Positions 1 through 64,000 of a DNA stretch of 64,000 bases are shown piece after piece. Source of the stretch: a virus; IMG/VR virus record IMGVR_UViG_3300037420_000246, positions 3,642 through 67,641 of that record, one strand, 5' to 3'. A program made the translations under genes and the position numbers. Each line of letters starts with the position of its first letter. Within the stretch, counting starts at the first letter, position 1. The notes below the pieces were generated by a model, which saw only the letters and a program-made list of their open reading frames with translations, did not search any database and was not told the origin of the DNA.

Positions 1-1
1 A

Positions 2-673
2 ACCTCGTGCAGTATTTGGCAAACATCTGGAAGTGCTGACAGCATATCCAGCGCAACAGGTGTAACACTCTCGATTACCTCAACTGAGGGTTCGGTAGTT
101 TGCTTGTCTGGTGTTACAGCCGAGGGAGTTGCAATTTGGCAAGTGGATGGAGCTTCTTACGGCACATCTGTTGCTAGCGGCACAGGTAGCAATGCACAGC
201 AAGATTCTATCGTGTCTGCTAGTGGCTCTTCTGCTGGAGCGTCTTCTGCAAATGCAACTGGTAATACCATTATTATTGCATCAGGCACCATTAGTGGATT
301 GTCTACAGCTAACGCGAACGGCGGAGCAGTTGTTTCGTCTTCTGGCAATACGACAGGTAATGGCGCAGTTACAGCAAGTGCAAACTCTGTAAGCACGACA
401 CAGGGTACATCAACAGGAACAAGCAACTCTCAACCTGTTACAATGATGATTGTGCAATCATCAGGGTTCTCTGCTGGCACTAGCGTAATAAGTACAATAA
501 CAGCAACAGTGGCAGCGGTAATGTGCAATGCCACAGGCACATCAACAGTGCATGGCACAACAGAAGGTGGTGTCCACTACACGGCGATTGGCGATAAATT
601 TAATATTGCGCTTGTGTTATCTCCGTACCAAATCACACTGTCTGGCAACCCATATAACATCTCCCTTAACTAA
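2..673 (+). CDS. Virion structural protein, Ser/Thr/Gly/Ala-rich repeats (5' end outside window)
   Basis: Frame is open from nt 2 with no upstream stop, so the gene starts before the window; low-complexity S/T/G/A repeats; directly followed by neck/tail genes. Confidence 0.5.
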   Translation, partial: TSCSIWQTSGSADSISSATGVTLSITSTEGSVVCLSGVTAEGVAIWQVDGASYGTSVASGTGSNAQQDSIVSASGSSAGASSANATGNTIIIASGTISGLSTANANGGAVVSSSGNTTGNGAVTASANSVSTTQGTSTGTSNSQPVTMMIVQSSGFSAGTSVISTITATVAAVMCNATGTSTVHGTTEGGVHYTAIGDKFNIALVLSPYQITLSGNPYNISLN

Positions 674-683
674 GGAATCATTT

Positions 684-1019
684 ATGCAAATAACTAGAAC
701 TAGGGGTGATACTTACGCAGACAGTTTCACCATCTCTAATGCAGCAACAGGTGATGTGGTGAATCTGGCGGGTTGCTCTTTCAAGTTGACACTTAACTCT
801 GTTCAGAACCCCGTAGATACTACAACACAAGTGTACCAACTTGACGGTGTTATTACAGACGCCGCAACAGGTGTTGTAGAGTTTGCCCCTACAGAGGCTC
901 AGGCAAATCAAATTGGATTTTTCTACTTTGATATTGAGATGACGGATGGACAAGGGTACAAACGCACACTTGTGAAAGACTCATACATCTACAAACAAGA
1001 CATCACTAAGAGTGCGTAA
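684..1019 (+). CDS. Small neck-module structural protein (hypothetical)
   Basis: ATG 684 with AAGGAA 8 nt upstream, right after previous stop; 111 aa; the track ORF 528..1019 is the same frame extended into upstream gene. Confidence 0.5.
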   Translation: MQITRTRGDTYADSFTISNAATGDVVNLAGCSFKLTLNSVQNPVDTTTQVYQLDGVITDAATGVVEFAPTEAQANQIGFFYFDIEMTDGQGYKRTLVKDSYIYKQDITKSA

Positions 1020-1072
1020 AATTTGACAAGAAGCCTTGTTGATGATATAATTCTGAATTAAAGGAGAAGGCA

Positions 1073-1516
1073 TTGGGAGTATTCTCAGACCATCTTAAGA
1101 AGAACATCGAACGTGTTCTGCAAGAAGTGAACTACAAGATTACTTGGGTTGCCTATCAATACTTTGTCCGTATTGTTCAGAATTCTCCCCATGTAGGTGA
1201 CGGTCCGTATGTAGCGGGCCATTTTGTTGCCAACTGGTTTCCTGCTGTGAACAGCTTCGACATGAGCATCATTGGAGCTACAAGCAACGGTTCAGATAGC
1301 ATAGCTAGGATTGAAAGCATTGTTAAGGAAAGCAATGCTTTCTTTCAGAAGGACGGGTTTGTTTCTTTGTCCAACAATCTTAATTATGCGTTCCGTGTCG
1401 AATACGCTGGCTGGCCTGCTGGTAAAGACCCAATCTCCGGTTGGACTTGGACTGGTATGCGCAGAGTGTATGCACCTGTGGCTAACTCGTTCACCTATCT
1501 GAAGACAATCATATGA
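1073..1516 (+). CDS. Putative head-tail joining/neck protein
   Basis: TTG start preceded by strong SD AAGGAGAAGG; 147 aa; position between capsid-proximal and tail genes. Confidence 0.5.
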   Translation: MGVFSDHLKKNIERVLQEVNYKITWVAYQYFVRIVQNSPHVGDGPYVAGHFVANWFPAVNSFDMSIIGATSNGSDSIARIESIVKESNAFFQKDGFVSLSNNLNYAFRVEYAGWPAGKDPISGWTWTGMRRVYAPVANSFTYLKTII

Positions 1517-1911
1517 ACATTCGGCAAGAAGCTGAAACGGCTGTAGCAACATTTGCAGCAGCACAAACGCCACCCATCCCTATCGCATACGAAGGCGTCC
1601 CTTTCGTTAAGCCTACCAATGGCCCCTATCTAGAAATCTTGTTCCTAGATAGCGCGTCAATGAATGCCACGGTGGATGCTTCTCGTATCAGGAAGTACGG
1701 CACCTTTCAAATCAATTGCTATACACTGGACGGCAAGGGCATGCGGGAGCTTGAAGCTCTCACAGAAAACATCATAGCACTGTTCCCTGTGAATGACAAG
1801 GAACGATACACAACTTTCTCAGTAGAATCTCCTCCGAATGCTAGTCCTCCTATGCAGGATGCAAAGTTCAGGATGGCTGCTGTGAGGGTGAAATATAGGC
1901 AAGAAATTTAA
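1513..1911 (+). CDS. Putative tail completion/tail terminator-like protein
   Basis: ATGA overlap with upstream gene; 132 aa; size and position typical for tail terminator upstream of major tail gene. Confidence 0.45.
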   Translation: MNIRQEAETAVATFAAAQTPPIPIAYEGVPFVKPTNGPYLEILFLDSASMNATVDASRIRKYGTFQINCYTLDGKGMRELEALTENIIALFPVNDKERYTTFSVESPPNASPPMQDAKFRMAAVRVKYRQEI

Positions 1912-1931
1912 CCAATTCTAAAGGAATTTAA

Positions 1932-2282
1932 ATGGCTGTTATTACGCAAACCAACAACGTCAGCACAGCTACTTCTGCTGTAGCCGTTACAACCACTGTG
2001 CTATCCGCTTCGGACACTCTTACTTATGTTGCTGGTTCGGGTCAAGTGCTAGAGCTTACGAATGATACCGCTGGCACTCTTACTGCGAATATTGACGGTA
2101 GTGGCTCTACCACTCTGTTTGTGCAGGGTCTTGGGCAGACTGTTGATGTCAGCGCTGGCTATAACGTTGCTCTGGCTGCTGGTCAGACTAAGCAAGTAAA
2201 ACTTGACAATATTTCTGCTTGGTTGCAGGGCGTTGTTACTGTCACCGGAGCTTCGGGCGTAAAAGCTCGGCTGTGGGTTTAA
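1932..2282 (+). CDS. Hypothetical structural protein
   Basis: 116 aa; RBS AAGGAA upstream; in structural operon. Confidence 0.5.
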   Translation: MAVITQTNNVSTATSAVAVTTTVLSASDTLTYVAGSGQVLELTNDTAGTLTANIDGSGSTTLFVQGLGQTVDVSAGYNVALAAGQTKQVKLDNISAWLQGVVTVTGASGVKARLWV

Positions 2283-2307
2283 TTTTTAAAATTTAAAAGG
2301 AAATAAA

Positions 2308-2760
2308 ATGGCTGGCTCTTCTGCTATTACTAGCGCAACTACAAAACTGTATATCTCGCCTAACCTCCCTTCTTCGTTTGACCAAGCTGGCTATACTGCT
2401 GTCTCAGGTTGGATTCTTATCGCTGAGGTCAGCAATATGGGTACGTTCGGTGCAAAAGCGGGCACCGTGAAGCACGTTCCGATTGACACCGCAGTAGTTG
2501 TCAAACGTGCAACAAGTGTCGATGCAGGCACACTCTCGGTCACTTTGGCTCGCCACGCTGGGGCAGATGTCACTGCACTGCAAACTGCTGCTAACAATCG
2601 GACCTCGCAGTCGTTTAAAGTGGTCTATCCCACCGCACTTGGGGTGTCGGACTACTTTACAGGCATCGTACTTGGTACACCCACCACAGTAGGAACTGCG
2701 GAGCAGATTCTGCAAATGAACGTTGACATCGAACTGGATTCGATTCCGGTTACGTTCTAA
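2308..2760 (+). CDS. Putative major tail tube protein
   Basis: 150 aa; strong SD (AAAGGAAATAAAATG); followed by strong hairpin terminator as typical for abundant MTP; precedes chaperone and tape measure genes. Confidence 0.5.
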   Translation: MAGSSAITSATTKLYISPNLPSSFDQAGYTAVSGWILIAEVSNMGTFGAKAGTVKHVPIDTAVVVKRATSVDAGTLSVTLARHAGADVTALQTAANNRTSQSFKVVYPTALGVSDYFTGIVLGTPTTVGTAEQILQMNVDIELDSIPVTF

Positions 2761-2764
2761 TAGG

Positions 2765-2786
2765 AGAGGGCTCACGCCCTCTTTAA
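2765..2786 (+). terminator. Rho-independent terminator-like hairpin
   Basis: AGAGGGC-TCAC-GCCCTCT 7-bp stem followed by TTTAAG directly after stop codon of putative major tail gene. Confidence 0.5.
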
Positions 2787-2930
2787 GTAACAAGAGTACC
2801 GCTGTGAAGCGCCTCTTAAGTTATTTTCCTCCACAAGATGACTTAATATAAGTTTTACACTGACACTTACGGGAGTGTAGGCCGGATACCTACCTCCCGC
2901 CTAAGTGTATCTAATAAAGGTACACAAGGG

Positions 2931-4301
2931 ATGCCAAAGAAATTAACACAAGAAGAATATCTAGCTAACTGCATTAACGCCCACGGCTCGACGTACAATT
3001 TAGAAAGAATTGTGTATCGCGGAACGATGTCGAAAGTTACTGTCGGTTGTCCAATCCATGATTGGTTTGAAGTGAAAGCCGGATCATTTATGAGAGGGAC
3101 TGGTTGCGCCAAGTGTGCTGCAGATAAGCGGGGTCTTAACAGACGACTCTCAGAGGGAGAATTCTTATCGCGGAGTGTCGCGCGGCATGGACAAGACTAC
3201 GGATACCAATTTGTAAACTACGTGAAGACGGATGTTAAGGTCAAGATTCTCTGCAATCGCTGCGAATGCACCTTCGAGATGACGCCAGAGTGTCATATGG
3301 CAGGACAAGGCTGTCGTGATTGTGGATACGAGAAGAATGGCTTGAATAAGCGCAGCAAGTTTGAAGAATTCGTCAAAGCCTCGCGTGAACATCACGGACA
3401 AAAGTTCAATTATGATGGTGTTGATTGGAGAGGAAATAAACAATCTATTGAGTTGTTTTGCCCTGTCCATCAAGAATATTTCACGACTACGCCAGCACTG
3501 CACGCGAAAGGAGCGGACTGCCCTAAATGCGCTAAACAACGAGGTGGTCTGAAGAACCGCAGTAATACCGAGAAGTTTGTCAAAGATGGAACTGAGAAGT
3601 TTGGAACACGATTTGACTACTCTGAAGTGGACTACATCAAAAGCAATCTTAAAGTGAAGATTCGTTGTGTTACGCATAATAAGTGGCTTTCTGTGACTCC
3701 GAATATGCATCTAGCAGGTTTTGGAGGTTGTGCGGATTGCGCTAAAGAAGCCACGAGTGAGCGTTGTAAGAAGTCAACGGAGCGTTTTGTCCTTGACGCC
3801 ACTAAGGAGCACGGTTCTCGGTATGGCTATGATCGTTCCATTTACAACGGTGCGTACAACAAAGTAGAAATTCATTGCAGAGAGCACGGCTATTTCTGGC
3901 AGAGCGCTGGCGCTCACATAGCAGGCCGAGGTTGCTCTAAATGTGGTAACAACGGGTATAAAGTAAACAAATCTGGGTATCTTTATGTTCTATACGATGG
4001 TGAATTAACTAAGGTTGGCATTACAAACAGGAACCCTGAAATCCGTTGCAAGTTTATTGCTAAGAAGTCTGAACGCCCATTCGAAGTTTTGAAGTTTTAC
4101 CACTTCGATGACGGCGGAGTTCCGTTGAGTCTTGAAACAAAACTGCTGAGTGAGTTGTGGCAAACATATAAGTCTCCAACAGAGAAATTTTCAGGATACA
4201 CCGAGTGCTTTTACCATGTTGACCAAGCCGCCCTACTAAACCGAATTGAATCACTAATCAAAGAGCAACATAGCTCTTACTCCGCTTCACCAGAAGCATA
4301 A
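2931..4301 (+). CDS. Homing-endonuclease-like protein: four zinc-ribbon repeats + C-terminal T5orf172/GIY-YIG-like domain
   Basis: Four ~60-aa repeats each ending G-x-G-C-x-[KD]-C-[AG]; C-terminal GYLYVLYDGELTKVGIT motif resembling GIY-YIG/T5orf172; inserted between tail tube and chaperone genes with its own flanking hairpins. Confidence 0.6.
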   Translation: MPKKLTQEEYLANCINAHGSTYNLERIVYRGTMSKVTVGCPIHDWFEVKAGSFMRGTGCAKCAADKRGLNRRLSEGEFLSRSVARHGQDYGYQFVNYVKTDVKVKILCNRCECTFEMTPECHMAGQGCRDCGYEKNGLNKRSKFEEFVKASREHHGQKFNYDGVDWRGNKQSIELFCPVHQEYFTTTPALHAKGADCPKCAKQRGGLKNRSNTEKFVKDGTEKFGTRFDYSEVDYIKSNLKVKIRCVTHNKWLSVTPNMHLAGFGGCADCAKEATSERCKKSTERFVLDATKEHGSRYGYDRSIYNGAYNKVEIHCREHGYFWQSAGAHIAGRGCSKCGNNGYKVNKSGYLYVLYDGELTKVGITNRNPEIRCKFIAKKSERPFEVLKFYHFDDGGVPLSLETKLLSELWQTYKSPTEKFSGYTECFYHVDQAALLNRIESLIKEQHSSYSASPEA

Positions 4302-4325
4302 CATAACTAAGAAGGAAACTCTACC

Positions 4326-4724
4326 ATGACTTTTGAACTGAACACTCTGGCGCTTGAAGACCAAGCTGCACTGCACCTCACCCATCCGGCAACTGATATG
4401 CCACTGTACGCTGACAAGGAAGAAACCAAGCCTGTACAAATTATCCTCAAGGGCCAAGCTTCGCAAACCTATGCACGCGCTGTGGACGCGATGATGAAAG
4501 CAGCAGCGAAGCGCGGCAAGCGTGAAGCCACTCCAGCAGAGGCGCGCGAACAAAGCGTAAACTTCCTTGTTGCTCTGTCGGTCACTGCTGAGAATCTTAC
4601 GCTTGACGGCGAGCCTGTAGATTCCCAAGAAGCTTTCCGTAAACTGTACTCGGACGAGCGTTTTGGTTGGATTAAAACGCAGGTTAATGAGTTCTTGGGA
4701 AAGACGGAGGCGTTCTTGAAATAA
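4326..4724 (+). CDS. Tail assembly chaperone (gpG-like)
   Basis: 132 aa acidic protein immediately upstream of tape measure; contains slippery heptamer GGGAAAG near 3' end. Confidence 0.7.
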   Translation: MTFELNTLALEDQAALHLTHPATDMPLYADKEETKPVQIILKGQASQTYARAVDAMMKAAAKRGKREATPAEAREQSVNFLVALSVTAENLTLDGEPVDSQEAFRKLYSDERFGWIKTQVNEFLGKTEAFLK

Positions 4725-5227
4725 TCGAAGAACAGCTTCTGCTATATGTCAGACAAATGGCGTGGCTTGGTGCTACGCCTGACAAGCAAAGCTGCTCTCG
4801 ACTAGAGGCCATTCAAAACAATGTGCCTCTTATTCAAGAACGAATAGATTCAGATTTACCTGAAGACAATATAAGCAGTACAACAATAGCTCCTTTAGAG
4901 GTAAATTTGCCCGAAATCCCCTCGGCTTATGCACACCTAAAGGAGCTATTCTTTTTATCAGGCCAAGGAACTAGCACTGGCATGGGCCTTGCTCCGCTAT
5001 CTTGGCAGGAGTTGCAAGCCTTCCGTACAGAGAACAAGCTAGAGCTAACTCTTTGGGAGCGGCAGACACTGAAGAAGATGTCAGAAGCATACTGTGCTGA
5101 AGCATCTCGTGCAACGGACCCGAAACGTCCTGCACCATACGCACCACAAAAAGAAGATGAAGAAGTAGACAAGATTGCATTGGCAATAAAGATGCGCGAT
5201 GCGTTGAATGCATTTAGAAAGGCTTAA
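4326..5227 (+). CDS. Tail assembly chaperone G-T fusion made by programmed -1 ribosomal frameshift
   Basis: Zero-frame G GGA AAG at 4697-4703 (identical to lambda G/GT slip site); -1 frame is open from 4691 (stop TGA 4688-4690) to 5227 and contains ORF 4757..5227; G stop at 4722-4724. Confidence 0.65.
4697..4703 (+). promoter_or_regulatory. Slippery heptamer GGGAAAG (-1 PRF site)
   Basis: X XXY YYZ in the gpG reading frame, 25 nt before G stop. Confidence 0.65.
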
Positions 5228-5229
5228 AT

Positions 5230-8200
5230 ATGGCACTAGAGGCAAGCTCACTACAAGTCGTGGTTTCCGGGTCGGGAATCGAGGCGACAACTAAACAACT
5301 TAACGACCTCGCAGCGGCTGGCGAGAAAGCCGAAAAGAGTACAACTAAGCTTGCTCAATCCTCTAAGGATAGTTCCAAAGCCCAAGTAGATGCTGCCCAA
5401 CAAGCTGCCTCTCAGTACAACGCCATCATTGATATGATGACGGAGAAATCCAACACATATTATGCCGACAAAGCTGCCAAAGCTGCTATTGCTGCTCAGC
5501 AGGAGCTTTACGATGGCATGGTAATGATGGATAAGTTGCGTGCCGGTGCTGAAGGTTATTACGCCGATCAGGCGGCCAAGCGAGAGAAAGACCATCAAGA
5601 TGTATTGGCGAAACAGCAAGCTCAGAAGAACGCTGCTGAGGCACGCTATGCTGCTGAACAAGAGCTTGCCAATCGCATGAATGCTGCCTTCGATAAGCGG
5701 CAAGCTCAGACTGAAGCTATGGCGATTAATGCCAAATTGGATGCTGACACAAAAGCTCTGAAAGCCGATGGAGATGCGTTCACAGCTATGCTTAAGACGC
5801 AAGCTGAAAAAGTTGGCTTGACTACTAAAGAACTCCGCGAATATAACGCAGAACAGCTTCGTACTAAAGCAGCACAGCTTGGACTTATGCAGGCAGGCAG
5901 TGAGTCCAAGGATAAAATTGACGGTTATATCAACACCATCAAGAATGCAAAAGGCCCGCACGAGTCCTTTAACCTCCTCACCGCAGGCTCTGCACGCGAA
6001 CTGATGGTGTTGACTCACGAGCTTAGCCAAGGGCAGTTTCAGCGCTTTGGTGGCTCTCTTATCGTGTTGGCAGAACGTATTAACTTCTTGCCTAGCGTGC
6101 TTGAAAAAGCTGGTGCTTTTGCAGCAAGCCTTGGAGTGAGTTTGGGAGTGCTTGTTGCTGCTGTGGCTGCTGTTGTTGCAGTGGTGGGTACAGCAATATG
6201 GACATTCACTAAGAGTGGTACCGCACTGAAAGAAATGCGCAATGAAGTGATTTTGACAGGTCACTCAATCGGTGTTACAGGCGATCAACTGTATGACATG
6301 GCTAACAAGATTGGCGAGGCTACAGGCAAGTTTGGTGCTGCTCGTGAAGCTGTTATCCAACTGGCATCCACTGGCAAATTCACTGCTGACCAAATCAAGT
6401 TGATTACTGAAGCTGCTGTAGGTCTTGAAAAGTATGGTGGTGTTGCAATTGACAACACAATCAAGCAATTCGAAAAGCTTGCTGCTGAGCCGATTAAAGG
6501 CGCTCAGCGTGGATTCAAAGGTGTGTCTGAAGCAGCAATGGAGCTTGATAAGCAGCTTCATTTCCTCACTCCACAAATGCTGGATGAAATTATCCATTTG
6601 GAGCGTATTGGAGATGCAGCAGGGGCATCCAAGAAAGCAATTGGTAGTTTGGCCGAAGAAGAGAAAAAGCGTGTTCAGGAGCTTAAGAACAACCTTACTC
6701 CTATTGGCGTCCTGTTTGACACCATTGCCGAGAAGGCTTCTAAGATGTGGAATAACGTATTCCATAAGAAGTCGCTGACAGAGCAACTGGAAGATGCCAA
6801 GGACAATCTCGCTCAGATTCAAGGTGTGAATGGTGTACATCCTGAACAAACCCACCAAGCCAATGCTATTGCAGAAGTGGCTAGGCTTGAAAAGAAAATC
6901 AGGGATCAAGCTGAGAAAGAAAAGCAAGAGCAGCACAACAAAGAGGTTGCTCGCACAGCAGAATTGGCGCTTATCCATCGCCGTACTCTGCTTGATATGG
7001 GCAAGGATGAGGATACTCTAACAGCACAAACTGCGCGCGATGCAGCAGACCGTGCAGCGATTAAGGCAGCAGGGCTTAAGTCTGAACTATTCTCTGCTGA
7101 AGCAGATGCCGAAGCAATGGCAATCATTGAGAAGAAATACAAGCAGAAAGTTACACCAACTCCCGGCCTTGGTATGTCCAAGGTGAATTCGCGTATCGCT
7201 GAATTGCAAATGGAGTTTGAGAAGGCTTCTTATTTCGCAGATAAGGAAATGAAGCTGGAGCAAGACAAGGCTAAGCATCATGAAGTGTCTGCCCTCAAAC
7301 TTTATAACGATCAGCAGAAGTATTTCAATGATCGACAGAAACTGATTGATGATACAGAGGCAAAAGAGATTGCTGCCACTAACCTATATGACCACGGTGC
7401 GAAGAACAAGGACAAGCTGGCAGAAGAGGCTGCAACCAAACGTTTTGAAATTGAGAAGCGCTACGACATGCTGCGAGGAAAACTTGCTGCTGATCGAGAC
7501 GCCGCCGACACTGCATTGGAACGTGCAAACAAAACTGCCGAAGACAACCGGGAAGAAATGTATGTCAAAGGCACTCAAACTATCAATGCTGAGACAAAAG
7601 CCCTTCAAGACAAGATCGCTGGCTACAATCTGATCCCTGAAGCCATCCGTAAGGCTGGCATCAGTGAGAAACAGATGCAGGACTATTTCACTCAGGCTGA
7701 GATTGACAACATCCAAGAGCGCATTGATGCTCTGAAGCAGTTCGATGGGGTTGACGGCACAATGATGGCGGCTGAAATCGCTCGTCTGAATGCTCGGAAG
7801 AATGCTTTGGATGACAAGCGCAAGGCTCAGAAGGCTTGGGAGGATGTGCAGGCTGGGAATGCTGCCGCCCTTAACACCCCAGCAGCAATGAAAGCCAACG
7901 CTGCTGAACAAGTGAAACTGTGGAAAGACGCTGGCAACGAGATTCAGAAAGCGCTTACACAAGCTTTTGGTGAATCTGGTAAAGCTGCTGGTGAAATGTT
8001 TAAAGCATTCTCGGAAGGCCAAGCTAATCAAATCGATTTGACACAGAAAGTTGCTGAAGCTAACAGGCGCACCGACCTCTCAAAAATTGAGCAAACACAG
8101 CTTATCACAGCCCTGCAAAATCAGCAAGAGCAGAATCAGTTGAACATGTATGGCAACATGGCGAATGCTGCATCACAGTTTTTTGACCATCAGTCTAAGG

Positions 8201-11043
8201 GCTACAAAGTGATGCAGACGGTTTCGCAAGCATACCACTTGGCTGAAATGGCCCAAGCGCTTGCTTCGATTCCTGTAAAACTGGCTGCTGGTGCTGCAAC
8301 AATGTTTGCACAATCTGGCTTTGGTGGCTTTGCCGGTGTGGCTGCAATGACTGCTCTTGTTGCGGGCTTTGGTGTGGCTATCAGTGGGGGTGGCAGCAAA
8401 CCTCCTTCTGCGGCTGACCGTCAAGCTGCGCAAGGCACTGGTAGTATTCTTGGGGATGACAAAGCTAAGAGCGATAGTATTGCCCACTCCATCTCCGTCC
8501 TTGAAAAAAATAGTGGTTTGGGGCTGGCGCAAGGCAACGAAATGGTTGGGTATCTGAAGAATGTTTCGGATAACATTTCAAGTTTTGCTGCCTTGGTTGT
8601 CCGTACAACAGGCATTACAGGCAATCTGGCAGACACCACTAAAGGCGGTGCTGCAAGTTTTGCAAGTTCTGCCCTTGGTACGACACTCATAATGGGGCCA
8701 ATCACTGAGATTCTGAACAAACTCTCTGGTGGTTTTATTGGAAACGCAATTGGTAAAATTGCTAACTCTATCTTTGGTGGCAATGTACATACAATTGACA
8801 CTGGCTTCACGTTAGGTAAAACCTCTGTTGCGGATGTGATGGCAAATGGTGTAAATGCTAGTCAGTACACAGACACAAAAACGGATGGTGGATGGTTCCA
8901 TAGCGATAAGTATAACACCAGCCTAACCTCCCTCGGCCAACAAGCAAACGATCAGTTTGCAAAGATTATTGTCGGGATGTCTGACACCATCACTGCTGCT
9001 GCAAAAACTCTTGGGGTTTGCACTGATGATTTTACAGCACATCTGCAAAGCTTTGTTGTAGACATTGGAAACATCTCGCTTAAAGGGCTTTCTGGAGACG
9101 AGATTCAAAAGCAACTGCAAGCTGTATTCAGTAAGCTTGGTGACGACATGGCGCAATATGGTCTGTCTGGATTCGATAAGTTTCAGAAGGTTGGTGAAGG
9201 GTATCTTGAGACGATTGCTCGTGTTGCTAACGACTTCATGCAAGTGAAGGATGTCTTTGCTGTTCTTGGCAAGTCTCTCACTGCTGTAGGTGTTGATGCA
9301 GCAAATGTATCCGAGGGTTTGATTAGTGCAGCAGGTAGTGTAGAAGCTCTTACGAAGAATACAAAAACCTTCGTTGACGGCTTCCTCACTAACGCTGAGA
9401 AGATTGCCCCAATTGCCAAGTCTGTTGATGCTGAATTGGCGAAATGGAATCTGTCTTGGGTGCAAACTCGTGAGCAATTTAAGCAAGTGGTGCTTGGCCT
9501 TGATCTTACAACCGAAGCAGGGCAAAAGGAATACGCAGCACTGATTAATCTTGCGGGGGCATTCGCCCAAGTGCATGACGCTATTGTAGACACTACAATG
9601 ACGGCCCAACAGATTGCTGACCAACGTAAGAGTTTGCAAGACCAGTATGACCAACTGACGATGACCTCTGCTCAATTACATGAGAAAGAACGTAATGCTA
9701 TAGACGATAGTAACAAGGCGCTCTATGACAATATATATCTTCTTACACAACAAGCACAGGCCATCAAAGATATGCAGGATGGCGCAACTACGAGTCTTGC
9801 TAATGTGGATAATGCTTTCAATGTGTTCCAAAAAGCTGTAGATCGACAGAAAACTGTGCTGAAGAATGCTTTCGACGTTCAGATGAAGCAGATTGACGAC
9901 AAGATTACTCTTGAAACCAATGCTAACCAGAAGCTGAAAGCACTGGCATCTAGCCTTCAATCTACGCTTGATGGTATGAAGCCATCTGTGCAAGCAGCCG
10001 ATGTAACAAGGGCGCTGCGAGTTCAAGCACAGCAGCAGCTTCGAGATGCTTTGACGTTGTTTAAGTCTGGTGTTGTTCCTGATGCAGACAGCCTGAAGAA
10101 TCCTCTGAGTGTTGCTGCAAGCGACTCTACGGCGATGTTCTCAAGTGCTGAGGATTACCAACGTGATTTCTACCGCACTCAGAACACCATCTCTGATTTG
10201 GCGAAATACAGCAACGACGCCGCATCAACAAGCGACAAAATCCTGCAAACTCTTAACGATCAGAAGACTGCTGCACAAGCTGCATATGACGCTGAGATTA
10301 AGAGCTTAGATGACACAGTTGCTAAGGCTCAAGAGCAAATTGACATCCTGAAAGGGCAGTCTACAACGCTGTTGAGCATCGATCAAGCATTGAACGCCCT
10401 CGGCTTGGCTATCAGCGAAGCTAACAAGAATCCTCTTGTCAGTGGACAATCTGCTATCTCTCAAGCTTATCAAACTTCTTTGGGGCGTGCTCCAGATCAA
10501 GCAGGGTTGGACTTCTGGAAGAATCAAATCACAAAAGGGACGCCTATCGAAGACATCCTGAATGCGATTAACAATTCTCCTGAAGCTCAAGTGCAGAAAT
10601 TGTACCAGTCGTTGTTCAATCGTCCTGCTGATGCTGGTGGATTGGGATTCTGGACACAACAGATGAACAATGGCGTGGACATTTCGGCTATCAAGCAAGC
10701 GATGATGTCGAGTGATGAGTATCATGACTTAAAGAACAAGATTCCTTCGTTTGACAAAGGGACGAATGAACTCCCTGAAGACATGCTTGCTATGGTTCAT
10801 AAAGGTGAGCGAATCGTGCCCGCAAGTGATAACTTGGAATTGATGCAACGTCTGAAGAGTCCTCAATCGAATGCTGAAGCCTTGAGCAACGAAGTGGTGA
10901 ATCTGCGTGAAGAGATTGCTTCCCTTAAAGAGACAATCCGTGCGGGGGATGTTGCTAATGTTCAGACATCGAAGGAAATCGTAAAAGTGTTGAAGCGCTG
11001 GGACGTAGATGGTCAGCCTGAAACTCGTGATGTATCAGCGTAA
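5230..11043 (+). CDS. Tail tape measure protein (1937 aa)
   Basis: Very long ORF after G/GT; Ala/Lys/Glu/Gln-rich coiled-coil N-terminal third, hydrophobic Gly-rich segment (AFAASLGVSLGVLVAAVAAVVAVVG), C-terminal tandem ~60-aa repeats. Confidence 0.9.
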   Translation: MALEASSLQVVVSGSGIEATTKQLNDLAAAGEKAEKSTTKLAQSSKDSSKAQVDAAQQAASQYNAIIDMMTEKSNTYYADKAAKAAIAAQQELYDGMVMMDKLRAGAEGYYADQAAKREKDHQDVLAKQQAQKNAAEARYAAEQELANRMNAAFDKRQAQTEAMAINAKLDADTKALKADGDAFTAMLKTQAEKVGLTTKELREYNAEQLRTKAAQLGLMQAGSESKDKIDGYINTIKNAKGPHESFNLLTAGSARELMVLTHELSQGQFQRFGGSLIVLAERINFLPSVLEKAGAFAASLGVSLGVLVAAVAAVVAVVGTAIWTFTKSGTALKEMRNEVILTGHSIGVTGDQLYDMANKIGEATGKFGAAREAVIQLASTGKFTADQIKLITEAAVGLEKYGGVAIDNTIKQFEKLAAEPIKGAQRGFKGVSEAAMELDKQLHFLTPQMLDEIIHLERIGDAAGASKKAIGSLAEEEKKRVQELKNNLTPIGVLFDTIAEKASKMWNNVFHKKSLTEQLEDAKDNLAQIQGVNGVHPEQTHQANAIAEVARLEKKIRDQAEKEKQEQHNKEVARTAELALIHRRTLLDMGKDEDTLTAQTARDAADRAAIKAAGLKSELFSAEADAEAMAIIEKKYKQKVTPTPGLGMSKVNSRIAELQMEFEKASYFADKEMKLEQDKAKHHEVSALKLYNDQQKYFNDRQKLIDDTEAKEIAATNLYDHGAKNKDKLAEEAATKRFEIEKRYDMLRGKLAADRDAADTALERANKTAEDNREEMYVKGTQTINAETKALQDKIAGYNLIPEAIRKAGISEKQMQDYFTQAEIDNIQERIDALKQFDGVDGTMMAAEIARLNARKNALDDKRKAQKAWEDVQAGNAAALNTPAAMKANAAEQVKLWKDAGNEIQKALTQAFGESGKAAGEMFKAFSEGQANQIDLTQKVAEANRRTDLSKIEQTQLITALQNQQEQNQLNMYGNMANAASQFFDHQSKGYKVMQTVSQAYHLAEMAQALASIPVKLAAGAATMFAQSGFGGFAGVAAMTALVAGFGVAISGGGSKPPSAADRQAAQGTGSILGDDKAKSDSIAHSISVLEKNSGLGLAQGNEMVGYLKNVSDNISSFAALVVRTTGITGNLADTTKGGAASFASSALGTTLIMGPITEILNKLSGGFIGNAIGKIANSIFGGNVHTIDTGFTLGKTSVADVMANGVNASQYTDTKTDGGWFHSDKYNTSLTSLGQQANDQFAKIIVGMSDTITAAAKTLGVCTDDFTAHLQSFVVDIGNISLKGLSGDEIQKQLQAVFSKLGDDMAQYGLSGFDKFQKVGEGYLETIARVANDFMQVKDVFAVLGKSLTAVGVDAANVSEGLISAAGSVEALTKNTKTFVDGFLTNAEKIAPIAKSVDAELAKWNLSWVQTREQFKQVVLGLDLTTEAGQKEYAALINLAGAFAQVHDAIVDTTMTAQQIADQRKSLQDQYDQLTMTSAQLHEKERNAIDDSNKALYDNIYLLTQQAQAIKDMQDGATTSLANVDNAFNVFQKAVDRQKTVLKNAFDVQMKQIDDKITLETNANQKLKALASSLQSTLDGMKPSVQAADVTRALRVQAQQQLRDALTLFKSGVVPDADSLKNPLSVAASDSTAMFSSAEDYQRDFYRTQNTISDLAKYSNDAASTSDKILQTLNDQKTAAQAAYDAEIKSLDDTVAKAQEQIDILKGQSTTLLSIDQALNALGLAISEANKNPLVSGQSAISQAYQTSLGRAPDQAGLDFWKNQITKGTPIEDILNAINNSPEAQVQKLYQSLFNRPADAGGLGFWTQQMNNGVDISAIKQAMMSSDEYHDLKNKIPSFDKGTNELPEDMLAMVHKGERIVPASDNLELMQRLKSPQSNAEALSNEVVNLREEIASLKETIRAGDVANVQTSKEIVKVLKRWDVDGQPETRDVSA

Positions 11044-11048
11044 TGCGA

Positions 11049-11077
11049 AGAGAATCCTTTCGGGGATTCTCTCTTTA
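11049..11077 (+). terminator. Hairpin after tape measure gene (terminator/attenuator-like)
   Basis: AGAGAATCC-TTTCGG-GGATTCTCT 9-bp stem followed by CTTTAAT. Confidence 0.4.
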
Positions 11078-11093
11078 ATAAGAGGCAAATGAA

Positions 11094-12941
11094 TTGAAAA
11101 TTGTAAAGCCTGTCCCTGTTACACAAGCAGGTACATTTTCTCGTGCCTCTGTAGGCACTTATTTTGATAATAATGGTGTACTACAAACTGCTGCTGTAGA
11201 TACGCCAAGATATACGTATGATCCTAGTGATTTAACGAAGGCTCCTTATTTGTTATTGGAGGCCGCTGCAACGAACTTACTGCCGAATTCAGGGCACCTA
11301 GCCGCGTGGACAAACGCGGGGGCACCTTATATGAGCACTACAACGGGGGCAACAGCAGCCCCGGACGGCACATTATCCGGTGATCTTATTGTGAATAGCG
11401 GCGGCACCGATTTTTGTTCGTTCTACCAAGCTGCTAGCGTAACATCTGGCAACAACTATGTTGTGTCTCTGTTTGTTAAAGCAGGAACGTCTTCCAGATT
11501 TGACGTTCGTATGATCTCCGGCAGCACGGATTGCTACGCGACTTATGCCCTAGATGTCAGCAGCGTGGTGTATGTCCAACCCGGCGCAATTGCAACGAAG
11601 TTTACAAATATCGGTGGAGGTTGGTATAGAGTAGAGTTGTCCGTTACTGCGCAGAGCAACACCCTAACGGTGTATGTTTATCCTAAAACACAGTACGCAT
11701 CGTCCAGCACAGGCGGGATGTATTACTGGGGCGCTCAGCTAGAGGCAGGCTCCGCAGCAACCAGTTACATCGCTACAACCTCCACTGCGTCCGCACGAGC
11801 AGCAGACTCCCTCAATGGAAGCGGCCTGCTTGCTTCCTCTGTAGCAGAAAATGATTACGCAGCATATTCTAGCAGCACAAGCTACACATTAGGTCAGCGA
11901 GTGATTGTAACGAGTCTGCATAAAGTGTTTGAATCGCTTCGTGGAGGCTCATCTACCGTAACAATCAGTTATGCATCTCCTGCTGTTATTGGATGGACTG
12001 CGCATGGACTGCCTAATGGTACAGCAGTGACGTTCACCACAACAGGAACGCTGCCAACAGGGTTGACAGCAGGCACAACTTATTATGTCGTGAATGCTAA
12101 CACAGATACGTTCAATGTAGCAGCAACATTAGGTGGCACAGTAATCAACACTACAAGTGCAGGTAGTGGTGTTCACACAGGACACGATAGTGCCAACCTG
12201 AACAACGACCCATCAACAAGCCCAACGTACTGGCTCGATTGTGGTAGTACAAATAGGTGGAAGCCGTTCGACTCTGTTGTGCAGTCGCAGCTTACAGCGA
12301 CAACCAACGCAGCATTCACTGTAAATGTTCCACAGCTTATTGACACCGTAGCGCTGCTGAACACTAATGCACAATCTGCACGAGTGACAGCATATTATGG
12401 CTCGACACAAGTGTACGACACGAATGTTAGTTTGTACACCGATGAAGTGGAAATTACAGATTGGAGCTTGTATTTCTTCACTGACTTCAGGCAGCAGACA
12501 GACATTATTCTAAACGATCTTCCTCCGTATCTCAACATGAATGTTTCTGTCTCTCTTGCGGCAGCTTCTGGCAATCCTGTAGCAGTTGGTGCAGTGATAT
12601 ATGGCAAAGCTAAAGACATTTCTAGCGAAAAGAAGGGCGTGGAGTTTGGGGCTAAGATTGGTATTACAGACTATTCTGTGAAGACAAAAGATGCATTCGG
12701 TAACTACACAATCACTCCTAGGGCGTTTGCTAAACGTGCTAATTGGGATGTGTATGTGAATAATGAAGACATTGACTTCACGTTCAATCTGCTTTCCAGT
12801 ATTAGGACAACACCTATTCTGTTCATCGGCAGTAGCCAGTATAAGTCTGCTGCAATTTATGGTTACTATAAGTCGTGGGATGTGACTATCCCCTACCCGG
12901 ATGTGAGCATTTGTACTATTGAAATTGACGGACTTGTGTAA
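11094..12941 (+). CDS. Tail tip/baseplate protein (putative, 615 aa)
   Basis: TTG start 11094 (an ATG at 11088 is immediately followed by TGA); first large ORF after tape measure; T/S/G/A-rich. Confidence 0.5.
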   Translation: MKIVKPVPVTQAGTFSRASVGTYFDNNGVLQTAAVDTPRYTYDPSDLTKAPYLLLEAAATNLLPNSGHLAAWTNAGAPYMSTTTGATAAPDGTLSGDLIVNSGGTDFCSFYQAASVTSGNNYVVSLFVKAGTSSRFDVRMISGSTDCYATYALDVSSVVYVQPGAIATKFTNIGGGWYRVELSVTAQSNTLTVYVYPKTQYASSSTGGMYYWGAQLEAGSAATSYIATTSTASARAADSLNGSGLLASSVAENDYAAYSSSTSYTLGQRVIVTSLHKVFESLRGGSSTVTISYASPAVIGWTAHGLPNGTAVTFTTTGTLPTGLTAGTTYYVVNANTDTFNVAATLGGTVINTTSAGSGVHTGHDSANLNNDPSTSPTYWLDCGSTNRWKPFDSVVQSQLTATTNAAFTVNVPQLIDTVALLNTNAQSARVTAYYGSTQVYDTNVSLYTDEVEITDWSLYFFTDFRQQTDIILNDLPPYLNMNVSVSLAAASGNPVAVGAVIYGKAKDISSEKKGVEFGAKIGITDYSVKTKDAFGNYTITPRAFAKRANWDVYVNNEDIDFTFNLLSSIRTTPILFIGSSQYKSAAIYGYYKSWDVTIPYPDVSICTIEIDGLV

Positions 12942-12962
12942 AAGAATTTAAAAGGATTATAA

Positions 12963-13991
12963 ATGGCAATTACATCTCTACCAGCAGTACCACAACGGAG
13001 CGATCCGACCAACTTTGCTACGAAGGCAGATGCCTTTCTTGCTGCACTGCCCACTTTTGTTAGCGATGCTAATACGCTTGCTGCTAACTTGAATAGCATT
13101 GCAGCAGGCGGGGCGTATGCGATTCCGTACACTTATGCAGCTACCCCAACACCAGTCGGACAAGCTGCAGGTGGGCGGCTTTCGTTCAATAGCGGCGGCA
13201 CGGTCACAACAGCCAACTCCATCTATGCCGACGTAAAGAGCTCTGGCGGCTCTACAGTTACTGCAATTCTCAATGACTTCAATGCTTCGTCTAGCACAGT
13301 TAAAGGTGTGATCCGACTAGTGAAGGTTGGAGATACAACTAAGTGGGCCACATTTAATGTAAGTGCGTATGTTTTGAACGGCGGAGGATTGTACGGCATA
13401 GCTACAGTTACGCCTGTTGCACAGAGTAGTGCAACCCCATTTAATGATGGCGACTCTCTCGTACTACTCTTCCAGCGCACAGGTGACATGGGGGCTACAG
13501 GGGCTGCTGGTCAATCAGGAGTTCTGGTATTCCACGCTCGTGAGGAGCAGGCAGCAGGTACAACGGGGGCAGCAGGGACATCTGTTACTGGAGGTTACCG
13601 GCGCGTTTTGAACACTGTGAAGACTAACCAGATTAGCGGCGTTGCACTTTCAGGCAACCAGATCACAGGCGTGCCAGCAGGTGTGTATAAGGTTCGCGCA
13701 AGGTCGCCACTCCATCTCAATAGTGCCGTTATGAGGAAGCTGGCGCTGTACAACGTAACGACTAGTAGCTATGTAGCGATTGGCTCGCCAGCCTTTAACT
13801 TCGATTATTCAGGTGCTTCTGATATCTACGGTGAAGTGTCCGAATTAATGGCTGTAATCACCTTGGCTGGGACAACAACACTTGAACTTCGTGACCTTTG
13901 GTCCGGTGCGTCGCCGGCATTTTGGGGTCGATCCGGGAACCAAGGCCAAGTAGAAGTGTACACAGAAATTATGATTGAAAAGATTGGTTAA
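12963..13991 (+). CDS. Putative tail fibre protein
   Basis: N-terminus LPAVPQRSDPTNFATKADAFLAALPTF typical of phage tail-fibre N-termini; short collagen-like G-X-Y run (GDMGATGAAGQSG); position after tail tip protein. Confidence 0.55.
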   Translation: MAITSLPAVPQRSDPTNFATKADAFLAALPTFVSDANTLAANLNSIAAGGAYAIPYTYAATPTPVGQAAGGRLSFNSGGTVTTANSIYADVKSSGGSTVTAILNDFNASSSTVKGVIRLVKVGDTTKWATFNVSAYVLNGGGLYGIATVTPVAQSSATPFNDGDSLVLLFQRTGDMGATGAAGQSGVLVFHAREEQAAGTTGAAGTSVTGGYRRVLNTVKTNQISGVALSGNQITGVPAGVYKVRARSPLHLNSAVMRKLALYNVTTSSYVAIGSPAFNFDYSGASDIYGEVSELMAVITLAGTTTLELRDLWSGASPAFWGRSGNQGQVEVYTEIMIEKIG

Positions 13992-13994
13992 GAT

Positions 13995-14567
13995 ATGGAC
14001 GACACGACAGAATTTCCTATCCCATTTAGCTACGTAACTTACCTGCCAGACGGCACACTCGACGGCTGCTACTTTCAAATGCCGCCAGAAGACCACATTA
14101 CCCGTATGATTGTTGTAGACGATGCTACACGCGATGTGTGGGTAAACTACCGTGCTAATGACACACGAGACGGCTTAGAGCCGGTGATTGTTGTGCCGCG
14201 CGTAATAGACATTACGACTATTAAAGCAGCCAAAAACGTCCAAATCAACGTATGGCGAGCATCAGCCAACCTCTCCACATTCCCCTACAACGGTAAGCTT
14301 ATTGCTTGTGATGCCCTGTCCCGCTCTGACATTGACGGCGTAGCCAATCACATTGCCTTGTTCGGTACATTCCCTGAAGGCTTTCCGGGCGCATGGAAGG
14401 CCACAGATAACACTTTTATCCCGATGACTGACATTGACGCTTTCAAAGAAATGTACGCTGCCATGACTGCACAAGGAACTGCCAATTTCTCTTATTCACA
14501 AGAGTTGAAGGCTGCATTGGCGACAGCTACAACACAAGAGGAAATCGCAGCGATAGTGTGGCAATAG
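13995..14567 (+). CDS. Tail fibre assembly/chaperone-like protein (DUF4376-like)
   Basis: 190 aa directly downstream of fibre gene; C-terminal half resembles tail-fibre-associated DUF4376 pattern. Confidence 0.4.
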   Translation: MDDTTEFPIPFSYVTYLPDGTLDGCYFQMPPEDHITRMIVVDDATRDVWVNYRANDTRDGLEPVIVVPRVIDITTIKAAKNVQINVWRASANLSTFPYNGKLIACDALSRSDIDGVANHIALFGTFPEGFPGAWKATDNTFIPMTDIDAFKEMYAAMTAQGTANFSYSQELKAALATATTQEEIAAIVWQ

Positions 14568-14613
14568 TTCTGCTCTTGTAGCCATTCAAAGGAACGTCCT
14601 GTAAAGGAACAAT

Positions 14614-15120
14614 ATGAAATTCTCTGAATTTAAAAATGTTGTACGGAGTGGTGACCTCATCGCACTCTCGCATCAGTCATGGGCTTCTGAAAAAGATATT
14701 GAGTCCCAAATCGTTAGGATGGCTACGAGGTCCGAGTTTAGTCACGTATGCGTCGCTCTTGTAGAAGATGGAGATGCCTACTGCATTGAAGCGATTGTAC
14801 CTCATGTTTCAATCACTCGCCTAGAAGAGCGCCTTAGTGAAGGGTTCTACCACATTCCGACACCAGATAAGCCCATGACCGAGGAAGAGAAACAGTATGG
14901 GTTGTCTAAAGTCGGGGACGGGTATTCCAAGCTCGAAGCAATTGAGGGATATTTGGATTTGCTAAAAATAGGCTATGACGGGCTGTGGCAGTGTTCAGAG
15001 CTTACCATTGCTATGCGCAGACTGTCTAGTCTCGACCTTGGGCCTATCGCAACACCAGCGAAAGTAGTAGAGAAAGCCATGAAGCTTGGCTACGAGATGA
15101 GACTTATTACAAAGGATTGA
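14614..15120 (+). CDS. Papain-like cysteine peptidase (permuted YiiX/C92-like), possible peptidoglycan endopeptidase
   Basis: GDLIALSH...SEFSHVCVAL...AYCIEA motif order resembling permuted papain-fold amidases; heads lysis cassette. Confidence 0.45.
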   Translation: MKFSEFKNVVRSGDLIALSHQSWASEKDIESQIVRMATRSEFSHVCVALVEDGDAYCIEAIVPHVSITRLEERLSEGFYHIPTPDKPMTEEEKQYGLSKVGDGYSKLEAIEGYLDLLKIGYDGLWQCSELTIAMRRLSSLDLGPIATPAKVVEKAMKLGYEMRLITKD

Positions 15121-15121
15121 G

Positions 15122-15397
15122 ATGGACTACAGTGTGCTTATTTGGCCTTTACAGGCTTTGATCGGGGCGTTCTGCGCCGTGATATGGGCGAACTACTTAG
15201 ATGTAAAGAAGACGGCTGATAGGGCCATTAAAGAGCTTGGAGAGTACCGTGTGCATGTAGCGGAAACGTACTCCACAAGTGCTGAGCTTAAAGATGCAGT
15301 CGAGTCCATCAATAAGGCTTTTGAATCTTATTCCAGTAAGCTTGATGTTCGTCTCGACCGGATCGAAAGTAAGATTGACAACAAGGCGGATAAATAA
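15122..15397 (+). CDS. Holin or i-spanin-like membrane protein (N-terminal TM + charged coiled coil)
   Basis: 91 aa; one N-terminal hydrophobic helix (LIWPLQALIGAFCAVIWANYL) then K/E-rich helix; immediately upstream of endolysin with ATAATGG overlap. Confidence 0.4.
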   Translation: MDYSVLIWPLQALIGAFCAVIWANYLDVKKTADRAIKELGEYRVHVAETYSTSAELKDAVESINKAFESYSSKLDVRLDRIESKIDNKADK

Positions 15398-15942
15398 TGG
15401 AACTGACGCTCGCACAACTCGTAGCTATTATGCCATACGCTAAGAAGCGTGCAAGCCTTTTCTTGGCCCCTCTAAATGCAGCTATGCAGGAATTTAGCAT
15501 CAACACTCATCTGAGGATGGCTGCGTTCTTAGCTCAGACAGGTCACGAGTCTGGTCAGCTATTGTACACCGAAGAGATTGCTTCTGGAAGCGCTTACGAA
15601 ATGCGCAGGGATTTGGGCAACACACATCCCGGTTGGGGCGTCTTGTACAAGGGGCGTGGACTAATTCAGATCACAGGCTTCTACAACTACACGGCTGTGA
15701 TGATGGCTCTTGACATTCCTTGTGTGGAGCATCCAGAGATTCTTAAAGAGCCTGTTAATGCTTGTAGGAGTGCAGCGTGGTATTGGAGTGATAGGGGACT
15801 GAATGCGTTAGCTGACCAAGGCACTGATGAATCTTTTACAACCATAACAAGACGGGTTAACGGAGGTCTGAACGGCATCCAAGACCGCCTATCACTCTAT
15901 CACACTGCAAAGGAAGTGTTATGTTCTCAATCACAAAAATGA
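15397..15942 (+). CDS. Endolysin, glycoside hydrolase family 19 (chitinase-like lysozyme)
   Basis: FLAQTGHESG...YKGRGLIQITGFYNY matches GH19 catalytic signature; no signal/SAR sequence. Confidence 0.8.
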   Translation: MELTLAQLVAIMPYAKKRASLFLAPLNAAMQEFSINTHLRMAAFLAQTGHESGQLLYTEEIASGSAYEMRRDLGNTHPGWGVLYKGRGLIQITGFYNYTAVMMALDIPCVEHPEILKEPVNACRSAAWYWSDRGLNALADQGTDESFTTITRRVNGGLNGIQDRLSLYHTAKEVLCSQSQK

Positions 15943-16397
15943 AAGCCTTGTGGGAGTTGTTCCAACAAGGGAAAGCTGTAGCGGACCCTGCGAAGTGGAA
16001 AGCTCACCAAATCACTGCCACGATGCTTGGTGGCTTCATCATCGCCATTGTACAACTTGCGAAAGCCTTCGGTCATGAAATTCCTGTGGACTCGGACTCT
16101 GCCACAGCAATTGCTGGTGGCGTTGTCGCTGTCACTAATATTATTTTCACCATCACTACAAGCAAGCACGTTGGACTGCCAGCCACACAACAAGCTGTGC
16201 CAAGCGTACAACAAGACACTCCTACAGAGCCAACACAAAGCTCCGTGCAGCCTAGCCCTGTCGCCCCTGTGGAACAACAGCCTGTTGGCCCTAATAGCTC
16301 AGAAGAACATGCTGCTCTCGTTGAACGGGCAAGAGAGTGGGCAGCAAAGCATAGAAAATTTGACAACGACCAAAATCCAAATTACGAGAATGGTTGA
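15921..16397 (+). CDS. Two-TM membrane protein with Pro/Gln-rich tail (holin-like / lysis accessory)
   Basis: Two hydrophobic helices (ITATMLGGFIIAIVQLAKAF; ATAIAGGVVAVTNIIFTITT); overlaps endolysin 3' end; last gene of + structural/lysis operon. Confidence 0.4.
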   Translation: MFSITKMKALWELFQQGKAVADPAKWKAHQITATMLGGFIIAIVQLAKAFGHEIPVDSDSATAIAGGVVAVTNIIFTITTSKHVGLPATQQAVPSVQQDTPTEPTQSSVQPSPVAPVEQQPVGPNSSEEHAALVERAREWAAKHRKFDNDQNPNYENG

Positions 16398-16586
16398 CGC
16401 TGTAGAAGGAATAAGCTTACGAGTGGAATGTAAGCTATAAAAGACAAAAAGGAGGCACCCTACACTATTAATGTAAGAAACCTCCCTTGTAACAATCACG
16501 TTTGTACATACAATCGCTAACGCTCTTGGTAGAGCATCTTCGCCTCGCCTTCCTTATGGGACGCGGGGCTTCTTTTTGCCTATTGT

Positions 16587-16856
16587 TTACGCAGCCTTGG
16601 CAACTTTAACAAATGCGCCGATTTGATTGTAGAATTGCACCAGCGCCGCAATCACAGCCGTTACATGACCAACAACTTGATCAAATGGCATGACAGGACT
16701 AGAGGCATCGTAAACAGATTTGATGATGTCAAGCGCAAGTTGCAGTTTTGCTTGTCCGTTACCCGGAGTTTGTGACTCTGCTTCAACGGCCTTCACAGTG
16801 TCGCTTACGACTGGCAGCAGGGTGAGGACAACCTTGGAGATGGTGATGAGGTTCAT
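16587..16856 (-). CDS. Small two-helix membrane protein (holin-like?)
   Basis: 89 aa, hydrophobic segments VVLTLLPVV and HVTAVIAALVQF; terminal gene of leftward operon, convergent with lysis cassette. Confidence 0.35.
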   Translation of the reverse strand: MNLITISKVVLTLLPVVSDTVKAVEAESQTPGNGQAKLQLALDIIKSVYDASSPVMPFDQVVGHVTAVIAALVQFYNQIGAFVKVAKAA

Positions 16857-17069
16857 TGTTAATTCTCCTTCAAGAAATTTATTGTTTACGTTTAGCCCTA
16901 GAAGAGAGCGTGTTCATTTTGTGTTCAATTATTGTGTGGAATCAGTATCCACCCTGCATCTGATTTTCGTCAAGCATTTTCTTGCGTTGCGGAAAAGATA
17001 CCACACAAACAGTGTTGTTTCTGAACAGCGTTTACTAGTGCTTGACGGAATTTAGCTCAGATTGTAGTG

Positions 17070-17333
17070 TCAGTTGTCAATAAGGTTATCAATCGCTGCG
17101 AACAGTTCGCCTTGTTCTGCAACTTCCTTCGTCTGAGCCTTGTAGCGAGCAGCGAAGTATTTGTTAATGATCTTCTTGTCAAGCTTGTTCTTTTCAGATG
17201 CCTCTAGAACAATAGTCTTCAGGTCTTCTTTCAGTGCATCCATCTCGGCCTTGACACTGATGTAGCGACGGAGGCTATTGGTGAATTCAGATGCTTGGAT
17301 GGTTGCGTCATTGATGCTGATTACTTTAGTCAT
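17070..17333 (-). CDS. Hypothetical protein
   Basis: 87 aa ORF in leftward operon. Confidence 0.5.
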   Translation of the reverse strand: MTKVISINDATIQASEFTNSLRRYISVKAEMDALKEDLKTIVLEASEKNKLDKKIINKYFAARYKAQTKEVAEQGELFAAIDNLIDN

Positions 17334-17342
17334 GCTTTCTCC

Positions 17343-17534
17343 TTAGTTTACTTCTTTAACAATCATGTAACGAGTGCTAGTCAGGTATTCGTTTGCCATG
17401 TCGGTCGGGTTATCCAGCAGAATCGTTCTAGCTAGTTTATCCGGCTGGCCTTCTGGGTAGCCCTTGTCCCACACCTCCACTACAACTTTGTAATGCGAGA
17501 GGTCAGCGTTTTCGATACGTACATGTTTAGTCAT
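17343..17534 (-). CDS. Hypothetical protein
   Basis: 63 aa ORF, tightly packed in operon. Confidence 0.45.
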   Translation of the reverse strand: MTKHVRIENADLSHYKVVVEVWDKGYPEGQPDKLARTILLDNPTDMANEYLTSTRYMIVKEVN

Positions 17535-17719
17535 TAGTTGGTTTCCTTGTTCATACGTTGTGCCATAATGTGCCCTTGGTACATCTTCAGAAGCTCGTTG
17601 GAAGATACCTCCACATCTTCAAGGGCTTCGTCCATAGACAAAAAGTCGTCAGGGCTATCCTTCAGTGCTTGATAAAAATCTTTGATTGCTTGGTACAGTT
17701 CGTCACTAGTGATGTTCAT
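17534..17719 (-). CDS. Hypothetical protein (acidic, 61 aa)
   Basis: ATG at 17719 (GTATGAAC) overlapping upstream stop; track ORF extends to GTG at 17740. Confidence 0.45.
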   Translation of the reverse strand: MNITSDELYQAIKDFYQALKDSPDDFLSMDEALEDVEVSSNELLKMYQGHIMAQRMNKETN

Positions 17720-17877
17720 ACTTCCTCCATAATTTTCCACGCACGAATGTGGTCAATGTTTACGAAATGTTTGTCGTTGTTTTGGATGAAAAGAATGTTA
17801 TCCTCAGTGCCCCAATCTTTAACTTCTGTGAAACTTCTGATTGTGCCGTCCGTATAAAGAACATCGATGCTACTCAT
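17716..17877 (-). CDS. Hypothetical small protein (53 aa)
   Basis: Not in >=60-aa track; ATGA overlaps at both ends (17874-17877 and 17716-17719); MSSIDVLYTDGTIRSF... Confidence 0.35.
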   Translation of the reverse strand: MSSIDVLYTDGTIRSFTEVKDWGTEDNILFIQNNDKHFVNIDHIRAWKIMEEV

Positions 17878-18095
17878 GCCTGCACCCCTCGTTTAGCAGC
17901 ACGTTTCGCTGCACGTTGTTTCTTCAGTTCCTGCTTCTCTTTGTTCACATATGTGCCAGCGTAGGAAGAGTCCCAAAATTCCTTGCCGTACTTAAGAGCT
18001 TTGACAGCCTTGTTAGATGCTGCTCGACGGATTTTGTAATCATCGAACGATTCGTCTGCCCCGCGTTCGAGGCTAGTGTAAATTTGTTGCGTCAA
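17874..18095 (-). CDS. Hypothetical basic protein
   Basis: 73 aa, K/R-rich C-terminus. Confidence 0.5.
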   Translation of the reverse strand: MTQQIYTSLERGADESFDDYKIRRAASNKAVKALKYGKEFWDSSYAGTYVNKEKQELKKQRAAKRAAKRGVQA

Positions 18096-18194
18096 TCTAG
18101 TTCTCCTTTACGTTGTTTGTGTTGCTCACACATCTTGTGTCAACGAAGGGCATTGTACGCTTTGTTATGCCCTTCGTCAACAAGTTTCTTAAAA

Positions 18195-18446
18195 TTACTT
18201 CAGCTTGTCGTACAATTCCTGCTTCTCAAGCTTCTCCAACCAGCTAAGACCACCCGGAGCAAACAGCCTTCCCTCTACATAGAACTGAGGGACACTTCGA
18301 TGCTGCTCTCCGAGAAGGAATGCCTTAGCGTCTGCATCTTCGTCAATCTTTACCACCTCAAACGGAATGCCATAATATTCTAGAAGGGTGATAGCCTTAA
18401 CACAGGCAGGGCAGTTGTTCTTAGAGTAGATTGTTACAGTCTTCAT
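18195..18446 (-). CDS. Glutaredoxin (NrdH/Grx-like)
   Basis: MKTVTIYSKNNCPACVKA CPxC thioredoxin-fold motif; start at 18446 with SD AAGGAAG (track start 18560 would overlap RNR gene); adjacent to RNR. Confidence 0.75.
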   Translation of the reverse strand: MKTVTIYSKNNCPACVKAITLLEYYGIPFEVVKIDEDADAKAFLLGEQHRSVPQFYVEGRLFAPGGLSWLEKLEKQELYDKLK

Positions 18447-18513
18447 TTCTTCCTTACGTGGATAGTTGTAGAGATTAATTGGAGGCATCCAATCGTTCCA
18501 TGCCTCCATTGTG

Positions 18514-20394
18514 TTAGATGATTTCGCAGGCACCACCAGCACACGCACTCTCAGCAGCAAGGTCTACGGCGTTCCCGTTTTCTTCAAACACTTGCCCAAT
18601 GTCGATTCCTTCAAGAAGCGGAAGCAGAGACTCGTAGCGCTCTTTCGTAATATCCTCAAAAGGAAGTTGAGGATATGCTTCGGCCCCTGCAAAAGGCAAC
18701 ACGGAGATGCCATTGTAGTGATCCTTGTTTTCCCACATCCACTTCGTCAGTTCTGCCCATTCATCATTCTTGACAGAGATAGTACAGCTAACGTTGTGTT
18801 GATTAATGCCGGTACGATGCCCTGCTGACACCCAATTTTGAGACACATTCTTCACACGTTCCAGAAGAGAATTCATCGTCTCTGTCCTTACCGTTGCGCC
18901 ATCAGGGGCCTTCTGCGGGAAACTCAGTACAACTTGGTGGGGCACGAACACATCCTGCTCTACAAGAGACGGAGCGGCTTTCATCATATATTGTGCAAGC
19001 GCCTCATCTTTACCTGCGCGCATACGGCGGATGTAGTAGGGAGCATGCCAAGCGTGAATGCCACTCGAAGTGCCCAACACAAGCGACGTAGTACCCGCAG
19101 GTTTCACACACGTTACTCGTGCAGCCTTCTTAATACCAAGCTGTTTAGCCACAGCAGCGTTAGTATCAAGGGCGTGCTTTGCTGCTTCACTCATGTTCAA
19201 CGGTTCTACAGTGCCAGATGCAATACCAGTCATAGACACGCCCAGCAGCGCATCCTTTTCGCAAGCAATCTTCCATTTAGGATTCAAGTAGTGGAAGTCT
19301 GTATATCCTGCTTGAAGCGTGCCGATGAATGCTGCTGCTGATGCTGCTTCGTTGAAGCTTTGTTGGTCAGTGATGGCGCTTGCATTAATTTCCGAAAGAT
19401 TGCACATTTGGTACGGGCGCAAGGCAATTTCACAACATGGGTTCGTTCCCCAATCTTTGTTGTTCGTCCAATACACTCCCGGCTCTCCACAACCACTGTC
19501 TTCTACACGCTTCATCAGTTCAGCAAACTCTTCCTCAGTAACTTCCCCACGAGGCAGCACAGCAGAGTTATTAGAGCGAGCACGATACGGATGCGTCAGA
19601 TACCACTCACCGGATTTTGCAGAAAGCATTTCTTCATCATCACGATCAAACAAGCTAATCATAGCTGCACGGCGAATACCTCCTGCCAACACTGCATCTG
19701 CAATGATACAAGCCATGTCATGCACTTCAATAGGTTTCAGCTTTCGTCCGACAGCAGAACGGAGAAGCACAGTGAGCTTTTCTACACAAACTCGTAGTGG
19801 CTCTGGTCCCGGTGCTTGCCCACCAGTCGTAACCAACTCACTCCCTTTTTCCCGAATGTCCCGATAGTCAAATACAGGCAGAGTGCCCGCGTTGAAGAAT
19901 GCCTTGGCTACCACTTTAATAGCATCGCTCCAACCAATAATACTATCTTGCACTTGAAACTTGTATTCACCATCCGACTCAGGTAGTTTCACTTTAGGCA
20001 GCTTGCCTACATGACGCCTCTGCACAGAGTAGCCCATACCCGTACCGCCCAACAGCAGGAACATAAGCTCGCTGAAGAAGTGGGGAGACTCAGCAGGAGC
20101 ATACGCACAATTGAAGATACGTGCCTCATTCAATAGGATGGGACGACCACCAAATTGCAGCGAGCGCATCGACGGCAGTACACGCTTGGTATCAACAAAA
20201 TTCTTATACACGCCATGAATCTCATCAGCCATCTCTGGATACTTTTCGATGTGCATCGCTTGATTGCGAGCGCTAATCTCGATAAAGTTTTCCCGACGAT
20301 TCAGTTCAGGTACAAATTTTGCATACTTGTTAAAAACAGTAATATCCGACAGTGCTTTTTTATCCATTGATTTCATTTCCTTTTGATTGCTCAT
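18514..20394 (-). CDS. Ribonucleotide reductase catalytic chain (possibly class II/B12-dependent; no beta-subunit gene seen)
   Basis: 626 aa; NPCCEIALRPYQMCNLSEIN active-site region resembling RNR NPCGE/CNL motifs; C-terminal redox Cys pair ACAGGACEII; adjacent glutaredoxin. Confidence 0.8.
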   Translation of the reverse strand: MSNQKEMKSMDKKALSDITVFNKYAKFVPELNRRENFIEISARNQAMHIEKYPEMADEIHGVYKNFVDTKRVLPSMRSLQFGGRPILLNEARIFNCAYAPAESPHFFSELMFLLLGGTGMGYSVQRRHVGKLPKVKLPESDGEYKFQVQDSIIGWSDAIKVVAKAFFNAGTLPVFDYRDIREKGSELVTTGGQAPGPEPLRVCVEKLTVLLRSAVGRKLKPIEVHDMACIIADAVLAGGIRRAAMISLFDRDDEEMLSAKSGEWYLTHPYRARSNNSAVLPRGEVTEEEFAELMKRVEDSGCGEPGVYWTNNKDWGTNPCCEIALRPYQMCNLSEINASAITDQQSFNEAASAAAFIGTLQAGYTDFHYLNPKWKIACEKDALLGVSMTGIASGTVEPLNMSEAAKHALDTNAAVAKQLGIKKAARVTCVKPAGTTSLVLGTSSGIHAWHAPYYIRRMRAGKDEALAQYMMKAAPSLVEQDVFVPHQVVLSFPQKAPDGATVRTETMNSLLERVKNVSQNWVSAGHRTGINQHNVSCTISVKNDEWAELTKWMWENKDHYNGISVLPFAGAEAYPQLPFEDITKERYESLLPLLEGIDIGQVFEENGNAVDLAAESACAGGACEII

Positions 20395-21004
20395 TTACAA
20401 CTAATTTCTTCTTGCGTTTCTTCTTTACCACTTCTACTTCTGGATTTTTATAATCCTCTACCGTCTTAACACTTCCATCCTTCTTATACTGACTCCCACG
20501 GATATGAAACAGAATGTCTTCAAGCTGTTTAATCTGCTCCGTAATGGCGTTCTCTTCCTCTTCATATTCATTAGCATACTCAAGATGGCTCTTGTGTGAA
20601 AACCTCTCAGCTTTCTTGGCCTGTTTAGGAACATTCTCATCAAGCGCCATGTCACTACCATAAGAGACACACGCACTACTCATGGCATGTAATTGTTCAA
20701 ACAGGCTCTGATCACTATGACTTGCTGCGACTAGGACATCTTCAAGTGTGCTATATGGGCCTTTAATATGTTCCCTGCTAAGATTGTATTCTCCAGCAAA
20801 CACATAGCCAATCTTCACTTCATTCTTCAGCGTCCTATGTTGTGCTGCATAAATGTGGACAGGTTTCGTAACATCGAACCCAAGCGTTTCTAGCACAGCG
20901 TTCACCTTATCAATGTTGTCCAGATGGCACAGATCAAACTGATTCATACCTTGGAGCGTGTCTGCTAGGAGCAGATCATATGCGGAAATAACTTTACTCA
21001 TCAA
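20360..21004 (-). CDS. Hypothetical protein (acidic C-terminal coiled coil)
   Basis: 214 aa ORF between MazG-like and RNR genes. Confidence 0.5.
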   Translation of the reverse strand: MMSKVISAYDLLLADTLQGMNQFDLCHLDNIDKVNAVLETLGFDVTKPVHIYAAQHRTLKNEVKIGYVFAGEYNLSREHIKGPYSTLEDVLVAASHSDQSLFEQLHAMSSACVSYGSDMALDENVPKQAKKAERFSHKSHLEYANEYEEEENAITEQIKQLEDILFHIRGSQYKKDGSVKTVEDYKNPEVEVVKKKRKKKLVVNEQSKGNEING

Positions 21005-21417
21005 TACGCCTTCCCACCAGCAGCTTCACGATTTTCTTTCTTATGATCTGGACGCACGGCATTAAAAGCAAGCTTCTCTTCAATTGCGCCACCAAGATCA
21101 AGTCTCAGAGCACCAGCCAAATCGGCAATCCGAATCACGGCATCTGCTAGTTCCACTTCTAACATCGAACGATGTGGCAACTTATCGTCCATCAGACCTT
21201 TACGATGTCCTTCCATGCCTTCACTAACTTCGCTATGAGTGAGGCACAGTTTCTGCGCTACCAGCGCTCCAGCAAGCAACTCTTGAAAGGCGTCTTGCGG
21301 ATTGTTCACCACTTCTACAAGGTTCAGCCCCGTTTTACTGTGATGCCACCAGCCTGCACTATAGGACGCCCCGTGGCAAGTGTAAACAAGATTGTTGATG
21401 TTTGCTTTAATACTCAT
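21001..21417 (-). CDS. MazG-like all-alpha NTP pyrophosphohydrolase
   Basis: HSEVSEGMEGHRKG and EVELADAVIRIADLAGALRLDLGGAIEEKLAFNAVR resemble MazG/HisE EExxE...ExxDxL motifs. Confidence 0.5.
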   Translation of the reverse strand: MSIKANINNLVYTCHGASYSAGWWHHSKTGLNLVEVVNNPQDAFQELLAGALVAQKLCLTHSEVSEGMEGHRKGLMDDKLPHRSMLEVELADAVIRIADLAGALRLDLGGAIEEKLAFNAVRPDHKKENREAAGGKAY

Positions 21418-21624
21418 TTAGCCTCCGAATCGAGGTTCGTCAAATGCCAAATCTTTTGGCTTGTAGTAATCGTCTCCAACCCAAATCACCTCCCAGCCTT
21501 GCTGCTTGGCGAAGTTGAAAGCATTTTTACAGCGCTCCCATGTGTCATTGGCACCAGTGGGTTCTTTCATCCTATACCAACCATCCTCTAGGCCGTGCTC
21601 AAAACTAATCATTGCCTGCTTCAT
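21418..21624 (-). CDS. Hypothetical protein
   Basis: 68 aa ORF, adjacent stop/start with neighbours. Confidence 0.45.
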   Translation of the reverse strand: MKQAMISFEHGLEDGWYRMKEPTGANDTWERCKNAFNFAKQQGWEVIWVGDDYYKPKDLAFDEPRFGG

Positions 21625-21637
21625 ACACCCTCCTCAA

Positions 21638-21832
21638 TCAAACAAAACACCACTCACCATTCTTTAGCTTTTCAGCTACGTCATTATAACACAAATCCAC
21701 ACTTGCCTCACAATTCTTATAGCTTATTGTAATCGAATAGCCTTCTTGTGTGCGCTGTGCGAAATATGTGTCTGTGTCACCTTCGTAGGTTGTGGTGAAA
21801 TAGAAGCTTTCGCTCATTGGCTCATCACCCAT
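21638..21832 (-). CDS. Hypothetical protein
   Basis: 64 aa ORF. Confidence 0.4.
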   Translation of the reverse strand: MGDEPMSESFYFTTTYEGDTDTYFAQRTQEGYSITISYKNCEASVDLCYNDVAEKLKNGEWCFV

Positions 21833-22218
21833 TCAAGATGCCCAGCAAGCTCTGTAGTGACAAGCACGGGCTTTCCGATTCTAGCTGTTGCAACAAGTTC
21901 TTGCATTTGCTCGTATCTCTCCCATTCGAAACTGGACACATTGAAAGTCCACCAAAACCCACTATTACGCTCCTTAAGAATCTTAATGCACTGCTGCTCT
22001 GAGCGTGGGCCTACCTTGAAGCCGAGCTTGCGAAGAGCCTTGCGGAGCATTCCTCCCCACATAACTTCCCACACGGCTTCTTGTCGATTCTTTTCTCTTC
22101 GCTTTTCAATAAGCTTCATACCATTGAAAGCAGCCTCGTAGACGTATTCAGCAGGAAGCTCTACGAATCCGTTAATTTGTTGGGTCATATTCAATCCCAA
22201 CCCATTCGGTGTCGCCAT
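21814..22218 (-). CDS. Hypothetical protein
   Basis: 134 aa ORF in operon. Confidence 0.5.
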   Translation of the reverse strand: MATPNGLGLNMTQQINGFVELPAEYVYEAAFNGMKLIEKRREKNRQEAVWEVMWGGMLRKALRKLGFKVGPRSEQQCIKILKERNSGFWWTFNVSSFEWERYEQMQELVATARIGKPVLVTTELAGHLEWVMSQ

Positions 22219-22370
22219 CCATTTGTGCCGAAAACATCATCGCAGTCTCCCTCATCTAGCATGTCTGTAAATTTCAGCACAGTCTCAAAGAAACCATTAG
22301 CTTCTTCATCCTTTAGAGCACACCCTGCCAAAATCTTACCTAGAGCGATTCCATATTCTGTTTCAGTCAT
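22191..22370 (-). CDS. Hypothetical small protein (59 aa)
   Basis: Not in track; TAATG overlap with upstream gene at 22370; MTETEYGIALGKILAGC... Confidence 0.35.
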   Translation of the reverse strand: MTETEYGIALGKILAGCALKDEEANGFFETVLKFTDMLDEGDCDDVFGTNGWRHRMGWD

Positions 22371-22633
22371 TATTTATCCCATCCAATTTCTACAGCTTTC
22401 TCAAGGGCTTTGATGAGGTGTTTTACATCCTCTTTGCGGACAGTTGCATAATGACCATTAAGGGAGTTCTCAATATAGATAAATCGGTCGTTGACACCAA
22501 GCTCCGAATTGACAACATTGGTAATAAAATCTACCACAGCAGAGCCGTCTTCATTACAAGACGCTGCAAAATAAACTCGCGTAACTTCTCTCGATTCGCG
22601 CACATCAATACTTGCCATTGTTTTCTCCTTCAT
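22370..22633 (-). CDS. Hypothetical protein
   Basis: 87 aa ORF. Confidence 0.5.
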   Translation of the reverse strand: MKEKTMASIDVRESREVTRVYFAASCNEDGSAVVDFITNVVNSELGVNDRFIYIENSLNGHYATVRKEDVKHLIKALEKAVEIGWDK

Positions 22634-23580
22634 TTGCCATGATTCGTAAGACTGTTTTGTTTCGTATGCTCAGAAATATTCGTCCTACTCCTGTTCATCT
22701 TACCACAATCCATGCAGTTGTAGAGAGCAAATGTAGAAGCATTTGTATAGTATTTCTTATCAATCAGAGAAAGCTTCTCGCTTCCGCAGCATACACAACG
22801 CACCTTACCAGCAGGCTCATACAGAGCAACGTTAGGATGGGTCTTGCTCCAATGGCGCAGTCGCATATACACTTCTTCCAGCACCACGACATCTTGGACG
22901 TTGTACTCCAGCATCTCTTCAAACGCATCGTCGTCCATCGCCATACAACGAGTCCACAGTTCAAAGCCACTATGGCTCATCTTGCGAGGGAGGCCAAGAT
23001 ATGCGGCAATGCTGTCAAGGCTGTTGCTTGGGAATCGGAATTCAGCCTTAGCAATACGCAGCGTATCTACAATCTTAGAAGGGCTTGGAGGCGTCATGCC
23101 GAGTGCCACCATACGAGTCTTGATAAGAGGAATATCGAATTTCTGCGCATTGTGTGCTACGATTAGGTCGGCATTGCTCATCAACTCCGAAAGCTCTCGC
23201 ACCAATACTTCATCATTCCGTGCTTCATAAATACGATTAGAAACAATCGTTTCTTCACCAAGCCATTTCGCAGAGTAGGTGAGAAGGTAGCCTTCATTGA
23301 CAACCTGCTTCTGGCTCACAGTTTGATCCCACCTCCCCCACACATAAGCAGTGGTTGGAGCACATTCAATGTCCAGCAAAAGAATTTTAGCACTCTGAGG
23401 AACAGTGCCCTCTGCTGGCTCCACTTCCACTTTCTTGAATTTAAAATACTTGCGTAGATGGTCGCTAACCGTGGACTTGGCCTCTCCAATCAGTCGTGCA
23501 ATCTCTCGCCACGACATTTCAGGATGCTCGTTAGCAAGCTTCACGCTCAAAACTTTCCAATCCAATTGTTGCTCGCTCAT
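22630..23580 (-). CDS. DEDD-family 3'-5' exonuclease (DnaQ-like) with N-terminal HTH and C-terminal zinc ribbon
   Basis: Exo I LLLDIECAPT, Exo II VAHNAQKFDIPLI, Exo III YNVQDVVVLEEVY; N-terminal SWREIARLIGEAKSTVSDHLRKY HTH-like; C-terminal CVCCG...CMDCG. Confidence 0.65.
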   Translation of the reverse strand: MSEQQLDWKVLSVKLANEHPEMSWREIARLIGEAKSTVSDHLRKYFKFKKVEVEPAEGTVPQSAKILLLDIECAPTTAYVWGRWDQTVSQKQVVNEGYLLTYSAKWLGEETIVSNRIYEARNDEVLVRELSELMSNADLIVAHNAQKFDIPLIKTRMVALGMTPPSPSKIVDTLRIAKAEFRFPSNSLDSIAAYLGLPRKMSHSGFELWTRCMAMDDDAFEEMLEYNVQDVVVLEEVYMRLRHWSKTHPNVALYEPAGKVRCVCCGSEKLSLIDKKYYTNASTFALYNCMDCGKMNRSRTNISEHTKQNSLTNHGK

Positions 23581-23777
23581 TCATTCTCCTTATGAAACAG
23601 CTTATCAAATGCACTCCACCGACTACGCAACTCACTTGCAAAATCACTCTGAATGTGCGATTGCCCTACAATGTTCTGGTTGATCTTATGAAGCTCTGCT
23701 AAGATGTCCTTCAAATACGACACGATCCAGAAGATTGCAATAACCAGTGTTACGTACAATACGGTGAAATCACTCAT
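23577..23777 (-). CDS. Small membrane protein
   Basis: 66 aa, hydrophobic N-terminus VLYVTLVIAIFWIVSYL. Confidence 0.45.
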   Translation of the reverse strand: MSDFTVLYVTLVIAIFWIVSYLKDILAELHKINQNIVGQSHIQSDFASELRSRWSAFDKLFHKENE

Positions 23778-24409
23778 TCCTCCACCAATCCTTTCTTCAA
23801 TTCTTCCTTGCGCTCTTCATAACTCTGAATAAGTCTATTATGATGCTCGATGTTCTGCTCTGCAATCTTAATGCTGCTGTCAAGCTGCGCCAGTTGCTCG
23901 TTGATTTCCTTGTTGCGACGGAGTTGTTCGGCAGTGAGTGGCTTGGGTTCGTAGAGTGTCCACCAACCCCCATCAAACCTGTAGGAGATTTCAGACTCAC
24001 TGTATCGACATCCCGCACCTTCTTCTCCAATGTTCCCGTAGTGCCAACAGCGCCACTCATTGCCATCTCGGGTCATTGTGAGTTTGTCATTTCCACCAAT
24101 GGTGTTGATGAAGTGGAATACATCAGGATACTTGCTAGGCTTTTTACTTTCTTCTGCAATCACCCAGCCACCATCGCTCACACACCCCTCCACCTCATAC
24201 TTATAAGTTTCGCCCCAAGGAACCTCGTCAATCTCGTTGGCCCACCCTCGTGCCCACTTCACTTTCACAATATCTCCTTCTACTTTCGCACTGTGAGTGA
24301 AGCCGGGATTAGACCTGAGACGAAAGCTAAACTTGTTTGGCAATTTCATTGTTATTCCCTCCTTAAAATTGTTATGCACATTATACATTGAATTCTTGTT
24401 TGCTGTCAA
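23774..24409 (-). CDS. Hypothetical protein with C-terminal coiled coil
   Basis: 211 aa ORF; Trp/Gly-rich core, K/E-rich C-terminal helix. Confidence 0.5.
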   Translation of the reverse strand: MTANKNSMYNVHNNFKEGITMKLPNKFSFRLRSNPGFTHSAKVEGDIVKVKWARGWANEIDEVPWGETYKYEVEGCVSDGGWVIAEESKKPSKYPDVFHFINTIGGNDKLTMTRDGNEWRCWHYGNIGEEGAGCRYSESEISYRFDGGWWTLYEPKPLTAEQLRRNKEINEQLAQLDSSIKIAEQNIEHHNRLIQSYEERKEELKKGLVEE

Positions 24410-24975
24410 GAGGCGTTTCGTAAGATTTCCTCTAAAGCTTTCTTCCTCTTTGCAGCGTTCGATAGATTATTATATCCGTGCTGCTCTAGAAGAGCAAGAA
24501 GTTCTTCCTTGTTTTCCTTCTTCATAAGACGGATAACTTCTTTATCTATCTTAGCGTCCTCAAAACTCATCTTGGGGTGTTTCTGCATGTGAGAGACGAC
24601 CGCATGGCATGACTTACACAAGCAGCGCATGTCTGCGTAAGTGAGCATAAACAGGTGTCTTGCATACTTCTCGACATCATCCATGTTCCTGAGAGTGCTG
24701 CTGTCTCCGATATGATCTACTTCAATGTCTCCCTGTACATGAGGGGCACCACACAACTCGCAGTCAATGCCCCATATCATCGCATGATTGCTGGAGAACT
24801 TCTCTTTCGGGTTAGGAATCTTACGTCGCTTGGATTGCTTGTACAAGTGCTTCAATGGGTACTTAGACCACCCTTTTCTCAGAACTCCACGAACCCACGT
24901 AATGAACTTAGATTCGCTTCCCCAAGGGTTGTTTGGTTCTTCCCAAGGCTTTGCGTCTTTACGGCCTGTAGACAT
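24406..24975 (-). CDS. HNH homing endonuclease
   Basis: CELCGAPHVQGDIEVDHIGDSSTLRNMDDVEKYARHLFMLTYADMRCLCKSCHAVV contains the HNH C..C...(E)VDH...N...C..CH signature. Confidence 0.7.
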   Translation of the reverse strand: MSTGRKDAKPWEEPNNPWGSESKFITWVRGVLRKGWSKYPLKHLYKQSKRRKIPNPKEKFSSNHAMIWGIDCELCGAPHVQGDIEVDHIGDSSTLRNMDDVEKYARHLFMLTYADMRCLCKSCHAVVSHMQKHPKMSFEDAKIDKEVIRLMKKENKEELLALLEQHGYNNLSNAAKRKKALEEILRNAS

Positions 24976-25156
24976 AGCCCTCCGATTCGTTAAGAAACTT
25001 CGTTATCTTGTATGCCACCTCTTGTGAATATGCCGTGCAGATGATTTTCCCACACCCCTCAATTGAGGTGTCCTTAATATTGTAAAAATCGCTGCTGTAT
25101 GGTGTCACTAACACAGGCATGTATTTTACGGGGAAGGACTTTTGTTCTTCACTCAT
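24959..25156 (-). CDS. Hypothetical protein
   Basis: 65 aa ORF. Confidence 0.4.
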   Translation of the reverse strand: MSEEQKSFPVKYMPVLVTPYSSDFYNIKDTSIEGCGKIICTAYSQEVAYKITKFLNESEGYVYRP

Positions 25157-26109
25157 AGCTTAATCTCCAGTTTGTCTAAAAGCTTCTTCGTATCAAACAC
25201 ATCATCTTCAAAACGTTTCATGTGAGCACAAGCAGCATACATATCCATAATCTCAATAACACTCTTAGTATGCTCTGTGCCCTCCCATGCCGTGTAGGTA
25301 GTAGGCTCGGGATACCAAATCTTGTACTGATTGTACACTGCCTCAACACACTCCTTGTCGGTCTTGCAATCTTTAAGGAGGTTGTACATAGCAACTACAC
25401 CAAACTTTTTCTTTGCAAGCTCACACGGTTTAAAACAGTCCGTCGCATCCCCAAGTACCCATTGCGCATAGTAAAACTTGCGTCCGTAACCATCAAAGTC
25501 TTTATTATCCTTAACAAGCTCGATTTCACCAAGACCTGTAACAAGCTTAGGCTCGCGCATCTTAGTCCAATTGTACATCCACCCTGCCACTCCTTGTTGG
25601 TCGCCGTCGATGGTAACTGCAACAGTTTTAATCTTCTGCTGCAAACCTTCGTAACAACGTTGAGCAAGCATATCGTCAACCTCTCTGCCATGTACAATTT
25701 TTGCCTTGTATTTCTTTACAAGATACTCTCGGCAATCACTCAGTTGAAGCGGCTTGATTCCAGTACGATTGCTTTTGTACTTTGTAGGCAGCGGCAGGCT
25801 GTCTCTAAAGTTATCATCTCCGCTAACATAAACTTCGTAAGAACTCGCATCACATGATTTCATCCAAGCTTCTATGCAAGTGTTAATTGCATGGTATGCG
25901 TGACTGATATCCTCACAGGTTTGTACGTCTTCTACATCAAATTCGTCTACCTCAAAACTCCCACGAATGTGTTCTTTAAAGGCTGTTCGATGGGCGTGCT
26001 GCGTTTGCTGGCCTGTTACTTTGTGTGTTACGCGAATGCTGCGTGATTCATTGGCTGCTGCGCAGCGGAAGCTGAGAATGTCACCATCTATGATAAGAAT
26101 TGTTTTCAT
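25153..26109 (-). CDS. 5'-3' exonuclease / flap endonuclease (FEN, RNase H-like)
   Basis: N-terminal MKTILIIDGDILSFRCAAA resembles the LLLVDGSSLAFRA PIN-like motif of 5'-3' exonucleases; VLGDATDCFKPCELAKKKFGVVAM resembles GDxxDNIPGV helix-hairpin-helix region; start at 26109 with SD AAGGAGA. Confidence 0.55.
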   Translation of the reverse strand: MKTILIIDGDILSFRCAAANESRSIRVTHKVTGQQTQHAHRTAFKEHIRGSFEVDEFDVEDVQTCEDISHAYHAINTCIEAWMKSCDASSYEVYVSGDDNFRDSLPLPTKYKSNRTGIKPLQLSDCREYLVKKYKAKIVHGREVDDMLAQRCYEGLQQKIKTVAVTIDGDQQGVAGWMYNWTKMREPKLVTGLGEIELVKDNKDFDGYGRKFYYAQWVLGDATDCFKPCELAKKKFGVVAMYNLLKDCKTDKECVEAVYNQYKIWYPEPTTYTAWEGTEHTKSVIEIMDMYAACAHMKRFEDDVFDTKKLLDKLEIKL

Positions 26110-26123
26110 CGCTCTCCTTAAAC

Positions 26124-26155
26124 ACAAAACCCTGACTCCCTTTCGAGAATCAGGG
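26124..26155 (-). terminator. Rho-independent terminator downstream of SSB-like gene (minus strand)
   Basis: Minus-strand CCCTGA-(loop)-TCAGGG hairpin followed by TTTTGTGTTT. Confidence 0.45.
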
Positions 26156-26172
26156 CGATAAATTAAATTACA

Positions 26173-27201
26173 TCAGAATGGTGCATCGTCTTCCGGGTCA
26201 GTTACAGGAGTTTGCTGCTTCGTAGCAGGCTCGACAGAAACTGCACCACCTTGCCCATTAGGATACTTAGCACGAATCTCCTGCAAGTCCTTATCCGACT
26301 CAAGAATCTTCTCTGCAATCTCCTTGGCCTTAGCAATCAGCTCTTTCTCGCCGTCTTCGCCCATGCGCTCCAGAACAGCTTCACGCATCTTGGAGCCCTT
26401 ATACTCCTCTGCCAGAACAATCTTGCGCAGATCAGCAATTCGCACCAGATCAAACTTAGCCACACCACCAAGCTCTTCTTTCACTTCAAGCAGATCGTCG
26501 TCATCAAAATTCACGGACACAGCAGGCATCAGAGCAGGCTCAGGTTTCATGCCTTTCATCAGGGGCACAGGAGACTTGAGTTTGGTGTTGACAAATTTCT
26601 TGTCGTCCTTCTCCGTCACCTTGACATCCAGATTAAACATGAAAGGCTTACCCAGCAGTTGTGCGATGTCGTTAAGCTTAGGATTCTTGTAATCAGGCTT
26701 AAAAATAACATCACTCACCTTCTCACCATTCTCATACTTCACAACGCCAGCAATCTTGTAGAATTGCGAAGTGGATGCAAGAATCCAAGGTCGTCCTTTA
26801 ATGTAAGCATTCGTCTTCGGGTCACGAGGGGCTACAGTGGTGAAGTTGAGGCCATCCGACATACCACGGCTAACAGGGTGCAGAGGCAGACGAATGTTTT
26901 TCACACCAATGTCACCTTCGTAGTCATGCGTCTGGTCCAGCAGGTCAACATAGCAAGCAATCTTCTGTTCTACAGCATTCTCCTTGGGCCACAGAATCTT
27001 GTCTTCACCAGTGTCTTCATCCTTCTCACGATTGCCAGCGTTGTCCTTGGCAAACTTAGGCTGCTTCTTGTGCGAGCCAAGATCAACCAGAAGACCAATC
27101 TGAACAGCTTGCAAACCGTCTTCAGGAATGATTGGGACAAACTCTTTGCGTTCCGCGCTATCCGAATTTACAGCAGGAGCATTAATGTTACGTGGTTTCA
27201 C
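26173..27201 (-). CDS. Putative single-stranded DNA-binding protein (acidic SSB-like C-terminal tip)
   Basis: 342 aa; C-terminus ...TDPEDDAPF resembles SSB D-D-D-I-P-F tip; located between FEN and replication genes. Confidence 0.4.
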   Translation of the reverse strand: MKPRNINAPAVNSDSAERKEFVPIIPEDGLQAVQIGLLVDLGSHKKQPKFAKDNAGNREKDEDTGEDKILWPKENAVEQKIACYVDLLDQTHDYEGDIGVKNIRLPLHPVSRGMSDGLNFTTVAPRDPKTNAYIKGRPWILASTSQFYKIAGVVKYENGEKVSDVIFKPDYKNPKLNDIAQLLGKPFMFNLDVKVTEKDDKKFVNTKLKSPVPLMKGMKPEPALMPAVSVNFDDDDLLEVKEELGGVAKFDLVRIADLRKIVLAEEYKGSKMREAVLERMGEDGEKELIAKAKEIAEKILESDKDLQEIRAKYPNGQGGAVSVEPATKQQTPVTDPEDDAPF

Positions 27202-27274
27202 TTATATTTCCTTTCAATTTAAATTAAATGCGCAGAGCTTGCGCAAGCCTTGCCCATGATCCGCATGAGCTACG

Positions 27275-27709
27275 TTAAACATCAAACTTCAGCGTCTGCT
27301 TAGTATCAGAAATCACCATAAACTTCAGACCAAGCTTCTCAATCATCGGCTTCACAACATCGTTGATGTAAAACCGACCAGCAGCAGTTGTAGAGTTCTC
27401 ATCGTTGAACAGTATAATCTCCTTGCCCGGATTCTGAATTGCCTCCGCAATCTGCTTCATCGCATGCGCAGTGGTTTTCCCCATTCCGCGATTGTTGTCC
27501 ACAATATCTTTCAGCATCTCACGGGTGAATGAGTGTGCTTGGGAGCCGTACAGATGCTCTTGCAACTTATTCAGTTTTGGGAACTCTGAATTCATTGCAT
27601 CCTCAAAAGCTTTACGCAGATGAGCTTGAGTAAACCCTTCAATAGTTACAGTGTAGATAGGAAACCCAACCATCCGTGATTCTTCCTTTTTAACATAGTA
27701 GCCGCTCAA
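27275..27709 (-). CDS. Small P-loop-containing protein (hypothetical)
   Basis: 144 aa; NNRGMGKTTA Walker-A-like segment; too short for a canonical ATPase. Confidence 0.45.
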   Translation of the reverse strand: MSGYYVKKEESRMVGFPIYTVTIEGFTQAHLRKAFEDAMNSEFPKLNKLQEHLYGSQAHSFTREMLKDIVDNNRGMGKTTAHAMKQIAEAIQNPGKEIILFNDENSTTAAGRFYINDVVKPMIEKLGLKFMVISDTKQTLKFDV

Positions 27710-27939
27710 ACATCCTCCTTATTGTCCAGTATCTTCCAAAGCTCCTTCTCCACTTCCTCCAAGCCTTTCTTCCCCATGAGACGGACGATATCAAAATCGT
27801 CTACAAACACAGCCTCAATAAAAATCTCATCGGGCGCTTCAGGCTCATCGAGTGTGGCAGGAAACCCTTCGTAGTATTCAAATTCCACTTCAAGAGGAAT
27901 GCCCTTTACAACAACATTCCGTGTATAACGATTAGCCAT
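27706..27939 (-). CDS. Hypothetical acidic protein
   Basis: 77 aa ORF. Confidence 0.45.
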   Translation of the reverse strand: MANRYTRNVVVKGIPLEVEFEYYEGFPATLDEPEAPDEIFIEAVFVDDFDIVRLMGKKGLEEVEKELWKILDNKEDV

Positions 27940-28042
27940 TCAGCAAATCACTCCAAAAATCTTCCAGTGCATCACAGTACAGGTCGTAGCTCAATTGTAG
28001 CATGTCGATGTATGCTTTCATGTAGTCGGTGATTTCTTTCAT
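27932..28042 (-). CDS. Hypothetical small protein (36 aa)
   Basis: Not in track; overlaps downstream start by 8 nt; MKEITDYMKAYIDML... Confidence 0.25.
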   Translation of the reverse strand: MKEITDYMKAYIDMLQLSYDLYCDALEDFWSDLLNG

Positions 28043-28067
28043 GTTTTAGGCTCCCTCAGTAAAATGT

Positions 28068-28199
28068 TTAATCATTGCCGAAATCCTCAAGAATCTTAAC
28101 TATGAAATCATTCTTCTCATCTTGCCCAAGCTCATCCCACTGGTTGTGCTCGTCAGCCTCTGCATTCCACAAGGTCTTAGCTACTGCTTCAATGTCCAT
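28068..28199 (-). CDS. Hypothetical small acidic protein (43 aa)
   Basis: Not in track; start overlaps upstream stop region; MDIEAVAKTLWNAEADEH... Confidence 0.3.
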   Translation of the reverse strand: MDIEAVAKTLWNAEADEHNQWDELGQDEKNDFIVKILEDFGND

Positions 28200-28596
28200 C
28201 GCCACTCCCCTCCTCAATTTGTAAACGACATTCTACACTATCTTCTAGAGGGCTGTCAAGAATTTTATTTATCCTCCCCTCTAGATAAGCAAGCTCCCGC
28301 ATACTCTTCATAATATTCTTATGATCTTGCGGAAGATGGCCCTTCTCGAAGAGCCAGTTGGCGAGCTTCCACACTTTAGCTTTGTAGTAGTTGTGTTGGC
28401 TATCTTTCTTGACGATGATGCCTTTTGGGAAACTCTCGTCAAATTCTACGAAGTAGGGAAAGCGCAGCACAACATCCCGCTTACGCTCAATGATGGCTAC
28501 AAGGACGGCTTGGGCAAGCTTTGCGTAGTCTTCATCGCTGGCTTGATGAGTGGCATCTACAACGTCCTTGCGAGGCTTCCAGCGCTTAATCTGCAT
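28189..28596 (-). CDS. Hypothetical protein
   Basis: 135 aa ORF. Confidence 0.5.
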   Translation of the reverse strand: MQIKRWKPRKDVVDATHQASDEDYAKLAQAVLVAIIERKRDVVLRFPYFVEFDESFPKGIIVKKDSQHNYYKAKVWKLANWLFEKGHLPQDHKNIMKSMRELAYLEGRINKILDSPLEDSVECRLQIEEGSGDGH

Positions 28597-28753
28597 TCTT
28601 TGCTATCTGTTCTACTAAGGCGGCAATCCTCATGCTGCGTTCACGAGGTAGACGAACAAGTTTTGAAACATCTACAGCGTTTACACGAGAAATGGCCTCC
28701 ACCTCTTCTTTTCGGGCATATCTACTGCGCAGTCTCACTACCTTTAGTTTCAT
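28586..28753 (-). CDS. Hypothetical small basic protein (55 aa)
   Basis: Not in track; ends ...KNAD overlapping ATG of downstream gene. Confidence 0.3.
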   Translation of the reverse strand: MKLKVVRLRSRYARKEEVEAISRVNAVDVSKLVRLPRERSMRIAALVEQIAKNAD

Positions 28754-28765
28754 CAGTCCTCCTTA

Positions 28766-29020
28766 TCAACCAAACCAAGAATGCTGCTCAGTGGTACGCT
28801 CACTACATTTCCCACAACAGGCGCACTCATTCCAATATTCCGTATATGCTCTGTCGTAGTAGCTTCCGTCTACATATTGTTCTCGTGGAATAAGTGTAGT
28901 GTGCGGACATAGATCGTCACGAAGCGCCTTAGCAGCATTAAACGATTCCTTTGCTTTCTTAAACCGCTCGTCAGCTTTTAGGAAAGCCTCTTGAGATTGT
29001 TCGAATGTTTTCTTTGCCAT
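28766..29020 (-). CDS. Hypothetical protein with C-terminal Cys cluster
   Basis: 84 aa; CPH...CACCGKC zinc-binding-like. Confidence 0.45.
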   Translation of the reverse strand: MAKKTFEQSQEAFLKADERFKKAKESFNAAKALRDDLCPHTTLIPREQYVDGSYYDRAYTEYWNECACCGKCSERTTEQHSWFG

Positions 29021-29220
29021 TATTCCTCCTTATCAGAATACGCCTCGGGAATAGTGTGGCCTGCTTCATAGTAAGCCTCTTTGATCCAGTATTCCTCGTC
29101 CGTGCCTCCGTCTGAATACCACTCACAAGCAGTGTTGTAGAAGAATCGCAAGAATGCTAACTCTGCCGCTACTTCATCAATATCTGCTGCTTTGATTTCC
29201 AGTTGTATTGCTGTCATCAT
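29020..29220 (-). CDS. Hypothetical acidic protein
   Basis: 66 aa ORF, ATGA overlaps. Confidence 0.4.
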   Translation of the reverse strand: MMTAIQLEIKAADIDEVAAELAFLRFFYNTACEWYSDGGTDEEYWIKEAYYEAGHTIPEAYSDKEE

Positions 29221-29277
29221 TCCTCCTTAAAGAATTTCTCTGGCACTCGTTGATAAGTACGTCCATTCCATGCAACG

Positions 29278-29460
29278 TCAGCCATATTGCTCCATACTAC
29301 TCCTGTATTTCTCGTCTTCTTCTGCTGCGAACCAGCCGTTGTCCCATGCAGCCCATTCTTCATGTGCGCAGTATGCTCCGTTGTACGGGTTGGCATTTAA
29401 GTCCTTTCCTTCGTTGTATGCGTTGTGGCCCATAAGCCAGATATTAAAGTTGCGTTCCAT
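29278..29460 (-). CDS. Hypothetical protein
   Basis: 60 aa ORF directly downstream of DNA polymerase gene. Confidence 0.4.
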   Translation of the reverse strand: MERNFNIWLMGHNAYNEGKDLNANPYNGAYCAHEEWAAWDNGWFAAEEDEKYRSSMEQYG

Positions 29461-29470
29461 GTGATTTCCT

Positions 29471-31543
29471 TTATGGTTTAATTACCAGTTTCTCTGCTTC
29501 AGCGACGTAGTAGTCATAGTCAATGTCTCCAACAAAATCTTCCACATCATTACAGGGTTTTACAAACCAGTCAGCGTCAATAGAAAGCCTGCGTTCTTCG
29601 CCACCGGCTTCCAACGGAGGCATAATTTTAACAAGTTTACCACCTGACTTACACGGATAGTAACGGCAAATATTCTGCTGCTGGATTTCCGTACCATCCT
29701 CCATTACAAGCACAAGACGGCTGCTGCGTGGCACTTTTGTGCGAAGCATGAAATCAAACTTCTCTGTGTGATTTGTAATAAACTCACGGATATCAACCCC
29801 ATGAAGCATGTGCGCTTCTGCTGCCATTGGAATCACCAGTGACGAATGGTTTTTGTGCCAACCCAAATCCTTGTATTCGTAAGCACCTTTGTTCTTCGTT
29901 TTACCGTCTGTGTATAAGGCAATGTAGTTGTTGACATCCCTGATATACATTTTGTCGTACTCAGCAAACTCTAGTTGCAAACCAACCTGCTTCTGCCAGT
30001 CTTCACAAATCTTGTCGTAATGCTCTCGTGTATTACGTTTGAGGGCGACAGTAACACCATCCGTATTCACCTGAATCAGTTTCAAACCTTCAATCGTCAG
30101 CAGCTTTTCAGCCAGCAGGCAAAGCGACAACTGACCATTGATCGTGATTTTCATGGTGTACATCGGGTCAAAGAACGGGCTGTATTGGTTGTTTGAGTCG
30201 CCATACACACCATTCAGCGCCAGTTTAAGCATCGCGTTCTCAGCCGTTTTCTTGCCATACGATTTGCGTTGTTCGTAAACGTCTTTGTAAATCTCGCAAA
30301 ACTTCTTCGACAAGTGTTCGGGATAGACGTTATTAGCAATTGCAATGTTCGGGTACATTGAGCTAACGTCAGCGTCTACAATCTGATAAGTGCTCGTCTG
30401 CTTCGCAATCTTGCTATTCAAACTACCGTGAATTCCACCAGTACCAAAGTCAAAACGAAACCCATCAACTACAACATTCAAATTTTCCGCTACACGATAA
30501 CACGCCCAATATGAATATTGTGTTTCCCCTTTCTTCTTTGCCTTCAATTCCACCTTGTCAAACCACCCGCAAGGATGTTCACGTTTGAATTGGTCGTATT
30601 CTGCCCTAGTAGGTTCAGCTTTCCATTTCTTCCGCTTCACAACCATTTCAGCGTATTTCGCTACATCGCCAAGTTTGTGTTCTTCAATATCGGAAAACAC
30701 ACCTTTGGTTTCACGAATAACCTGCTTCGAAAGCCAGTCTTTGACAGCAATGAATTCAGGACGTTTGAAATCGTAATACGAGAAAAGACAATCTTTAATA
30801 CGAATACTGTCTCGTTTCGTCTGATTCATCTTACGCTTACCATCTACGATTTTATACACCGGAATCTTGCTCTCTTCCAGTCGCATAATGAAGTAGTCCT
30901 TGCCGATCTTCGTATCATTGTGGTTCATGAAGTCACGACCGTATTTCGCGGTAAGCTGCTCACGAAACTCCACTTGTGTAATGCTGTGTTTGTAGAAGGC
31001 TAACGTCATCTTAACGTCATGAGCATTATACTTAATCAGTGTGTCAATCTGTTCACTGTTTAATTCCATTCCAACAGGAAACGGAAGGTCTTCAATGTTC
31101 TTCTCGCGCATATTGAATTCCAGCATTTTCAAGCTGGTCATCTTCGCTTTGTTATCGAAGTGGTGAACCTTGAACAAATCGATTTGCTTTACATGACGAT
31201 CTTCAGCTTTCACAGTGTTGGCGAACTCACCCTTCATGCTCTCGATCTGTTCTTGTGCAAACTTATACACTCGCTTTGCAATCGTCTCTCCCTTCACAGG
31301 AAGCCTATCACGAATGGCAAGAAGTTTGTGGAGAACAGGATAGTCAAAGTTCAGATTGTTGAAACCAACAAGGAAGTCATCTTCATTTGCAATATAATCT
31401 AGGCAAGCAAAAATCCTGTTTGTTTCATTCTTGCGAGCACTCACCTCAAAAGTGTTGGCGAATTTTCCGTCTTCACGGATAACGCTGAAAGTGAATACGT
31501 TCGGGTAAGTCTCGATGTCAAATACCCATTTCCTATTCCCCAC
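29471..31543 (-). CDS. DNA polymerase, family B, with 3'-5' exonuclease domain
   Basis: Exo I FDIETYPN, Exo III YNAHDVKMT, polymerase motif A DADVSSMYPNIAIANNV (DxxSLYPS), motif B KLALNGVYGDSNN (KxxxNSxYG), motif C VNTDGV (DTD). Confidence 0.85.
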   Translation of the reverse strand: MGNRKWVFDIETYPNVFTFSVIREDGKFANTFEVSARKNETNRIFACLDYIANEDDFLVGFNNLNFDYPVLHKLLAIRDRLPVKGETIAKRVYKFAQEQIESMKGEFANTVKAEDRHVKQIDLFKVHHFDNKAKMTSLKMLEFNMREKNIEDLPFPVGMELNSEQIDTLIKYNAHDVKMTLAFYKHSITQVEFREQLTAKYGRDFMNHNDTKIGKDYFIMRLEESKIPVYKIVDGKRKMNQTKRDSIRIKDCLFSYYDFKRPEFIAVKDWLSKQVIRETKGVFSDIEEHKLGDVAKYAEMVVKRKKWKAEPTRAEYDQFKREHPCGWFDKVELKAKKKGETQYSYWACYRVAENLNVVVDGFRFDFGTGGIHGSLNSKIAKQTSTYQIVDADVSSMYPNIAIANNVYPEHLSKKFCEIYKDVYEQRKSYGKKTAENAMLKLALNGVYGDSNNQYSPFFDPMYTMKITINGQLSLCLLAEKLLTIEGLKLIQVNTDGVTVALKRNTREHYDKICEDWQKQVGLQLEFAEYDKMYIRDVNNYIALYTDGKTKNKGAYEYKDLGWHKNHSSLVIPMAAEAHMLHGVDIREFITNHTEKFDFMLRTKVPRSSRLVLVMEDGTEIQQQNICRYYPCKSGGKLVKIMPPLEAGGEERRLSIDADWFVKPCNDVEDFVGDIDYDYYVAEAEKLVIKP

Positions 31544-31554
31544 AACCCCTCCTG

Positions 31555-31779
31555 TTAAATCATCTCCGAAAGCTTCTTACCAATTTCCCGCAACAAACCT
31601 TCTGCTACAGCCTCTTTAGCATCCTCGTCATTTTCTCGCCAAGCCTCGTCAATAATTTCCTTGCTATGGAAATTAAACTTGCGAATGTAGTAGCATTTGT
31701 ATTCGTCATATTCCTCGCCAACGTACACCAATCCTAACGCCTCTGCAAAATCCCAAGCTGGAATTTTAATGTTTGCCAT
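31555..31779 (-). CDS. Hypothetical protein
   Basis: 74 aa ORF. Confidence 0.45.
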   Translation of the reverse strand: MANIKIPAWDFAEALGLVYVGEEYDEYKCYYIRKFNFHSKEIIDEAWRENDEDAKEAVAEGLLREIGKKLSEMI

Positions 31780-31791
31780 GCTTCCTCCTAT

Positions 31792-32043
31792 TCACTCATA
31801 ATATGAAGCCACCAACACTCTCCGCTTCAGCCGCTTCTTCAACGCAGATTGCAGTTCATGCATCTTCTTAAGCTTGTTTTCAAACTTAAGGATGTACGGA
31901 CTATATAATTTCGCATGCTCCAGCTCGCCCTCTTCATAGCACATTCGGCGATAAAACTTCAATTTTGCAAGCTCTTCAGACAGCCCTTGAATCACTTGAG
32001 CGTTGATGCGCAATTGGCGCTGGATAAGACTGCTAGTTTGCAT
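31792..32043 (-). CDS. Hypothetical basic helical protein
   Basis: 83 aa ORF. Confidence 0.45.
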   Translation of the reverse strand: MQTSSLIQRQLRINAQVIQGLSEELAKLKFYRRMCYEEGELEHAKLYSPYILKFENKLKKMHELQSALKKRLKRRVLVASYYE

Positions 32044-32404
32044 TCTTAATATCCTCCTCAGTAACTACATATTCCCGTACATTCTTAATCCAATAGAACG
32101 AAGGCTTGCAATGCTTCTCAATCCAGCCTTTGAGCATGTTATTCAATTCTTCAAGAGCTTCCTTTCCCACATTAGGGTAATCTTCTGCACATTCCCCAAA
32201 GTTGTCCCAAGTTCGTTCTGATATCATCTCAACAACATCATCAGCATCTACTAGGTGAAGACTGTCCTTATACGCATCCACTTTATCTCCTACATACACA
32301 CTGCTGCCGTAAGAAATATCATCGCCATAATTGTCCAGCAATTCTCCGAGACTATCGTAAGCGAAGTATTCCCCGTCATGGCTCCACACTTGTTCTTGCA
32401 TCAT
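32033..32404 (-). CDS. Hypothetical acidic protein
   Basis: 123 aa ORF. Confidence 0.5.
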   Translation of the reverse strand: MMQEQVWSHDGEYFAYDSLGELLDNYGDDISYGSSVYVGDKVDAYKDSLHLVDADDVVEMISERTWDNFGECAEDYPNVGKEALEELNNMLKGWIEKHCKPSFYWIKNVREYVVTEEDIKNAN

Positions 32405-32859
32405 TGTTGCCCCTCCACAGCCTTCTTAAGCCAATTCTCAAACTCTGTGCTGCAATTCGCGGCCCGAGAGTAATACGAATACTTTTCCCGTTCTTTAAAG
32501 CGGCGCGCGATCATCTCCTCCAACTCCTCCAAAGAACAATGTTCCACATCCCACTGACCTTCTAGTCCATAGCAGGAGCAATGACCACCATGCACTTCAA
32601 AGAATTTCTTTTCTTGTTTATCATACCCGAGGACGTAAGCGTCTCCTGAGTAGTCCTCGTATGTATAATCGCCATAAAGCAGAACAAAGCGTTTATCAAG
32701 AGCCTTGCGGCGTGCTGCAATTTCTTCTTCAGACGGACCGTCGCCACTCCAATAGTATTTGCCCACACCTTCCACTTCAAAACTTGCCCACACATCAAAG
32801 TTGACATCTGGCGTTGCTGCTAGAAGGGCTTTCTTAGTAAGTTTCATTTCTCCACCCAT
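32401..32859 (-). CDS. Hypothetical protein
   Basis: 152 aa ORF. Confidence 0.5.
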   Translation of the reverse strand: MGGEMKLTKKALLAATPDVNFDVWASFEVEGVGKYYWSGDGPSEEEIAARRKALDKRFVLLYGDYTYEDYSGDAYVLGYDKQEKKFFEVHGGHCSCYGLEGQWDVEHCSLEELEEMIARRFKEREKYSYYSRAANCSTEFENWLKKAVEGQQ

Positions 32860-33329
32860 TCTTGTCGTACACTCAGTTCAGCCAACTCGTTCACCCATTC
32901 ATGAGGAATCAACCATCCAGCCTCAACATATCGCAACATTTCTTCCAGCAGGTCTTGCATACGCTCTTTGTCGTGAATGCGTCGTGGTTTCAGACCGAAA
33001 AAGGGGCTACGCTGTTTGACGGGAGGCGTCTCAGGCTGTTTGAAATAATCTTCTGGCTTCATAAAGGTTCCTTGTGGAGTGAGAATGTATTCCTCCGAGT
33101 CATCGTGCTTAAATCCTTCTTCCACATCCTGCTCATTAAGACTAAAACGTACAATGCACCCGTCACCGTATGTTTTAATTCCATAACAATCATCCAAGAA
33201 TTTGTACTCGGACGAATCTGGCACCATTTCGTGCCAGAAGTAGTCAAGTTTATACAGCGCCTCTTGGACTTTCTGTGCAGTGGCAGGGTCTGTGGTGCGG
33301 ATTTTCATGTTCTTAAAATCGTTCATCAT
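32844..33329 (-). CDS. Hypothetical protein
   Basis: 161 aa ORF. Confidence 0.5.
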   Translation of the reverse strand: MMNDFKNMKIRTTDPATAQKVQEALYKLDYFWHEMVPDSSEYKFLDDCYGIKTYGDGCIVRFSLNEQDVEEGFKHDDSEEYILTPQGTFMKPEDYFKQPETPPVKQRSPFFGLKPRRIHDKERMQDLLEEMLRYVEAGWLIPHEWVNELAELSVRQEWVEK

Positions 33330-33344
33330 TCCTCCATAAGATTG

Positions 33345-34604
33345 TTACTGTATTTTACTTGGCAGGTTGTTGTGTGTCAAGGGGTTAGTGTCAACATTGT
33401 TGAATAGCCACTCGTCTACAAAGTCTACTACATCTTGGTACAGTTCTGGGTAGGTAGCTTCGGTCATAAAACCCTCAACCTCTTGCGAAAACCTAGGAAA
33501 AGTGGCTTTTATGGCTTTCTCCACCTCCCATGCTTGCCGACCTGTCATCTGGAAAATCTCCGTCTTACCCAATCTAAAGCCAGCCCTCCTAAGATTTCTA
33601 TCGTGATCCGTCAAGCGCCTGTCCGGTGCATTTGAAATCCCGTACCCTGTAAAACCGTGCCTGCCTTCTACGAGCAAGATGTACAAGTGCCCATCTTTGT
33701 TTGTATCAAACCCACCCTTAGCACAACTGGGACACCCACTGCAATTGTAGAGGAAAGCGTCAGCCCGAGCCAGCCAGTTGCCATGCTCCTCGCAGTGCAT
33801 CACGCATCTGCTGTCAAAACCTGAATACTCCCCATCCCAATCTACAAACTTGTACTTCAAGCCTCGTTCTGCAATCGTCTTTGTTATTAGATGTTGCCTT
33901 TGTTCGGGCGTCCATCTAAAGTGTGGTCCACACCGACACGATTTTGCCCCTCGCTTTAATGACTCTACGTGCTGCTCAAAAACTCCTGTGCAAACGCCTG
34001 CCTTCACAAAATCATCATTGCTGCACACGGAGCATGTAACATTCCAATAATTTCTTTTCTTTCCAGACCCTCGTAGACTTCTAGAGAAGGTAGTCCCTTC
34101 AGGGTACAACCCGGCCTCTAAAAACATAATAATCATGTCGTCATCAGATTTTCTGTAGCGATCCCCAGTAACCTTTGCTGCACAACTTGGACAGCCAACA
34201 TCCAACAAAAAGTTTGTTACAGTGGTTGAAGCCCAGCAAAACTGACAAGTCTGACACTCCAACTTCAGCTTAGTGGCAACCCCTTTGTATTCCTCTGCGT
34301 ACCCTATAAGTCTATACCCTTTGTCTTCTGCTGATCTTTGGACCTTCACCAACGTCTGTTTTTCTGTCAACCTTGCAAACTTAGAACATCCGCAAGGTTC
34401 AATGTTACGATCAATTATCGATTTTGGAGTTAGATAAATTCCATCACCGAACATTTCAGGGTCTTCACTACAAGTGTGGCACTTCACTTTGTAAATCCGA
34501 TCTTTCTTACCCCGGCGGTAGCCATCAAATGCTAGTATTTCTAACTGACCGTCCTTGCCATAACGTTTTCCTATAAATTTTGTATCATCAAATGGAGGAC
34601 TCAA
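33345..34604 (-). CDS. Homing-endonuclease-like protein: zinc-ribbon repeats + T5orf172/GIY-YIG-like domain (paralogue of 2931..4301)
   Basis: Repeated GCPSCA / GCSGCPSCA Cys modules; C-terminal GHLYILLVEGRHGFTGYGIS motif; same architecture as the + strand gene at 2931. Confidence 0.6.
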   Translation of the reverse strand: MSPPFDDTKFIGKRYGKDGQLEILAFDGYRRGKKDRIYKVKCHTCSEDPEMFGDGIYLTPKSIIDRNIEPCGCSKFARLTEKQTLVKVQRSAEDKGYRLIGYAEEYKGVATKLKLECQTCQFCWASTTVTNFLLDVGCPSCAAKVTGDRYRKSDDDMIIMFLEAGLYPEGTTFSRSLRGSGKKRNYWNVTCSVCSNDDFVKAGVCTGVFEQHVESLKRGAKSCRCGPHFRWTPEQRQHLITKTIAERGLKYKFVDWDGEYSGFDSRCVMHCEEHGNWLARADAFLYNCSGCPSCAKGGFDTNKDGHLYILLVEGRHGFTGYGISNAPDRRLTDHDRNLRRAGFRLGKTEIFQMTGRQAWEVEKAIKATFPRFSQEVEGFMTEATYPELYQDVVDFVDEWLFNNVDTNPLTHNNLPSKIQ

Positions 34605-34786
34605 ATTTCCTCCATCTCTTTAAGAATTTTACGCTGCTTCGCAAGGAGGCGTGCCTTCTTGATCTTTGCAACAATCTCTGCATTATCTTTTTTCTTATAA
34701 TACATTATTTGTTGCGTAATCGCGGCTACAGTGCTGGCGGCTACGTGGTCTGCAAGCTCTTCTACTGTGCAGGTTTTGTAATTCAT
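34601..34786 (-). CDS. Hypothetical small protein
   Basis: 61 aa; strong SD GAGGAG; first gene after an internal minus-strand promoter. Confidence 0.45.
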   Translation of the reverse strand: MNYKTCTVEELADHVAASTVAAITQQIMYYKKKDNAEIVAKIKKARLLAKQRKILKEMEEI

Positions 34787-34809
34787 AAATTCTCCTCGGT
34801 TAAAAGGAG

Positions 34810-34839
34810 ATTATAACATATTTATTGATTCTTGTCAAG
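34810..34839 (-). promoter_or_regulatory. Sigma70-like promoter (minus strand): -35 TTGACA, 18-nt spacer, -10 TATAAT
   Basis: Plus-strand ATTATA at 34810-34815 and TGTCAA at 34834-34839, between primase-helicase stop and the 61-aa gene. Confidence 0.5.
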
Positions 34840-34847
34840 TTTTAAGA

Positions 34848-36506
34848 CTAAAACGTAGGAGCTTCGTTATCTACAAGAACAACTTCCCCGGTTTCATCGT
34901 CAATATAGAATTCATCGCAGATGCCCAAATAGCCATGTGCCCGGTTTTTCATAACAGTTAGCCTCACATTACCACGGCTCTTGTCAGGGCGAATTTGAGG
35001 CTCAAGTCCAAGCACAGTCCAAGCAAGCTGCTCAAGACAAGAAGAACTGCGAAGTGCCTCCTTAGTAATAGGAACCCAAAAAGGTTCTGATTCCTTACCT
35101 TTGGGCGGTTTGAAGCCTTCTGCGATAGAGCGGTTAAGATGCGACACGAGAATTACACAAACATCACTAGCAGCGCAGAATGCCGCTAACTTGGTCATCA
35201 CCATATCCAGTTCACGGCGCTCATCTGTAATTCCTGCATCCCCAAGAATCATGCCGATGTGATCCAGCAGTAGGTACTTGACTTTGTTGGCGTGAACAAA
35301 ACTCTTAATTTTGTTCATGAGTGTGTCAAGTGGCATAGAGCCGAAATGGTCGAGCAAAAACACTTCTCGCTCTTTCGTCACCCAGTTATATGCATCTTGA
35401 ATCTCTTCTTGGGAGGCGCAGGCCAGCGGGTTCTCTTTGAAACGGTTGTAGTTCACCTTCAGCCTCATTGACATAAGCCGTTGGATAGACTCTTTAGCTG
35501 TTTCTTCCAACATCATCATTCCGATTCGTTCGCCAGCTTCAAGGAATCTATACATAAAATGGCTTGTGACGAGGCTTTTTCCAACATTCGAAGGCGCAGT
35601 GAATACAACAAGCTCCCTTGGTCGGAAGCCGTGTAGTTTGTGATCTAGCTTAGGGAAAACTCCGGTATATACGCCCTCTACTCGTGGTGCCAGAATTTCG
35701 TCTAGTTCAATACTACTTGCCGTAATGATCTTCTCAGCAGTGTAAGGCTTTTTACCAAACTGCACCAGTTTTGCCAACTCATCCGATTTTCCGGCTTGGA
35801 GCATGTCGGACGCATCTTTGAATCCGTCTGGATAATCAACCACTGTCAATTCCATATCGGACAGCACAGCGGCTACATCCTCTCGTGCCTCAAGTCCGCG
35901 CTTAATTTTCTTAAGACGCTCTACAGGTGTAGCACAATCTGAATCAAATGCGATACAGCAGGCTTCAAATGATCGAATAAACGCCTCATTGTGAATTGTG
36001 GCTTCTTGTGCGTTAGCTGTGCCCATTGGGACACTGACGACGAACGGCTCCAAGTCTTCAAACTTAGTCCCTTTAACTTGGTCCCGCATGGCTTGGTAGA
36101 GACTTAAACAGTCCAATTCACCTTCCACATAAGTTAGTGAAGACCTTTTACGTTTAATTCCTTCTGCAACATCTTGACCAAACAATTTATTTGTGATCTG
36201 GACTGATGCCACAACACTCCAATGACCCTTCTCCCCCTTGCTTTTACTAAGGTCCATCTTTTTGAAGCCGCGAACGACTCCTTTTTGGTCGTATGATGGG
36301 AAGTACAGAGCTTCAAGCGTGCGCCCGTCACGCTCAGATACAGCACCCCTAACACCGAATTTTTCGCACGTTTCTTTACGAATCTTCCGGTCTGGAATAT
36401 CCACAAACGGAAGTTCCAACACATCCTTCAAAGTTTCTTTCGGCACGAATTCAGTCATTTGTTTTGTCTGTCCTTTCCAATAACCCATCAACCCTCCCCA
36501 CACCAC
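34848..36506 (-). CDS. Bifunctional DNA primase (TOPRIM) / DnaB-like replicative helicase
   Basis: TOPRIM acidic motifs (YVEGELDCLSLYQ; IAFDSDCATP) N-terminal; Walker A APSNVGKS, Walker B LLLDHIG, VSHLNRS helicase motifs C-terminal. Confidence 0.8.
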   Translation of the reverse strand: MVWGGLMGYWKGQTKQMTEFVPKETLKDVLELPFVDIPDRKIRKETCEKFGVRGAVSERDGRTLEALYFPSYDQKGVVRGFKKMDLSKSKGEKGHWSVVASVQITNKLFGQDVAEGIKRKRSSLTYVEGELDCLSLYQAMRDQVKGTKFEDLEPFVVSVPMGTANAQEATIHNEAFIRSFEACCIAFDSDCATPVERLKKIKRGLEAREDVAAVLSDMELTVVDYPDGFKDASDMLQAGKSDELAKLVQFGKKPYTAEKIITASSIELDEILAPRVEGVYTGVFPKLDHKLHGFRPRELVVFTAPSNVGKSLVTSHFMYRFLEAGERIGMMMLEETAKESIQRLMSMRLKVNYNRFKENPLACASQEEIQDAYNWVTKEREVFLLDHFGSMPLDTLMNKIKSFVHANKVKYLLLDHIGMILGDAGITDERRELDMVMTKLAAFCAASDVCVILVSHLNRSIAEGFKPPKGKESEPFWVPITKEALRSSSCLEQLAWTVLGLEPQIRPDKSRGNVRLTVMKNRAHGYLGICDEFYIDDETGEVVLVDNEAPTF

Positions 36507-36658
36507 TCCAACACAGACTCGATCATATTAGCCTCAAATTTATCGAGCCATCGGATTACAACACCAGACCGAGTCAGGCACCAAACTTCAACATTAGAGT
36601 ATCCATACTGACGCTTCTCGTAACGTGCGTTATTATCGCCTTTAATCGGAATCTTCAT
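36488..36658 (-). CDS. Hypothetical small protein (56 aa)
   Basis: Short in-frame version of track ORF 36488..36784 starting at ATG 36658 (MKIPIKGDNN); overlaps both neighbours. Confidence 0.25.
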   Translation of the reverse strand: MKIPIKGDNNARYEKRQYGYSNVEVWCLTRSGVVIRWLDKFEANMIESVLEWCGEG

Positions 36659-36842
36659 TCGTCCCGTCCACAATTTTAGCTTCATGGCATAGCGCAGCAA
36701 GAAGCTCCAACACTTCCTGTGCAATATTTTCAGCGCCATAGCTGCAATCGAAATAAGCAAGCTCGTCAACGGAAAAACATCCACGCAACTGCTTTTCCTG
36801 AGTAACTAACACAGCACCTTTGTGTTTGCGAATTTTAATCAT
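36642..36842 (-). CDS. Hypothetical protein
   Basis: 66 aa; ATGA coupling with upstream gene. Confidence 0.45.
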   Translation of the reverse strand: MIKIRKHKGAVLVTQEKQLRGCFSVDELAYFDCSYGAENIAQEVLELLAALCHEAKIVDGTNEDSD

Positions 36843-37114
36843 ACACTCTCCAAAATCTTCCTATCAATTTCCTCAATCCTTTGCCGTGCCTCTCGCATAG
36901 CCTTTCGGTATGTGCTAAACAGCTTCTCCTTCCAAAACTTCTTCCCACACATATAAGGACCACTTTCTGTGCTGTAGTATACAGTGGTGTCGGTAACCTT
37001 CGTCACAAAGCATGTATAAACTGCTGCAACATGCCTGTCATCGTACCCTTCAATCTTTCCCGGCTCGTACACAACTGTCTTGTATTTAGTGTGCCCTTGC
37101 TTTACTTTGCTCAT
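36839..37114 (-). CDS. Hypothetical protein
   Basis: 91 aa ORF. Confidence 0.5.
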   Translation of the reverse strand: MSKVKQGHTKYKTVVYEPGKIEGYDDRHVAAVYTCFVTKVTDTTVYYSTESGPYMCGKKFWKEKLFSTYRKAMREARQRIEEIDRKILESV

Positions 37115-37305
37115 TCGTCCTCCTTAACTTCGTCCCACTTACCGTCACAGTGATAGTCGATACAGTCAAGCGCTTGTTCTACGCTAATGTATTCTTCAGG
37201 CGAGCAGTAATCTTCATCGTTACCAAAAGTCGCATAGAAAAACCTGCCTTTAGAATACACGCTGTTCCCGCTTGCTAGAATCTTTCGGGCGTCATCTCTT
37301 GTCAT
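37111..37305 (-). CDS. Hypothetical protein
   Basis: 64 aa ORF. Confidence 0.45.
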   Translation of the reverse strand: MTRDDARKILASGNSVYSKGRFFYATFGNDEDYCSPEEYISVEQALDCIDYHCDGKWDEVKEDE

Positions 37306-37315
37306 AATATCTCCT

Positions 37316-37519
37316 TCAGAAACACAAATATGCAGCCTTCACCTTGTCTTGCAGCTTATTCAGCTTCCGCAGCAAGTCCTTGTATGTTTCATAAAGCTGC
37401 GCATAATCCTCATACAGAACAAACTCGCCAGAAACACTTTCCACGGCTGCAACGGGAACGCTGTCAGGTGCATCGAAATCAAATCGCTTTACAGTCATTT
37501 CAATACCCATTAATGTCAA
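37316..37519 (-). CDS. Hypothetical protein
   Basis: 67 aa ORF. Confidence 0.45.
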   Translation of the reverse strand: MTLMGIEMTVKRFDFDAPDSVPVAAVESVSGEFVLYEDYAQLYETYKDLLRKLNKLQDKVKAAYLCF

Positions 37520-37753
37520 TTAATACCCATTCGGAAACCACTGCTTATACGTCCACTTGCGCAAATCCCAAAACATCCTATCATATGAAATGTCGCAATG
37601 ATAGCTGAGCCATGCTGATGAGTCTAAATCGAAATTGATTTTGTCAATCACTTGAATGCGCCGTCCCCGAATGTTGTACACAATTCTGTTACGAATTAAA
37701 AACGCAAGAAAAGTGACAATGCACAGACAAAGAATGTAATAAAGGGCGTGCAT
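37520..37753 (-). CDS. Small membrane protein (possible NfeD-like partner of SPFH protein)
   Basis: 77 aa; N-terminal TM YYILCLCIVTFLAFLI then beta-rich basic segment; directly downstream of SPFH gene. Confidence 0.45.
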   Translation of the reverse strand: MHALYYILCLCIVTFLAFLIRNRIVYNIRGRRIQVIDKINFDLDSSAWLSYHCDISYDRMFWDLRKWTYKQWFPNGY

Positions 37754-37762
37754 TTGTTCTCC

Positions 37763-38557
37763 TTAGTTTTTACCAACATTAACCATACCTTTGAAATCAT
37801 ACGGAATAACAACCGTCTGTACCTTACCTTCAGCAATACCTTCTGCAATTTTCATCTGTGCCTGAGCTTGCATATAGTTGATTGCGCCAGCATTCGCATT
37901 CAGAGCAGCAATGCGTTCCGCCTCCTTCTTGGCGGTCTGCACCTCCACCTCTTTTGCAGCGTACTCGCTCTTAGCCTGCACAAGACGATTAGCAGCATCC
38001 TTCACAGCATCCGATGGCTGAATACTTTTTACTTGCACTTGCGAGACAACAATCGCATTATCCAACTTCTCTTCTTTCAGCGTATCCTTCACTTGCAGCA
38101 TAATCTTCTGCTCGATTTCAGAGCGGCTGTCATTCATTTGCAGCGAAGGATACTCTCGTGCCACTTTATACACGGCATTGCGCACAGTGGTGTACAGATA
38201 GGAATGCATCAGGTAAGTAGTGCCGTCATCAGCAACAGTGTGGAAGCTATGACTCTTGTTCACGTACAGATCGCTAACACTTGCAGGATTGATGTTGTAG
38301 ACGAAGGTGACATCAAAATCCTTCATAGTGCTGTTGTCTGCTGCCAGAGGGGTGAGGTCAGACACTTCCGCTGCGATTTCCTTGACAGGAAACTTGATGA
38401 TGTCGCCTACAATGGTTTGGTTGAAGCTGCCCGGAAGACGCTCTTGTGCGTCAACAGTTTTGTCGAAATTGACACGCAGGCCCACTTCGCCAGTTGGTAC
38501 ACGAGAGCAAGCAGACAGGGACGCTACGATTGCTACAGCCAGAATAATTTTCTTCAT
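37763..38557 (-). CDS. SPFH/band-7 (stomatin/HflKC-like) domain lipoprotein
   Basis: Signal peptide with lipobox LSAC; SPFH-like core and C-terminal A/E/K coiled coil (VQAKSEYAAKEVEVQTAKKEAERIAALNA). Confidence 0.6.
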   Translation of the reverse strand: MKKIILAVAIVASLSACSRVPTGEVGLRVNFDKTVDAQERLPGSFNQTIVGDIIKFPVKEIAAEVSDLTPLAADNSTMKDFDVTFVYNINPASVSDLYVNKSHSFHTVADDGTTYLMHSYLYTTVRNAVYKVAREYPSLQMNDSRSEIEQKIMLQVKDTLKEEKLDNAIVVSQVQVKSIQPSDAVKDAANRLVQAKSEYAAKEVEVQTAKKEAERIAALNANAGAINYMQAQAQMKIAEGIAEGKVQTVVIPYDFKGMVNVGKN

Positions 38558-38625
38558 GTGTTCTCCTTAAAATTGTTAGGCTTCTCGCTAAGAAAAGCCA
38601 TTCTACATCACTTATAAGATTGTTG

Positions 38626-39279
38626 TCAAGTCACTTTGAATGTCTTGTTGATCTGCTCTGCAATCAGTCGTGCAAGAACAACGTGCTCAAGCTGCGTTAC
38701 ACCTTCCTCAAGCCTCACTTCTAAATAGTGAATCCACGAACGAATAGTTCCATTGACGTACAAGCGGCTCATCGTAAGACCTTCTGGCAGAATGACGCGA
38801 GCAACCTCTTTAGCAATACCGCGATCAAGAGCACGCTTGTACGTATCTTGTACAATTGCCAGCAACATTTTCTGTTCACTCTCCCACCAATCTTTCAACA
38901 ACTCATCGTCCGTTGCCAAACTGTTTTGCCGGTTCTTGGTGTCTTGCATTCGCAACTCTCGTAGACAGAAAGCTTGTTCTAGCTGAGTCACATCAGCGTA
39001 GCGCTGGCTAAACTCTTGAAACTTGAAGCTGCCATGCCGCAACAGTTGCCTTGCAATATCTCGCGGAGACTCCACCTCTACAACACAGTTTGCCATCTCG
39101 AACGGACTCCAGTGCTTATGCTTCTTGAGATAGTTAAGAAGCTTATCCGCCGTGTTCGTGTTCATCTGATTAGCGGGGTTGCTAACACGAGCACAATACG
39201 CGATAAGTTCTTGTGCATCCTTCATGCCAGTTTCTTCCACTGGTTGCGTAACAGCAATCAAACGTGCTTTAAAAGTCAA
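38626..39279 (-). CDS. thyX: Flavin-dependent thymidylate synthase ThyX
   Basis: ThyX signature RHGSFKFQEFSQRY (RHRx7SxRY). Confidence 0.85.
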   Translation of the reverse strand: MTFKARLIAVTQPVEETGMKDAQELIAYCARVSNPANQMNTNTADKLLNYLKKHKHWSPFEMANCVVEVESPRDIARQLLRHGSFKFQEFSQRYADVTQLEQAFCLRELRMQDTKNRQNSLATDDELLKDWWESEQKMLLAIVQDTYKRALDRGIAKEVARVILPEGLTMSRLYVNGTIRSWIHYLEVRLEEGVTQLEHVVLARLIAEQINKTFKVT

Positions 39280-39596
39280 TTCTTATCCTTTCGAAAGAAT
39301 ACATGCTCAATCAAATCCTGCACCACTTCATTACCCTTTTTCGTATCCACCTGTGCAAGACCATAACGCTCTCCAGACTCTTTGTCGCAGTCAAACACGC
39401 CTTGAATAGCGCCCATCTCTACAAGAGCTTCGTAGATGTCATACTCCCAACAACTGTCGCCAAAAGGACGCTTGCCCGAAAAGCCTTCCCCTTCCAGCCA
39501 CAACGTCTCCAGCAGACGGAAGAAATATTCTCTCAGGTTACATGCATCCACACCCCGAAATTTGTATTCGTACTTAAGAATTTCATCAAAAGTCAT
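39276..39596 (-). CDS. Hypothetical protein
   Basis: 106 aa ORF. Confidence 0.5.
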   Translation of the reverse strand: MTFDEILKYEYKFRGVDACNLREYFFRLLETLWLEGEGFSGKRPFGDSCWEYDIYEALVEMGAIQGVFDCDKESGERYGLAQVDTKKGNEVVQDLIEHVFFRKDKN

Positions 39597-39784
39597 GCCA
39601 CTTCCTCCTTCACAACAATCTTAACCTCATTCCCACCTTCAAACCTGAAGTGGTATTCCACATACCCCCAATACGGCATTCTCGTCGTATATCCCAACAC
39701 ATGAAGCTTCTGCCCATAAAACTCAACAGGCTTCACACACAAGAATGCTTCGTGTAGAGCTTTTATGTGTTCTAGTTTATTCAT
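39593..39784 (-). CDS. Hypothetical protein
   Basis: 63 aa ORF. Confidence 0.45.
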   Translation of the reverse strand: MNKLEHIKALHEAFLCVKPVEFYGQKLHVLGYTTRMPYWGYVEYHFRFEGGNEVKIVVKEEVA

Positions 39785-39975
39785 CGCTCACGCTCCACAA
39801 TCTTGACACAATTTTTAATGGTTTTCTTCTTAGTGAAATAGCCTTCATTGACCTCAAGAAGGAACACAATACCCAACACAGCATAAAACTTCCAACTGTG
39901 CCAATCGATGCCAACGGAGTCAAGAATAGCGCCAAGGAAGGCGTACCCGACACAACCAATAAGAAACTTAATCAA
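39781..39975 (-). CDS. Small membrane protein
   Basis: 64 aa; two hydrophobic segments. Confidence 0.45.
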   Translation of the reverse strand: MIKFLIGCVGYAFLGAILDSVGIDWHSWKFYAVLGIVFLLEVNEGYFTKKKTIKNCVKIVERER

Positions 39976-40229
39976 TTCAACCCTCCGTGTGACTCCATTA
40001 CTTTCCGTGGAAGCAGCCCAAATATCCTCTCTGCCTCGTTGATGGCGTCTTCCATATCTGTGAAATACTGGATAAATTCTGCCGGGTTACTGTTCTCCCG
40101 CAGTTCAACATGGTTGTCGTGTAGCTCAATCAACCACGCAGGGTCTTCGTCATCGGTCACTGGAGGGTACAAAAATACTACACCATCTTCATTCACACCA
40201 TAGTACAGTAGTTTTCCATTCTTGTTCAT
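39972..40229 (-). CDS. Hypothetical acidic protein
   Basis: 85 aa ORF. Confidence 0.45.
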   Translation of the reverse strand: MNKNGKLLYYGVNEDGVVFLYPPVTDDEDPAWLIELHDNHVELRENSNPAEFIQYFTDMEDAINEAERIFGLLPRKVMESHGGLN

Positions 40230-40402
40230 TATGCCTCCACCAAATATTGAATATCTGTGTGGTTGTACGTATGATTCTCGTCGGGATTATCCTCGAATTC
40301 TGCCCGTACACCATCTTCTGTAACAGACACAATCACGCCCTCAAGACCCGGCTCAATTACGTCAAACACTTTCATTCCTACTTTTGCATCGATCAAATTC
40401 AC
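40229..40402 (-). CDS. Hypothetical small protein (57 aa from GTG; 48 aa from ATG 40375)
   Basis: Not in track; SD AAGGAGA 6 nt before GTG 40402; stop overlaps downstream ATG (ATAATG). Confidence 0.3.
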   Translation of the reverse strand: MNLIDAKVGMKVFDVIEPGLEGVIVSVTEDGVRAEFEDNPDENHTYNHTDIQYLVEA

Positions 40403-40413
40403 GCTTGTTCTCC

Positions 40414-41448
40414 TTAACGTTTATTCGTCTCAATCTTGCCAACATCAACACAACCAGTCCCTCCACAAGCAGAGCATTCCTGCACAGGACGATTGATTTC
40501 CTCCATCAACTCTTCCAGATAGTTCTTAATTTGCACTGCCATCTCTTTCAGGTTGTTGGCCTGCCATCCTGCAATCGGCGTGTAGCCCTTGTAATTGTTT
40601 GGTGAATACGTCATCTCAAACAAATCCACTTCCTTGTGCTCTACAGATTGGGTAACAAACTTAGGTCGGCCGCGAGGAGTGTTCTTAACAGTCTTCTGCA
40701 CATTGTAAGGCTTAATAGCAATCTTACGCTTTACAGTGAAACAGAAATCATAGTCTGATGTGATTCGAGCGTATTTCCCATCGATGTGTGTGCGGACATA
40801 ATCACGAACAATCTTATACACCTGCTCTGAGGACAGCGAGCATGGACGCTCATGCAGCAAGAATTCTGGCGTCAGCATCTTCTCGATGTCACTGTAGCGG
40901 ACAATGCTGGACAACTCGTATTCCCCTGTACGACTGCTCCAACCAGAGCTTTCAAGCATGCTCACTTTCATCTCAATAGGGTTTTCCACCTTATCAATCT
41001 GAAGATGCTGAATAACGTTCACGCTAAACTCAATAGGCTCCCACGAGTCAGGAAGGGTTTCTGTAACAGGCTTATACAGAGCACGGTACTCGTTAAAGTG
41101 TTTCCATGCTGTGTCGTCCAGATCATCATTCCAATACTGCTCCACTTGCTCAATCGACAGATTCAGAGGAATTTCCTCGTTTGCCAGAGTAGGAAGCTTG
41201 AGGGTGAAGCCAATAGTTTGCGTGCTGCCTCGCTTCAAATCTTCAATGCTCGTGATTTCATCAACACCTTGCAAGAACACCCACTTTGGAAAGAAAGTTG
41301 GTTGTGCAATATCACTCAAAAGTTTTCCGTTCACCTTCCAACGATCCAAGCTGCCTACGGCACTGGTAAAGCCGGATGTGTAGCCATAGCTGCCACTCTC
41401 AGCAATGTACATGCCAAGATTGGTTTTGTATGCCATTAGGTTCTTCAT
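40414..41448 (-). CDS. Hypothetical protein with C-terminal CxxCGGTGC motif
   Basis: Start at ATG 41448 with SD GGAGG (track start 41469 lies inside upstream gene); about 344 aa. Confidence 0.5.
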   Translation of the reverse strand: MKNLMAYKTNLGMYIAESGSYGYTSGFTSAVGSLDRWKVNGKLLSDIAQPTFFPKWVFLQGVDEITSIEDLKRGSTQTIGFTLKLPTLANEEIPLNLSIEQVEQYWNDDLDDTAWKHFNEYRALYKPVTETLPDSWEPIEFSVNVIQHLQIDKVENPIEMKVSMLESSGWSSRTGEYELSSIVRYSDIEKMLTPEFLLHERPCSLSSEQVYKIVRDYVRTHIDGKYARITSDYDFCFTVKRKIAIKPYNVQKTVKNTPRGRPKFVTQSVEHKEVDLFEMTYSPNNYKGYTPIAGWQANNLKEMAVQIKNYLEELMEEINRPVQECSACGGTGCVDVGKIETNKR

Positions 41449-41726
41449 TTGTCCTCCGCACTCACCCATCGAACGACAGTGATGGTCTCTAGCTTAGGAG
41501 TCACTTTCCGCACCTCTGGTTCGTACCACTCGCTATCACTCCAATATCCGCTGTTCGAACGGGTAAAGTCCACAGCAAAGTGCTCTTCACCAACAGCGTA
41601 AATGTCAGTTTTGTATTGCATCTTGTGTTCGGTTTCCCAATCCCCTGCTTCTACGACAGTGCAACCGTCGCCACCCACTTCTGAGTGTCCAAGTACATAA
41701 AGATGCCTGAATTCTGATACATTCAT
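41445..41726 (-). CDS. Hypothetical protein
   Basis: 93 aa ORF, ATGA coupling. Confidence 0.5.
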   Translation of the reverse strand: MNVSEFRHLYVLGHSEVGGDGCTVVEAGDWETEHKMQYKTDIYAVGEEHFAVDFTRSNSGYWSDSEWYEPEVRKVTPKLETITVVRWVSAEDK

Positions 41727-41947
41727 TTGTTCAACCCCTCTAGTGTAAAATAAACTTCAGTTAAGTCCACCAACACATAATCCGCACAATCTTCCAGCGG
41801 CTCTCCAACATGCAGATTGAAAGCGCTCTTGGCAGGGCCGCTACCATTCCATGCAGCCTTTGCACCAAATGAGATAAACTGGTTAGTGGGGCTGTGCAGG
41901 ATGCCATAGATGTGTTTTGCTGGCTGTGCTCTATAAAAACGTGGCAC
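41723..41947 (-). CDS. Hypothetical protein
   Basis: 74 aa ORF. Confidence 0.45.
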   Translation of the reverse strand: MPRFYRAQPAKHIYGILHSPTNQFISFGAKAAWNGSGPAKSAFNLHVGEPLEDCADYVLVDLTEVYFTLEGLNK

Positions 41948-42228
41948 TATTCTTTATCCTCTGGCAGATAGTCTAGAGGATTGTAGCCAGTGCTCCAATT
42001 TTCGCCCAAGATGCTCTCAAACATTGTGATGAATTCCTGATTGTCAGTTTTAAGTTCAATGTCGCCTTCATCAAGCGTCCCAAACACCTCGGAGTGCTTA
42101 CCAAGGATTTCTCCAAAATAAACACTCTTCCCAATTGCTTTAGCAACTTCTTCACTGTCAGCAATAAACGTACCCGACACTTCGCCCATCCGACCACAAT
42201 CCCAAAAGAATGAATATAAACCTTTCAT
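41947..42228 (-). CDS. Hypothetical protein
   Basis: 93 aa ORF. Confidence 0.5.
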   Translation of the reverse strand: MKGLYSFFWDCGRMGEVSGTFIADSEEVAKAIGKSVYFGEILGKHSEVFGTLDEGDIELKTDNQEFITMFESILGENWSTGYNPLDYLPEDKE

Positions 42229-42237
42229 GTTTTATCC

Positions 42238-42591
42238 TTAGCTAATACGCACAGTATGAATAATTTCTGCTGGATGATTAGGGAACATTTTGTTCCATTT
42301 CTCAATAGCATCAGCCACATTTTCAGCAAAACGTTCAGTGTCTCGCGGATTCAGCTTAAACCCAATGTAATACGGATCGCCGTGGTACAAATCGAGACAC
42401 TCACAAGTGGGCCAATCCTTCTTGCTGTACAAAAACTCTGAAATCCCTTCATCATCAATGTAAGCTTCATCCTCGTCAGACAACGTTAGATATTCCCTTA
42501 CAAACTGCTCGACATCGTATTTTTCGTCAAACTCACGACCAACTGCCAACACTGCACTGTATGATACGCCCATGTTCTCTCTCCTTAACAA
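42238..42591 (-). CDS. Hypothetical acidic protein
   Basis: 117 aa ORF. Confidence 0.5.
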   Translation of the reverse strand: MLRRENMGVSYSAVLAVGREFDEKYDVEQFVREYLTLSDEDEAYIDDEGISEFLYSKKDWPTCECLDLYHGDPYYIGFKLNPRDTERFAENVADAIEKWNKMFPNHPAEIIHTVRIS

Positions 42592-42983
42592 TAGTAAATT
42601 TGATTACCTACACGTTTCCCCTTCTTGCCTCTCGCCCACCAAGGCTTAATCCTCCTGTGGTGAAAGAATTCCGTGCAGTCTTCTACAACAGCAGGCAGTG
42701 TAGCAGCGATCTTATACTTCTGCAAGAACTTTGTAGGTAGCTTCGTAGAAATCTTACCGCGCTTGTACCAGCTAAACTGATTGTGTTCCCTGATTGTCTC
42801 GCACACTGTCAGCCCACGCTTCCTTGCCCTGTTCTTGATGGTTTGCAGTGTTGCTGCTACACCGCGTACAGACTCACCGCTTGCCTCCCTAAACACACTG
42901 TACTGAAGGCAGGCTTCATCACTCACAGACGCCTTCACATGGCTCACAGAGGCAAGCAAGATGGCTGCTAGGGCGAGCCTCAA
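42585..42983 (-). CDS. Secreted SleB-like cell wall hydrolase (Hydrolase_2-like)
   Basis: TTG start; signal peptide MRLALAAILLASVSHVKA; VFREASGESVRGVAATLQTIKNRARKRGLTVCETIREHNQFSWYKRG resembles the SleB/CwlJ EARGE...NR...QFS motif. Confidence 0.5.
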   Translation of the reverse strand: MRLALAAILLASVSHVKASVSDEACLQYSVFREASGESVRGVAATLQTIKNRARKRGLTVCETIREHNQFSWYKRGKISTKLPTKFLQKYKIAATLPAVVEDCTEFFHHRRIKPWWARGKKGKRVGNQIYYC

Positions 42984-42986
42984 CGT

Positions 42987-43118
42987 TCAATCTCGTACAT
43001 TGTCGTCCCTATTTGTAGGTTTTAGTAAATTAAATCCAAGCTCTTCCAGAATTCTTTCGTCAACTTCTGGTCGTGTTTGGTCGTTATCGTGGCAAGGTTC
43101 GGGAGGGCGTTCAATCAT
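42987..43118 (-). CDS. Hypothetical small protein (43 aa)
   Basis: Not in track; ATG overlaps upstream stop; MIERPPEPCHDNDQ... Confidence 0.25.
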   Translation of the reverse strand: MIERPPEPCHDNDQTRPEVDERILEELGFNLLKPTNRDDNVRD

Positions 43119-43581
43119 CTTTCACCCCTTCATCCAAACCCTTTTCAGCATACTGCTTCACTTTCTCTTCCACATACTCCATCTGGACATTCAGATCATC
43201 AAAGAATAGATAGAGGAGCTTACCACACTCGTTATACCAAGTAGCAGTGATAATCTTTGATACCTCAGACTCGTTACTCACGCCCAATAACTTCTGGTGT
43301 GCCTTCGCTTCACAAGCTTCAGAAAATTTTTGAAGCTGAGTGAGGACATCTTGTTTCGTTGGCGTCTTGCGTTCTGTGTAAGCCTCTGCCAGTAAGCGCT
43401 TTAATCGCTCCACTTCTTTAGGAAGTGATTTCTCTAGTTGCTCTGTGTGGTATTTCTTTGCCCACCCATTATCTAAAGGTTTTAGACGCTCCGCTTTTTT
43501 CAATTCTTCCTTGTGGTAATCAGCAGTGCTGAACGATGGCGTTTTCTGCTTCAGGTTCTTGAACCACGCTGCAAGACTCAT
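43111..43581 (-). CDS. Hypothetical protein
   Basis: 156 aa, helical K/E-rich. Confidence 0.5.
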   Translation of the reverse strand: MSLAAWFKNLKQKTPSFSTADYHKEELKKAERLKPLDNGWAKKYHTEQLEKSLPKEVERLKRLLAEAYTERKTPTKQDVLTQLQKFSEACEAKAHQKLLGVSNESEVSKIITATWYNECGKLLYLFFDDLNVQMEYVEEKVKQYAEKGLDEGVKDD

Positions 43582-43790
43582 TCCATCTCCTCAATCTCAC
43601 ACTTAAGACGAATACCATTGGCAGATAGCGTCTTAAGTAGTTCAGAATATCGTTCGAAAACAATCATAGGATTACCTCCTACAGTGATGATGTTCTCCAC
43701 CAAAGTTTTGAGATTATCTGCGTACAGATCAATTACTTTGTTCATTTCAGATTTCATACAATTCCTCCGCAAGCTTCTTGATTTCCTCAT
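43578..43790 (-). CDS. Hypothetical protein
   Basis: 70 aa ORF. Confidence 0.45.
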   Translation of the reverse strand: MRKSRSLRRNCMKSEMNKVIDLYADNLKTLVENIITVGGNPMIVFERYSELLKTLSANGIRLKCEIEEME

Positions 43791-44058
43791 TAGGCAAAGG
43801 CTTCAGCAAATTCTTCATAGTGGTGTTGCACCATGCGTCTACGTCAGGAGGGTACCTTTTAAGTCGCAAACATTCATGCCTTGGTTTAAATGGCCTTCCT
43901 TCGTGTGTAAGATCACACGAATATCCTTCCCACCTCCCCACATCTGGTGCGTACCACTCGGTAAGTGGTTCTGTGATGGTCAGTTCAACTCCCCGGAGCT
44001 TGGGGAAGCGAGTCTCTACGATTACGCAGACGCTACCAACAGGATACTGCTGCTTCAT
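43747..44058 (-). CDS. Hypothetical protein (first gene of leftward operon)
   Basis: 103 aa; perfect SD CAAGGAGGAATG; downstream of minus-strand promoter. Confidence 0.55.
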   Translation of the reverse strand: MKQQYPVGSVCVIVETRFPKLRGVELTITEPLTEWYAPDVGRWEGYSCDLTHEGRPFKPRHECLRLKRYPPDVDAWCNTTMKNLLKPLPNEEIKKLAEELYEI

Positions 44059-44091
44059 AACATTCCTCCTTGTGTTGTAAGTTGATGTCGC

Positions 44092-44121
44092 ATTCTAGAA
44101 CACTTCTCTGAGCCCTGTCAA
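44092..44121 (-). promoter_or_regulatory. Sigma70-like promoter for leftward operon: -35 TTGACA, 18-nt spacer, -10 TAGAAT
   Basis: Plus-strand ATTCTA at 44092-44097 and TGTCAA at 44116-44121, about 35 nt upstream of the first minus-strand gene. Confidence 0.5.
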
Positions 44122-44189
44122 GCCCCTTGTTGTGTTCACTCTACAACTATGTTCACGTAACATGAACAACATTCTTACGCGAACAGCAC

Positions 44190-44218
44190 TTGACATCCCT
44201 CTACAAGCCCCGTACAAT
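44190..44218 (+). promoter_or_regulatory. Consensus sigma70 promoter for rightward early operon: TTGACA-N17-TACAAT
   Basis: TTGACA 44190-44195, 17-nt spacer, TACAAT 44213-44218; 40 nt upstream of ATG 44258. Confidence 0.6.
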
Positions 44219-44257
44219 GTCGATTGTCTCAACAAAATTCTTAAGGAGGAATGTAAC

Positions 44258-44731
44258 ATGAAACAAGTGAAGTGTGTAGACAACTACGATGGAGAAAATT
44301 ATCTGACAATCGGACGTGTGTATGACGTTCTGGAAGAGACGAAGGCTTGCTACACAATCATCAACGATGAGGGAGATTGTAGTGCGTACTATAAGACAGC
44401 CTTTGAGGCTGTAGGAAAGGATGCAGAAATCGCAGGCGAGCAGAAGGAATTTAGCGGAAACAATGTAGATTATTACATTGTCGAAATCAACGAACCAAAA
44501 CGTCTCGCTCCGTACTGCGCAGAAGCTGAAGACATCATTGAATCTTTAGGTATGACGTTTGCTGAAGGATGTGCATTCAAGGCAATCTGGAGGTCGTGTG
44601 CTGCCCGAACCCTTGGTAAAAAGAAGAAGGGGCAAGACGAAGAAGGCATCTACGACGCGGAGAAAGTAGTGTACTACGGAGGAAGGATGCTTGCAACACG
44701 TAAGAAAGCTGCCTATAAAAATGAATCTTAA
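44258..44731 (+). CDS. Hypothetical Cys-rich early protein
   Basis: ATG 44258 with SD AAGGAGG; 157 aa; track start 44132 would precede the promoter. Confidence 0.55.
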   Translation: MKQVKCVDNYDGENYLTIGRVYDVLEETKACYTIINDEGDCSAYYKTAFEAVGKDAEIAGEQKEFSGNNVDYYIVEINEPKRLAPYCAEAEDIIESLGMTFAEGCAFKAIWRSCAARTLGKKKKGQDEEGIYDAEKVVYYGGRMLATRKKAAYKNES

Positions 44732-44819
44732 ACAAATCCTTGCGTGGGTTGTTGTAGCAGCCTACGCAGTTTATTTAGTAGTATTGATTTCAAATAACTC
44801 TGGAGGGCTTGCGGCATGA
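44721..44819 (+). CDS. Small membrane peptide (32 aa)
   Basis: Not in track; overlaps both neighbours (ATGAATCTTAA and ATGA); MNLKQILAWVVVAAYAVYLVVLISNNSGGLAA has one TM helix. Confidence 0.35.
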   Translation: MNLKQILAWVVVAAYAVYLVVLISNNSGGLAA

Positions 44820-45259
44820 AGGTTAAAGTGATTAAAGCAGATGTTGACAATTGGTACAAAGTTGGTGAGGTACATGAGGTTGAAAACCGTGTTGTACAAT
44901 ACGATGGTTATAAAATGTACCCGCTCATCGAAGATAGGAATGTTGGCATTGATCCAGACGATTGTCTCGTTGTTGGAGACACCCTACCCGCTGAGACCTT
45001 CCTAGTTGGCGAGAAGTGCAATGAACATCTGGTAACAGAACACTTTGTAACAGAAGCCGACAAACTCGCATTGCGCATGGAAATGGCAACCCGCATGGCT
45101 GCTAACATTCCTGAGAAGACGCTGTGGGATGAATATGCGATGGTAACTCTTCAATCCATCCTCGTTGATCCTAGTGCGTTGATGCGCTCTCCTGATGTGC
45201 TAGCAAATATGGTGACGCGCGTTGTCGATGCCATGATGGAAGCGAGGAAGAACAAATGA
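44816..45259 (+). CDS. Hypothetical protein
   Basis: 147 aa ORF. Confidence 0.55.
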   Translation: MKVKVIKADVDNWYKVGEVHEVENRVVQYDGYKMYPLIEDRNVGIDPDDCLVVGDTLPAETFLVGEKCNEHLVTEHFVTEADKLALRMEMATRMAANIPEKTLWDEYAMVTLQSILVDPSALMRSPDVLANMVTRVVDAMMEARKNK

Positions 45260-45444
45260 AGAAGCACTTCTTCCTTATTCTGGCAGTGCTGCTGCCTGTA
45301 TTTATCTTTCTTGTTGGTGCATTCACTGTCGCTTCGTTCGATATTCGAGAATGGGAACCGTGGGGAAGGCTAATTGTTGGGGCGTACATGCTGATAGCAG
45401 TTATTGTGTGCGGTTTTGCATGGTGGAACACAGGACAAAGTTGA
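45256..45444 (+). CDS. Small two-TM membrane protein
   Basis: 62 aa; FFLILAVLLPVFIFLVGAF and LIVGAYMLIAVIVCGFAWW. Confidence 0.5.
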   Translation: MKKHFFLILAVLLPVFIFLVGAFTVASFDIREWEPWGRLIVGAYMLIAVIVCGFAWWNTGQS

Positions 45445-45497
45445 GATTCGATTTTTATAATTCAATATAAATCCAACTTCGATCCCCTCTTGAAACA

Positions 45498-45527
45498 TTT
45501 CAAACCTGTGTCACCAACGAGGGGGCT
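45498..45527 (+). repeat. Conserved 30-nt motif copy 1 (ATTTCAAACCTGTGTCACCAACGAGGGGGC)
   Basis: 28/30 identical to 53225-53254; opens a ~450-bp non-coding island. Confidence 0.6.
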
Positions 45528-45900
45528 TCTCCTTTTCCTGTATAATTCCCCTCCGCACGGCTTTTCTGCCCTGTGCAAATCCCCACAAAAGCCCTTCCAT
45601 ACTTGGCGCAGCGAGCCTGCTTTCGTTGAAAGCAGGCGAGCGTATCCCTGCCTATTTCCAGCATGAAAAATCGCCTTGAAGCATTGTTTTCCAATAGAAA
45701 CAATTCTTATAGGCAAAGCTTTCCCCTCCCCATCTAAAGGGATGTCTTGTGGTAATAATGACAATAATGTGACATCAGACAAGCGATAGCAGCCACAGCC
45801 GTGAGAGGCTACGGATACAGCATATGTCAGTGGTGGTAGTTCACATTGGGGCAGGAATGCCCTGTTAGAAAACCTTGTGTTACGTCATAGGAGCCTCCAG

Positions 45901-46212
45901 ATGGACAGCAAAGAGAACGTCATTCCCATTACGCGAGCAGGAAAGGAAACGGCTGTGAGCCGTCATTACACACCCTATCATACGGACGCAGAAGTGCCAT
46001 ACTGCTATGGCGTGGATGCCATAACAGGGGAGTGCGGGTGGTTTTGCTTTAAGGAAACCTCGGTCGGCCGCGTGGCGACAACGCCACTTTTCGAAGAGTG
46101 GTTTGAACTACTGTTTTATATGAATCAGGAGGGCTACACGTTCTCGCGTGTAAGGGAGAGGATGTTCGAGAAGAGGCCAGCAGTGCCGCCCCAAGAGGCA
46201 CAAGGAGAATAG
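45901..46212 (+). CDS. Hypothetical protein
   Basis: ATG 45901 with SD AGGAGCC; 103 aa. Confidence 0.5.
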   Translation: MDSKENVIPITRAGKETAVSRHYTPYHTDAEVPYCYGVDAITGECGWFCFKETSVGRVATTPLFEEWFELLFYMNQEGYTFSRVRERMFEKRPAVPPQEAQGE

Positions 46213-46236
46213 ATGTATGGGCAGGTGTCATACCTG

Positions 46237-46308
46237 CTACGACAGAGCTTGTCGCAAAATCTACGACAGGGGTTGTCGCTACAGGTGTGACAGAGCTTGT
46301 CGCAAATA
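46237..46308 (+). repeat. Three tandem 24-bp iterons (nnnnGACAGrGsTTGTCGCnnnnn)
   Basis: CTACGACAGAGCTTGTCGCAAAAT / CTACGACAGGGGTTGTCGCTACAG / GTGTGACAGAGCTTGTCGCAAATA; further GGGTTGTC half-site at 46322. Confidence 0.6.
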
Positions 46309-46684
46309 TGCAACAAAATATGGGTTGTCTGGTCATATCGTTTGCTGTGACATTCGGTTACTTTGTGTAGACACGATAACCCATTCATAAGAATCTTACA
46401 AGCACATTCTAGAGGGAGTTACACATGTGAGATTGTTGCATTGCCACATTCCATACAGTTGTCTTGTTGACCATAGGTAACTTCCCATAGCATGATGTAC
46501 AGCAAACGGCAATAGATTTTAGAGCGCACGGTTAAAATTTTTCTTGTGTTGCTGGGAATGTTGTTTTATAGTGTCACTCATGGACAGCAAGCAGAGACAA
46601 GGTGGAATGTCAAGATTGCCCTAGCTGCCCTGCTAGGTGGCTGTACAACAAACTAACTGAATACAAACTTAAGGAGAATTGAAC

Positions 46685-47365
46685 ATGAAAGACGCTACGA
46701 TGACCGCCGTAATCCCTCGCTTTGCACCAATTTCGAACAAGGCAGTGATTTTCCTTCCTGAGACGAAGGAAAACGGCAGGATTGACATGATTACGGAAGG
46801 GCAACGTATTACCGTTGGCATCGACTACTACATGGCTACAGAGCCCCTCAGTGCCGAAGATGCCAAGAAAGTGGCGCTGGCATTTGCACAACACGAGCAC
46901 ATCAATCCTGACATGCTCGTTATTCGTCAGCGTCTGCCCAAGACGATGAATAAACGTCCTAGCCGTCTGAATGACGCTAACCTTGTTCTTGTCCAACAGG
47001 AGCAACCTAAACAAGAAGCTGCACCAAGCTCGCTCGCGGAATTCGCGCAGGCACTACAGGATGAGCACAATCGCCGGCAGGGCGACAAGCAAGAAGGGCA
47101 GAAAGCCACTGCGCATCAGCCAGAAGGCGCTGTTGTAGAAACTAAAACCAAGAGGAAGTACAACAAGAAGACTGCTGAGGAACGTTCACGCCGTAGCGCT
47201 GCTGCCATGAAGCGTTACCAAGAAGAACTTGCCCGCGTAAGCTCGCAGTCTCCTACGTTGATGGAACCTGTTGCAACCGATGCACCAAAGCCTGTCGTTG
47301 ACCAAGCGATTCTTGATCTGGCTCAGGCTTTGGCCCGTATCCTGAAGGTGCCCGGTGCCGTCTGA
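46685..47365 (+). CDS. Hypothetical DNA-binding-like protein (basic helical region)
   Basis: ATG 46685, SD AAGGAGA; 226 aa; Gln/Ala-rich linker then basic segment KTKRKYNKKTAEERSRRSAAAMKRYQEEL. Confidence 0.5.
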   Translation: MKDATMTAVIPRFAPISNKAVIFLPETKENGRIDMITEGQRITVGIDYYMATEPLSAEDAKKVALAFAQHEHINPDMLVIRQRLPKTMNKRPSRLNDANLVLVQQEQPKQEAAPSSLAEFAQALQDEHNRRQGDKQEGQKATAHQPEGAVVETKTKRKYNKKTAEERSRRSAAAMKRYQEELARVSSQSPTLMEPVATDAPKPVVDQAILDLAQALARILKVPGAV

Positions 47366-47388
47366 TATACTTACCGCTGTGGTCCTTT

Positions 47389-47416
47389 GCCCGCCTTTGT
47401 GCGGGCTTTTTCTTTT
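47389..47416 (+). terminator. Rho-independent terminator
   Basis: GCCCGC-CTTTGT-GCGGGC followed by TTTTTCTTTT. Confidence 0.65.
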
Positions 47417-47435
47417 GTAGCTTCGAAAATTTCTC

Positions 47436-47464
47436 TTGACTCCTTAAAATTGTTATGGCAAGAT
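47436..47464 (+). promoter_or_regulatory. Promoter-like element TTCTCTTGACTC-N17-CAAGAT
   Basis: Same 12-mer -35 context as 53536 promoter; lies between terminator and alarmone-hydrolase gene. Confidence 0.35.
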
Positions 47465-47512
47465 AATGTCACTGCGTAACATATTGAAGATTCTTAACAA
47501 GGGAGAACTTGC

Positions 47513-47935
47513 ATGAATCATGGTGCTGCTGTTGGGCTGGCCCTTAAATATCACAACGGTCAAAAATATGGAGAACACACCTACATCTATCACTTGAGTT
47601 GCGTAGTGGACAGTGTGTTGGATGCCAATTATTATGGGGCAGAAGTGGATGTAGCCTACCTCCACGACATCCTAGAAGACACTGCCTGCACTGAAGAAGA
47701 GCTTCGCCAGAAATTCAGTGCTGAGGTTGTTGATGCTGTTGTGGCTATGACGAAACGTGAAGGCGAGGCTTACGAGGAATACATTAAGCGTGTCCGCAGC
47801 AATTCCATCGCCCATGTCGTAAAGATTCACGATACGATGTGCAATCTAGCTGAGAGCCTGAAGCAGAACCAGATTGGACGTATTGCGAAATATTCTAAGC
47901 AGATGTATTTGCTGACGAAGGGGGTTGACGAATGA
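47513..47935 (+). CDS. Small alarmone hydrolase: RelA/SpoT-type HD-domain (p)ppGpp hydrolase (Mesh1/SAH-like)
   Basis: KYGEHTYIYHLSCVV...VAYLHDILEDTACTEEELRQKFSAEVVDAVVAMTK matches the SpoT hydrolase HD motifs (H...HD..ED...FG..V..LV.GVTK); 140 aa stand-alone. Confidence 0.65.
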   Translation: MNHGAAVGLALKYHNGQKYGEHTYIYHLSCVVDSVLDANYYGAEVDVAYLHDILEDTACTEEELRQKFSAEVVDAVVAMTKREGEAYEEYIKRVRSNSIAHVVKIHDTMCNLAESLKQNQIGRIAKYSKQMYLLTKGVDE

Positions 47936-48108
47936 CCTACATCCTAGTTGTTTTCCTGAGCATCTACAGCAAGCCTTCCTCGCTCGTAGGCATCGAATTT
48001 AATTCACTAGAAGCTTGTCAAGCTGCTGCCACTGAAATCCGAAAGCAACGGAATAGTGATACATCCATTGGAATCCTGTTCTGCTCTGCAAAAGGTGAAA
48101 AGAAATGA
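47932..48108 (+). CDS. Hypothetical small protein (58 aa)
   Basis: Not in track; ATGA overlaps at both ends. Confidence 0.35.
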   Translation: MTYILVVFLSIYSKPSSLVGIEFNSLEACQAAATEIRKQRNSDTSIGILFCSAKGEKK

Positions 48109-48308
48109 CCCGCCAAGAAGCCACCATCATCTCAGCCTACACAGGCGTCATGTTCGGCAACAACTTTCCAGATGTCTGTGCCTACGCCGAGAAGCTTCTA
48201 GGCCGTAAAGTGGAGCCTTGGGAGTTTGTCAAGCCAAGCTTTTGTGAGCAACTGAAGCAAGAGGCTGAGAAGGATTTTCTGGCATTGAAAATTACTGAGG
48301 ACAAATAA
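48105..48308 (+). CDS. Hypothetical protein
   Basis: 67 aa ORF. Confidence 0.5.
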   Translation: MTRQEATIISAYTGVMFGNNFPDVCAYAEKLLGRKVEPWEFVKPSFCEQLKQEAEKDFLALKITEDK

Positions 48309-48433
48309 TGTGCTTCCCATTTCGTCATAAATACTCCGTCTGGAGCGAAGCTAAGTGGAACTCCGTGTGGCGCTATTACGAACAATTTCGCTCTTGCCCA
48401 TGTTGCGGTAAAATTCAACGGAGGTGTGTATAA
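48308..48433 (+). CDS. Hypothetical small Cys-rich protein (41 aa)
   Basis: Not in track; TAATG overlap; CPCCGK motif. Confidence 0.3.
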   Translation: MCFPFRHKYSVWSEAKWNSVWRYYEQFRSCPCCGKIQRRCV

Positions 48434-48434
48434 C

Positions 48435-48551
48435 ATGCAAAACAACTCCACATTCGAAAAGGCTTACAAGAAAGCCAAAGGGAAGGCTCCGCAAGGGAAA
48501 CATAAAGACGCTCGCAAATGGGAGCGTAGGGATAAGAGGGAGGAACAATGA
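48435..48551 (+). CDS. Hypothetical small basic protein (38 aa)
   Basis: Not in track; stop overlaps next ATG (ATGA). Confidence 0.3.
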   Translation: MQNNSTFEKAYKKAKGKAPQGKHKDARKWERRDKREEQ

Positions 48552-48865
48552 ACAACCGACAACGCCAGCTAGATAATGAACACTTACTGAACCCACAACC
48601 CGGAGACTACTGGCATGATAGATTCTGCCCTGCTGCACTAGTAATCGATTCTGGAGCATTCTTCGTAGCTTATCTCTCGGAGAGAAAGAGTGTGGATAGT
48701 GACCACTGGACATGGGATACCAGCCACGTAGAAGTGAAGTCTAAGAGTGATTTCAAGAAGTGGCTTAGCTACGAACACATCGAGGGAACTTGGGCGAGCG
48801 TGGTCCCTAATTGGAAAGGGTGGAAAGAGTTTGCTGAAGAAGCTTTGCAGAAGGAAGAACAATGA
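48548..48865 (+). CDS. Hypothetical protein
   Basis: 105 aa ORF. Confidence 0.55.
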   Translation: MNNRQRQLDNEHLLNPQPGDYWHDRFCPAALVIDSGAFFVAYLSERKSVDSDHWTWDTSHVEVKSKSDFKKWLSYEHIEGTWASVVPNWKGWKEFAEEALQKEEQ

Positions 48866-49104
48866 AACCGTTCGTAGTAGAATTTAGAATTAGGGCTGTT
48901 GTTATGGGCGAAGATGAAAGTGATGCCTATTGCAACGCAATGAACAACTGGCGTGAAATTGCTTCAGACAGCCCAGCTATTATTGACGTTGAGCGAGAAG
49001 TGTTTAGCGCCAAAGACCTGCCTTCTGAATGGGACTTGCAATGCATCCCCTATGGAGGGGATGGGAACACTCGCTTAGAAGCTCTCCTTGGAGAACAACA
49101 ATGA
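48862..49104 (+). CDS. Hypothetical protein
   Basis: 80 aa; ends ...EALLGEQQ with ATGA overlap. Confidence 0.5.
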   Translation: MKPFVVEFRIRAVVMGEDESDAYCNAMNNWREIASDSPAIIDVEREVFSAKDLPSEWDLQCIPYGGDGNTRLEALLGEQQ

Positions 49105-49271
49105 GCGACTTCCGCCAACAATTCCAGCAGCTAGAGCTTGATGCAGCAATGCGACAACTCACTTACGTAAAAACCCACCTCCGCAACCTCATCACGGATA
49201 TTGAGGAAGGTGAAATGTCGCAAGAGGATATTGTAGAGAACATTAAAGCTTTGATTGGAGAACAACAATGA
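49101..49271 (+). CDS. Hypothetical small protein (56 aa)
   Basis: ATG 49101 overlapping upstream stop; ends ...KALIGEQQ, same C-terminal peptide and junction as the previous gene. Confidence 0.4.
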   Translation: MSDFRQQFQQLELDAAMRQLTYVKTHLRNLITDIEEGEMSQEDIVENIKALIGEQQ

Positions 49272-49558
49272 ACTCATCCGAAACGCTAAACACAATGCTG
49301 TGGCTCTACCGACGACTGCCGCACATTTATGGCAGGCCTCCGTTTATTGAGGCTGTGATTAACTCTCTGGCAAAGGAGGCTGGTGTAGATGTGGCTGAGA
49401 GTCTTGCGGAGCGTGGGAATACAGAGACTGTTGAACGTGAAGTTGAGAAATGCAAAAAGATGCTAACAGAGCAGGATGTTGCCACAAAAAGGGAATTTCA
49501 GGAGAGGCTGAACGGTATGATTAACGAAATTCGTAATGCGCTTAAACATAATGCTTGA
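49268..49558 (+). CDS. Hypothetical protein
   Basis: 96 aa ORF. Confidence 0.55.
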   Translation: MNSSETLNTMLWLYRRLPHIYGRPPFIEAVINSLAKEAGVDVAESLAERGNTETVEREVEKCKKMLTEQDVATKREFQERLNGMINEIRNALKHNA

Positions 49559-49615
49559 CAGCACAACATAAGAATGTTATCGTGAGCAAATATTAACAAT
49601 TTGGTGGAGAAGAGA

Positions 49616-50194
49616 ATGGAACTTAACACTTGCGTGGGGTACTCAAGCCCACCCCGGCAGACGACAGCCAGAAAGGAGACAATCATGCATGAACTGGTAC
49701 AGTTTTTTGATGAATGGGAGCAAATCATCCCGCAAGACGCCCGTAAAGCGCTTCAGCCTATTGTGGACAAGGCCCGCGCCGTGAGCGAACAGGCGGACGA
49801 GCGGGCGCTGTTTGAGACCGAGTGGAGAATGCTAACGAGGCCGCATTTGTACGATTACAGGACAGATGCACACGGCGATTACAACGACCGCCACCTGTTC
49901 CGGGCATGGCGAATTTGGCAGGCCAGCACGCATGCTCTGCGCGACAGCTACACCGGCAGCACAATGGTGTCCGACCTTCAAGGTCCGAAGATTACCCTGC
50001 GCTATGCAACGAGTGCCCAAGCCGATGCCGCACACGAACTGCTGTGCCGAGTCATCGACGCGGCCGCACCTTTGACAGACGACCGTATTTTGCAGATTGC
50101 TGCTGAGCAGGATTATGGAGACGAAGACCCAAAATGCATCCTCCGACTAGCCAGAGCGTTGATCAGCGCAGCCCTCAACCAACAAAACAAATAA
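49616..50194 (+). CDS. Hypothetical protein encoded in a GC-rich island
   Basis: ATG 49616 with SD GGAGAAG; 192 aa; local GC far above neighbours, so several overlapping spurious ORFs appear in other frames. Confidence 0.5.
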   Translation: MELNTCVGYSSPPRQTTARKETIMHELVQFFDEWEQIIPQDARKALQPIVDKARAVSEQADERALFETEWRMLTRPHLYDYRTDAHGDYNDRHLFRAWRIWQASTHALRDSYTGSTMVSDLQGPKITLRYATSAQADAAHELLCRVIDAAAPLTDDRILQIAAEQDYGDEDPKCILRLARALISAALNQQNK

Positions 50195-50209
50195 AATTCT
50201 TATCAGCCC

Positions 50210-50238
50210 TTGACAGCCAATCTTAAAAGCCTTATGCT
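50210..50238 (+). promoter_or_regulatory. Early promoter TTGACA-N17-TATGCT with conserved downstream TACGTACATGG
   Basis: Preceded by ATAAAATTCTT box; 30 nt upstream of gene 50269. Confidence 0.45.
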
Positions 50239-50268
50239 TACGTACATGGGCCAATAATAGGAGAATAA

Positions 50269-50532
50269 ATGAACGAACAATCTGCAATTGCTGTGCATCC
50301 GGTGCAGCGCAAGCGTGACTACGAGCAAGCATACGCCCCACAAGTTGTGACGATGATGGCATACGAAGTTTACTGTCATGTTTACGCACCCCAAGAGGCT
50401 ATGGTTACTGGCCACTGTCGAGGAGGATTCTCTGCCGGGGAGTTAATTGCCTTCCTGTACGCACACAACTTCCCCAAAACTGAGTGGCGGGAGCGCGTGA
50501 CTGAAGCATTCCGTGGCATGAAAAGTTTGTAA
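50269..50532 (+). CDS. Hypothetical protein
   Basis: 87 aa; SD TAGGAGAATAAATG. Confidence 0.55.
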   Translation: MNEQSAIAVHPVQRKRDYEQAYAPQVVTMMAYEVYCHVYAPQEAMVTGHCRGGFSAGELIAFLYAHNFPKTEWRERVTEAFRGMKSL

Positions 50533-50542
50533 GGAGAACAAA

Positions 50543-50710
50543 ATGAACAACACAAACTCAAAGTTAGTAGCTGCCTACATCAGAACGCATTTTGTACGCT
50601 TCGAAATGGGCGATTTTATGGGTGTGGACGAATCTCCATCGCTCGACAAGCTGCTCAATTTGGAAGCTCTAGTTAAGATGGCTATTGAGGAAAAGCGGAG
50701 GGAAGGATAA
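50543..50710 (+). CDS. Hypothetical small protein (55 aa)
   Basis: Not in track; SD AAGGAGAACAAAATG; stop overlaps next ATG. Confidence 0.4.
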   Translation: MNNTNSKLVAAYIRTHFVRFEMGDFMGVDESPSLDKLLNLEALVKMAIEEKRREG

Positions 50711-50901
50711 TGAAAGATTACACCATCCCAACCCACGAACAAAACAACGTCATGCATTCTTTTTGGACAATGTTACGTGAGTGTGAAACGAAGGCTGAGA
50801 ATGAAAACGACATCATTTTGAAGAACTGGGTGGCTCAATGGTATCAACAATGGAATCGTATCACTGGCGATAACCTTTTGCCTAGTTGGGAGAAGAAATG
50901 A
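50710..50901 (+). CDS. Hypothetical protein
   Basis: 63 aa ORF. Confidence 0.5.
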   Translation: MKDYTIPTHEQNNVMHSFWTMLRECETKAENENDIILKNWVAQWYQQWNRITGDNLLPSWEKK

Positions 50902-51092
50902 AATACCAAATTAACGCCCAAATCACTGTGTCATGCTGGACAGAAGTGGAAGCAGAGTCTGAGGAAGAAGCATTGGAAATTGCAAAAGACAGGTGTGTTG
51001 CCGACATCCACATTGACGGCTCATTTCCTGAAGATGAGTGCTGGCATATCGCTGTAGACGGGGAGCCTGTAAACATTCGCGTGGGAGAATAA
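50898..51092 (+). CDS. Hypothetical acidic protein
   Basis: ATG 50898 (ATGA overlap); track starts at TTG 50886. Confidence 0.5.
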   Translation: MKYQINAQITVSCWTEVEAESEEEALEIAKDRCVADIHIDGSFPEDECWHIAVDGEPVNIRVGE

Positions 51093-51331
51093 TGAACAAC
51101 GCCCTCCGCAGCCTTTCAGCCATCTTCACGCTCTGTATCTCGCTCTTCCCTGTTGCGCTCTACGGAGGCGTGCTAGGCGTCACAATTACAGTGGTGTTGT
51201 TCTTTGCAGGCTTGATGTTGTTCGTGCGAGCGATGGAAAAGAATTCCGCCTTGTGGAATGTTGTGATGATTTACGGGACGTTCTTTGGCACTATGGCGAC
51301 TATTATTGTGTTGTGGACATGGGGAATTTGA
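51092..51331 (+). CDS. Small three-TM membrane protein
   Basis: ATG 51092 (TAATG overlap), 79 aa; track ORF 51038 starts inside upstream gene. Confidence 0.5.
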   Translation: MNNALRSLSAIFTLCISLFPVALYGGVLGVTITVVLFFAGLMLFVRAMEKNSALWNVVMIYGTFFGTMATIIVLWTWGI

Positions 51332-51393
51332 GGAGAATAATATGGATGATTCCGCCCACCAATTTACTGTGTGACATGGAAAGCCTGTACAGC

Positions 51394-51422
51394 TTGACAT
51401 TGCAAAGGCGCTCTCATAGCTT
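51394..51422 (+). promoter_or_regulatory. Promoter-like element TTGACA-N17-TAGCTT
   Basis: In 200-nt non-coding gap upstream of lipoprotein gene. Confidence 0.3.
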
Positions 51423-51531
51423 TTATTTTCTCTCTGTTCCAAATCAATTCCGGCCTCATCAAGTCGCATATTGTGGCATTGGCACTAGGCTTTTGCCATA
51501 GGTGCCTTTCCTCAACCCATTGGAGTGATGT

Positions 51532-52653
51532 ATGAGAAACTTGCTTTTAAGTGCATCCGTTGCGGCTTGCCTTTTAGCCTGTGGTGCGCGTGATGCCGGA
51601 ATTACTACTGCCTCTAGCACGCCCGCAGTATATCTCACAGGTGCAACGCTGTTCAAGGCTGGTTATTCGTTGCCTGTAGGAGCGCAAAGCTTAACAACAG
51701 GTAGTGGCTTTCGGTATTCAGTTGGTGTCAATGCAGACACTGGCTATTACGTCCTGTGCGGGAAACGTGGTAATGCTGAAGAAAAATGCTTGCCAATCGT
51801 TCCTGTCAAACTGATGCAAGGAATTTCTGTTCGTGCAGATATAGCGCTAGATGGGGAATCGCCCGTTGTCTGGTTTGAACAAAGCGAAAACCTAACGCCC
51901 GATGCAAGCGCTCGTCAATCGTTCGCCATAGGCGTATTTAATGAGCGCTTTTGGGATGTGTTAGAGCAATTCAATAGCGCCAATGTGGCAATGCCTACGA
52001 ATGCTGCAATGCGAAGCGGTCGGGAATCACGCACTGCGCCCCAAAAAGACGACTCAGGAAGTTCCGGCGAATCTGCCGACCCTGCCTCTGGTAGAACGCC
52101 ATACATGCAAACGGTTGATGTCCCCGGCGAGCGACCTGATCCTGAATATCCGTCGCCATATGATCCGCTACCGCCTCCCGATCTTTCGCCAACAGATAAT
52201 CCCGGCTCTAGTGGCGGGGAGGACCCCGGCAATGCATATTCTGATGAAAACCGTTATGAACGAATGGCTGCAAACTGTTTGCCCGCACCGGGCCGTCCTG
52301 CTGCAATAGCGTGCGTGTATGTTCCCGGTAAGCGGCCTCCGCCAATAGACCCGCTCAACCCACCTACAACTGATGTCCCACCACCACCGGGAAGCCACCC
52401 TGAATACGACTGGTGCGGCCTGTTGGGGATCGGTTGCACCGTGGGAGGGCAGCGCCCACCTGATCCGTCTGAGGATATACGGCGTGCAATGTGCAATAGT
52501 CGCTATATCGTCAAAGGTGCAGTGTGCGTGTATAAGCGTCTGATTGGCGAGTTTAACGAAATTGACGAGCAAAAATGTTTGGACATGCAATATAACGCGC
52601 TCGGACAATGCCTGACGAAAGAAACACCATTACTCGCGCCAGCGAAGCAATAG
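51532..52653 (+). CDS. Lipoprotein, Pro-rich linker and Cys-rich C-terminal domain (candidate superinfection-exclusion/surface protein)
   Basis: Signal peptide with lipobox LLAC (MRNLLLSASVAACLLACGA); proline-rich middle; GC-rich gene. Confidence 0.6.
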   Translation: MRNLLLSASVAACLLACGARDAGITTASSTPAVYLTGATLFKAGYSLPVGAQSLTTGSGFRYSVGVNADTGYYVLCGKRGNAEEKCLPIVPVKLMQGISVRADIALDGESPVVWFEQSENLTPDASARQSFAIGVFNERFWDVLEQFNSANVAMPTNAAMRSGRESRTAPQKDDSGSSGESADPASGRTPYMQTVDVPGERPDPEYPSPYDPLPPPDLSPTDNPGSSGGEDPGNAYSDENRYERMAANCLPAPGRPAAIACVYVPGKRPPPIDPLNPPTTDVPPPPGSHPEYDWCGLLGIGCTVGGQRPPDPSEDIRRAMCNSRYIVKGAVCVYKRLIGEFNEIDEQKCLDMQYNALGQCLTKETPLLAPAKQ

Positions 52654-52663
52654 CTGCAAATAG

Positions 52664-52685
52664 AGGCCCGACATCGGGCCTTTTA
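52664..52685 (+). terminator. Rho-independent terminator
   Basis: AGGCCCG-ACAT-CGGGCCT followed by TTTT. Confidence 0.6.
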
Positions 52686-52751
52686 GTCGAACCATTTTAG
52701 GAGAAATTGTGATATGATTGGTAATAATTATTTGAAGAGCAGGGAGAGATT

Positions 52752-52991
52752 ATGCCAGTAAGCGCAGCACATTCCGCAGCAACAAGCCCTCATGCAATCG
52801 CCCTCAGAGGGGCTATAGGGGCTGCTCATGGCACAGGCGGCAGTAGTGCCTACACAGAGCAACCTGCACGAGTTAGCGAGCCTCCTGTTGAGAGGCTACC
52901 TGACGAGTTTGGATTTGCAGTTGTTGTAGCAATCGTGTTTTGTGTAATGTTCTTGATTTTTGTTTTGGCATTTTATGAGGAAGAAAGTTGA
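52752..52991 (+). CDS. Hypothetical protein with C-terminal TM anchor
   Basis: 79 aa; FAVVVAIVFCVMFLIFVLAF. Confidence 0.45.
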   Translation: MPVSAAHSAATSPHAIALRGAIGAAHGTGGSSAYTEQPARVSEPPVERLPDEFGFAVVVAIVFCVMFLIFVLAFYEEES

Positions 52992-52992
52992 C

Positions 52993-53166
52993 ATGGAATA
53001 CCACCAAATCAAAGAAGGAATGCAAGTACTCGACAAACTCCCTCAGTTTGGATATGGTGAAGTTGTTAAGGTGAACAAGACAACTGTGTGGGTGAAGTTT
53101 TATAACTACCGTGACAAGCTAATCATTTACGACTTGGACCATATTCAGTTTTTGGAGAGGGTGTAA
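52993..53166 (+). CDS. Hypothetical small protein (57 aa)
   Basis: ATG 52993 with SD GAGGAAG; track ORF 52960 begins inside upstream gene. Confidence 0.4.
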   Translation: MEYHQIKEGMQVLDKLPQFGYGEVVKVNKTTVWVKFYNYRDKLIIYDLDHIQFLERV

Positions 53167-53224
53167 AGTTCATTTCCAAACTGTATAAAATTCTAGGAAA
53201 TGAATCTGGATTCCTTTGCCGATA

Positions 53225-53254
53225 ATTTCAAACCTATGTGACCAACGAGGGGGC
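53225..53254 (+). repeat. Conserved 30-nt motif copy 2 (ATTTCAAACCTATGTGACCAACGAGGGGGC)
   Basis: 28/30 identical to 45498-45527; opens a second ~440-bp non-coding island. Confidence 0.6.
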
Positions 53255-53535
53255 ATGTGAATCCCCTGAAGCTGTCAGAGACAAGGCTTTTCTAGGGACA
53301 TGCAGCATTTGTAGAGGGGCTGGCGAGAGCAGCCCTTTTGTTTGCCTGTAAAGCTGCGGATAGAATGCATGTTTGCTCTGGCTAGGGCTTATCGGCAGGC
53401 TTTACAGGGATTGTCTGTAGCTCCGATGTGTCTAGTATGAGGCAGGAGGGAGGCTTACGAACGGCAGGAACACTAATAAAAACAACGAGATAAGTGTTAT
53501 ATACAACTATTTTCTAACTTTCTTGCTACTTTCTC

Positions 53536-53564
53536 TTGACTCTGCCTGTTAGCTGGCCTAAGAT
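53536..53564 (+). promoter_or_regulatory. Promoter TTCTCTTGACTC-N17-TAAGAT
   Basis: TTGACT 53536-53541, 17-nt spacer, TAAGAT 53559-53564; 40 nt upstream of gene 53604. Confidence 0.45.
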
Positions 53565-53603
53565 GGACACATCAAACATACATTCTTACGGAGGGATGCA
53601 AGC

Positions 53604-53936
53604 ATGACACACAAGGAATTTCAAGCAATCTTGCAGCGTGCTATTTCATCCGGTGCCATCCACCATGCGGCGCAATTGATGAACACTGGTAATTTTAAAA
53701 AGCTTGAGGGCATCACCGTCGGAAACATGGGTGACATCACATATGCGAATCCGGACAAGCTGAACATTCGCGCACATGCTAGCAAGAAAGCTCGCATCAC
53801 TCACAAATTTGTATTGTTCTACACCTACCAAGGGCAACACAAAGTAATCTCGGCTGGCAGTCTTGAAAGCATTGCCGGATATGTCGAATATAGAGAGCGT
53901 ATCTATGCATTCGAAACAGAAACCTTTGGGGTCTAA
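53604..53936 (+). CDS. Hypothetical protein
   Basis: 110 aa; SD GGAGGG. Confidence 0.55.
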   Translation: MTHKEFQAILQRAISSGAIHHAAQLMNTGNFKKLEGITVGNMGDITYANPDKLNIRAHASKKARITHKFVLFYTYQGQHKVISAGSLESIAGYVEYRERIYAFETETFGV

Positions 53937-53937
53937 C

Positions 53938-54135
53938 ATGAAAGATTGGATTCTTCGTTGGACTAACCTCTCTGGTGACACGTTCGAAGGCTCTTACACA
54001 GAGCATGAAGCTAAAATTTTGTTTGACTACTATCAGGAAACGAATCAGCAAGTAGAGCTTGTGCCTCCGACTGGTAATTGGTACACTGTCTATAATCGCA
54101 CGCTCAATAGAATTTTTGATTGCTGGAAAAACTAA
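53938..54135 (+). CDS. Hypothetical protein
   Basis: ATG 53938; 65 aa; in-frame shorter form of track ORF 53863. Confidence 0.45.
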   Translation: MKDWILRWTNLSGDTFEGSYTEHEAKILFDYYQETNQQVELVPPTGNWYTVYNRTLNRIFDCWKN

Positions 54136-54147
54136 CAGGAGCAACAA

Positions 54148-54405
54148 ATGAGCCATAAAACTTGGACGTTCTTTCCTCTCTCTGCTACACGTTACAGCGA
54201 ACCGGCAGAGCATGACAAAGTAACTGGAGAGAAAATCTCCGATGCTTGCGCGCTGTACTACGGAAAGCAACCGGGCGTAGGCTGGCGCTTTGTTGTGTTG
54301 TGCGACGGTACATACTCGCAAGTTGGCGCTACATACGCAACAAAAGATGAATTGCTGGCAGATTTGCCGCGATACGCTGCCACTTGGTCTAAAAATTGGA
54401 GGTAA
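54148..54405 (+). CDS. Hypothetical protein
   Basis: 85 aa ORF. Confidence 0.55.
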   Translation: MSHKTWTFFPLSATRYSEPAEHDKVTGEKISDACALYYGKQPGVGWRFVVLCDGTYSQVGATYATKDELLADLPRYAATWSKNWR

Positions 54406-54407
54406 AC

Positions 54408-54521
54408 ATGAACCACATCACGCGCGCTGCATACAGAGCTTGGAAAGAGAGCCTCACGTCTGTTCCTTTTGATGAGTATTTGGAATATAATAAACGTGCC
54501 GGTCGCTATTGGGGAGCATAA
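54408..54521 (+). CDS. Hypothetical small protein (37 aa)
   Basis: Not in track; SD GGAGG. Confidence 0.3.
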   Translation: MNHITRAAYRAWKESLTSVPFDEYLEYNKRAGRYWGA

Positions 54522-54522
54522 A

Positions 54523-54738
54523 ATGAGCAAACACACTTTCATAGGTAAATTCGGAACACAATATGTCACAGATCGCTTTATGGCTGGCCCTGCCCTACAT
54601 GCTGGCTACTGGTGGAACGATGAGGCTCCGCTAGGTGCAGGCTTTAGCGTATGGCGTGAAGTGGTGCGACCACACAACACAGACGGAAAACTGTTCGGGT
54701 ATGATGAGCAGGAATTCATGGCGAAGCAATACAAATAA
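54523..54738 (+). CDS. Hypothetical Trp-rich protein
   Basis: ATG 54523, 71 aa. Confidence 0.5.
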   Translation: MSKHTFIGKFGTQYVTDRFMAGPALHAGYWWNDEAPLGAGFSVWREVVRPHNTDGKLFGYDEQEFMAKQYK

Positions 54739-54746
54739 GGCACATC

Positions 54747-55004
54747 ATGGCTAAACTCACTGCCGCGCAAGTGCGCTCAATTGAAACTGTTCTGTACCAT
54801 CTTGAGCGCGCGAACAAATACCTTCTTTCGGAAAATGTTGTATTGGCTATCCGCAACGATCGGGCGACGACTACGCTTGATTATTCCAACGTTGTAGGAA
54901 AGGCTTTGACGCCTGTAGACAAAGAGATTGGATCGGATATTGCTGGCTTAAGCATGGGGATTGAGTATCTAAAAAACTACCTAGCGTTTAACGCTAAACA
55001 ATGA
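54747..55004 (+). CDS. Hypothetical protein
   Basis: 85 aa ORF followed by terminator. Confidence 0.55.
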   Translation: MAKLTAAQVRSIETVLYHLERANKYLLSENVVLAIRNDRATTTLDYSNVVGKALTPVDKEIGSDIAGLSMGIEYLKNYLAFNAKQ

Positions 55005-55007
55005 CAC

Positions 55008-55033
55008 AGCCGCCTTCGGGCGGCTTTTCTTTT
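55008..55033 (+). terminator. Rho-independent terminator
   Basis: AGCCGCC-TTCG-GGCGGCT followed by TTTTCTTTT. Confidence 0.65.
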
Positions 55034-55182
55034 GTCTGCATTCTTACAAACCTTTCGCGCAGGGTTGGATTAGTCAAACCGTAGGTTAGCCGTGTTCCGC
55101 TCTTCGTCTGATACAAGTACAGCATATCCTACTCCGCCAACAAACGCAAGCATTATTTTCACAAGATTGTATAAAATTCTTC

Positions 55183-55210
55183 TTGATTGTTCCGTATCTT
55201 AGTCTAAGCT
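55183..55210 (+). promoter_or_regulatory. Early promoter TTGATT-N16-TAAGCT with shared GTTCCGTATCTTA spacer and CACACAACGGAG 5'UTR
   Basis: Preceded by TATAAAATTCTT box; spacer shared with 58335 promoter; UTR shared with 58390 and 61815. Confidence 0.4.
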
Positions 55211-55237
55211 ATAGAGACACACAACGGAGACGCCATC

Positions 55238-55444
55238 ATGACCAAGCAACAATCCTACCTTGCACAGAACAGCATAGATCGTGCTGAAGGCTACAGCGCA
55301 TGCGTTGCCTGTATAGCTGCTAACGGACTGGCAATAGCTCGTGCAATGCTTCGTGCTGAAGGAGTCAGAGAGCGGCATACGTTCGGTTATTGGTGCGGCT
55401 GGCTCCACGCTTGTGCGTGTTGCGTAGGTGCTACATCGAAATAA
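55238..55444 (+). CDS. Hypothetical Cys-rich protein
   Basis: 68 aa; CVAC...CGWLHACACC. Confidence 0.5.
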   Translation: MTKQQSYLAQNSIDRAEGYSACVACIAANGLAIARAMLRAEGVRERHTFGYWCGWLHACACCVGATSK

Positions 55445-55449
55445 AATTC

Positions 55450-55477
55450 TTGACAGAGTCTGTTAGTGTGCTATGCT
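55450..55477 (+). promoter_or_regulatory. Early promoter TTGACA-N16-TATGCT
   Basis: Preceded by AATAAAATTCT box right after stop codon. Confidence 0.4.
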
Positions 55478-55509
55478 GTGTTGCATAACAATTTTATGAG
55501 GAGCCTAAC

Positions 55510-55608
55510 ATGTCCCGCTACATTCCAGCCGTGTTTTACGTTTCCGTGTTTGTTGGGCTGTGCTATGCTTTTGCGTATGCCTGTGATACACAGCAATTCA
55601 TCGTCTAA
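55510..55608 (+). CDS. Small membrane peptide (32 aa)
   Basis: Not in track; SD GAGGAG; one TM. Confidence 0.3.
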   Translation: MSRYIPAVFYVSVFVGLCYAFAYACDTQQFIV

Positions 55609-55628
55609 TATTTAAAGGAATACACAAA

Positions 55629-55826
55629 ATGGCAACCTCTCATATTGACTTTACTTGGCAAACACCGGAATCTTCAGATGATGTGTTGTTCTCGCTAGAG
55701 CAGGCACTACTGCAAGCTATCCCGCACATTGGCGGAATGAATGTCAATCCTGCATGGGAAGCTAAGTATTCTCATCAAAAGATGCGTGTAACACTGACTG
55801 TTGAAATTATCGAAGATTTTAAATAA
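55629..55826 (+). CDS. Hypothetical protein
   Basis: 65 aa ORF. Confidence 0.5.
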   Translation: MATSHIDFTWQTPESSDDVLFSLEQALLQAIPHIGGMNVNPAWEAKYSHQKMRVTLTVEIIEDFK

Positions 55827-55839
55827 AGAGGGTGACAAA

Positions 55840-56067
55840 ATGAAAAACCTTCGTCATTTCACTGTCACGGCTGATCGTGCAACAGGTGAGTGGCTAGGCG
55901 TGCCACACTTTACAGGCCGCTACGTAGACGCGGAGAAATGGGTGAGGGGCTGCACATGGTCAAAGTATTATGACACGTTTGAGCGTCCTTTACCGTCTGA
56001 CACAACTCTTGACCGTGATGGAGTTGGAACGGAAACCTGTGCAATCACGGTCGTATGGCAAGACTAA
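55840..56067 (+). CDS. Hypothetical protein
   Basis: ATG 55840 (SD AGAGGGTG); 75 aa. Confidence 0.5.
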   Translation: MKNLRHFTVTADRATGEWLGVPHFTGRYVDAEKWVRGCTWSKYYDTFERPLPSDTTLDRDGVGTETCAITVVWQD

Positions 56068-56178
56068 GGCAGCTTGTATATAACACTTCTTTACTAAAAT
56101 CTCTTGCAAATTGTAGATAAGCCTGTTACGATGTGCTCATGTTCAACGAAACGCCCTACAGGGCAGAGAAAGAAATCC

Positions 56179-56493
56179 ATGCAAGCATTCAACATCAAAC
56201 GCGGTAGGAAAATCATTGACACTGTATTTTACAATGACTCTCCGAAAGAGTCGGCAGCAGATGTCGAGAAAGCTTTAAAGGCTCGCGGAGAAATGCCGGA
56301 TGATTGCACGGTGACAAAAGTAAGGCGCAAGCTGAAGGATGAATTTGAGATTCAAGGTAATTACGGACATGGCTGGGATGTTGAATGCACCGAAGAAACC
56401 CGCAAGGAAGCTAATCAGCGGCTGAAGGAATACCGCGAGAATGCGGGAACTATTGGGCAGCATCGCATTGTGCATCGTCGGGTTCCGGTTTAA
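56179..56493 (+). CDS. Hypothetical protein
   Basis: ATG 56179 in frame with track ORF 56104; 104 aa. Confidence 0.5.
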   Translation: MQAFNIKRGRKIIDTVFYNDSPKESAADVEKALKARGEMPDDCTVTKVRRKLKDEFEIQGNYGHGWDVECTEETRKEANQRLKEYRENAGTIGQHRIVHRRVPV

Positions 56494-56516
56494 CTAGCTC
56501 AAAAGGACAAAACAAA

Positions 56517-56726
56517 ATGGGCACTAACCATAAAGATTTAGCGAAGAGAACTGCAACGTACCTTCAAAAATTGCAGCAATACCAAGAATTGCAAGGGCTG
56601 TGCGCTCATCCTAGGTTTAATGTTGACAGAGACGTTGCTTTGTACGCACAGAAACAAAGTTTAGACAAATGGCTAAAGGAAGAGGCGGAAGACCTTTGGG
56701 CATTAGGTGTGAACGTCTATAAGTAA
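56517..56726 (+). CDS. Hypothetical protein
   Basis: 69 aa; preceded by AAAGGACAAAACAAAATG cassette. Confidence 0.5.
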   Translation: MGTNHKDLAKRTATYLQKLQQYQELQGLCAHPRFNVDRDVALYAQKQSLDKWLKEEAEDLWALGVNVYK

Positions 56727-56746
56727 TTATCAAAGGACAAAACAAA

Positions 56747-56962
56747 ATGACAACCTACAAAAACCCTTGGCACAAACGGTTTGAACCTATGTACGGACCA
56801 GCAGAATACATCACAAACGTTCAACCGGAGGAATACAAAGGTTTTCTGATCTATGAGCGTATCGACGAGGCTGTGTGGGACGTTGTGAAAGATGGTGCAT
56901 GTGTCACACAACGGGCAGGAATCAACGGTGCAAAACGGTATATTGATGAGGTAGCAGAATGA
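56747..56962 (+). CDS. Hypothetical protein
   Basis: 71 aa; preceded by second copy of AAAGGACAAAACAAAATG cassette. Confidence 0.5.
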   Translation: MTTYKNPWHKRFEPMYGPAEYITNVQPEEYKGFLIYERIDEAVWDVVKDGACVTQRAGINGAKRYIDEVAE

Positions 56963-57126
56963 ATACTTACGAAATCAAATTTCACGGACGGACTAAAAAC
57001 GCCATCGGCATTACATACTGGATAACAGATACGGTGGAAGTCGAAGACGAGAAAGCGGCAATTCTGAAGCTTTACGATAAATACGAGCATATCAGCCGCC
57101 CTGTTGTCAAACTCTTGAGTAAATGA
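56959..57126 (+). CDS. Hypothetical small protein (55 aa)
   Basis: Not in track; ATGA overlap. Confidence 0.35.
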   Translation: MNTYEIKFHGRTKNAIGITYWITDTVEVEDEKAAILKLYDKYEHISRPVVKLLSK

Positions 57127-57127
57127 A

Positions 57128-57295
57128 ATGAACATAGGCGACTACACAACACTTGTCAATCTTGTCCTTTCCGAACAGAAACAGCCGTTCCTGCTCAATG
57201 CTGACGAAAAGGAAGTCGTTAAGCGCTGCTACAAGAACGGCTTCACTGTGGCGGAATGTGTCCATGTAATTGTTCTTAGCAGGGTGGGAGACTGA
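57128..57295 (+). CDS. Hypothetical small protein (55 aa)
   Basis: Not in track. Confidence 0.35.
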   Translation: MNIGDYTTLVNLVLSEQKQPFLLNADEKEVVKRCYKNGFTVAECVHVIVLSRVGD

Positions 57296-57297
57296 TC

Positions 57298-57486
57298 GTG
57301 GCTGATGTAACAATGTGCCCCGGTGCAAATAACAATAAGAATTGCCCGATGAAAGACAATTGCTACAGGTACACGGCTAAGCCTGCTCCGCTGATGCAAA
57401 GCTGGTTTATCGTTATGCCTCTGGTGACAGTGGGGCTCACTGACAGATGCAATCATCATCTGCCATTGGAAAGGGTGAGGAAATGA
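57298..57486 (+). CDS. Hypothetical Cys-rich protein
   Basis: 62 aa; GTG start (ATG at 57313 in frame). Confidence 0.45.
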   Translation: MADVTMCPGANNNKNCPMKDNCYRYTAKPAPLMQSWFIVMPLVTVGLTDRCNHHLPLERVRK

Positions 57487-57710
57487 TGGATCAATTAGAG
57501 AAATTGGACGATGAAGCAATAGACGATCTTCGCCAACTTGAAAAAGAAATGTTCATGCAAGGTGACAGTAGGTCAAATGTTCTTCGGCGTGTGCTAGATT
57601 TACTCTGGATTAAAGAGATTATAGACGATGAATATGAACCGCCGAAGACTCGGTCTGATCCTGTTTTGAAAAAGGTTAAGTCTAATAAAAACCTGCAAGG
57701 GGTAAGATAA
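57483..57710 (+). CDS. Hypothetical acidic protein
   Basis: ATGATG at 57483 overlapping upstream stop. Confidence 0.5.
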   Translation: MMDQLEKLDDEAIDDLRQLEKEMFMQGDSRSNVLRRVLDLLWIKEIIDDEYEPPKTRSDPVLKKVKSNKNLQGVR

Positions 57711-58030
57711 TGAGCCGATACACAGAGGCACAGCTACACGAAATGATTGATCAAATTAACAGGCTGACATGCGCGCCAGACACAATGACTGTGCCAGTGC
57801 GAGAAGGTGTGCGGGTAGTATTCAATGTAGGCCACTACTACATGAAACGCAGTAGGAATGGATACATTCTATATAGGATTACTTCTGACGATGGCGAGTG
57901 TTCGGATGTGTTCGGCCAAGGGTGGATGACTAAGCCTGAGTTAGGGGCTATCCTACAAGCGTATGCGCTAGGGCTGGAGGAGGCCAGACGGTGTGTTGTC
58001 AAGCACAATCAAGCGATGGCGTGGGCGTAA
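57710..58030 (+). CDS. Hypothetical protein
   Basis: 106 aa ORF. Confidence 0.55.
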   Translation: MSRYTEAQLHEMIDQINRLTCAPDTMTVPVREGVRVVFNVGHYYMKRSRNGYILYRITSDDGECSDVFGQGWMTKPELGAILQAYALGLEEARRCVVKHNQAMAWA

Positions 58031-58033
58031 TGT

Positions 58034-58282
58034 ATGGGAAATTATAGCAAAACACGAACAGGCTCATTCAATGACAATCTAGCACGACTAGAGGTTGGCG
58101 AATACCTTTGGATTGAGACGACAGTCGAGGAGTATGCATCCGTACAGCGCAGAGTTACGGCTAGGTCTAGGTTTCCTGAGACAATGCAACACATGCGGTT
58201 TTTCTCTCAAGGGTTCACATGTATAAGCAATAGCAAGGTTGGAGACATACGAATAGCCGTCAGAATAGAACGTGTAGCATAA
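58034..58282 (+). CDS. Hypothetical protein
   Basis: 82 aa ORF. Confidence 0.5.
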   Translation: MGNYSKTRTGSFNDNLARLEVGEYLWIETTVEEYASVQRRVTARSRFPETMQHMRFFSQGFTCISNSKVGDIRIAVRIERVA

Positions 58283-58334
58283 GAGCAACATTAACGTTGT
58301 AAACGTGCCACACAATAAAAAGATTAAGAATCGC

Positions 58335-58363
58335 TTGCAATGTTCCGTATCTTACGGTATGCT
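58335..58363 (+). promoter_or_regulatory. Early promoter TTGCAA-N17-TATGCT + TCTGTACATGG downstream box
   Basis: Part of ~90-bp promoter/5'UTR cassette duplicated at 61745-61837. Confidence 0.45.
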
Positions 58364-58412
58364 TCTGTACATGGGCTGACGGCAAGCCTACAACACAACA
58401 CAGGAGCATCCA

Positions 58413-58616
58413 ATGAGCTACTACTCGCCAGAACTGAAGGCACAAGCAGAAGAAATAATAGAAAAGTGCTGGGATTACCATCCAGACGCAAAGCTTCCAG
58501 ATGGCTTGATTCTGGCAGCATATGAGGATGGGATTTGGGTGTGCGATACAATGGGAGAGTGTGATATGTTCAAATTCAAAAAGCTTGGGCAAATCACTTC
58601 GGAAACTTGGGCATAA
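58413..58616 (+). CDS. Hypothetical protein
   Basis: 67 aa; SD CAGGAG. Confidence 0.55.
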   Translation: MSYYSPELKAQAEEIIEKCWDYHPDAKLPDGLILAAYEDGIWVCDTMGECDMFKFKKLGQITSETWA

Positions 58617-58617
58617 C

Positions 58618-58746
58618 ATGCGAACAATAACAACATTTCTCCTGCTCAGCTTTCTCTCCTTCTGCCTTTGGGGAGCAGTGCATACGGATGAGGCTGGGAG
58701 CACAATAGAGAAGGCTTGGCAGGGAATAATACGGAAGATCAAATGA
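58618..58746 (+). CDS. Small membrane protein (42 aa)
   Basis: ATG 58618; TM FLLLSFLSFCLWGAV. Confidence 0.35.
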   Translation: MRTITTFLLLSFLSFCLWGAVHTDEAGSTIEKAWQGIIRKIK

Positions 58747-58955
58747 AACATAAAGACATCCTCCCCGGCGACCGGGTCACCTACCTTGACATCATCCACG
58801 CAACTGTCATGCACTCAAGCGCCAATGGTGTAGTGATTACATATTGGGGCAGAGGGAAACGCATGGGAGAGCAGATTCAGGAGAGAGTTAGCGCCAGATG
58901 GCTGGAAAAGGGCTGGAAAGCTATTGATGAATTTGAAAAGGGAGTGGCGAAATGA
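58743..58955 (+). CDS. Hypothetical protein
   Basis: ATG 58743 (ATGA overlap), 70 aa. Confidence 0.5.
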   Translation: MKHKDILPGDRVTYLDIIHATVMHSSANGVVITYWGRGKRMGEQIQERVSARWLEKGWKAIDEFEKGVAK

Positions 58956-59260
58956 GCACGTTCAATAAGCATACGCCGGGTCCGTTCCTCGTTGAAGGAA
59001 CCACAGTTTATGCCTTGGAATTCGATAGCTGGAGAGGTGGAAAGGAACTAATGCGCAATCGTATCTATGCCAATGTTCAAGGGTATAGGGACACTCCTAA
59101 AGAAGAGCTTGAAGCCGTCGCAACCCTGTTTGCAGCAGCGCCAGAGCTTTTGGAGGCTTTGGAAAAGCTTATTGATGCAGTTTCCAGAAACTCTCTCAGC
59201 GATGTTATATTGTGCAAGCACAGGGCGGTTGATCTTATTGCCAAAGTGACAGGAGAATAA
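58952..59260 (+). CDS. Hypothetical protein
   Basis: 102 aa ORF. Confidence 0.55.
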   Translation: MSTFNKHTPGPFLVEGTTVYALEFDSWRGGKELMRNRIYANVQGYRDTPKEELEAVATLFAAAPELLEALEKLIDAVSRNSLSDVILCKHRAVDLIAKVTGE

Positions 59261-59261
59261 T

Positions 59262-59465
59262 ATGACGCTCTCAGCAGACGCACGGTTTTACATGGAGAAA
59301 CGCGAAGAGATTTCTTTCAAAGAGCGTACATTAGTTGATAACATCATGGTTGAGCTTTTCGATGAAGCAATGCGGGCAGGGATTCCCGCAGCTAAGGACG
59401 ACAGAGCGGCAGAATTGGAAGCAGCAATCATCCGTTTCATTATTGAGAGCAGGGAGAAAGCATAA
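59262..59465 (+). CDS. Hypothetical protein
   Basis: 67 aa ORF. Confidence 0.5.
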   Translation: MTLSADARFYMEKREEISFKERTLVDNIMVELFDEAMRAGIPAAKDDRAAELEAAIIRFIIESREKA

Positions 59466-59743
59466 TGCCAGATGTTTATGAGCACATAATGATCAGTATT
59501 TATCAGTTTGCTGTGAATAACGTAAGAGAGTATATTCGGGGCGAAGAGAATCAGAAGGCTCTTGCACAAATGGACAAGAGCATGAACGCTTTTGATACTG
59601 CTCAAGTGCTGGCTGTGGCATTCATGAAGAGGCAAGAGGATGTGTTGGCGGATTTGATTGGCATCACTTCCGGCGCAGACAGGCAGCGACGCCAAATTGA
59701 CGAAGTGGCAAAGAAAATAACAGCACAGAGAGAGAAAGCATAA
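59465..59743 (+). CDS. Hypothetical protein
   Basis: 92 aa ORF. Confidence 0.55.
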   Translation: MPDVYEHIMISIYQFAVNNVREYIRGEENQKALAQMDKSMNAFDTAQVLAVAFMKRQEDVLADLIGITSGADRQRRQIDEVAKKITAQREKA

Positions 59744-60168
59744 TGTCTAATAAGTCCATTCGTCAATTCCTTGCTGATTTCGATGCAGGGAAGTTTGAAG
59801 ATAGATCAAGAGAAACACAGATTGAGGCTGGCTGGTATGACTGGTTTTGTGACGACAACGAGTTAGTTGTCAAAACAACGGAACTGGCAGGCAAGCTAAA
59901 AGAGATTATCAACTCTCCGAAGATTGACCAAGACAAGCATTATGTGTTCTTTAAAAACAATTGCCCGCTTGATGGAGATTTGTATGATGATTTCCGCATT
60001 TGTGACATTGAAAGCGGGAATGTCATCTACACAGTGGTTCCTGCAAGCGGGTACACTAAAAAGAAAAACTTTGCTGAAGTGTGGGGACAGGAGAATGGAT
60101 TCAATGAACCGCTAGCAGAGGGAAGCTGGCAGGATGTGTTAGAGTGGTTCAAGCCTAAAACGCACTAG
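59743..60168 (+). CDS. Hypothetical protein
   Basis: 141 aa ORF. Confidence 0.55.
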   Translation: MSNKSIRQFLADFDAGKFEDRSRETQIEAGWYDWFCDDNELVVKTTELAGKLKEIINSPKIDQDKHYVFFKNNCPLDGDLYDDFRICDIESGNVIYTVVPASGYTKKKNFAEVWGQENGFNEPLAEGSWQDVLEWFKPKTH

Positions 60169-60179
60169 AACGCCCCACA

Positions 60180-60200
60180 GGCGTCTTTCTATCCTTCTGG
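60180..60200 (+). terminator. Weak terminator-like hairpin
   Basis: ACGCC-CCACA-GGCGT followed by CTTTCT. Confidence 0.3.
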
Positions 60201-60337
60201 CTGGAGCCTGTAAAACAGTCTCCCTTGCTCGATTGAGTCTCGCAAGTAGGTAGACATCAACACAGGGCTGAAAACGTCTCTATGGGGCTGTAAACATGTT
60301 TAAACGATATGTCCATTACATGAACAGGTGAGGAAGA

Positions 60338-60511
60338 ATGAACAACACATTACCAACACCATATGATGCAGGGTATGATCATTTCCTGAACGGCGGAACA
60401 TTGGATTATGAGCCAATCAACAACGAAGCTGATAGGCAGTTTCGGGCAGGGTGGGAACAGGCGAGAATTGATGATTTTGTGCATGCCATAGTATTTGTGA
60501 GGGAAGAATGA
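60338..60511 (+). CDS. Hypothetical small protein (57 aa)
   Basis: Not in track; SD AGGTGAGGAAGAATG. Confidence 0.4.
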   Translation: MNNTLPTPYDAGYDHFLNGGTLDYEPINNEADRQFRAGWEQARIDDFVHAIVFVREE

Positions 60512-60864
60512 AACTAACAGACAAAGGGCTTTCCGAATATTGGAACAGTTTGCTAGATCGGAGAATGCCTGAAGGGCGCGAAGTGGAACGCCTTATTAGT
60601 GTGATGAAAGGCTTTTACTTTAGCTATTGCATCCATAATGAAACTCTCAATCAAAACCACGAGCAAGGGCTGATTGAGTTTCACAGCAGCAAACGCCCAT
60701 ACGGAAACAAAGATATTCCTGCATCGATTGCATTTAATCTTGGATGGGACTACAAGCGGCAATTATGTTATTATGCATTGCCTGATGAAATTGAGGCAAT
60801 TGCAGAAGATTTGCACAAGAAGGTTTTGGAAGAGCTTAAAAAGAATACGTCTCTTTATGTGTGA
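60508..60864 (+). CDS. Hypothetical protein
   Basis: 118 aa ORF. Confidence 0.55.
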   Translation: MKLTDKGLSEYWNSLLDRRMPEGREVERLISVMKGFYFSYCIHNETLNQNHEQGLIEFHSSKRPYGNKDIPASIAFNLGWDYKRQLCYYALPDEIEAIAEDLHKKVLEELKKNTSLYV

Positions 60865-60873
60865 GGGGAGACA

Positions 60874-61080
60874 ATGAGCCGAAACAAACGAGAAGGGCGC
60901 TATGCTGGGAAGTTTAAAGGGTATGAAAATAAGAGTCGTCATCGTCCCACAGGGTTAGATGGCTCTGCTCGTATTTTCTCGTGCAAGCCAGCTCGGCGGT
61001 ATGGATTGCAAAGTAGTTTGCAGCCTATTTATGATTTACTGTTGCAAAGTTTTCAACAGTGTGTTAGCTTATCAGCATGA
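60874..61080 (+). CDS. Hypothetical basic protein
   Basis: 68 aa ORF. Confidence 0.45.
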   Translation: MSRNKREGRYAGKFKGYENKSRHRPTGLDGSARIFSCKPARRYGLQSSLQPIYDLLLQSFQQCVSLSA

Positions 61081-61107
61081 TAAATCACAACAAGAAAGGA
61101 ATGCGCT

Positions 61108-61539
61108 ATGTATAAACGTCTCGTCAGCTTTATTCTCGTTTCAGCCTCTCTTGCAGCATGTGGTGGAGGAGGAACTAACGTTCCTGATAATTCCCAAGCC
61201 ATCAAGGATGCACTAGGCGGCATCACTGTTCCGGGTGGAGGCACAAACACTCCAGCATATACAGGGGCTGTTGTAGCTGTTGACGGCGTAGGTATTGGCT
61301 ACATTTCGGGCAAGGATGAACGCTCTGTTGTGGCGAATGCTGTGGCTCCTATTGTCGCCAATGTTGCACAGAATCAAGCTTTGTACAACAAGCTTCTGTC
61401 AGATGCGGGGCTGAACGTCACAGTGTTTGGCGACATCATTGGACATTCCAGCATCACAGGAGCGCCATTGTATGCGCCTGATAGCCATTACACTGTGAAG
61501 CTGGCGAAGGATGGGACATTGGGGATTGTGAAGAAATGA
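61108..61539 (+). CDS. Lipoprotein (Gly/Ala/Val-rich)
   Basis: Signal peptide with lipobox LAAC (MYKRLVSFILVSASLAACGGGG); 143 aa. Confidence 0.6.
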   Translation: MYKRLVSFILVSASLAACGGGGTNVPDNSQAIKDALGGITVPGGGTNTPAYTGAVVAVDGVGIGYISGKDERSVVANAVAPIVANVAQNQALYNKLLSDAGLNVTVFGDIIGHSSITGAPLYAPDSHYTVKLAKDGTLGIVKK

Positions 61540-61561
61540 CGAGGAACAGGACACGAAGAGG

Positions 61562-61590
61562 GAGCCGCAAGGCTCCTTTGTTGTTTCTGC
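61562..61590 (+). terminator. Rho-independent terminator
   Basis: GGAGCC-GCAA-GGCTCC followed by TTTGTTGTTT. Confidence 0.55.
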
Positions 61591-61667
61591 TCAAGGTATG
61601 TCGGAACACATTCCACTATTCTGTGCTCGTGACAAGCCATTGTCATTTCCAAGTAATGACCTCCTTT

Positions 61668-61699
61668 TGGGCCGGACCATACCATCCGGCCTTTTTCTT
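61668..61699 (+). terminator. Rho-independent terminator
   Basis: GGCCGGA-CCATACCA-TCCGGCC followed by TTTTTCTTTT. Confidence 0.6.
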
Positions 61700-61758
61700 T
61701 TGTGCAACTACAACGCACGTTGCACGGATGCCACACATAAAAATGTTATGAAATGCTC

Positions 61759-61786
61759 TTGCATTCTTATTTGAGTGTGGTATGCT
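61759..61786 (+). promoter_or_regulatory. Early promoter TTGCAT-N16-TATGCT + TCTCTACATGG downstream box
   Basis: Second copy of the promoter/5'UTR cassette. Confidence 0.45.
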
Positions 61787-61837
61787 TCTCTACATGGCAG
61801 GTCAACAGAGCCGAGAGGCACACAACAGGAGAACATC

Positions 61838-62029
61838 ATGGTCAAACTCGTCAACGCAAAGGCTGCACAAAAATTCCACGTAAGCACAGCCACAGATGAT
61901 TGCACCGTGGAAGCTGGCGATACAGTGGTAGTTATCGAAAAGGTTGACTTGCACACATATCGGATAGAAGTAAAGAACGGTATGCGCTGCATTGTGAACG
62001 AAGACCTATTGATTTTCAATCAATGCTAA
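61838..62029 (+). CDS. Hypothetical protein
   Basis: ATG 61838 with SD CAGGAG downstream of predicted TSS; track ORF 61775 would start inside the promoter. Confidence 0.5.
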   Translation: MVKLVNAKAAQKFHVSTATDDCTVEAGDTVVVIEKVDLHTYRIEVKNGMRCIVNEDLLIFNQC

Positions 62030-62052
62030 CCAGAACCAACAGGAGAAATGAC

Positions 62053-62187
62053 ATGACCAAGAAAGAGCTTGTAGCACTCGTCACGAAGTTTGGCGGGTGG
62101 ATGGAAGGCGATGTTGCACGGTTTCCCTCTGTGTATCAGAAGGAGCAGTTTGAGAAAGCGCTTGCTGCGAGCAAGGCGAAAATATAG
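62053..62187 (+). CDS. Hypothetical small protein (44 aa)
   Basis: Not in track; SD AGGAGAAATGACATG. Confidence 0.35.
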   Translation: MTKKELVALVTKFGGWMEGDVARFPSVYQKEQFEKALAASKAKI

Positions 62188-62229
62188 CAGAATTCAACGA
62201 ACCACAATTCAAACATTCAGGAGAATAAA

Positions 62230-62361
62230 ATGTTTCTGTTCAAACGTGAAACGGGAAGTATGGGCGGCTGGGAATTCGTCTCTTACGTGGAGAACGCCCC
62301 ACAAGAATTGACCAGCACTACCCACGAGTATTGCTATTTCTTCATCAGCACAGAAGTGTGA
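62230..62361 (+). CDS. Hypothetical small protein (43 aa)
   Basis: Not in track; SD CAGGAGAATAAAATG. Confidence 0.35.
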   Translation: MFLFKRETGSMGGWEFVSYVENAPQELTSTTHEYCYFFISTEV

Positions 62362-62480
62362 GCGAATTCTATTGCAATTCAGAGCCATCTAGGCGTTTTC
62401 TCGGCTGGGTGGCACTCGGATAGCACTTCGTGCCCGTTCGTTGAATGTGGCGTTATTTTGTGAAGATGAAAGGGGAAACA

Positions 62481-62798
62481 ATGAAACTGATAACAAAACA
62501 ATCGAAGGTGAAGGGAGCTATTCAAAGTTTCCTGAACAATTATCCATTATACAATAAGTCCAGTGCTCCATTCTACACACAAGAGCGTTACAACAAAGTA
62601 GTGGCACTCGATCCTGAGACGGCTACACCAGAGGATATTGAGATGGTGTTAAATCCTTCGTGGGTACAATGTATGTGCTACGAGTGTGGATGTTGTGTTG
62701 ATGCTGTGGTACAGATGGGACAAGAGCCGGATTATGAGAGTATTTGGGTGGAGGTTTGTAAGGGGTGTTTGCAGAGGGCTTTGGGGATGGTGGATTGA
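62481..62798 (+). CDS. Hypothetical Cys-rich protein
   Basis: ATG 62481 with SD AAAGGGGAAACAATG; CMCYECGCC...CKGC. Confidence 0.5.
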   Translation: MKLITKQSKVKGAIQSFLNNYPLYNKSSAPFYTQERYNKVVALDPETATPEDIEMVLNPSWVQCMCYECGCCVDAVVQMGQEPDYESIWVEVCKGCLQRALGMVD

Positions 62799-63115
62799 GA
62801 ATGCACATCAAATACCCGCTTTAAGCGGGGTTTCTATTATCTATGATTATCGTTGCACTCTTGCACCACAAAAATTAGTCTTACTCGCTGGCGCTCGCGC
62901 TTAAAGCATTGCACACAAACCAATCTTATCTATTCGTTGCACTGCGCGAGCCGTAGGCGAGAGGAGGGCAACACAGAGCGAAGCGATGGTTATCTGTTCC
63001 TCTGTGGAGGCGAAGCCGTAGCAGAGATAAGGTAAGAATGATTGTCTTAAGGATTGAACGTCCTTAAGTTATCTTTTCTCTTATCTATTCTCTTATCTGT
63101 TAGTACGGTAAAAAA

Positions 63116-63184
63116 GCGGGGTTTTGCACCTCTCTAATGCGGGGTTATCAACCTCTCTAAAGCGGGGTTTTGCACTCCTACGAC
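63116..63184 (+). repeat. Tandem 23-bp direct repeats GCGGGGTT(T/A)T(G/C)CA(C)CTCTCTAA(T/A)
   Basis: GCGGGG at 63116, 63139, 63162 (period 23) plus palindromic copies at 62817-62836 and 63197-63216. Confidence 0.55.
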
Positions 63185-63229
63185 ATATCCTAATACCCGC
63201 TTTAAGCGGGGTTTATGCATTCTGTAAGC

Positions 63230-63258
63230 TTGACAAATAGCATTGTTCATGTTACAAT
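63230..63258 (+). promoter_or_regulatory. Consensus sigma70 promoter TTGACA-N17-TACAAT
   Basis: TTGACA 63230-63235, 17-nt spacer, TACAAT 63253-63258; 30 nt upstream of ATG 63289. Confidence 0.6.
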
Positions 63259-63288
63259 GTTTCTGTAGTAAATCAATCAAGGAAAATT

Positions 63289-63474
63289 ATGCAACTTAAT
63301 CTTAACCCGGAAGTTGCCATCTGGATAGATGCGAACAGAGGCGAACTGTCTAGGCAAAAGTTTATTCTAACTCTTGTCAAGAAAATGATGTTGCAGGATA
63401 CTCAATCTACTAAGGATAACAATGGAAAAAACAATCTCCCCAATGGAGCTATCCACGCTCCTGTGCAAGAGTAA
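63289..63474 (+). CDS. Small DNA-binding regulator, ribbon-helix-helix-like
   Basis: 61 aa; N-terminal beta strand QLNLNPEV then two helices (AIWIDANRGELSRQKFILTLVKKMM); first gene after consensus promoter. Confidence 0.45.
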   Translation: MQLNLNPEVAIWIDANRGELSRQKFILTLVKKMMLQDTQSTKDNNGKNNLPNGAIHAPVQE

Positions 63475-63931
63475 TGATTCTTGTGTCAATCTGTCACTCG
63501 CAGAATTCCGCGTGCTGACATACCTCCTAGCCTGCGCCAATACCAAAGATGGTGAAGGATATAAATGCTGGCCCAGTACAGACGCTATATCCGAACATAC
63601 AGGCATACACATCAAAACAGTTGAGAAAGTAAGAAAGACACTCGTTGACAACGGCTGGATGCAGTATAAATCCGGCAAAGGTAAGGGAAACTGCAACACT
63701 TATTATGTTAATGGGTTTAAGATTGTCGAGTGCTACATTAAATCCGGCAATGAACGGCCAAAGGGTGCGATTGCTGCTGCAAACCTAGAGGCACCTAAGA
63801 AGGTACGAGACCGCAACATTAAGGGCTTGAAGCAAGGTAAGAGCACGCCAGTGCAGGAGAAGCCTGTAGAACCTCCTAAGCCAGCAAATAATGCGTATGA
63901 CCATTATGATAGCGACGAACCGCCGTTCTAG
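63422..63931 (+). CDS. Winged-helix DNA-binding protein, replication-initiator/organiser-like N-terminal domain
   Basis: LSLAEFRVLTYLLACANTKDGEGYKCWPSTDAISEHTGIHIKTVEKVRKTLVDNGWM wHTH-like; basic linker; acidic C-terminus DSDEPPF; overlaps upstream gene by 53 nt. Confidence 0.45.
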   Translation: MEKTISPMELSTLLCKSNDSCVNLSLAEFRVLTYLLACANTKDGEGYKCWPSTDAISEHTGIHIKTVEKVRKTLVDNGWMQYKSGKGKGNCNTYYVNGFKIVECYIKSGNERPKGAIAAANLEAPKKVRDRNIKGLKQGKSTPVQEKPVEPPKPANNAYDHYDSDEPPF

Positions 63932-63939
63932 CATACATT

Positions 63940-63960
63940 GCCGCCCGAAGGCGGCTTTTG
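63940..63960 (+). terminator. Rho-independent terminator
   Basis: GCCGCC-CGAA-GGCGGC followed by TTTTGC; same stem as 55008 terminator. Confidence 0.6.
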
Positions 63961-64000
63961 CTATTGTACCATACAAACAACACTCTTAAGGGACAAACAT

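Follow-up and report, generated by a model that had tools for sequence, protein, structure and literature searches.

Island 2, the non-coding stretch at positions 53167–53603, contains a short sequence core that has one orientation, recurs elsewhere in the same phage and is retained in the intergenic gaps of distant relatives. Sequence comparison shows that this core is a genuine regulatory signal, conserved within the clade and specific to it, whose general kind is known and which lies within an ordinary terminator-plus-promoter spacer. We propose that island 2 would combine several regulatory elements in the spacer that separates two transcription units of the small-gene (early-type) region, and that the core would act as a cis-acting transcription signal on the gene strand, most likely as a promoter.

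The window, the whole stretch of 64,000 nt (64 kb) that we analysed, holds a tailed-phage genome in which the plus strand carries tape measure and tail genes as far as ~16.4 kb and the minus strand the replication and nucleotide-metabolism genes as far as ~44.1 kb. The polymerase of the phage has its best matches in Manatee Spring virus (63%), Limnohabitans phage DC31 (60%) and Curvibacter phage P26059A (55%); the minus-strand replication set also includes a DnaB-type helicase, ribonucleotide reductase and ThyX. A long plus-strand array of small genes opens at the strong divergent promoter pair 44121/44190. Its largest gaps are island 1 (45445–45900) and island 2, and at least five strong intrinsic terminators are arranged in series in this region. 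A very strong terminator with a 13-bp stem (44740–44779) lies directly 3′ of the first small-gene-region gene. ORFs exceeding 350 aa are assigned to the tape measure protein, tail, a polymerase B-like protein, helicase, ribonucleotide reductase, endonucleases and a 373-aa orphan. The proteins neighbouring the islands are orphans; the 373-aa neighbour (51532–52653) has no protein match among GenBank phages. Neither a Sigma70_r2/r4 nor an RNA polymerase domain was detected in ~85 window proteins. A reverse transcriptase domain was likewise not found in window proteins, a Q-like gene was not found and there is no transposase near the core copies.

Several observations concern other parts of the window. 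The gene at 46679–47365 (+) encodes a 228-aa protein, residues ~148–191 of which match bS21 (PDB 6v39 chain u, E = 1.4e-4); several further S21 chains give weaker matches, and Pfam and PHROG give none. The protein appears to join an S21-like domain, encoded by the phage, to an unassigned N-terminal part. The preceding ~470 nt (46213–46678), without a called gene in the sister contig L012, have a TTGACC-N18-CATGAT site. Two large HNH-type endonuclease genes, at 2931–4301 (+) in the structural module and at 33345–34604 (−) in the replication module (PHROG 681/559), are likely free-standing homing endonucleases.

Island 2 is closed in all frames, as the preliminary description had stated: no ORF of 60 aa or more overlaps it, the longest ones comprising 37, 32 and 31 aa. 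The elements listed there were all located and, together with those found here and the island 1 copy, are as follows.

53169..53204 (+): perfect 9-bp inverted repeat TTCATTTCC / GGAAATGAA, flanking the TGTATAAAATTCT box (53182–53194)
53184–53194: TATAAAATTCT box
53219..53226 (+): upstream block CCGATAAT at a −35-like position, from ungapped anchored alignments
53225..53254 (+): 30-mer; its conserved core is 53234–53254, CTATGTGACCAACGAGGGGGC
53247..53267 (+): stem-loop starting in the G-run, AGGGGG 53248–53253, 8-nt loop, TCCCCT 53262–53267
53282..53293 (+): CAAGGCTTTTCT, collinear with CACGGCTTTTCT of island 1 (45556–45567)
53285–53293: GGCTTTTCT
53314..53343 (+): intrinsic terminator, stem GGGGCTG / CAGCCC(T), loop GCGAGAG, then TTTTGTTT
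53345..53408 (+): perfect 10-bp inverted repeat CCTGTAAAGC / GCTTTACAGG, arms 44 nt apart
53536..53564 (+): sigma-70-type promoter TTGACT-N17-TAAGAT, a consensus match
45491..45553 (+): island 1 copy, upstream block TGAAACAT 45491–45498, core 45506–45526

The 9-bp inverted repeat directly follows the stop codon of ORF 52993–53166. The ATAAAATTCT box is not island-specific, being found also ahead of the TTGACA-type promoters 50190, 55170 and 55440, and can be regarded as a general upstream feature of such promoters in this phage; the sigma-70-type promoters of the small-gene region (50190, 55170, 55440, 53536 and 55450) have an A-rich AATAAAATTCT upstream box in common. The predicted terminator at 53314–53343 consists of a G+C-rich stem-loop followed by a T-run, with a ΔG of ~−13 kcal/mol in our custom scan and folds, and is the sole canonical one that the custom scan revealed within 420 nt of any copy of the core in the clade loci scanned. 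A consensus terminator scan overlooked it, probably because G–T pairing carried the stem into the T-run. The promoter with which the island was said to end is indeed present at 53536–53564. By consensus match it agrees at 9 of 12 positions and lies 40 nt ahead of the ATG at 53604, with a ribosome-binding site GGAGGG (53590–53595) in between; the window phage uses strong Shine-Dalgarno sites. This promoter is predicted to serve the next operon, and a relative (L021) has an analogous layout with TTGACA-N17-TAGAAT before the homologous gene. Promoters 53536 and 55450 have TTGACW-N4-CTGTTAG exactly in common, which suggests a common regulator half-site; GTTAGT also builds palindromes in L025, a contig of the same phage. 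We rejected GGCAGGAA and CTGTTAG as iterons (no enrichment) and a long-range closing stem TGCCGATAA/TTATCGGCA, which is confined to island 2.

The claim that islands 1 and 2 share a 30-mer holds. Nucleotides 53225–53254 recur at 45497–45526 on the same strand with 28 of 30 identities (2 mismatches), the sole other match in 64 kb, and 0 of 100 shuffles gave any. The GGCTTTTCT segment, also described as recurrent, is present in both islands and is noteworthy only through its collinearity: the best local alignment outside the 30-mer is the 12-mer CAMGGCTTTTCT (11/12) at 45556 and 53282, at offsets of +27 and +29 past the 30-mer. Beyond the 30-mer the two islands reach a local score of 19, compared to a shuffled mean of 18.3, and 124 of 300 shuffles score as high. 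The rest of the islands thus aligns like shuffled sequence, and the islands therefore have a short signal (30-mer plus 12-mer) in common and do not represent two diverged 435-bp copies of one element, as had been suggested. The 12-mer CAAGGCTTTTCT/CACGGCTTTTCT is absent from other lineages. Within the 30-mer, constraint acts on the 3′ two-thirds, CYNTGTGRYCAAC-GAGGGGG, and the 5′ third, ATTTCAAACC, is confined to the window phage. We discarded a coding role: small ORFs over the core use different frames in islands 1 and 2, the only shared frame has stops in several copies, and the minus-strand ORF 45462–45782 is truncated and shifted in the L012 allele. Phage copies of the core have no codon-position pattern.

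We reached distant lineages of the clade through the proteins neighbouring the islands, namely a 110-aa protein (56% identical in L017/L018), a neighbour 54% identical in L021 and an HD protein (68%, L028). BLAST detects no nucleotide similarity of these loci to the islands. All of them carry the core, TGT[GC][AG][CT]CAA[CGT]GAGGGG, on the gene strand of the corresponding large gaps. The 30-mer is accordingly conserved in related phages as far as its 3′ 20 nt are concerned, in syntenic islands whose neighbour proteins are 54–68% identical, whereas its 5′ third is not. In total, the core is kept in ~11 copies or alleles from four clade lineages (L028, L025, L017/L018 and L021). Without exception it occupies the largest intergenic gaps and reads with the gene strand, at positions 50–110 nt past stop codons. 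Each genome has 2–3 copies, none upstream of structural or replication genes. A C-run replaces the G-run in two copies (L028 island 1 and L021), which still have TGTGGTCAAT or GGGATCAAC. Both L028 islands (7800–7850 and 17315–17365) have an upstream hairpin in common, with a compensatory change (TCCAGAAC...GTTCTGGA vs TCCAGAGC...GCTCTGGA); the window phage is without this hairpin.

Matches of a position weight matrix and an nhmmer profile were confined to the known copies (52-nt nhmmer profile, 1.68 Mb of sequence), and the motif is absent from 79 other phage loci encoding the HD-domain protein. Among GenBank phages the island gives no DNA match and the motif was not found, nor was it found in MW202701 or the first 50 kb of Limnohabitans phage DC31. 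Full 30-mer scans of IMG/VR and metagenomes gave no matches because the 5′ third is not conserved. The sequence occurs in no paper that we found. The sole match of the genome scan, an exact 25-nt match to 53230–53254 in a Saprospiraceae MAG contig (CAYMSC010000371.1, L110:3415–3438), lies inside a 738-aa repeat-protein ORF, where it encodes NLCDQRGGDAD; its flanks are dissimilar, ~0.07 such matches were expected, and we judged it probably a coincidence and rejected it as a relative.

At the strain level the two islands behave differently. Island 2 is 100% identical in all of the ~20 public contigs that hold the same phage. Island 1 differs in one strain (L012) by ~40 substitutions and two indels within 45445–45680, the flanks differing by a single substitution; inside this divergent patch the block from ~−48 to +18 around the core is kept, and the 30-mer matches the L012 allele at 24 of 30 positions. 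Between L017 and L018, divergence begins within the core and extends ~170 nt downstream. Such 17–20% divergent patches in identical or near-identical flanks (45445–45680 vs L012:3862–4100; L017:9010–9180 vs L018), located by the core in two lineages, imply allelic replacement or diversifying selection, not simple drift. A diversity-generating retroelement was rejected: there is no reverse transcriptase domain, and the strain differences are of all substitution types.

Anchoring the copies on the core in ungapped alignments reveals a second conserved block upstream, which reads TGGAAACC, CGGTAACT, CGGAAATC or TGAAACAT in other copies and is weak in island 2 itself (CCGATAAT). Within the clade, this GGWAAY-like block stands at a fixed distance of 15–16 nt before the TCAAC/CCAAC pentamer, and the spacer ends in CCNTGTG. 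The hairpin noted previously can form: AGGGGG 53248–53253 can pair with TCCCCT 53262–53267, and in island 1 the analogous GAGGGGG/UCCCCUC stem is built from 45519–45525 and TCCCCTC 45547–45553. In both islands the G-run/CCCCU(C) stem begins at the first or second base past TCAAC. Across copies, the pairing partner of the G-run lies upstream, lies downstream or is absent, so that the stem is missing in several copies, and the loops differ (8–21 nt, UUCG, GTGTC, AACAC). A candidate hairpin CCYNTG-N7-CGAGGG has a nearly invariant 3′ arm and a 5′ arm that is only partly complementary; in the covariance check called for by the preliminary description, the fraction of paired cells, 67.5%, equals that of shuffles (244/500), and there is no covariation. 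Minimum-free-energy folds of the clade copies have no architecture in common. Fold stability gives weak z-scores: −2.2 (island) and −1.1 (predicted 101-nt RNA, which folds no better than shuffles). Rfam gives no match in the whole window at gathering thresholds, the best E-value-mode matches in either island reaching 10–19 bits against thresholds of 35–80, and no tRNA or tmRNA was found. Of the functional element envisaged earlier, the conserved, oriented cis element thus stands, and the structured sRNA family, for which there is no Rfam match, common fold or covariation, is not supported.

A third copy of the core is located just past the window end of the same phage (L025:7894), and L017/L018 have a syntenic one. 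On one side of it are the last plus-strand gene and the terminator of that gene, on the other a convergent resolvase gene at a distance of ~570 nt. In both lineages the third copy follows a strong terminator and no gene follows on that strand; it must therefore act autonomously. The island around it (L025:7743–8474, ~3.5 kb past the window end; L017/L018:10334–11138) consists, in this order, of the strong terminator, repeats that differ between the lineages (L025 has tandem palindromes GTTAGTAACCACTAAC/GTTAGTAACTACTGAC, L017 has GGGACAGAGTG twice as a direct repeat), the core, a ~160-nt G-rich block that is conserved between the lineages (21–25 G and 2–5 C per 40 nt) and the convergent gene of a small serine recombinase. 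This third island could be an R-loop-type origin or a non-coding RNA. A replication signal, one of the options raised before, is conceivable only for this copy outside the window, where the G-rich block follows; nothing supports a packaging signal. Gene calls for the resolvase domain fall on opposite strands in L017 (11139–12336) and L018 (11133–12318), two closely related contigs, which may reflect an inversion or an assembly or annotation difference.

Exact-pattern scans uncovered two phage families outside the clade that carry CA-TGTGATCAAC-GAGGGGGC-loop-G(N)CCCCTC, also written CA-TGTGATCAAC-GAGGGGGC-loop-GNCCCCTC. Neither is related to the window phage at the protein level by tblastx. The marine family (L114–L120, L124, L125) has 2–3 copies 590 nt apart with a UUCG loop; upstream ORFs end at a TGA inside the motif and the next ribosome-binding site is ~30 nt downstream. 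Here a 48-nt unit is repeated after three different ORFs, all of which end ...M-stop at the TGA of the unit. In the L121–L123 family the motif lies between a nucleotide-kinase operon and endonuclease plus DNA polymerase, the loop is GTGTC or AACAC and an intrinsic terminator follows 25 nt downstream. The loops of L121 (GTGTC) and L122/L123 (AACAC) are nearly reverse complements, as if a palindrome had been flipped. Perfect 8-bp stem versions occur in both families; nothing is conserved upstream of ~−16 and the upstream block is absent. For bare 18–20-mers, a few chance matches are to be expected in collections of this size, and three singletons look like chance. The cross-family link rests on three extra features, the A before TGTG, the perfect stem and the position at gene ends, and we treat a relation of the clade core to the two outside families as no more than suggestive.

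Because its sequence is conserved without covariation, its spacing is bipartite and fixed, a block from −48 to +18 is kept, the downstream sequence turns over fast and the third copy is autonomous, we regard the core as a signal read as sequence and not as folded RNA. The conserved span of ~−48 to +18 can be read as the size of a polymerase footprint. Among the options listed in the preliminary description, a promoter provides the best fit (bipartite conservation, sequence kept but not covarying, fast downstream divergence), albeit one whose core is not of sigma-70 type. Our preferred, tentative reading is a promoter-type signal composed of the GGWAAY-like block, the 15–16-nt spacer ending in TGTG and the TCAAC/CCAAC element, with a start in or at the G-run. 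We infer that RNA polymerase would start here, that a holoenzyme or other factor would recognise the core and that the short RNA would have a role. Transcription would yield an RNA with the GAGGGGGC...CCCCU stem-loop at its 5′ end. In island 2 the terminator 53314–53343 would halt it ~95 nt later, leaving either a short non-coding RNA or a leader that is attenuated, and the genes that follow would be read from their own sigma-70-type promoter 53536.

The terminator that follows the core in island 2 and, 17 nt past the core, in L021 supports the promoter reading. Against it, (i) the core fits no known promoter class, (ii) copies are few (2–3 per genome) and none stands ahead of structural or replication genes, (iii) the upstream block is weak in island 2 and missing in the two outside families, and (iv) among the clade loci scanned only island 2 has a canonical terminator after the core. 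With respect to the sigma-70 −10 element (A at position 2, T at position 6), the hexamers ATCAAC, ACCAAC and TCAACG lack −11A/−7T; TGTG occurs in the extended −10 register in 6 of 11 copies, again with a hexamer without both key bases. A sigma-70 promoter upstream of every copy was likewise rejected: only island 1 has a 10/12 match, L028 has none, and in L017 there is no consistent site, the only nearby 9/12 match using the TTGTGA of the core itself as −35. Pairing with the 16S 3′ end and sites for DnaA, IHF, CRP, FNR, LexA, sigma-54, sigma-32 and sigma-28 were dismissed by eye, key positions or spacing failing in most copies. As to CRISPR repeats, there is only a sub-threshold CRISPR-DR5 match, upstream of the core, and one genome scan was without an array.

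Known promoter systems resemble the core in part. The RpoE-type ECF consensus is GGAACTT, a 15–17-nt spacer and TCAAA. RpoE/AlgU-type promoters have a similar bipartite arrangement of a GGAAC-like block, a 15–16-nt spacer and a TCAAA-like block, and ECF promoters that drive small RNAs sharing the terminator of the upstream gene (e.g. MicL) are comparable to the short transcript predicted for island 2, which would end at the upstream-operon terminator. The match to this consensus is, however, partial (spacer 15–16 nt; 3–5 of 7 positions at −35, 3–4 of 5 at −10), the invariant GAGGGGG is foreign to it and no phage sigma gene was found. T7-type promoters with a 5′ stem-loop leader (e.g. T7 phi10) are similar in their ~20-nt conserved block ending in a G-run start; the marine-family block also overlaps the 3′ end of the upstream gene, and the transcript would start with a stable stem-loop and then have a ribosome-binding site. 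In contrast to T7-type systems, no single-subunit polymerase gene is found in the window or the examined parts of relatives (the region outside the window being partly covered), and the phage copies are few, with none ahead of late genes. The lambda pR′-6S RNA-tR′ region (Q-dependent antitermination) has a promoter-proximal conserved segment, a short non-coding transcript, a terminator ~100–200 nt on and genes beyond, and its start region TCAACGATGGG may resemble TCAACGAGGGG. Unlike pR′-6S, the phage core is without a −10-like pause hexamer (no final T) and a Q-like gene, is present in three copies instead of one and has downstream genes with their own promoter.

Nearly as likely as the promoter, and likewise doubtful, is a site that acts as RNA in read-through transcripts, where the linear motif UGUGAUCAAC and the GAGGGGGC stem-loop would be bound by a phage or host factor, either for antitermination of the nut/put type ahead of terminators or as an intercistronic processing or stability site. 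Its position on the transcribed strand past stop codons agrees with such a role, as do the intrinsic terminators after the core in island 2, L021 and the L121–L123 family, the usefulness of read-through control in a region with its strong terminators in series, the stem in islands 1 and 2 and both outside families, and the intercistronic setting of the marine motif between the stop codons of three ORFs and the next ribosome-binding site. Lambda nut (boxA + boxB) and HK022 put are likewise composed of a linear motif and a small stem-loop; they precede terminators in early operons, on the transcribed strand, and number 2–3 per genome. The stem of the phage core is nevertheless conserved where nut and put conserve the loop, its partner is not fixed between copies and does not covary, the C-run variants are unable to form it, and the loop sequences are not conserved. 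The lambda hallmarks (a conserved-loop boxB, a boxA at fixed distance and an N-type protein) were not found, a non-exhaustive search having identified no arginine-rich N-like protein; one copy, the third, lies after a strong terminator, and no consistent sigma-70 promoter is predicted upstream of the copies.

A double-stranded DNA site is unlikely by our estimate, be it an asymmetric operator or roadblock of a phage regulator, comparable to dispersed repressor sites, a target of the small serine recombinase encoded nearby, or one end of a small mobile cassette. The conserved, asymmetric sequence in fixed orientation would suit it, as would an imperfect dyad CCCCTTG-N7-CGAGGGG in some copies, the resolvase gene close to the third copy, the strain-level replacement patches that abut the core and the near-identical 18–26-nt cores of phages with unrelated proteins, which horizontal spread would explain. 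Most copies, however, have a degenerate left dyad half, the copies do not adjoin the predicted sigma-70 promoters (promoter 53536 starts 290 nt downstream of the island 2 core), no transposase is nearby, and three direct recombination sites would delete 8–18 kb, whereas the ~20 same-phage contigs include no deletion variants. Mycobacteriophage L5 'stoperators' and P1 C1 operators are also short, asymmetric intergenic sites oriented with transcription, but they number 14–30 copies per genome in temperate phages with a known repressor, compared to 2–3 copies and no identified repressor here. Still less should be expected of a functionless 30-mer, left by recent gene conversion in a spacer that would consist only of the upstream operon's 3′ untranslated tail and terminator, followed by the next promoter. 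Terminator and downstream promoter are indeed ordinary, the syntenic L021 gap has the same terminator-then-promoter layout, and within the 30-mer island 1 agrees better with island 2 (28/30) than with its own L012 allele (24/30), in keeping with conversion. We consider this very improbable because the core is conserved across lineages, including non-syntenic gaps, as the sole conserved block where all other nucleotide similarity has been lost.

A bolder conjecture, which we hold to be distinctly improbable, is that TGTGATCAAC plus the GAGGGGGC stem-loop forms one short cis element of protein-unrelated marine and freshwater phages, distributed by horizontal spread or held by strict constraint, that possibly marks starts for an unrecognised polymerase or specificity factor or launches fast-evolving short RNAs of immunity or counter-defence. 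The strain-specific replacement of ~200 nt beside the core would fit diversifying selection on such RNAs. Should this cross-family link be real, phages of different environments would rely on a single recognition system, of host or phage. If the core proves to be a start signal, as in the preferred promoter reading, it would offer a handle for annotating the transcription programme of an uncultured freshwater phage clade, whose relatives infect Limnohabitans and Curvibacter, and would indicate that each genome yields two or three short non-coding transcripts that evolve rapidly; if it is only a promoter or terminator spacer specific to the clade, it would represent routine regulatory DNA.

Elsewhere in the window, a perfect 11-bp hairpin ACGAAGGGCAT/ATGCCCTTCGT (18133–18178) lies between two minus-strand genes. 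Its plus-strand arm TGTGTCAACGAAGGGC is similar to the core with an nhmmer E-value of only 4, a likeness that may be due to chance.

Follow-up and report, generated by a model that had tools for sequence, protein, structure and literature searches.

A conserved repeat cassette of an uncultured phage group as a candidate iteron-type replication origin with a winged-helix protein that carries an SSB-type tail

Few virulent phages have a known origin of replication or initiator protein, and this is also true of the abundant freshwater phages that are related to those of Limnohabitans and Curvibacter. A repeat-rich gap of 490 bases in the DNA of an uncultured freshwater phage raises the question of whether such an origin can be recognized from its anatomy. 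The gap lies near the end of the window, that is, the whole 64-kb stretch of phage DNA that was analysed, and it precedes two small genes. The first-pass annotation, made from the letters alone, had offered three possibilities: an origin, a pac/cos site, or a genetic switch. In our estimation the chances are about even (a probability of roughly 0.5) that this is an iteron-type origin with an autoregulated minimal initiator, in which the gap would be the cis half and the two following genes the trans half. If this is true, the cassette would provide a sequence-level recipe for origins across an uncultured group of 80-94-kb phages, as well as a single system of protein-DNA recognition in five naturally occurring specificities. 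It would also illustrate a simple recruitment principle, the placing of a docking tip of the SSB (single-stranded DNA-binding protein) type on a site-specific duplex-binding domain, and the role of the SSB tail would then extend beyond single-stranded DNA.

Repeats and neighbouring elements of the gap

The features of the cassette, together with one distant gene that is relevant to the tail of the winged-helix protein, are as follows:

62811-62833, + strand: distal palindrome block AATACCCGCTTTAAGCGGGGTTT, a 100% copy of the block at 63192-63214
62840-63045, no strand: variable spacer, conserved blocks separated by lineage-specific deletions
62850 and 62934: spacer block TCGTTGCACT
62875-62884: spacer block TTAGTCTTAC
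62978-62984 and 63010-63016: spacer block GCGAAGC
63009-63026: spacer block GGCGAAGCCGTAGCAGAG
63046-63068, no strand: hairpin CTTAAGGA-N7-TCCTTAAG
63065-63105, + strand: A+T-rich tract, pyrimidine-rich on the + strand, with three 12-mers (TTATCTTTTCTC, TTATCTATTCTC, TTATCTGTTAGT)
63113-63181, + strand: three iteron-like 23-bp direct repeats, each with the core AAGCGGGGTT or ATGCGGGGTT (TRF score 98)
63192-63214, + strand: proximal palindrome block, identical to the distal block
63230-63258, + strand: sigma-70-type promoter TTGACA-17-TACAAT with an extended -10 TG (11 of 12 positions match)
63289-63474, + strand: ORF of 61 aa, overlapping the winged-helix gene by 53 nt
63422-63931, + strand: gene of a 169-aa winged-helix protein, HTH_36 (PF13730 at 6e-13)
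63940-63955, + strand: intrinsic terminator GCCGCCCGAAGGCGGC-TTTTGC, 9 nt past the stop codon of the winged-helix gene
26173-27201, - strand: gene of a 342-aa protein in the replication-gene block, outside the cassette; the protein ends in EDDAPF

The repeats are genuine and particular to the gap, beyond what chance would give. All four exact copies of AAGCGGGGTT in the 64 kb are found within a stretch of about 400 bp in the gap, and when one mismatch is allowed five of the eight matches still fall inside the same 400 bp, while 2.9 would be expected across all 64 kb. The motif CTTATCTRTTC has its four matches of the window in the gap, and two of the window's three tandem arrays sit there as well. 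The octamer GCGGGGTT occurs five times (62825-62832, 63116-63123, 63139-63146, 63162-63169, and 63206-63213), three times in the 23-bp tandem units and twice in the 23-nt block that bears the palindrome. This block, AATACCCGCTTTAAGCGGGGTTT, starts at 62811 and again at 63192, and contains in both places the perfect palindrome CCCGCTTTAAGCGGG (62815-62829 and 63196-63210). The right arm of the proximal palindrome forms a fourth in-phase core, 44 bp past the third, and the phasing of the cores in the window is 23/23/44 bp. With its centre 27 bp upstream of the -35 hexamer, the proximal block is a candidate operator. A dimer-binding site is likewise a possibility for the distal block, whose start is 13 nt past the upstream ORF's stop codon; flagged as terminator-like on both strands, it might in addition terminate transcription weakly in both directions.

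Every sequence feature listed by the first-pass annotation is present, some with coordinates shifted by 1-7 nt. Its five repeat copies correspond to those of GCGGGGTT, and its promoter stands as described, with a TG before the -10 hexamer. The two perfect hairpins exist but had been placed at 62817-62836 and 63197-63216, and the three 23-bp units, which TRF delimits as given above, at 63116-63184. The two copies of TCTCTTATCT, first located at 63073-63097, belong to a 12-nt array of 2.5 units at 63069-63098 (TRF). The CTTAAGGA/TCCTTAAG hairpin had been read one position too early (63045-63067), and the long-range inverted pair GCTCGCGC/GCGCGAGC, whose arms are at 62893-62900 and 62944-62951, has the outer limits 62893-62951 and not 62891-62950.

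Between the hairpin and the repeats, the tract at 63065-63105 has a nearest-neighbour stability within the lowest 0.01% of the 40-bp windows in the 64 kb, which makes it a candidate DNA-unwinding element. Binding sites for host factors are less clear. A DnaA-box-like sequence, TTATCAACC, is found in the middle repeat unit (63145-63153) and agrees with the consensus at 7 of 9 positions, a weak match given a background of about 3.8 such matches per kb. Its position at the second repeat is kept in most of the cassettes scanned, as TTATCAACC or TTATCCACC (7-8 of 9), which is again weak against the same background. The IHF consensus is matched in only one of the cassettes scanned, and weakly.

The spacer is of a different character. 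When eight cassettes are aligned, its conserved blocks are separated by deletions that differ between lineages and reach about 60 columns, and in the window it includes a partial duplication, in which 62949-62967 pairs with 63014-63032. In the relatives, the only recurring part of the CTTAAGGA/TCCTTAAG hairpin is its two CTTAAG hexamers. A structured RNA gene in the spacer was rejected: Rfam gives no match over 62000-64000 at E values up to 1, the folding of the spacer RNA is ordinary on both strands (z of -1.58 and -0.21), and the relatives carry large indels. The ORFs inside the gap (62853-63035 and 63124-63240) were also rejected as genes, because the relatives have large deletions and substitutions across both of them.

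Two encoded proteins and an SSB-like tail

The promoter at 63230-63258 is the best match within 56-64 kb and one of about nine such promoters in the window. It points away from the repeats and into both genes, and the two-gene unit is closed by the terminator at 63940-63955; among the two loci in which this terminator was checked, the window and the relative L008, an equivalent hairpin follows the gene in the latter. When the palindrome was employed as a search probe it drew look-alike plain terminators in two unrelated contigs (L029 and L030); therefore the hairpin alone is not diagnostic of the cassette.

The first gene of the unit encodes the protein of 61 aa. AlphaFold2 predicts extended residues 1-6, helices at 7-15 and 17-39, and a G-x-x-S-R turn, so that residues 1-40 would comprise an extended N-terminus and two helices, followed by a disordered tail. 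This predicted secondary structure is compatible with the ribbon-helix-helix (RHH) fold that had been suggested at first, although the label is unproven: no match was obtained in Pfam, PHROGs, PDB sequences or Foldseek, and hhalign against Arc and CopG gave no support.

For the second protein, the assignment of a winged helix with an initiator-like N-terminal domain has been borne out. PF13730 is the only Pfam family above threshold. The best PHROG matches are to the N-terminal 100-140 positions of families of 300-380 aa (replication initiation, O-like, DnaD-like), and ten diverse members of the winged-helix family give the same N-terminal initiator matches. The second domain of the known initiator families (Rep_3 WH1-WH2, lambda O, DnaD-like, RepA_N) is not matched in the 169-aa protein, and a search of PDB sequences gave no match. 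AlphaFold2 predicts a folded DNA-binding domain at residues 7-105 and disorder at 107-169, with a linker pLDDT below 50. With this model, Foldseek finds generic winged helices only (MarR, Fur, CRP, DnaD-N), none at E <1e-3, and the centromere-binding winged helices of TubR and AspA are among the weak structural matches. One annotation source labels the homologues as MarR-family regulators.

The protein terminates in DSDEPPF (peptide ...NAYDHYDSDEPPF), an acidic-x-Pro-Phe ending that resembles the C-terminal tip of SSB. Nine close homologues and the ten cassettes compared below all keep the final PF, with the relatives ending in DSLECPF or DEDCPF; of 54 distant family members, 37 have PF or PY at the end, and the 8 residues before it include 4 acidic ones on average. 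What defines the SSB-Ct is a linker, disordered and little conserved, followed by acidic residues, a Pro in the penultimate position and a Phe at the C-terminus (PMC10164576). As judged from sequence and predicted disorder, the tail of the 169-aa protein has each of these elements. SSB carries its tip on a single-strand-binding OB fold, whereas here the tip is on a predicted sequence-specific duplex-binding winged helix. Pfam, AlphaFold2 and Foldseek identify the folded domain as a winged helix and no OB fold is present, which suggests a carrier of an SSB tail and not an SSB.

A similar ending is found on the 342-aa protein of the replication-gene block, a core gene of the phage group (114 clusters). 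Among its full-length homologues, 101 of 110 end in PF, and the commonest tail is DMDDDIPF. The protein has no match in Pfam or PDB and is likely to be the SSB-like hub of the phage replisome. In phage T7, gp2.5 and gp4 have acidic, Phe-terminated tails.

Ten related cassettes and where they occur

Comparison with related phages, which the first-pass annotation had recommended as a check, reveals the same layout in ten cassettes (the window, L008, L018, L011, L020, L027, L009, L013, L024 and L025), whose sources are metagenomic phage contigs, most of them of 80-94 kb. In all ten the order is a low-stability T/C-rich tract, direct repeats, palindrome, near-consensus promoter, and a small ORF that overlaps the winged-helix gene, with the exception that in L024 a core overlapping the -35 hexamer (core at -6) takes the place of the proximal palindrome. 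The least stable 40-mer is just upstream of the repeat array in every cassette (76-83% A+T, 68-85% pyrimidine). Each of the nine relatives has its own core, in 3-5 direct copies at a spacing of 21-23 bp. From the start of the last core to the -35 hexamer the distance is 13-17 bp in seven cassettes, 25 bp in the window, and 37 bp in L027. At the promoter, TTGACA is invariant in eight of ten, the 17-nt spacer in all, and TGn in nine. The small ORF, of about 61 aa, is present and overlaps the next gene in each case, and the HTH_36 gene encodes 169-209 aa. The distal palindrome, after which the variable spacer follows, was found in repeat types A, A', B and C, and it carries the lineage's own repeat core (TGCCTCACAGTGAGGCA in L009, TTGCCTCTCAGGGATGCA in L013).

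Five types of repeat core can be distinguished: AGCGGGGT, TGAGGCAT, AGAGGCAT/AGATGCAT, GGGGGAT, and GCGGTATATCA. A comparison of residues with repeat types indicates that both the small protein and the winged helix co-vary with the core; the recognition helix, the wing and the N-terminus of the small ORF change with it, and the tract, the promoter and several spacer blocks stay. The shared layout and the co-variation of repeats and proteins give the origin option of the first-pass annotation substantial comparative support.

Some related loci depart from this pattern. The winged-helix gene of L010 has a replaced N-terminus and stands without repeats and without the small ORF, and at the syntenic place in L031 nothing beyond the cassette's first ~85 nt is kept; therefore, some related phages may manage without the cassette or use something else. 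Directly 3' of the winged-helix gene, L024 has a UvrD/REP helicase gene, which favours an origin, and several relatives encode a small serine recombinase 2-4.5 kb farther downstream. A search with the conserved 18-mer GGCGAAGCCGTAGCAGAG recovered true cassettes along with two chance matches in coding sequences (L015 and L016), and an alignment of 47 sequences of the family proved too diverse for locus searching.

The position of the cassette is varied and internal in the 80-94-kb contigs. This argues against a pac/cos packaging site, in which the winged-helix protein would be a small-terminase-like subunit. An N-terminal winged helix and binding to repeated sites are common among small terminases, a likeness on which the packaging option can draw. 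The rest of the record speaks against it: no terminase gene was identified in the window, which starts in tail genes, or in the 6 kb downstream; PHROGs give no terminase match; the cassette stands among early small genes behind a host-type promoter; and the C-terminal half of the protein is predicted to be disordered, with no oligomerisation domain. We regard a packaging site as scarcely credible, and this part of the first-pass proposal is not supported.

The winged-helix family comprises about 54 clusters at 50% identity and is confined to uncultured phages. Megablast and tblastn searches with the region and the winged-helix protein gave no real match among cultured phages, only weak ones to a 'replication initiation protein' of Acinetobacter phage AB1. 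No plasmid replication gene was recovered from PLSDB, where two marginal Microvirga matches were the only ones, and nothing was found in a scan of GTDB genomes. A metagenome scan yielded three loci, namely two near-identical A' cassettes and one 1-kb contig. Given the absence of the family from plasmids and bacterial genomes, nothing points to a prophage or plasmid state. The phage of the window occurs in the JGI samples 3300037312, 3300037418, 3300037419, 3300037466, 3300037467 and 3300038393.

This distribution bears on another explanation, that of a centromere-like or DNA-organising site at which the tail of the winged-helix protein would hold a motor or a recombination/repair enzyme. Such a site might segregate a plasmid-like carrier, seed recombination-dependent replication, or sequester host nucleases that interact with SSB. 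In ParR- and TubR-type systems, arrays of direct repeats are typically bound by small proteins with partner-binding tails, and TubR and AspA are, as stated, among the weak structural matches; the serine recombinase 2-4.5 kb downstream in several relatives would also be in keeping with it. RecQ, RecJ, ExoI, RecG and RecO are among the proteins bound by the SSB tip (PMC10164576). Against this, none of the loci has a partition NTPase gene adjoining the cassette, the family was found neither in plasmids nor in bacterial genomes, and neither the conserved A+T-rich tract nor the initiator-type domain matches would be explained. On balance we judge a centromere-like role improbable.

A possible origin and its known counterparts

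In textbook iteron origins, helically phased initiator sites are adjoined by an A+T-rich unwinding element, which may hold repeated 13-mers (PMC5043065, PMC4980987). The cassette possesses one binding-site-like core in the form of helically phased direct repeats (three 23-bp units and a fourth core), a predicted easily melted A+T-rich element beside them, and an adjoining initiator-like gene (the HTH_36 gene is 200 bp downstream of the repeats), with a repeat core that co-varies with both encoded proteins. A palindrome with the iteron core is located upstream of the operon promoter, where the last core is 13-37 bp before the -35 hexamer and overlaps it only in L024.

The following course of events can be proposed. 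Host RNA polymerase would transcribe a bicistronic mRNA (61 aa and 169 aa) from the strong promoter at 63230-63258 to the terminator at 63940. The winged-helix protein would bind the three phased 23-bp repeats and the two palindromes with the same core, and the small protein may help or compete in this binding. The bound array would distort the DNA, and the adjoining 40-bp strand-asymmetric tract at 63065-63105 would melt, possibly aided by the negative supercoiling behind polymerases that leave the outward-facing promoter. The acidic-Pro-Phe tip of the disordered C-terminal half could then recruit the usual partners of SSB tails. On the phage side these may be the primase-helicase encoded at 34848-36506 or the polymerase encoded at 29471-31543 and 22630-23580, whose SSB-like partner ends in such a tip as well; on the host side, PriA, DnaG and the chi subunit are candidates. 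Binding to the promoter-adjacent palindrome would feed back on the expression of the operon. More tentatively, and with rather less than even confidence, the HTH_36 family may represent a previously undescribed class of minimal initiator, with the SSB-type tip on a flexible tether as its sole effector. An array of such proteins on the iterons would then display a patch of SSB-type tails on the duplex and bring in the replisome of phage or host at a defined site, ahead of any single-stranded DNA.

Several observations count against an origin. The 169-aa protein is without the second domain of every characterised initiator family that it resembles, its structural matches are to generic winged helices only, and none of the plasmids in PLSDB uses a member of the family as its replication gene. 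GC skew tracks gene orientation and gives no origin signal at the cassette. The weak DnaA-box and IHF matches and the departures seen in L010 and L031 also weigh against it. Elsewhere in this phage there are further A+T-rich promoter regions, and another gap with repeats lies at 46213-46680.

The place of the palindrome, beside the operon's own -35 hexamer and with overlap in L024, also suits the switch of the first-pass annotation. In this reading, the main rival to an origin, the cassette would be a purely transcriptional control unit, an autoregulated repressor/activator pair whose extended operator array times early genes, and it would have no replication role. The two palindromes might be closed into a loop of about 380 bp, or the tail might couple transcription to replisome proteins, as Mu C does with the sliding clamp. 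Mu C is a transcription factor with a replication-protein docking motif (PMC12867686), and like the protein described here it is a small phage DNA-binding protein; it differs in being a late-gene activator with clamp-binding motifs, whereas the motif here is of the SSB type and the site layout is origin-like. A switch would further agree with the insulation of the unit by a hairpin upstream and a terminator downstream, with the MarR annotation of homologues and the MarR, Fur and CRP winged helices in the structure search, and with L010 and L031, which suggest that the cassette can be lost or replaced. However, most candidate sites are 50-130 bp and about 400 bp upstream of the promoter, which is poor for simple repression, and a promoter that already matches 11 of 12 consensus positions has no need for activation. 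The conserved low-stability, strand-asymmetric tract beside phased repeats has no obvious operator role, the sequence-family matches are all to N-terminal domains of initiators, and the SSB-type tip is shared with the protein of the phage's replication module. Of the switch as first proposed, the autoregulatory part fits the position of the palindrome and may coexist with origin function; a switch and nothing more is in our view rather unlikely, its site positions and the A+T-rich tract telling against it. Should it be correct, this would be an ordinary autoregulated operon with an unusual tail, and interest would narrow to the partners of that tail.

Under the origin reading, the closest counterparts are the iteron theta origins of plasmids (pPS10, pSC101, F, P1, R6K, RK2). 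Like the cassette with its initiator-like gene, these have phased direct repeats of about 20 bp, an adjacent A+T-rich element in which short repeats can occur, and an adjoining initiator gene. At the initiator promoter they have an inverted repeat of the iteron core that serves autoregulation, to which the proximal palindrome of the cassette may correspond (PMC5043065, PMC4980987). Short docking motifs with which initiators bring in parts of the replisome would be a further parallel to the tip proposed here; that of TrfA, the RK2 initiator, recruits the sliding clamp (PMC4980987). In contrast to the Rep_3/WH1-WH2 organisation of plasmid Rep initiators, the protein here joins one HTH_36 winged helix to a disordered linker that ends in an SSB-type tip. 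The cassette differs as well in its DnaA and IHF matches, which are not convincing, in a second small protein that is co-transcribed, and in a second, distal palindrome about 380 bp away. Its carrier is a phage of about 85-90 kb that appears virulent, and not a plasmid.

The order of parts in the dso/copG-repB region of plasmid pMV158 is hairpin, three direct repeats, promoter, small RHH repressor, and initiator, which is also the order in the cassette, with the provision that the RHH nature of the small ORF is unproven. RepB of pMV158 is an HUH nicking enzyme for rolling-circle replication, whereas the 169-aa protein has no nuclease domain.

Among phages, lambda offers several parallels. Its origin-binding protein O is encoded by the phage and has its winged helix at the N-terminus, and the best PHROG matches of the 169-aa protein include 'O-like' families; in the lambda ori, repeated sites lie beside an A+T-rich tract of about 40 bp with purine/pyrimidine strand asymmetry, and nearby transcription activates it (PMC5043065). 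The lambda iterons, however, lie within the O coding sequence as inverted repeats to which dimers bind, whereas the repeats here are upstream and mainly direct. The C-terminal domain of O binds the helicase loader P, while the protein here has a disordered linker with a tip instead, and its gene is not followed by one for a loader.

ICP1, which is lytic and has a helicase-primase of the gp4 type, replicates by the theta mode from a single intergenic origin, and the replication of its satellite PLE, which has the iteron-binding RepA, needs ICP1 infection (PMC7145576). The PLE RepA resembles what is proposed here, in that an iteron-binding initiator works only with a gp4-type phage replisome; the protein of the cassette differs in belonging to HTH_36 and in being encoded by the phage itself.

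The repeat-rich gap and its two-gene unit

The repeat-rich region is best read as an iteron-type replication origin, an interpretation to which we assign a probability of about one half. It comprises a gap whose sole ORFs are two short ones, unconserved in relatives, and which holds the promoter, followed by two overlapping genes. The main features are as follows.

62445-62798: 117-aa ORF upstream of the gap
62799-63288: 490-bp gap
62811 and 63192: two identical copies of the 23-nt block AATACCCGCTTTAAGCGGGGTTT, each containing the perfect palindrome CCCGCTTTAAGCGGG
63065-63105: T/C-rich A+T tract, among the least stable 0.01% of 40-bp segments in the window
63069-63098: 12-nt array
63113-63181: three tandem 23-bp units
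63230-63258: promoter TTGACA-17-TACAAT with an extended -10 TG
63289-63474: 61-aa ORF, overlapping the next gene
63422-63931: gene for the 169-aa winged-helix protein
63940-63955: intrinsic terminator closing the two-gene unit

Several shorter repeats, both direct and inverted, are also found in the gap. Within the window these repeats are specific to 62799-63288, which accounts for every exact copy of AAGCGGGGTT (four in 64 kb), every match to CTTATCTRTTC (likewise four), and two of the three tandem arrays detected by TRF. The repeats listed in the first-pass annotation were all recovered, with coordinates shifted by a few bases at most, and its consensus promoter was likewise confirmed. The spacer contains GCGAAGC twice within 40 nt (62978-62984 and 63010-63016), the second copy inside the 18-mer GGCGAAGCCGTAGCAGAG, which is present in five of eight aligned cassettes; DNA of this heptamer sequence folds into a mini-hairpin of unusual stability. 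An RNA gene in the spacer was considered and is unsupported (no Rfam match; RNA folding not unusual).

The 61-aa protein had been described as ribbon-helix-helix-like (RHH). Its predicted secondary structure, an extended N-terminus and two helices, is compatible with that label, but searches of families and structures (Pfam, PHROGs, PDB, Foldseek, hhalign) did not support it, and the RHH identity is unproven.

Conserved architecture and variable repeat cores

Nine cassettes of relatives were reached via winged-helix homologues on IMG/VR, JGI, Logan, and NCBI metagenome contigs; the long contigs measure 80-94 kb. The comparison with related phages proposed in the first-pass annotation, by alignment of eight cassettes and motif maps of ten, revealed one common architecture.

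Elements of the cassette, with distances from the -35 hexamer
350-406 bp 5', types A, B, and C, also in A' (L027): distal palindrome
Spacer: conserved blocks broken by lineage-specific deletions
124-181 bp 5': T/C-rich tract, always the least stable 40-mer of the cassette; 76-83% A+T, + strand 68-85% pyrimidine
Direct repeats: 3-5 copies of a 7-8-nt core, spaced 21-23 bp
Proximal palindrome: right arm is the last repeat core
Promoter: 9-12 of 12 matches; 17-nt spacer in 10/10, TGn in 9/10
Genes: small ORF overlapping the winged-helix gene

Cassette lineages and their repeat cores
A (window, L008, L018, L011, L020): AGCGGGGT
A' (L017, L027): AGCGGGGT, with AACGGGGT variants
B (L009): TGAGGCAT
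C (L013): AGAGGCAT / AGATGCAT
D (L024): GGGGGAT
E (L025): GCGGTATATCA

When the core changes, the palindromes follow, and so do parts of both proteins: in the winged-helix protein the recognition helix and the wing, in the small protein the N-terminal residues. No such change is seen in the promoter, the T/C-rich tract, or blocks such as TTAGTACGG. This co-variation, seen at the level of sequence, indicates that one or both adjacent proteins recognise the repeat sites; both co-vary with the core, and the residue comparison favours neither as the binder.

By analogy, this layout corresponds to the iteron-type origins known from phage lambda and iteron plasmids. In those systems, helix-phased initiator sites adjoin an A+T-rich unwinding element, sometimes with short repeats and, in lambda, with strand asymmetry; the initiator gene is adjacent, with the iteron core repeated in inverted form near its promoter (PMC5043065, PMC4980987). 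The cassette resembles them in its phased sites, A+T-rich element, and adjacent initiator-type gene; a palindrome with the repeat core, a candidate operator, lies on the promoter side.

The neighbouring genes differ from locus to locus, and the unit therefore appears to behave as a mosaic cassette. After the winged-helix gene the window phage has a 56-aa ORF, whereas L024 has a UvrD/REP-type SF1 helicase directly 3' of it (3288-4763). In L025 the ORF that follows (3114-3818) shows, on inspection by eye, a signature of GIY-YIG-type endonucleases. Two cassettes are broken. In L010 (5772-6374) the winged-helix gene is fused to an unrelated N-terminus, with neither small ORF nor repeats; L031 (3314-3400) retains only the distal palindrome and ~60 nt, followed by unrelated DNA with another terminator and, on the minus strand, a P-loop ORF of 449 aa (PHROG 2467, function unknown). 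These may reflect a recombination hot spot at the 5' edge of the cassette or non-orthologous replacement.

A winged-helix protein with an SSB-type tail

The 169-aa protein matches Pfam HTH_36 (6e-13), and in PHROGs only the N-terminal parts of replication-initiation, O-like, and DnaD-like families are matched; ten diverse family members likewise match only initiator N-terminal domains. AlphaFold2 predicts a winged helix at residues 7-105 and disorder at 107-169. The earlier description of the gene as initiator-like thus stands for the HTH_36 and N-domain matches and does not extend to the rest of the initiator families: no full initiator is matched, and the protein falls outside every characterised initiator family because, unlike their members, it carries the origin-binding type of domain alone.

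Foldseek returned generic winged helices only (MarR, Fur, CRP, DnaD-N). The MarR-like matches and the position of the palindrome would also suit a purely transcriptional switch, for which there is a precedent in MuC, a transcription factor that uses a motif for a replication protein (PMC12867686). We hold this possible but clearly less probable than an origin, as a switch leaves unexplained both the conserved low-stability tract beside phased direct repeats and the placing of repeats far upstream of a promoter that is already consensus. A centromere-like or recombination-seeding site is unlikely, since there is no adjacent motor gene and the winged-helix family has no members in PLSDB plasmids or GTDB genomes. 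Searches of cultured phages also returned no member of the family.

A profile search of 1.84 billion representative proteins (E < 1e-10) yielded 54 clusters of this family, 120-234 aa in length. A terminal PF or PY is present in 37 of them, preceded by an average of four acidic residues among eight, and every close homologue ends in acidic-x-Pro-Phe after a linker variable in length and sequence. The C-terminal tip of the single-strand DNA-binding protein (SSB-Ct) is defined by a disordered, poorly conserved linker, Asp residues, a penultimate Pro, whose mutation in ssb-113 weakens partner binding, and a C-terminal Phe buried in pockets of the partners (PMC10164576). By sequence, the tail of the winged-helix protein satisfies this definition. 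In the linker, the motif RNTxGLxQGK is conserved in the family (RNIKGLKQGK at residues 131-140 of the window protein), and a second one in relatives, NPDGSPxxxxNGxRxYSW, is lost from the window protein; both may be extra docking motifs.

A second tail of this kind ends a 342-aa protein (26173-27201, minus strand; C-terminus EDDAPF) that is a core gene of the phage group and has no match in Pfam, PDB, or named PHROGs. Among its full-length homologues, 101 of 110 end in PF; the commonest tail is DMDDDIPF, and tails of this type, found in most of them, are identical to the bacterial SSB tip. Both tails being acidic-Pro-Phe, the same docking tip seems to occur on two phage proteins, the winged-helix protein putatively sitting on specific duplex DNA and the 342-aa protein, likely an unrecognised SSB-like or annealing protein, encoded in the replication block. 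No description of a site-specific duplex-binding protein with an SSB-type tip was found in the literature searched.

For an origin, the following order of events can be proposed. The winged-helix protein would load onto the repeat array; the comparison of cassettes supports specific recognition there by one or both adjacent proteins. We infer that the T/C-rich tract would then melt, assisted by negative supercoiling behind the outward-firing promoter, and that the tethered SSB-type tips would attract tip-docking proteins, either the phage replisome or host PriA, DnaG, or chi subunit, so that the origin could fire; binding at the proximal palindrome would feed back on expression. There are precedents for such a scheme: in RK2 the sliding clamp is brought in by a short motif of the initiator TrfA (PMC4980987), and the PLE satellite RepA binds iterons in a replication that requires infection by ICP1, a phage with a gp4-type helicase-primase and theta replication from one origin (PMC7145576).

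Genomic setting

The window belongs to a novel tailed phage, present in several JGI metagenomes and organised as follows.

1-16 kb, plus strand: tail, tape-measure, and lysis genes
16-44 kb, minus strand: ribonucleotide reductase, DNA polymerase with a separate exonuclease subunit, exonuclease, gp4-type primase/helicase, ThyX, and homing endonucleases
44 kb to beyond the window end, plus strand: small early-type genes

No tRNA genes were found in the window, and none of the cultured phages is closely similar in DNA sequence; judged by the polymerase, two phages of freshwater Comamonadaceae come nearest, Limnohabitans phage DC31 (60%) and Curvibacter phage P26059A (55%). About nine sigma-70 promoters close to consensus point the same way as the genes, and the phage therefore appears to depend on host RNA polymerase. 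The suggestion of a pac/cos site is very improbable, as the gene neighbourhood and the architecture of the winged-helix protein speak against packaging; neither the window nor its downstream flank yielded an identifiable terminase gene.

Twelve further small genes follow the cassette, and then a minus-strand small serine recombinase. In several relatives a small serine recombinase (Resolvase domain, 214-228 aa) is encoded 2-4.5 kb 3' of the cassette (L001 8474-9136; L009 10529-11173; L010 8525-9211); its orientation varies, and it could be a multimer resolvase or invertase. The tail and replication blocks carry three inserted genes of homing-endonuclease type (HNH and related), at 2931-4301 (+), 24406-24975 (-), and 33345-34604 (-), and the polymerase is split into two genes (exonuclease 22630-23580; polymerase 29471-31543) with endonucleases nearby. 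Duplex stability over 40-60 bp reaches its minimum for the window at 34773-34850, between an endonuclease ORF and the primase/helicase gene; this stretch has no repeats and coincides with a minus-strand sigma-70 promoter (34838) that matches at 12/12 positions and has the TG.

A second gap of ~470 bp (46213-46680) is present in the early-gene block, upstream of a 228-aa ORF without family match. It contains short ORFs only, the largest a Cys-rich one of 57 aa that looks spurious, and the only other tandem array of the window (46236-46306; 24 nt x3; CTACGACAGAGCTTGTCGCAAAAT), whose units 1 and 3 carry the inverted repeat CGACA-N6-TGTCG. This gap may be a further operator-like or origin-like site.
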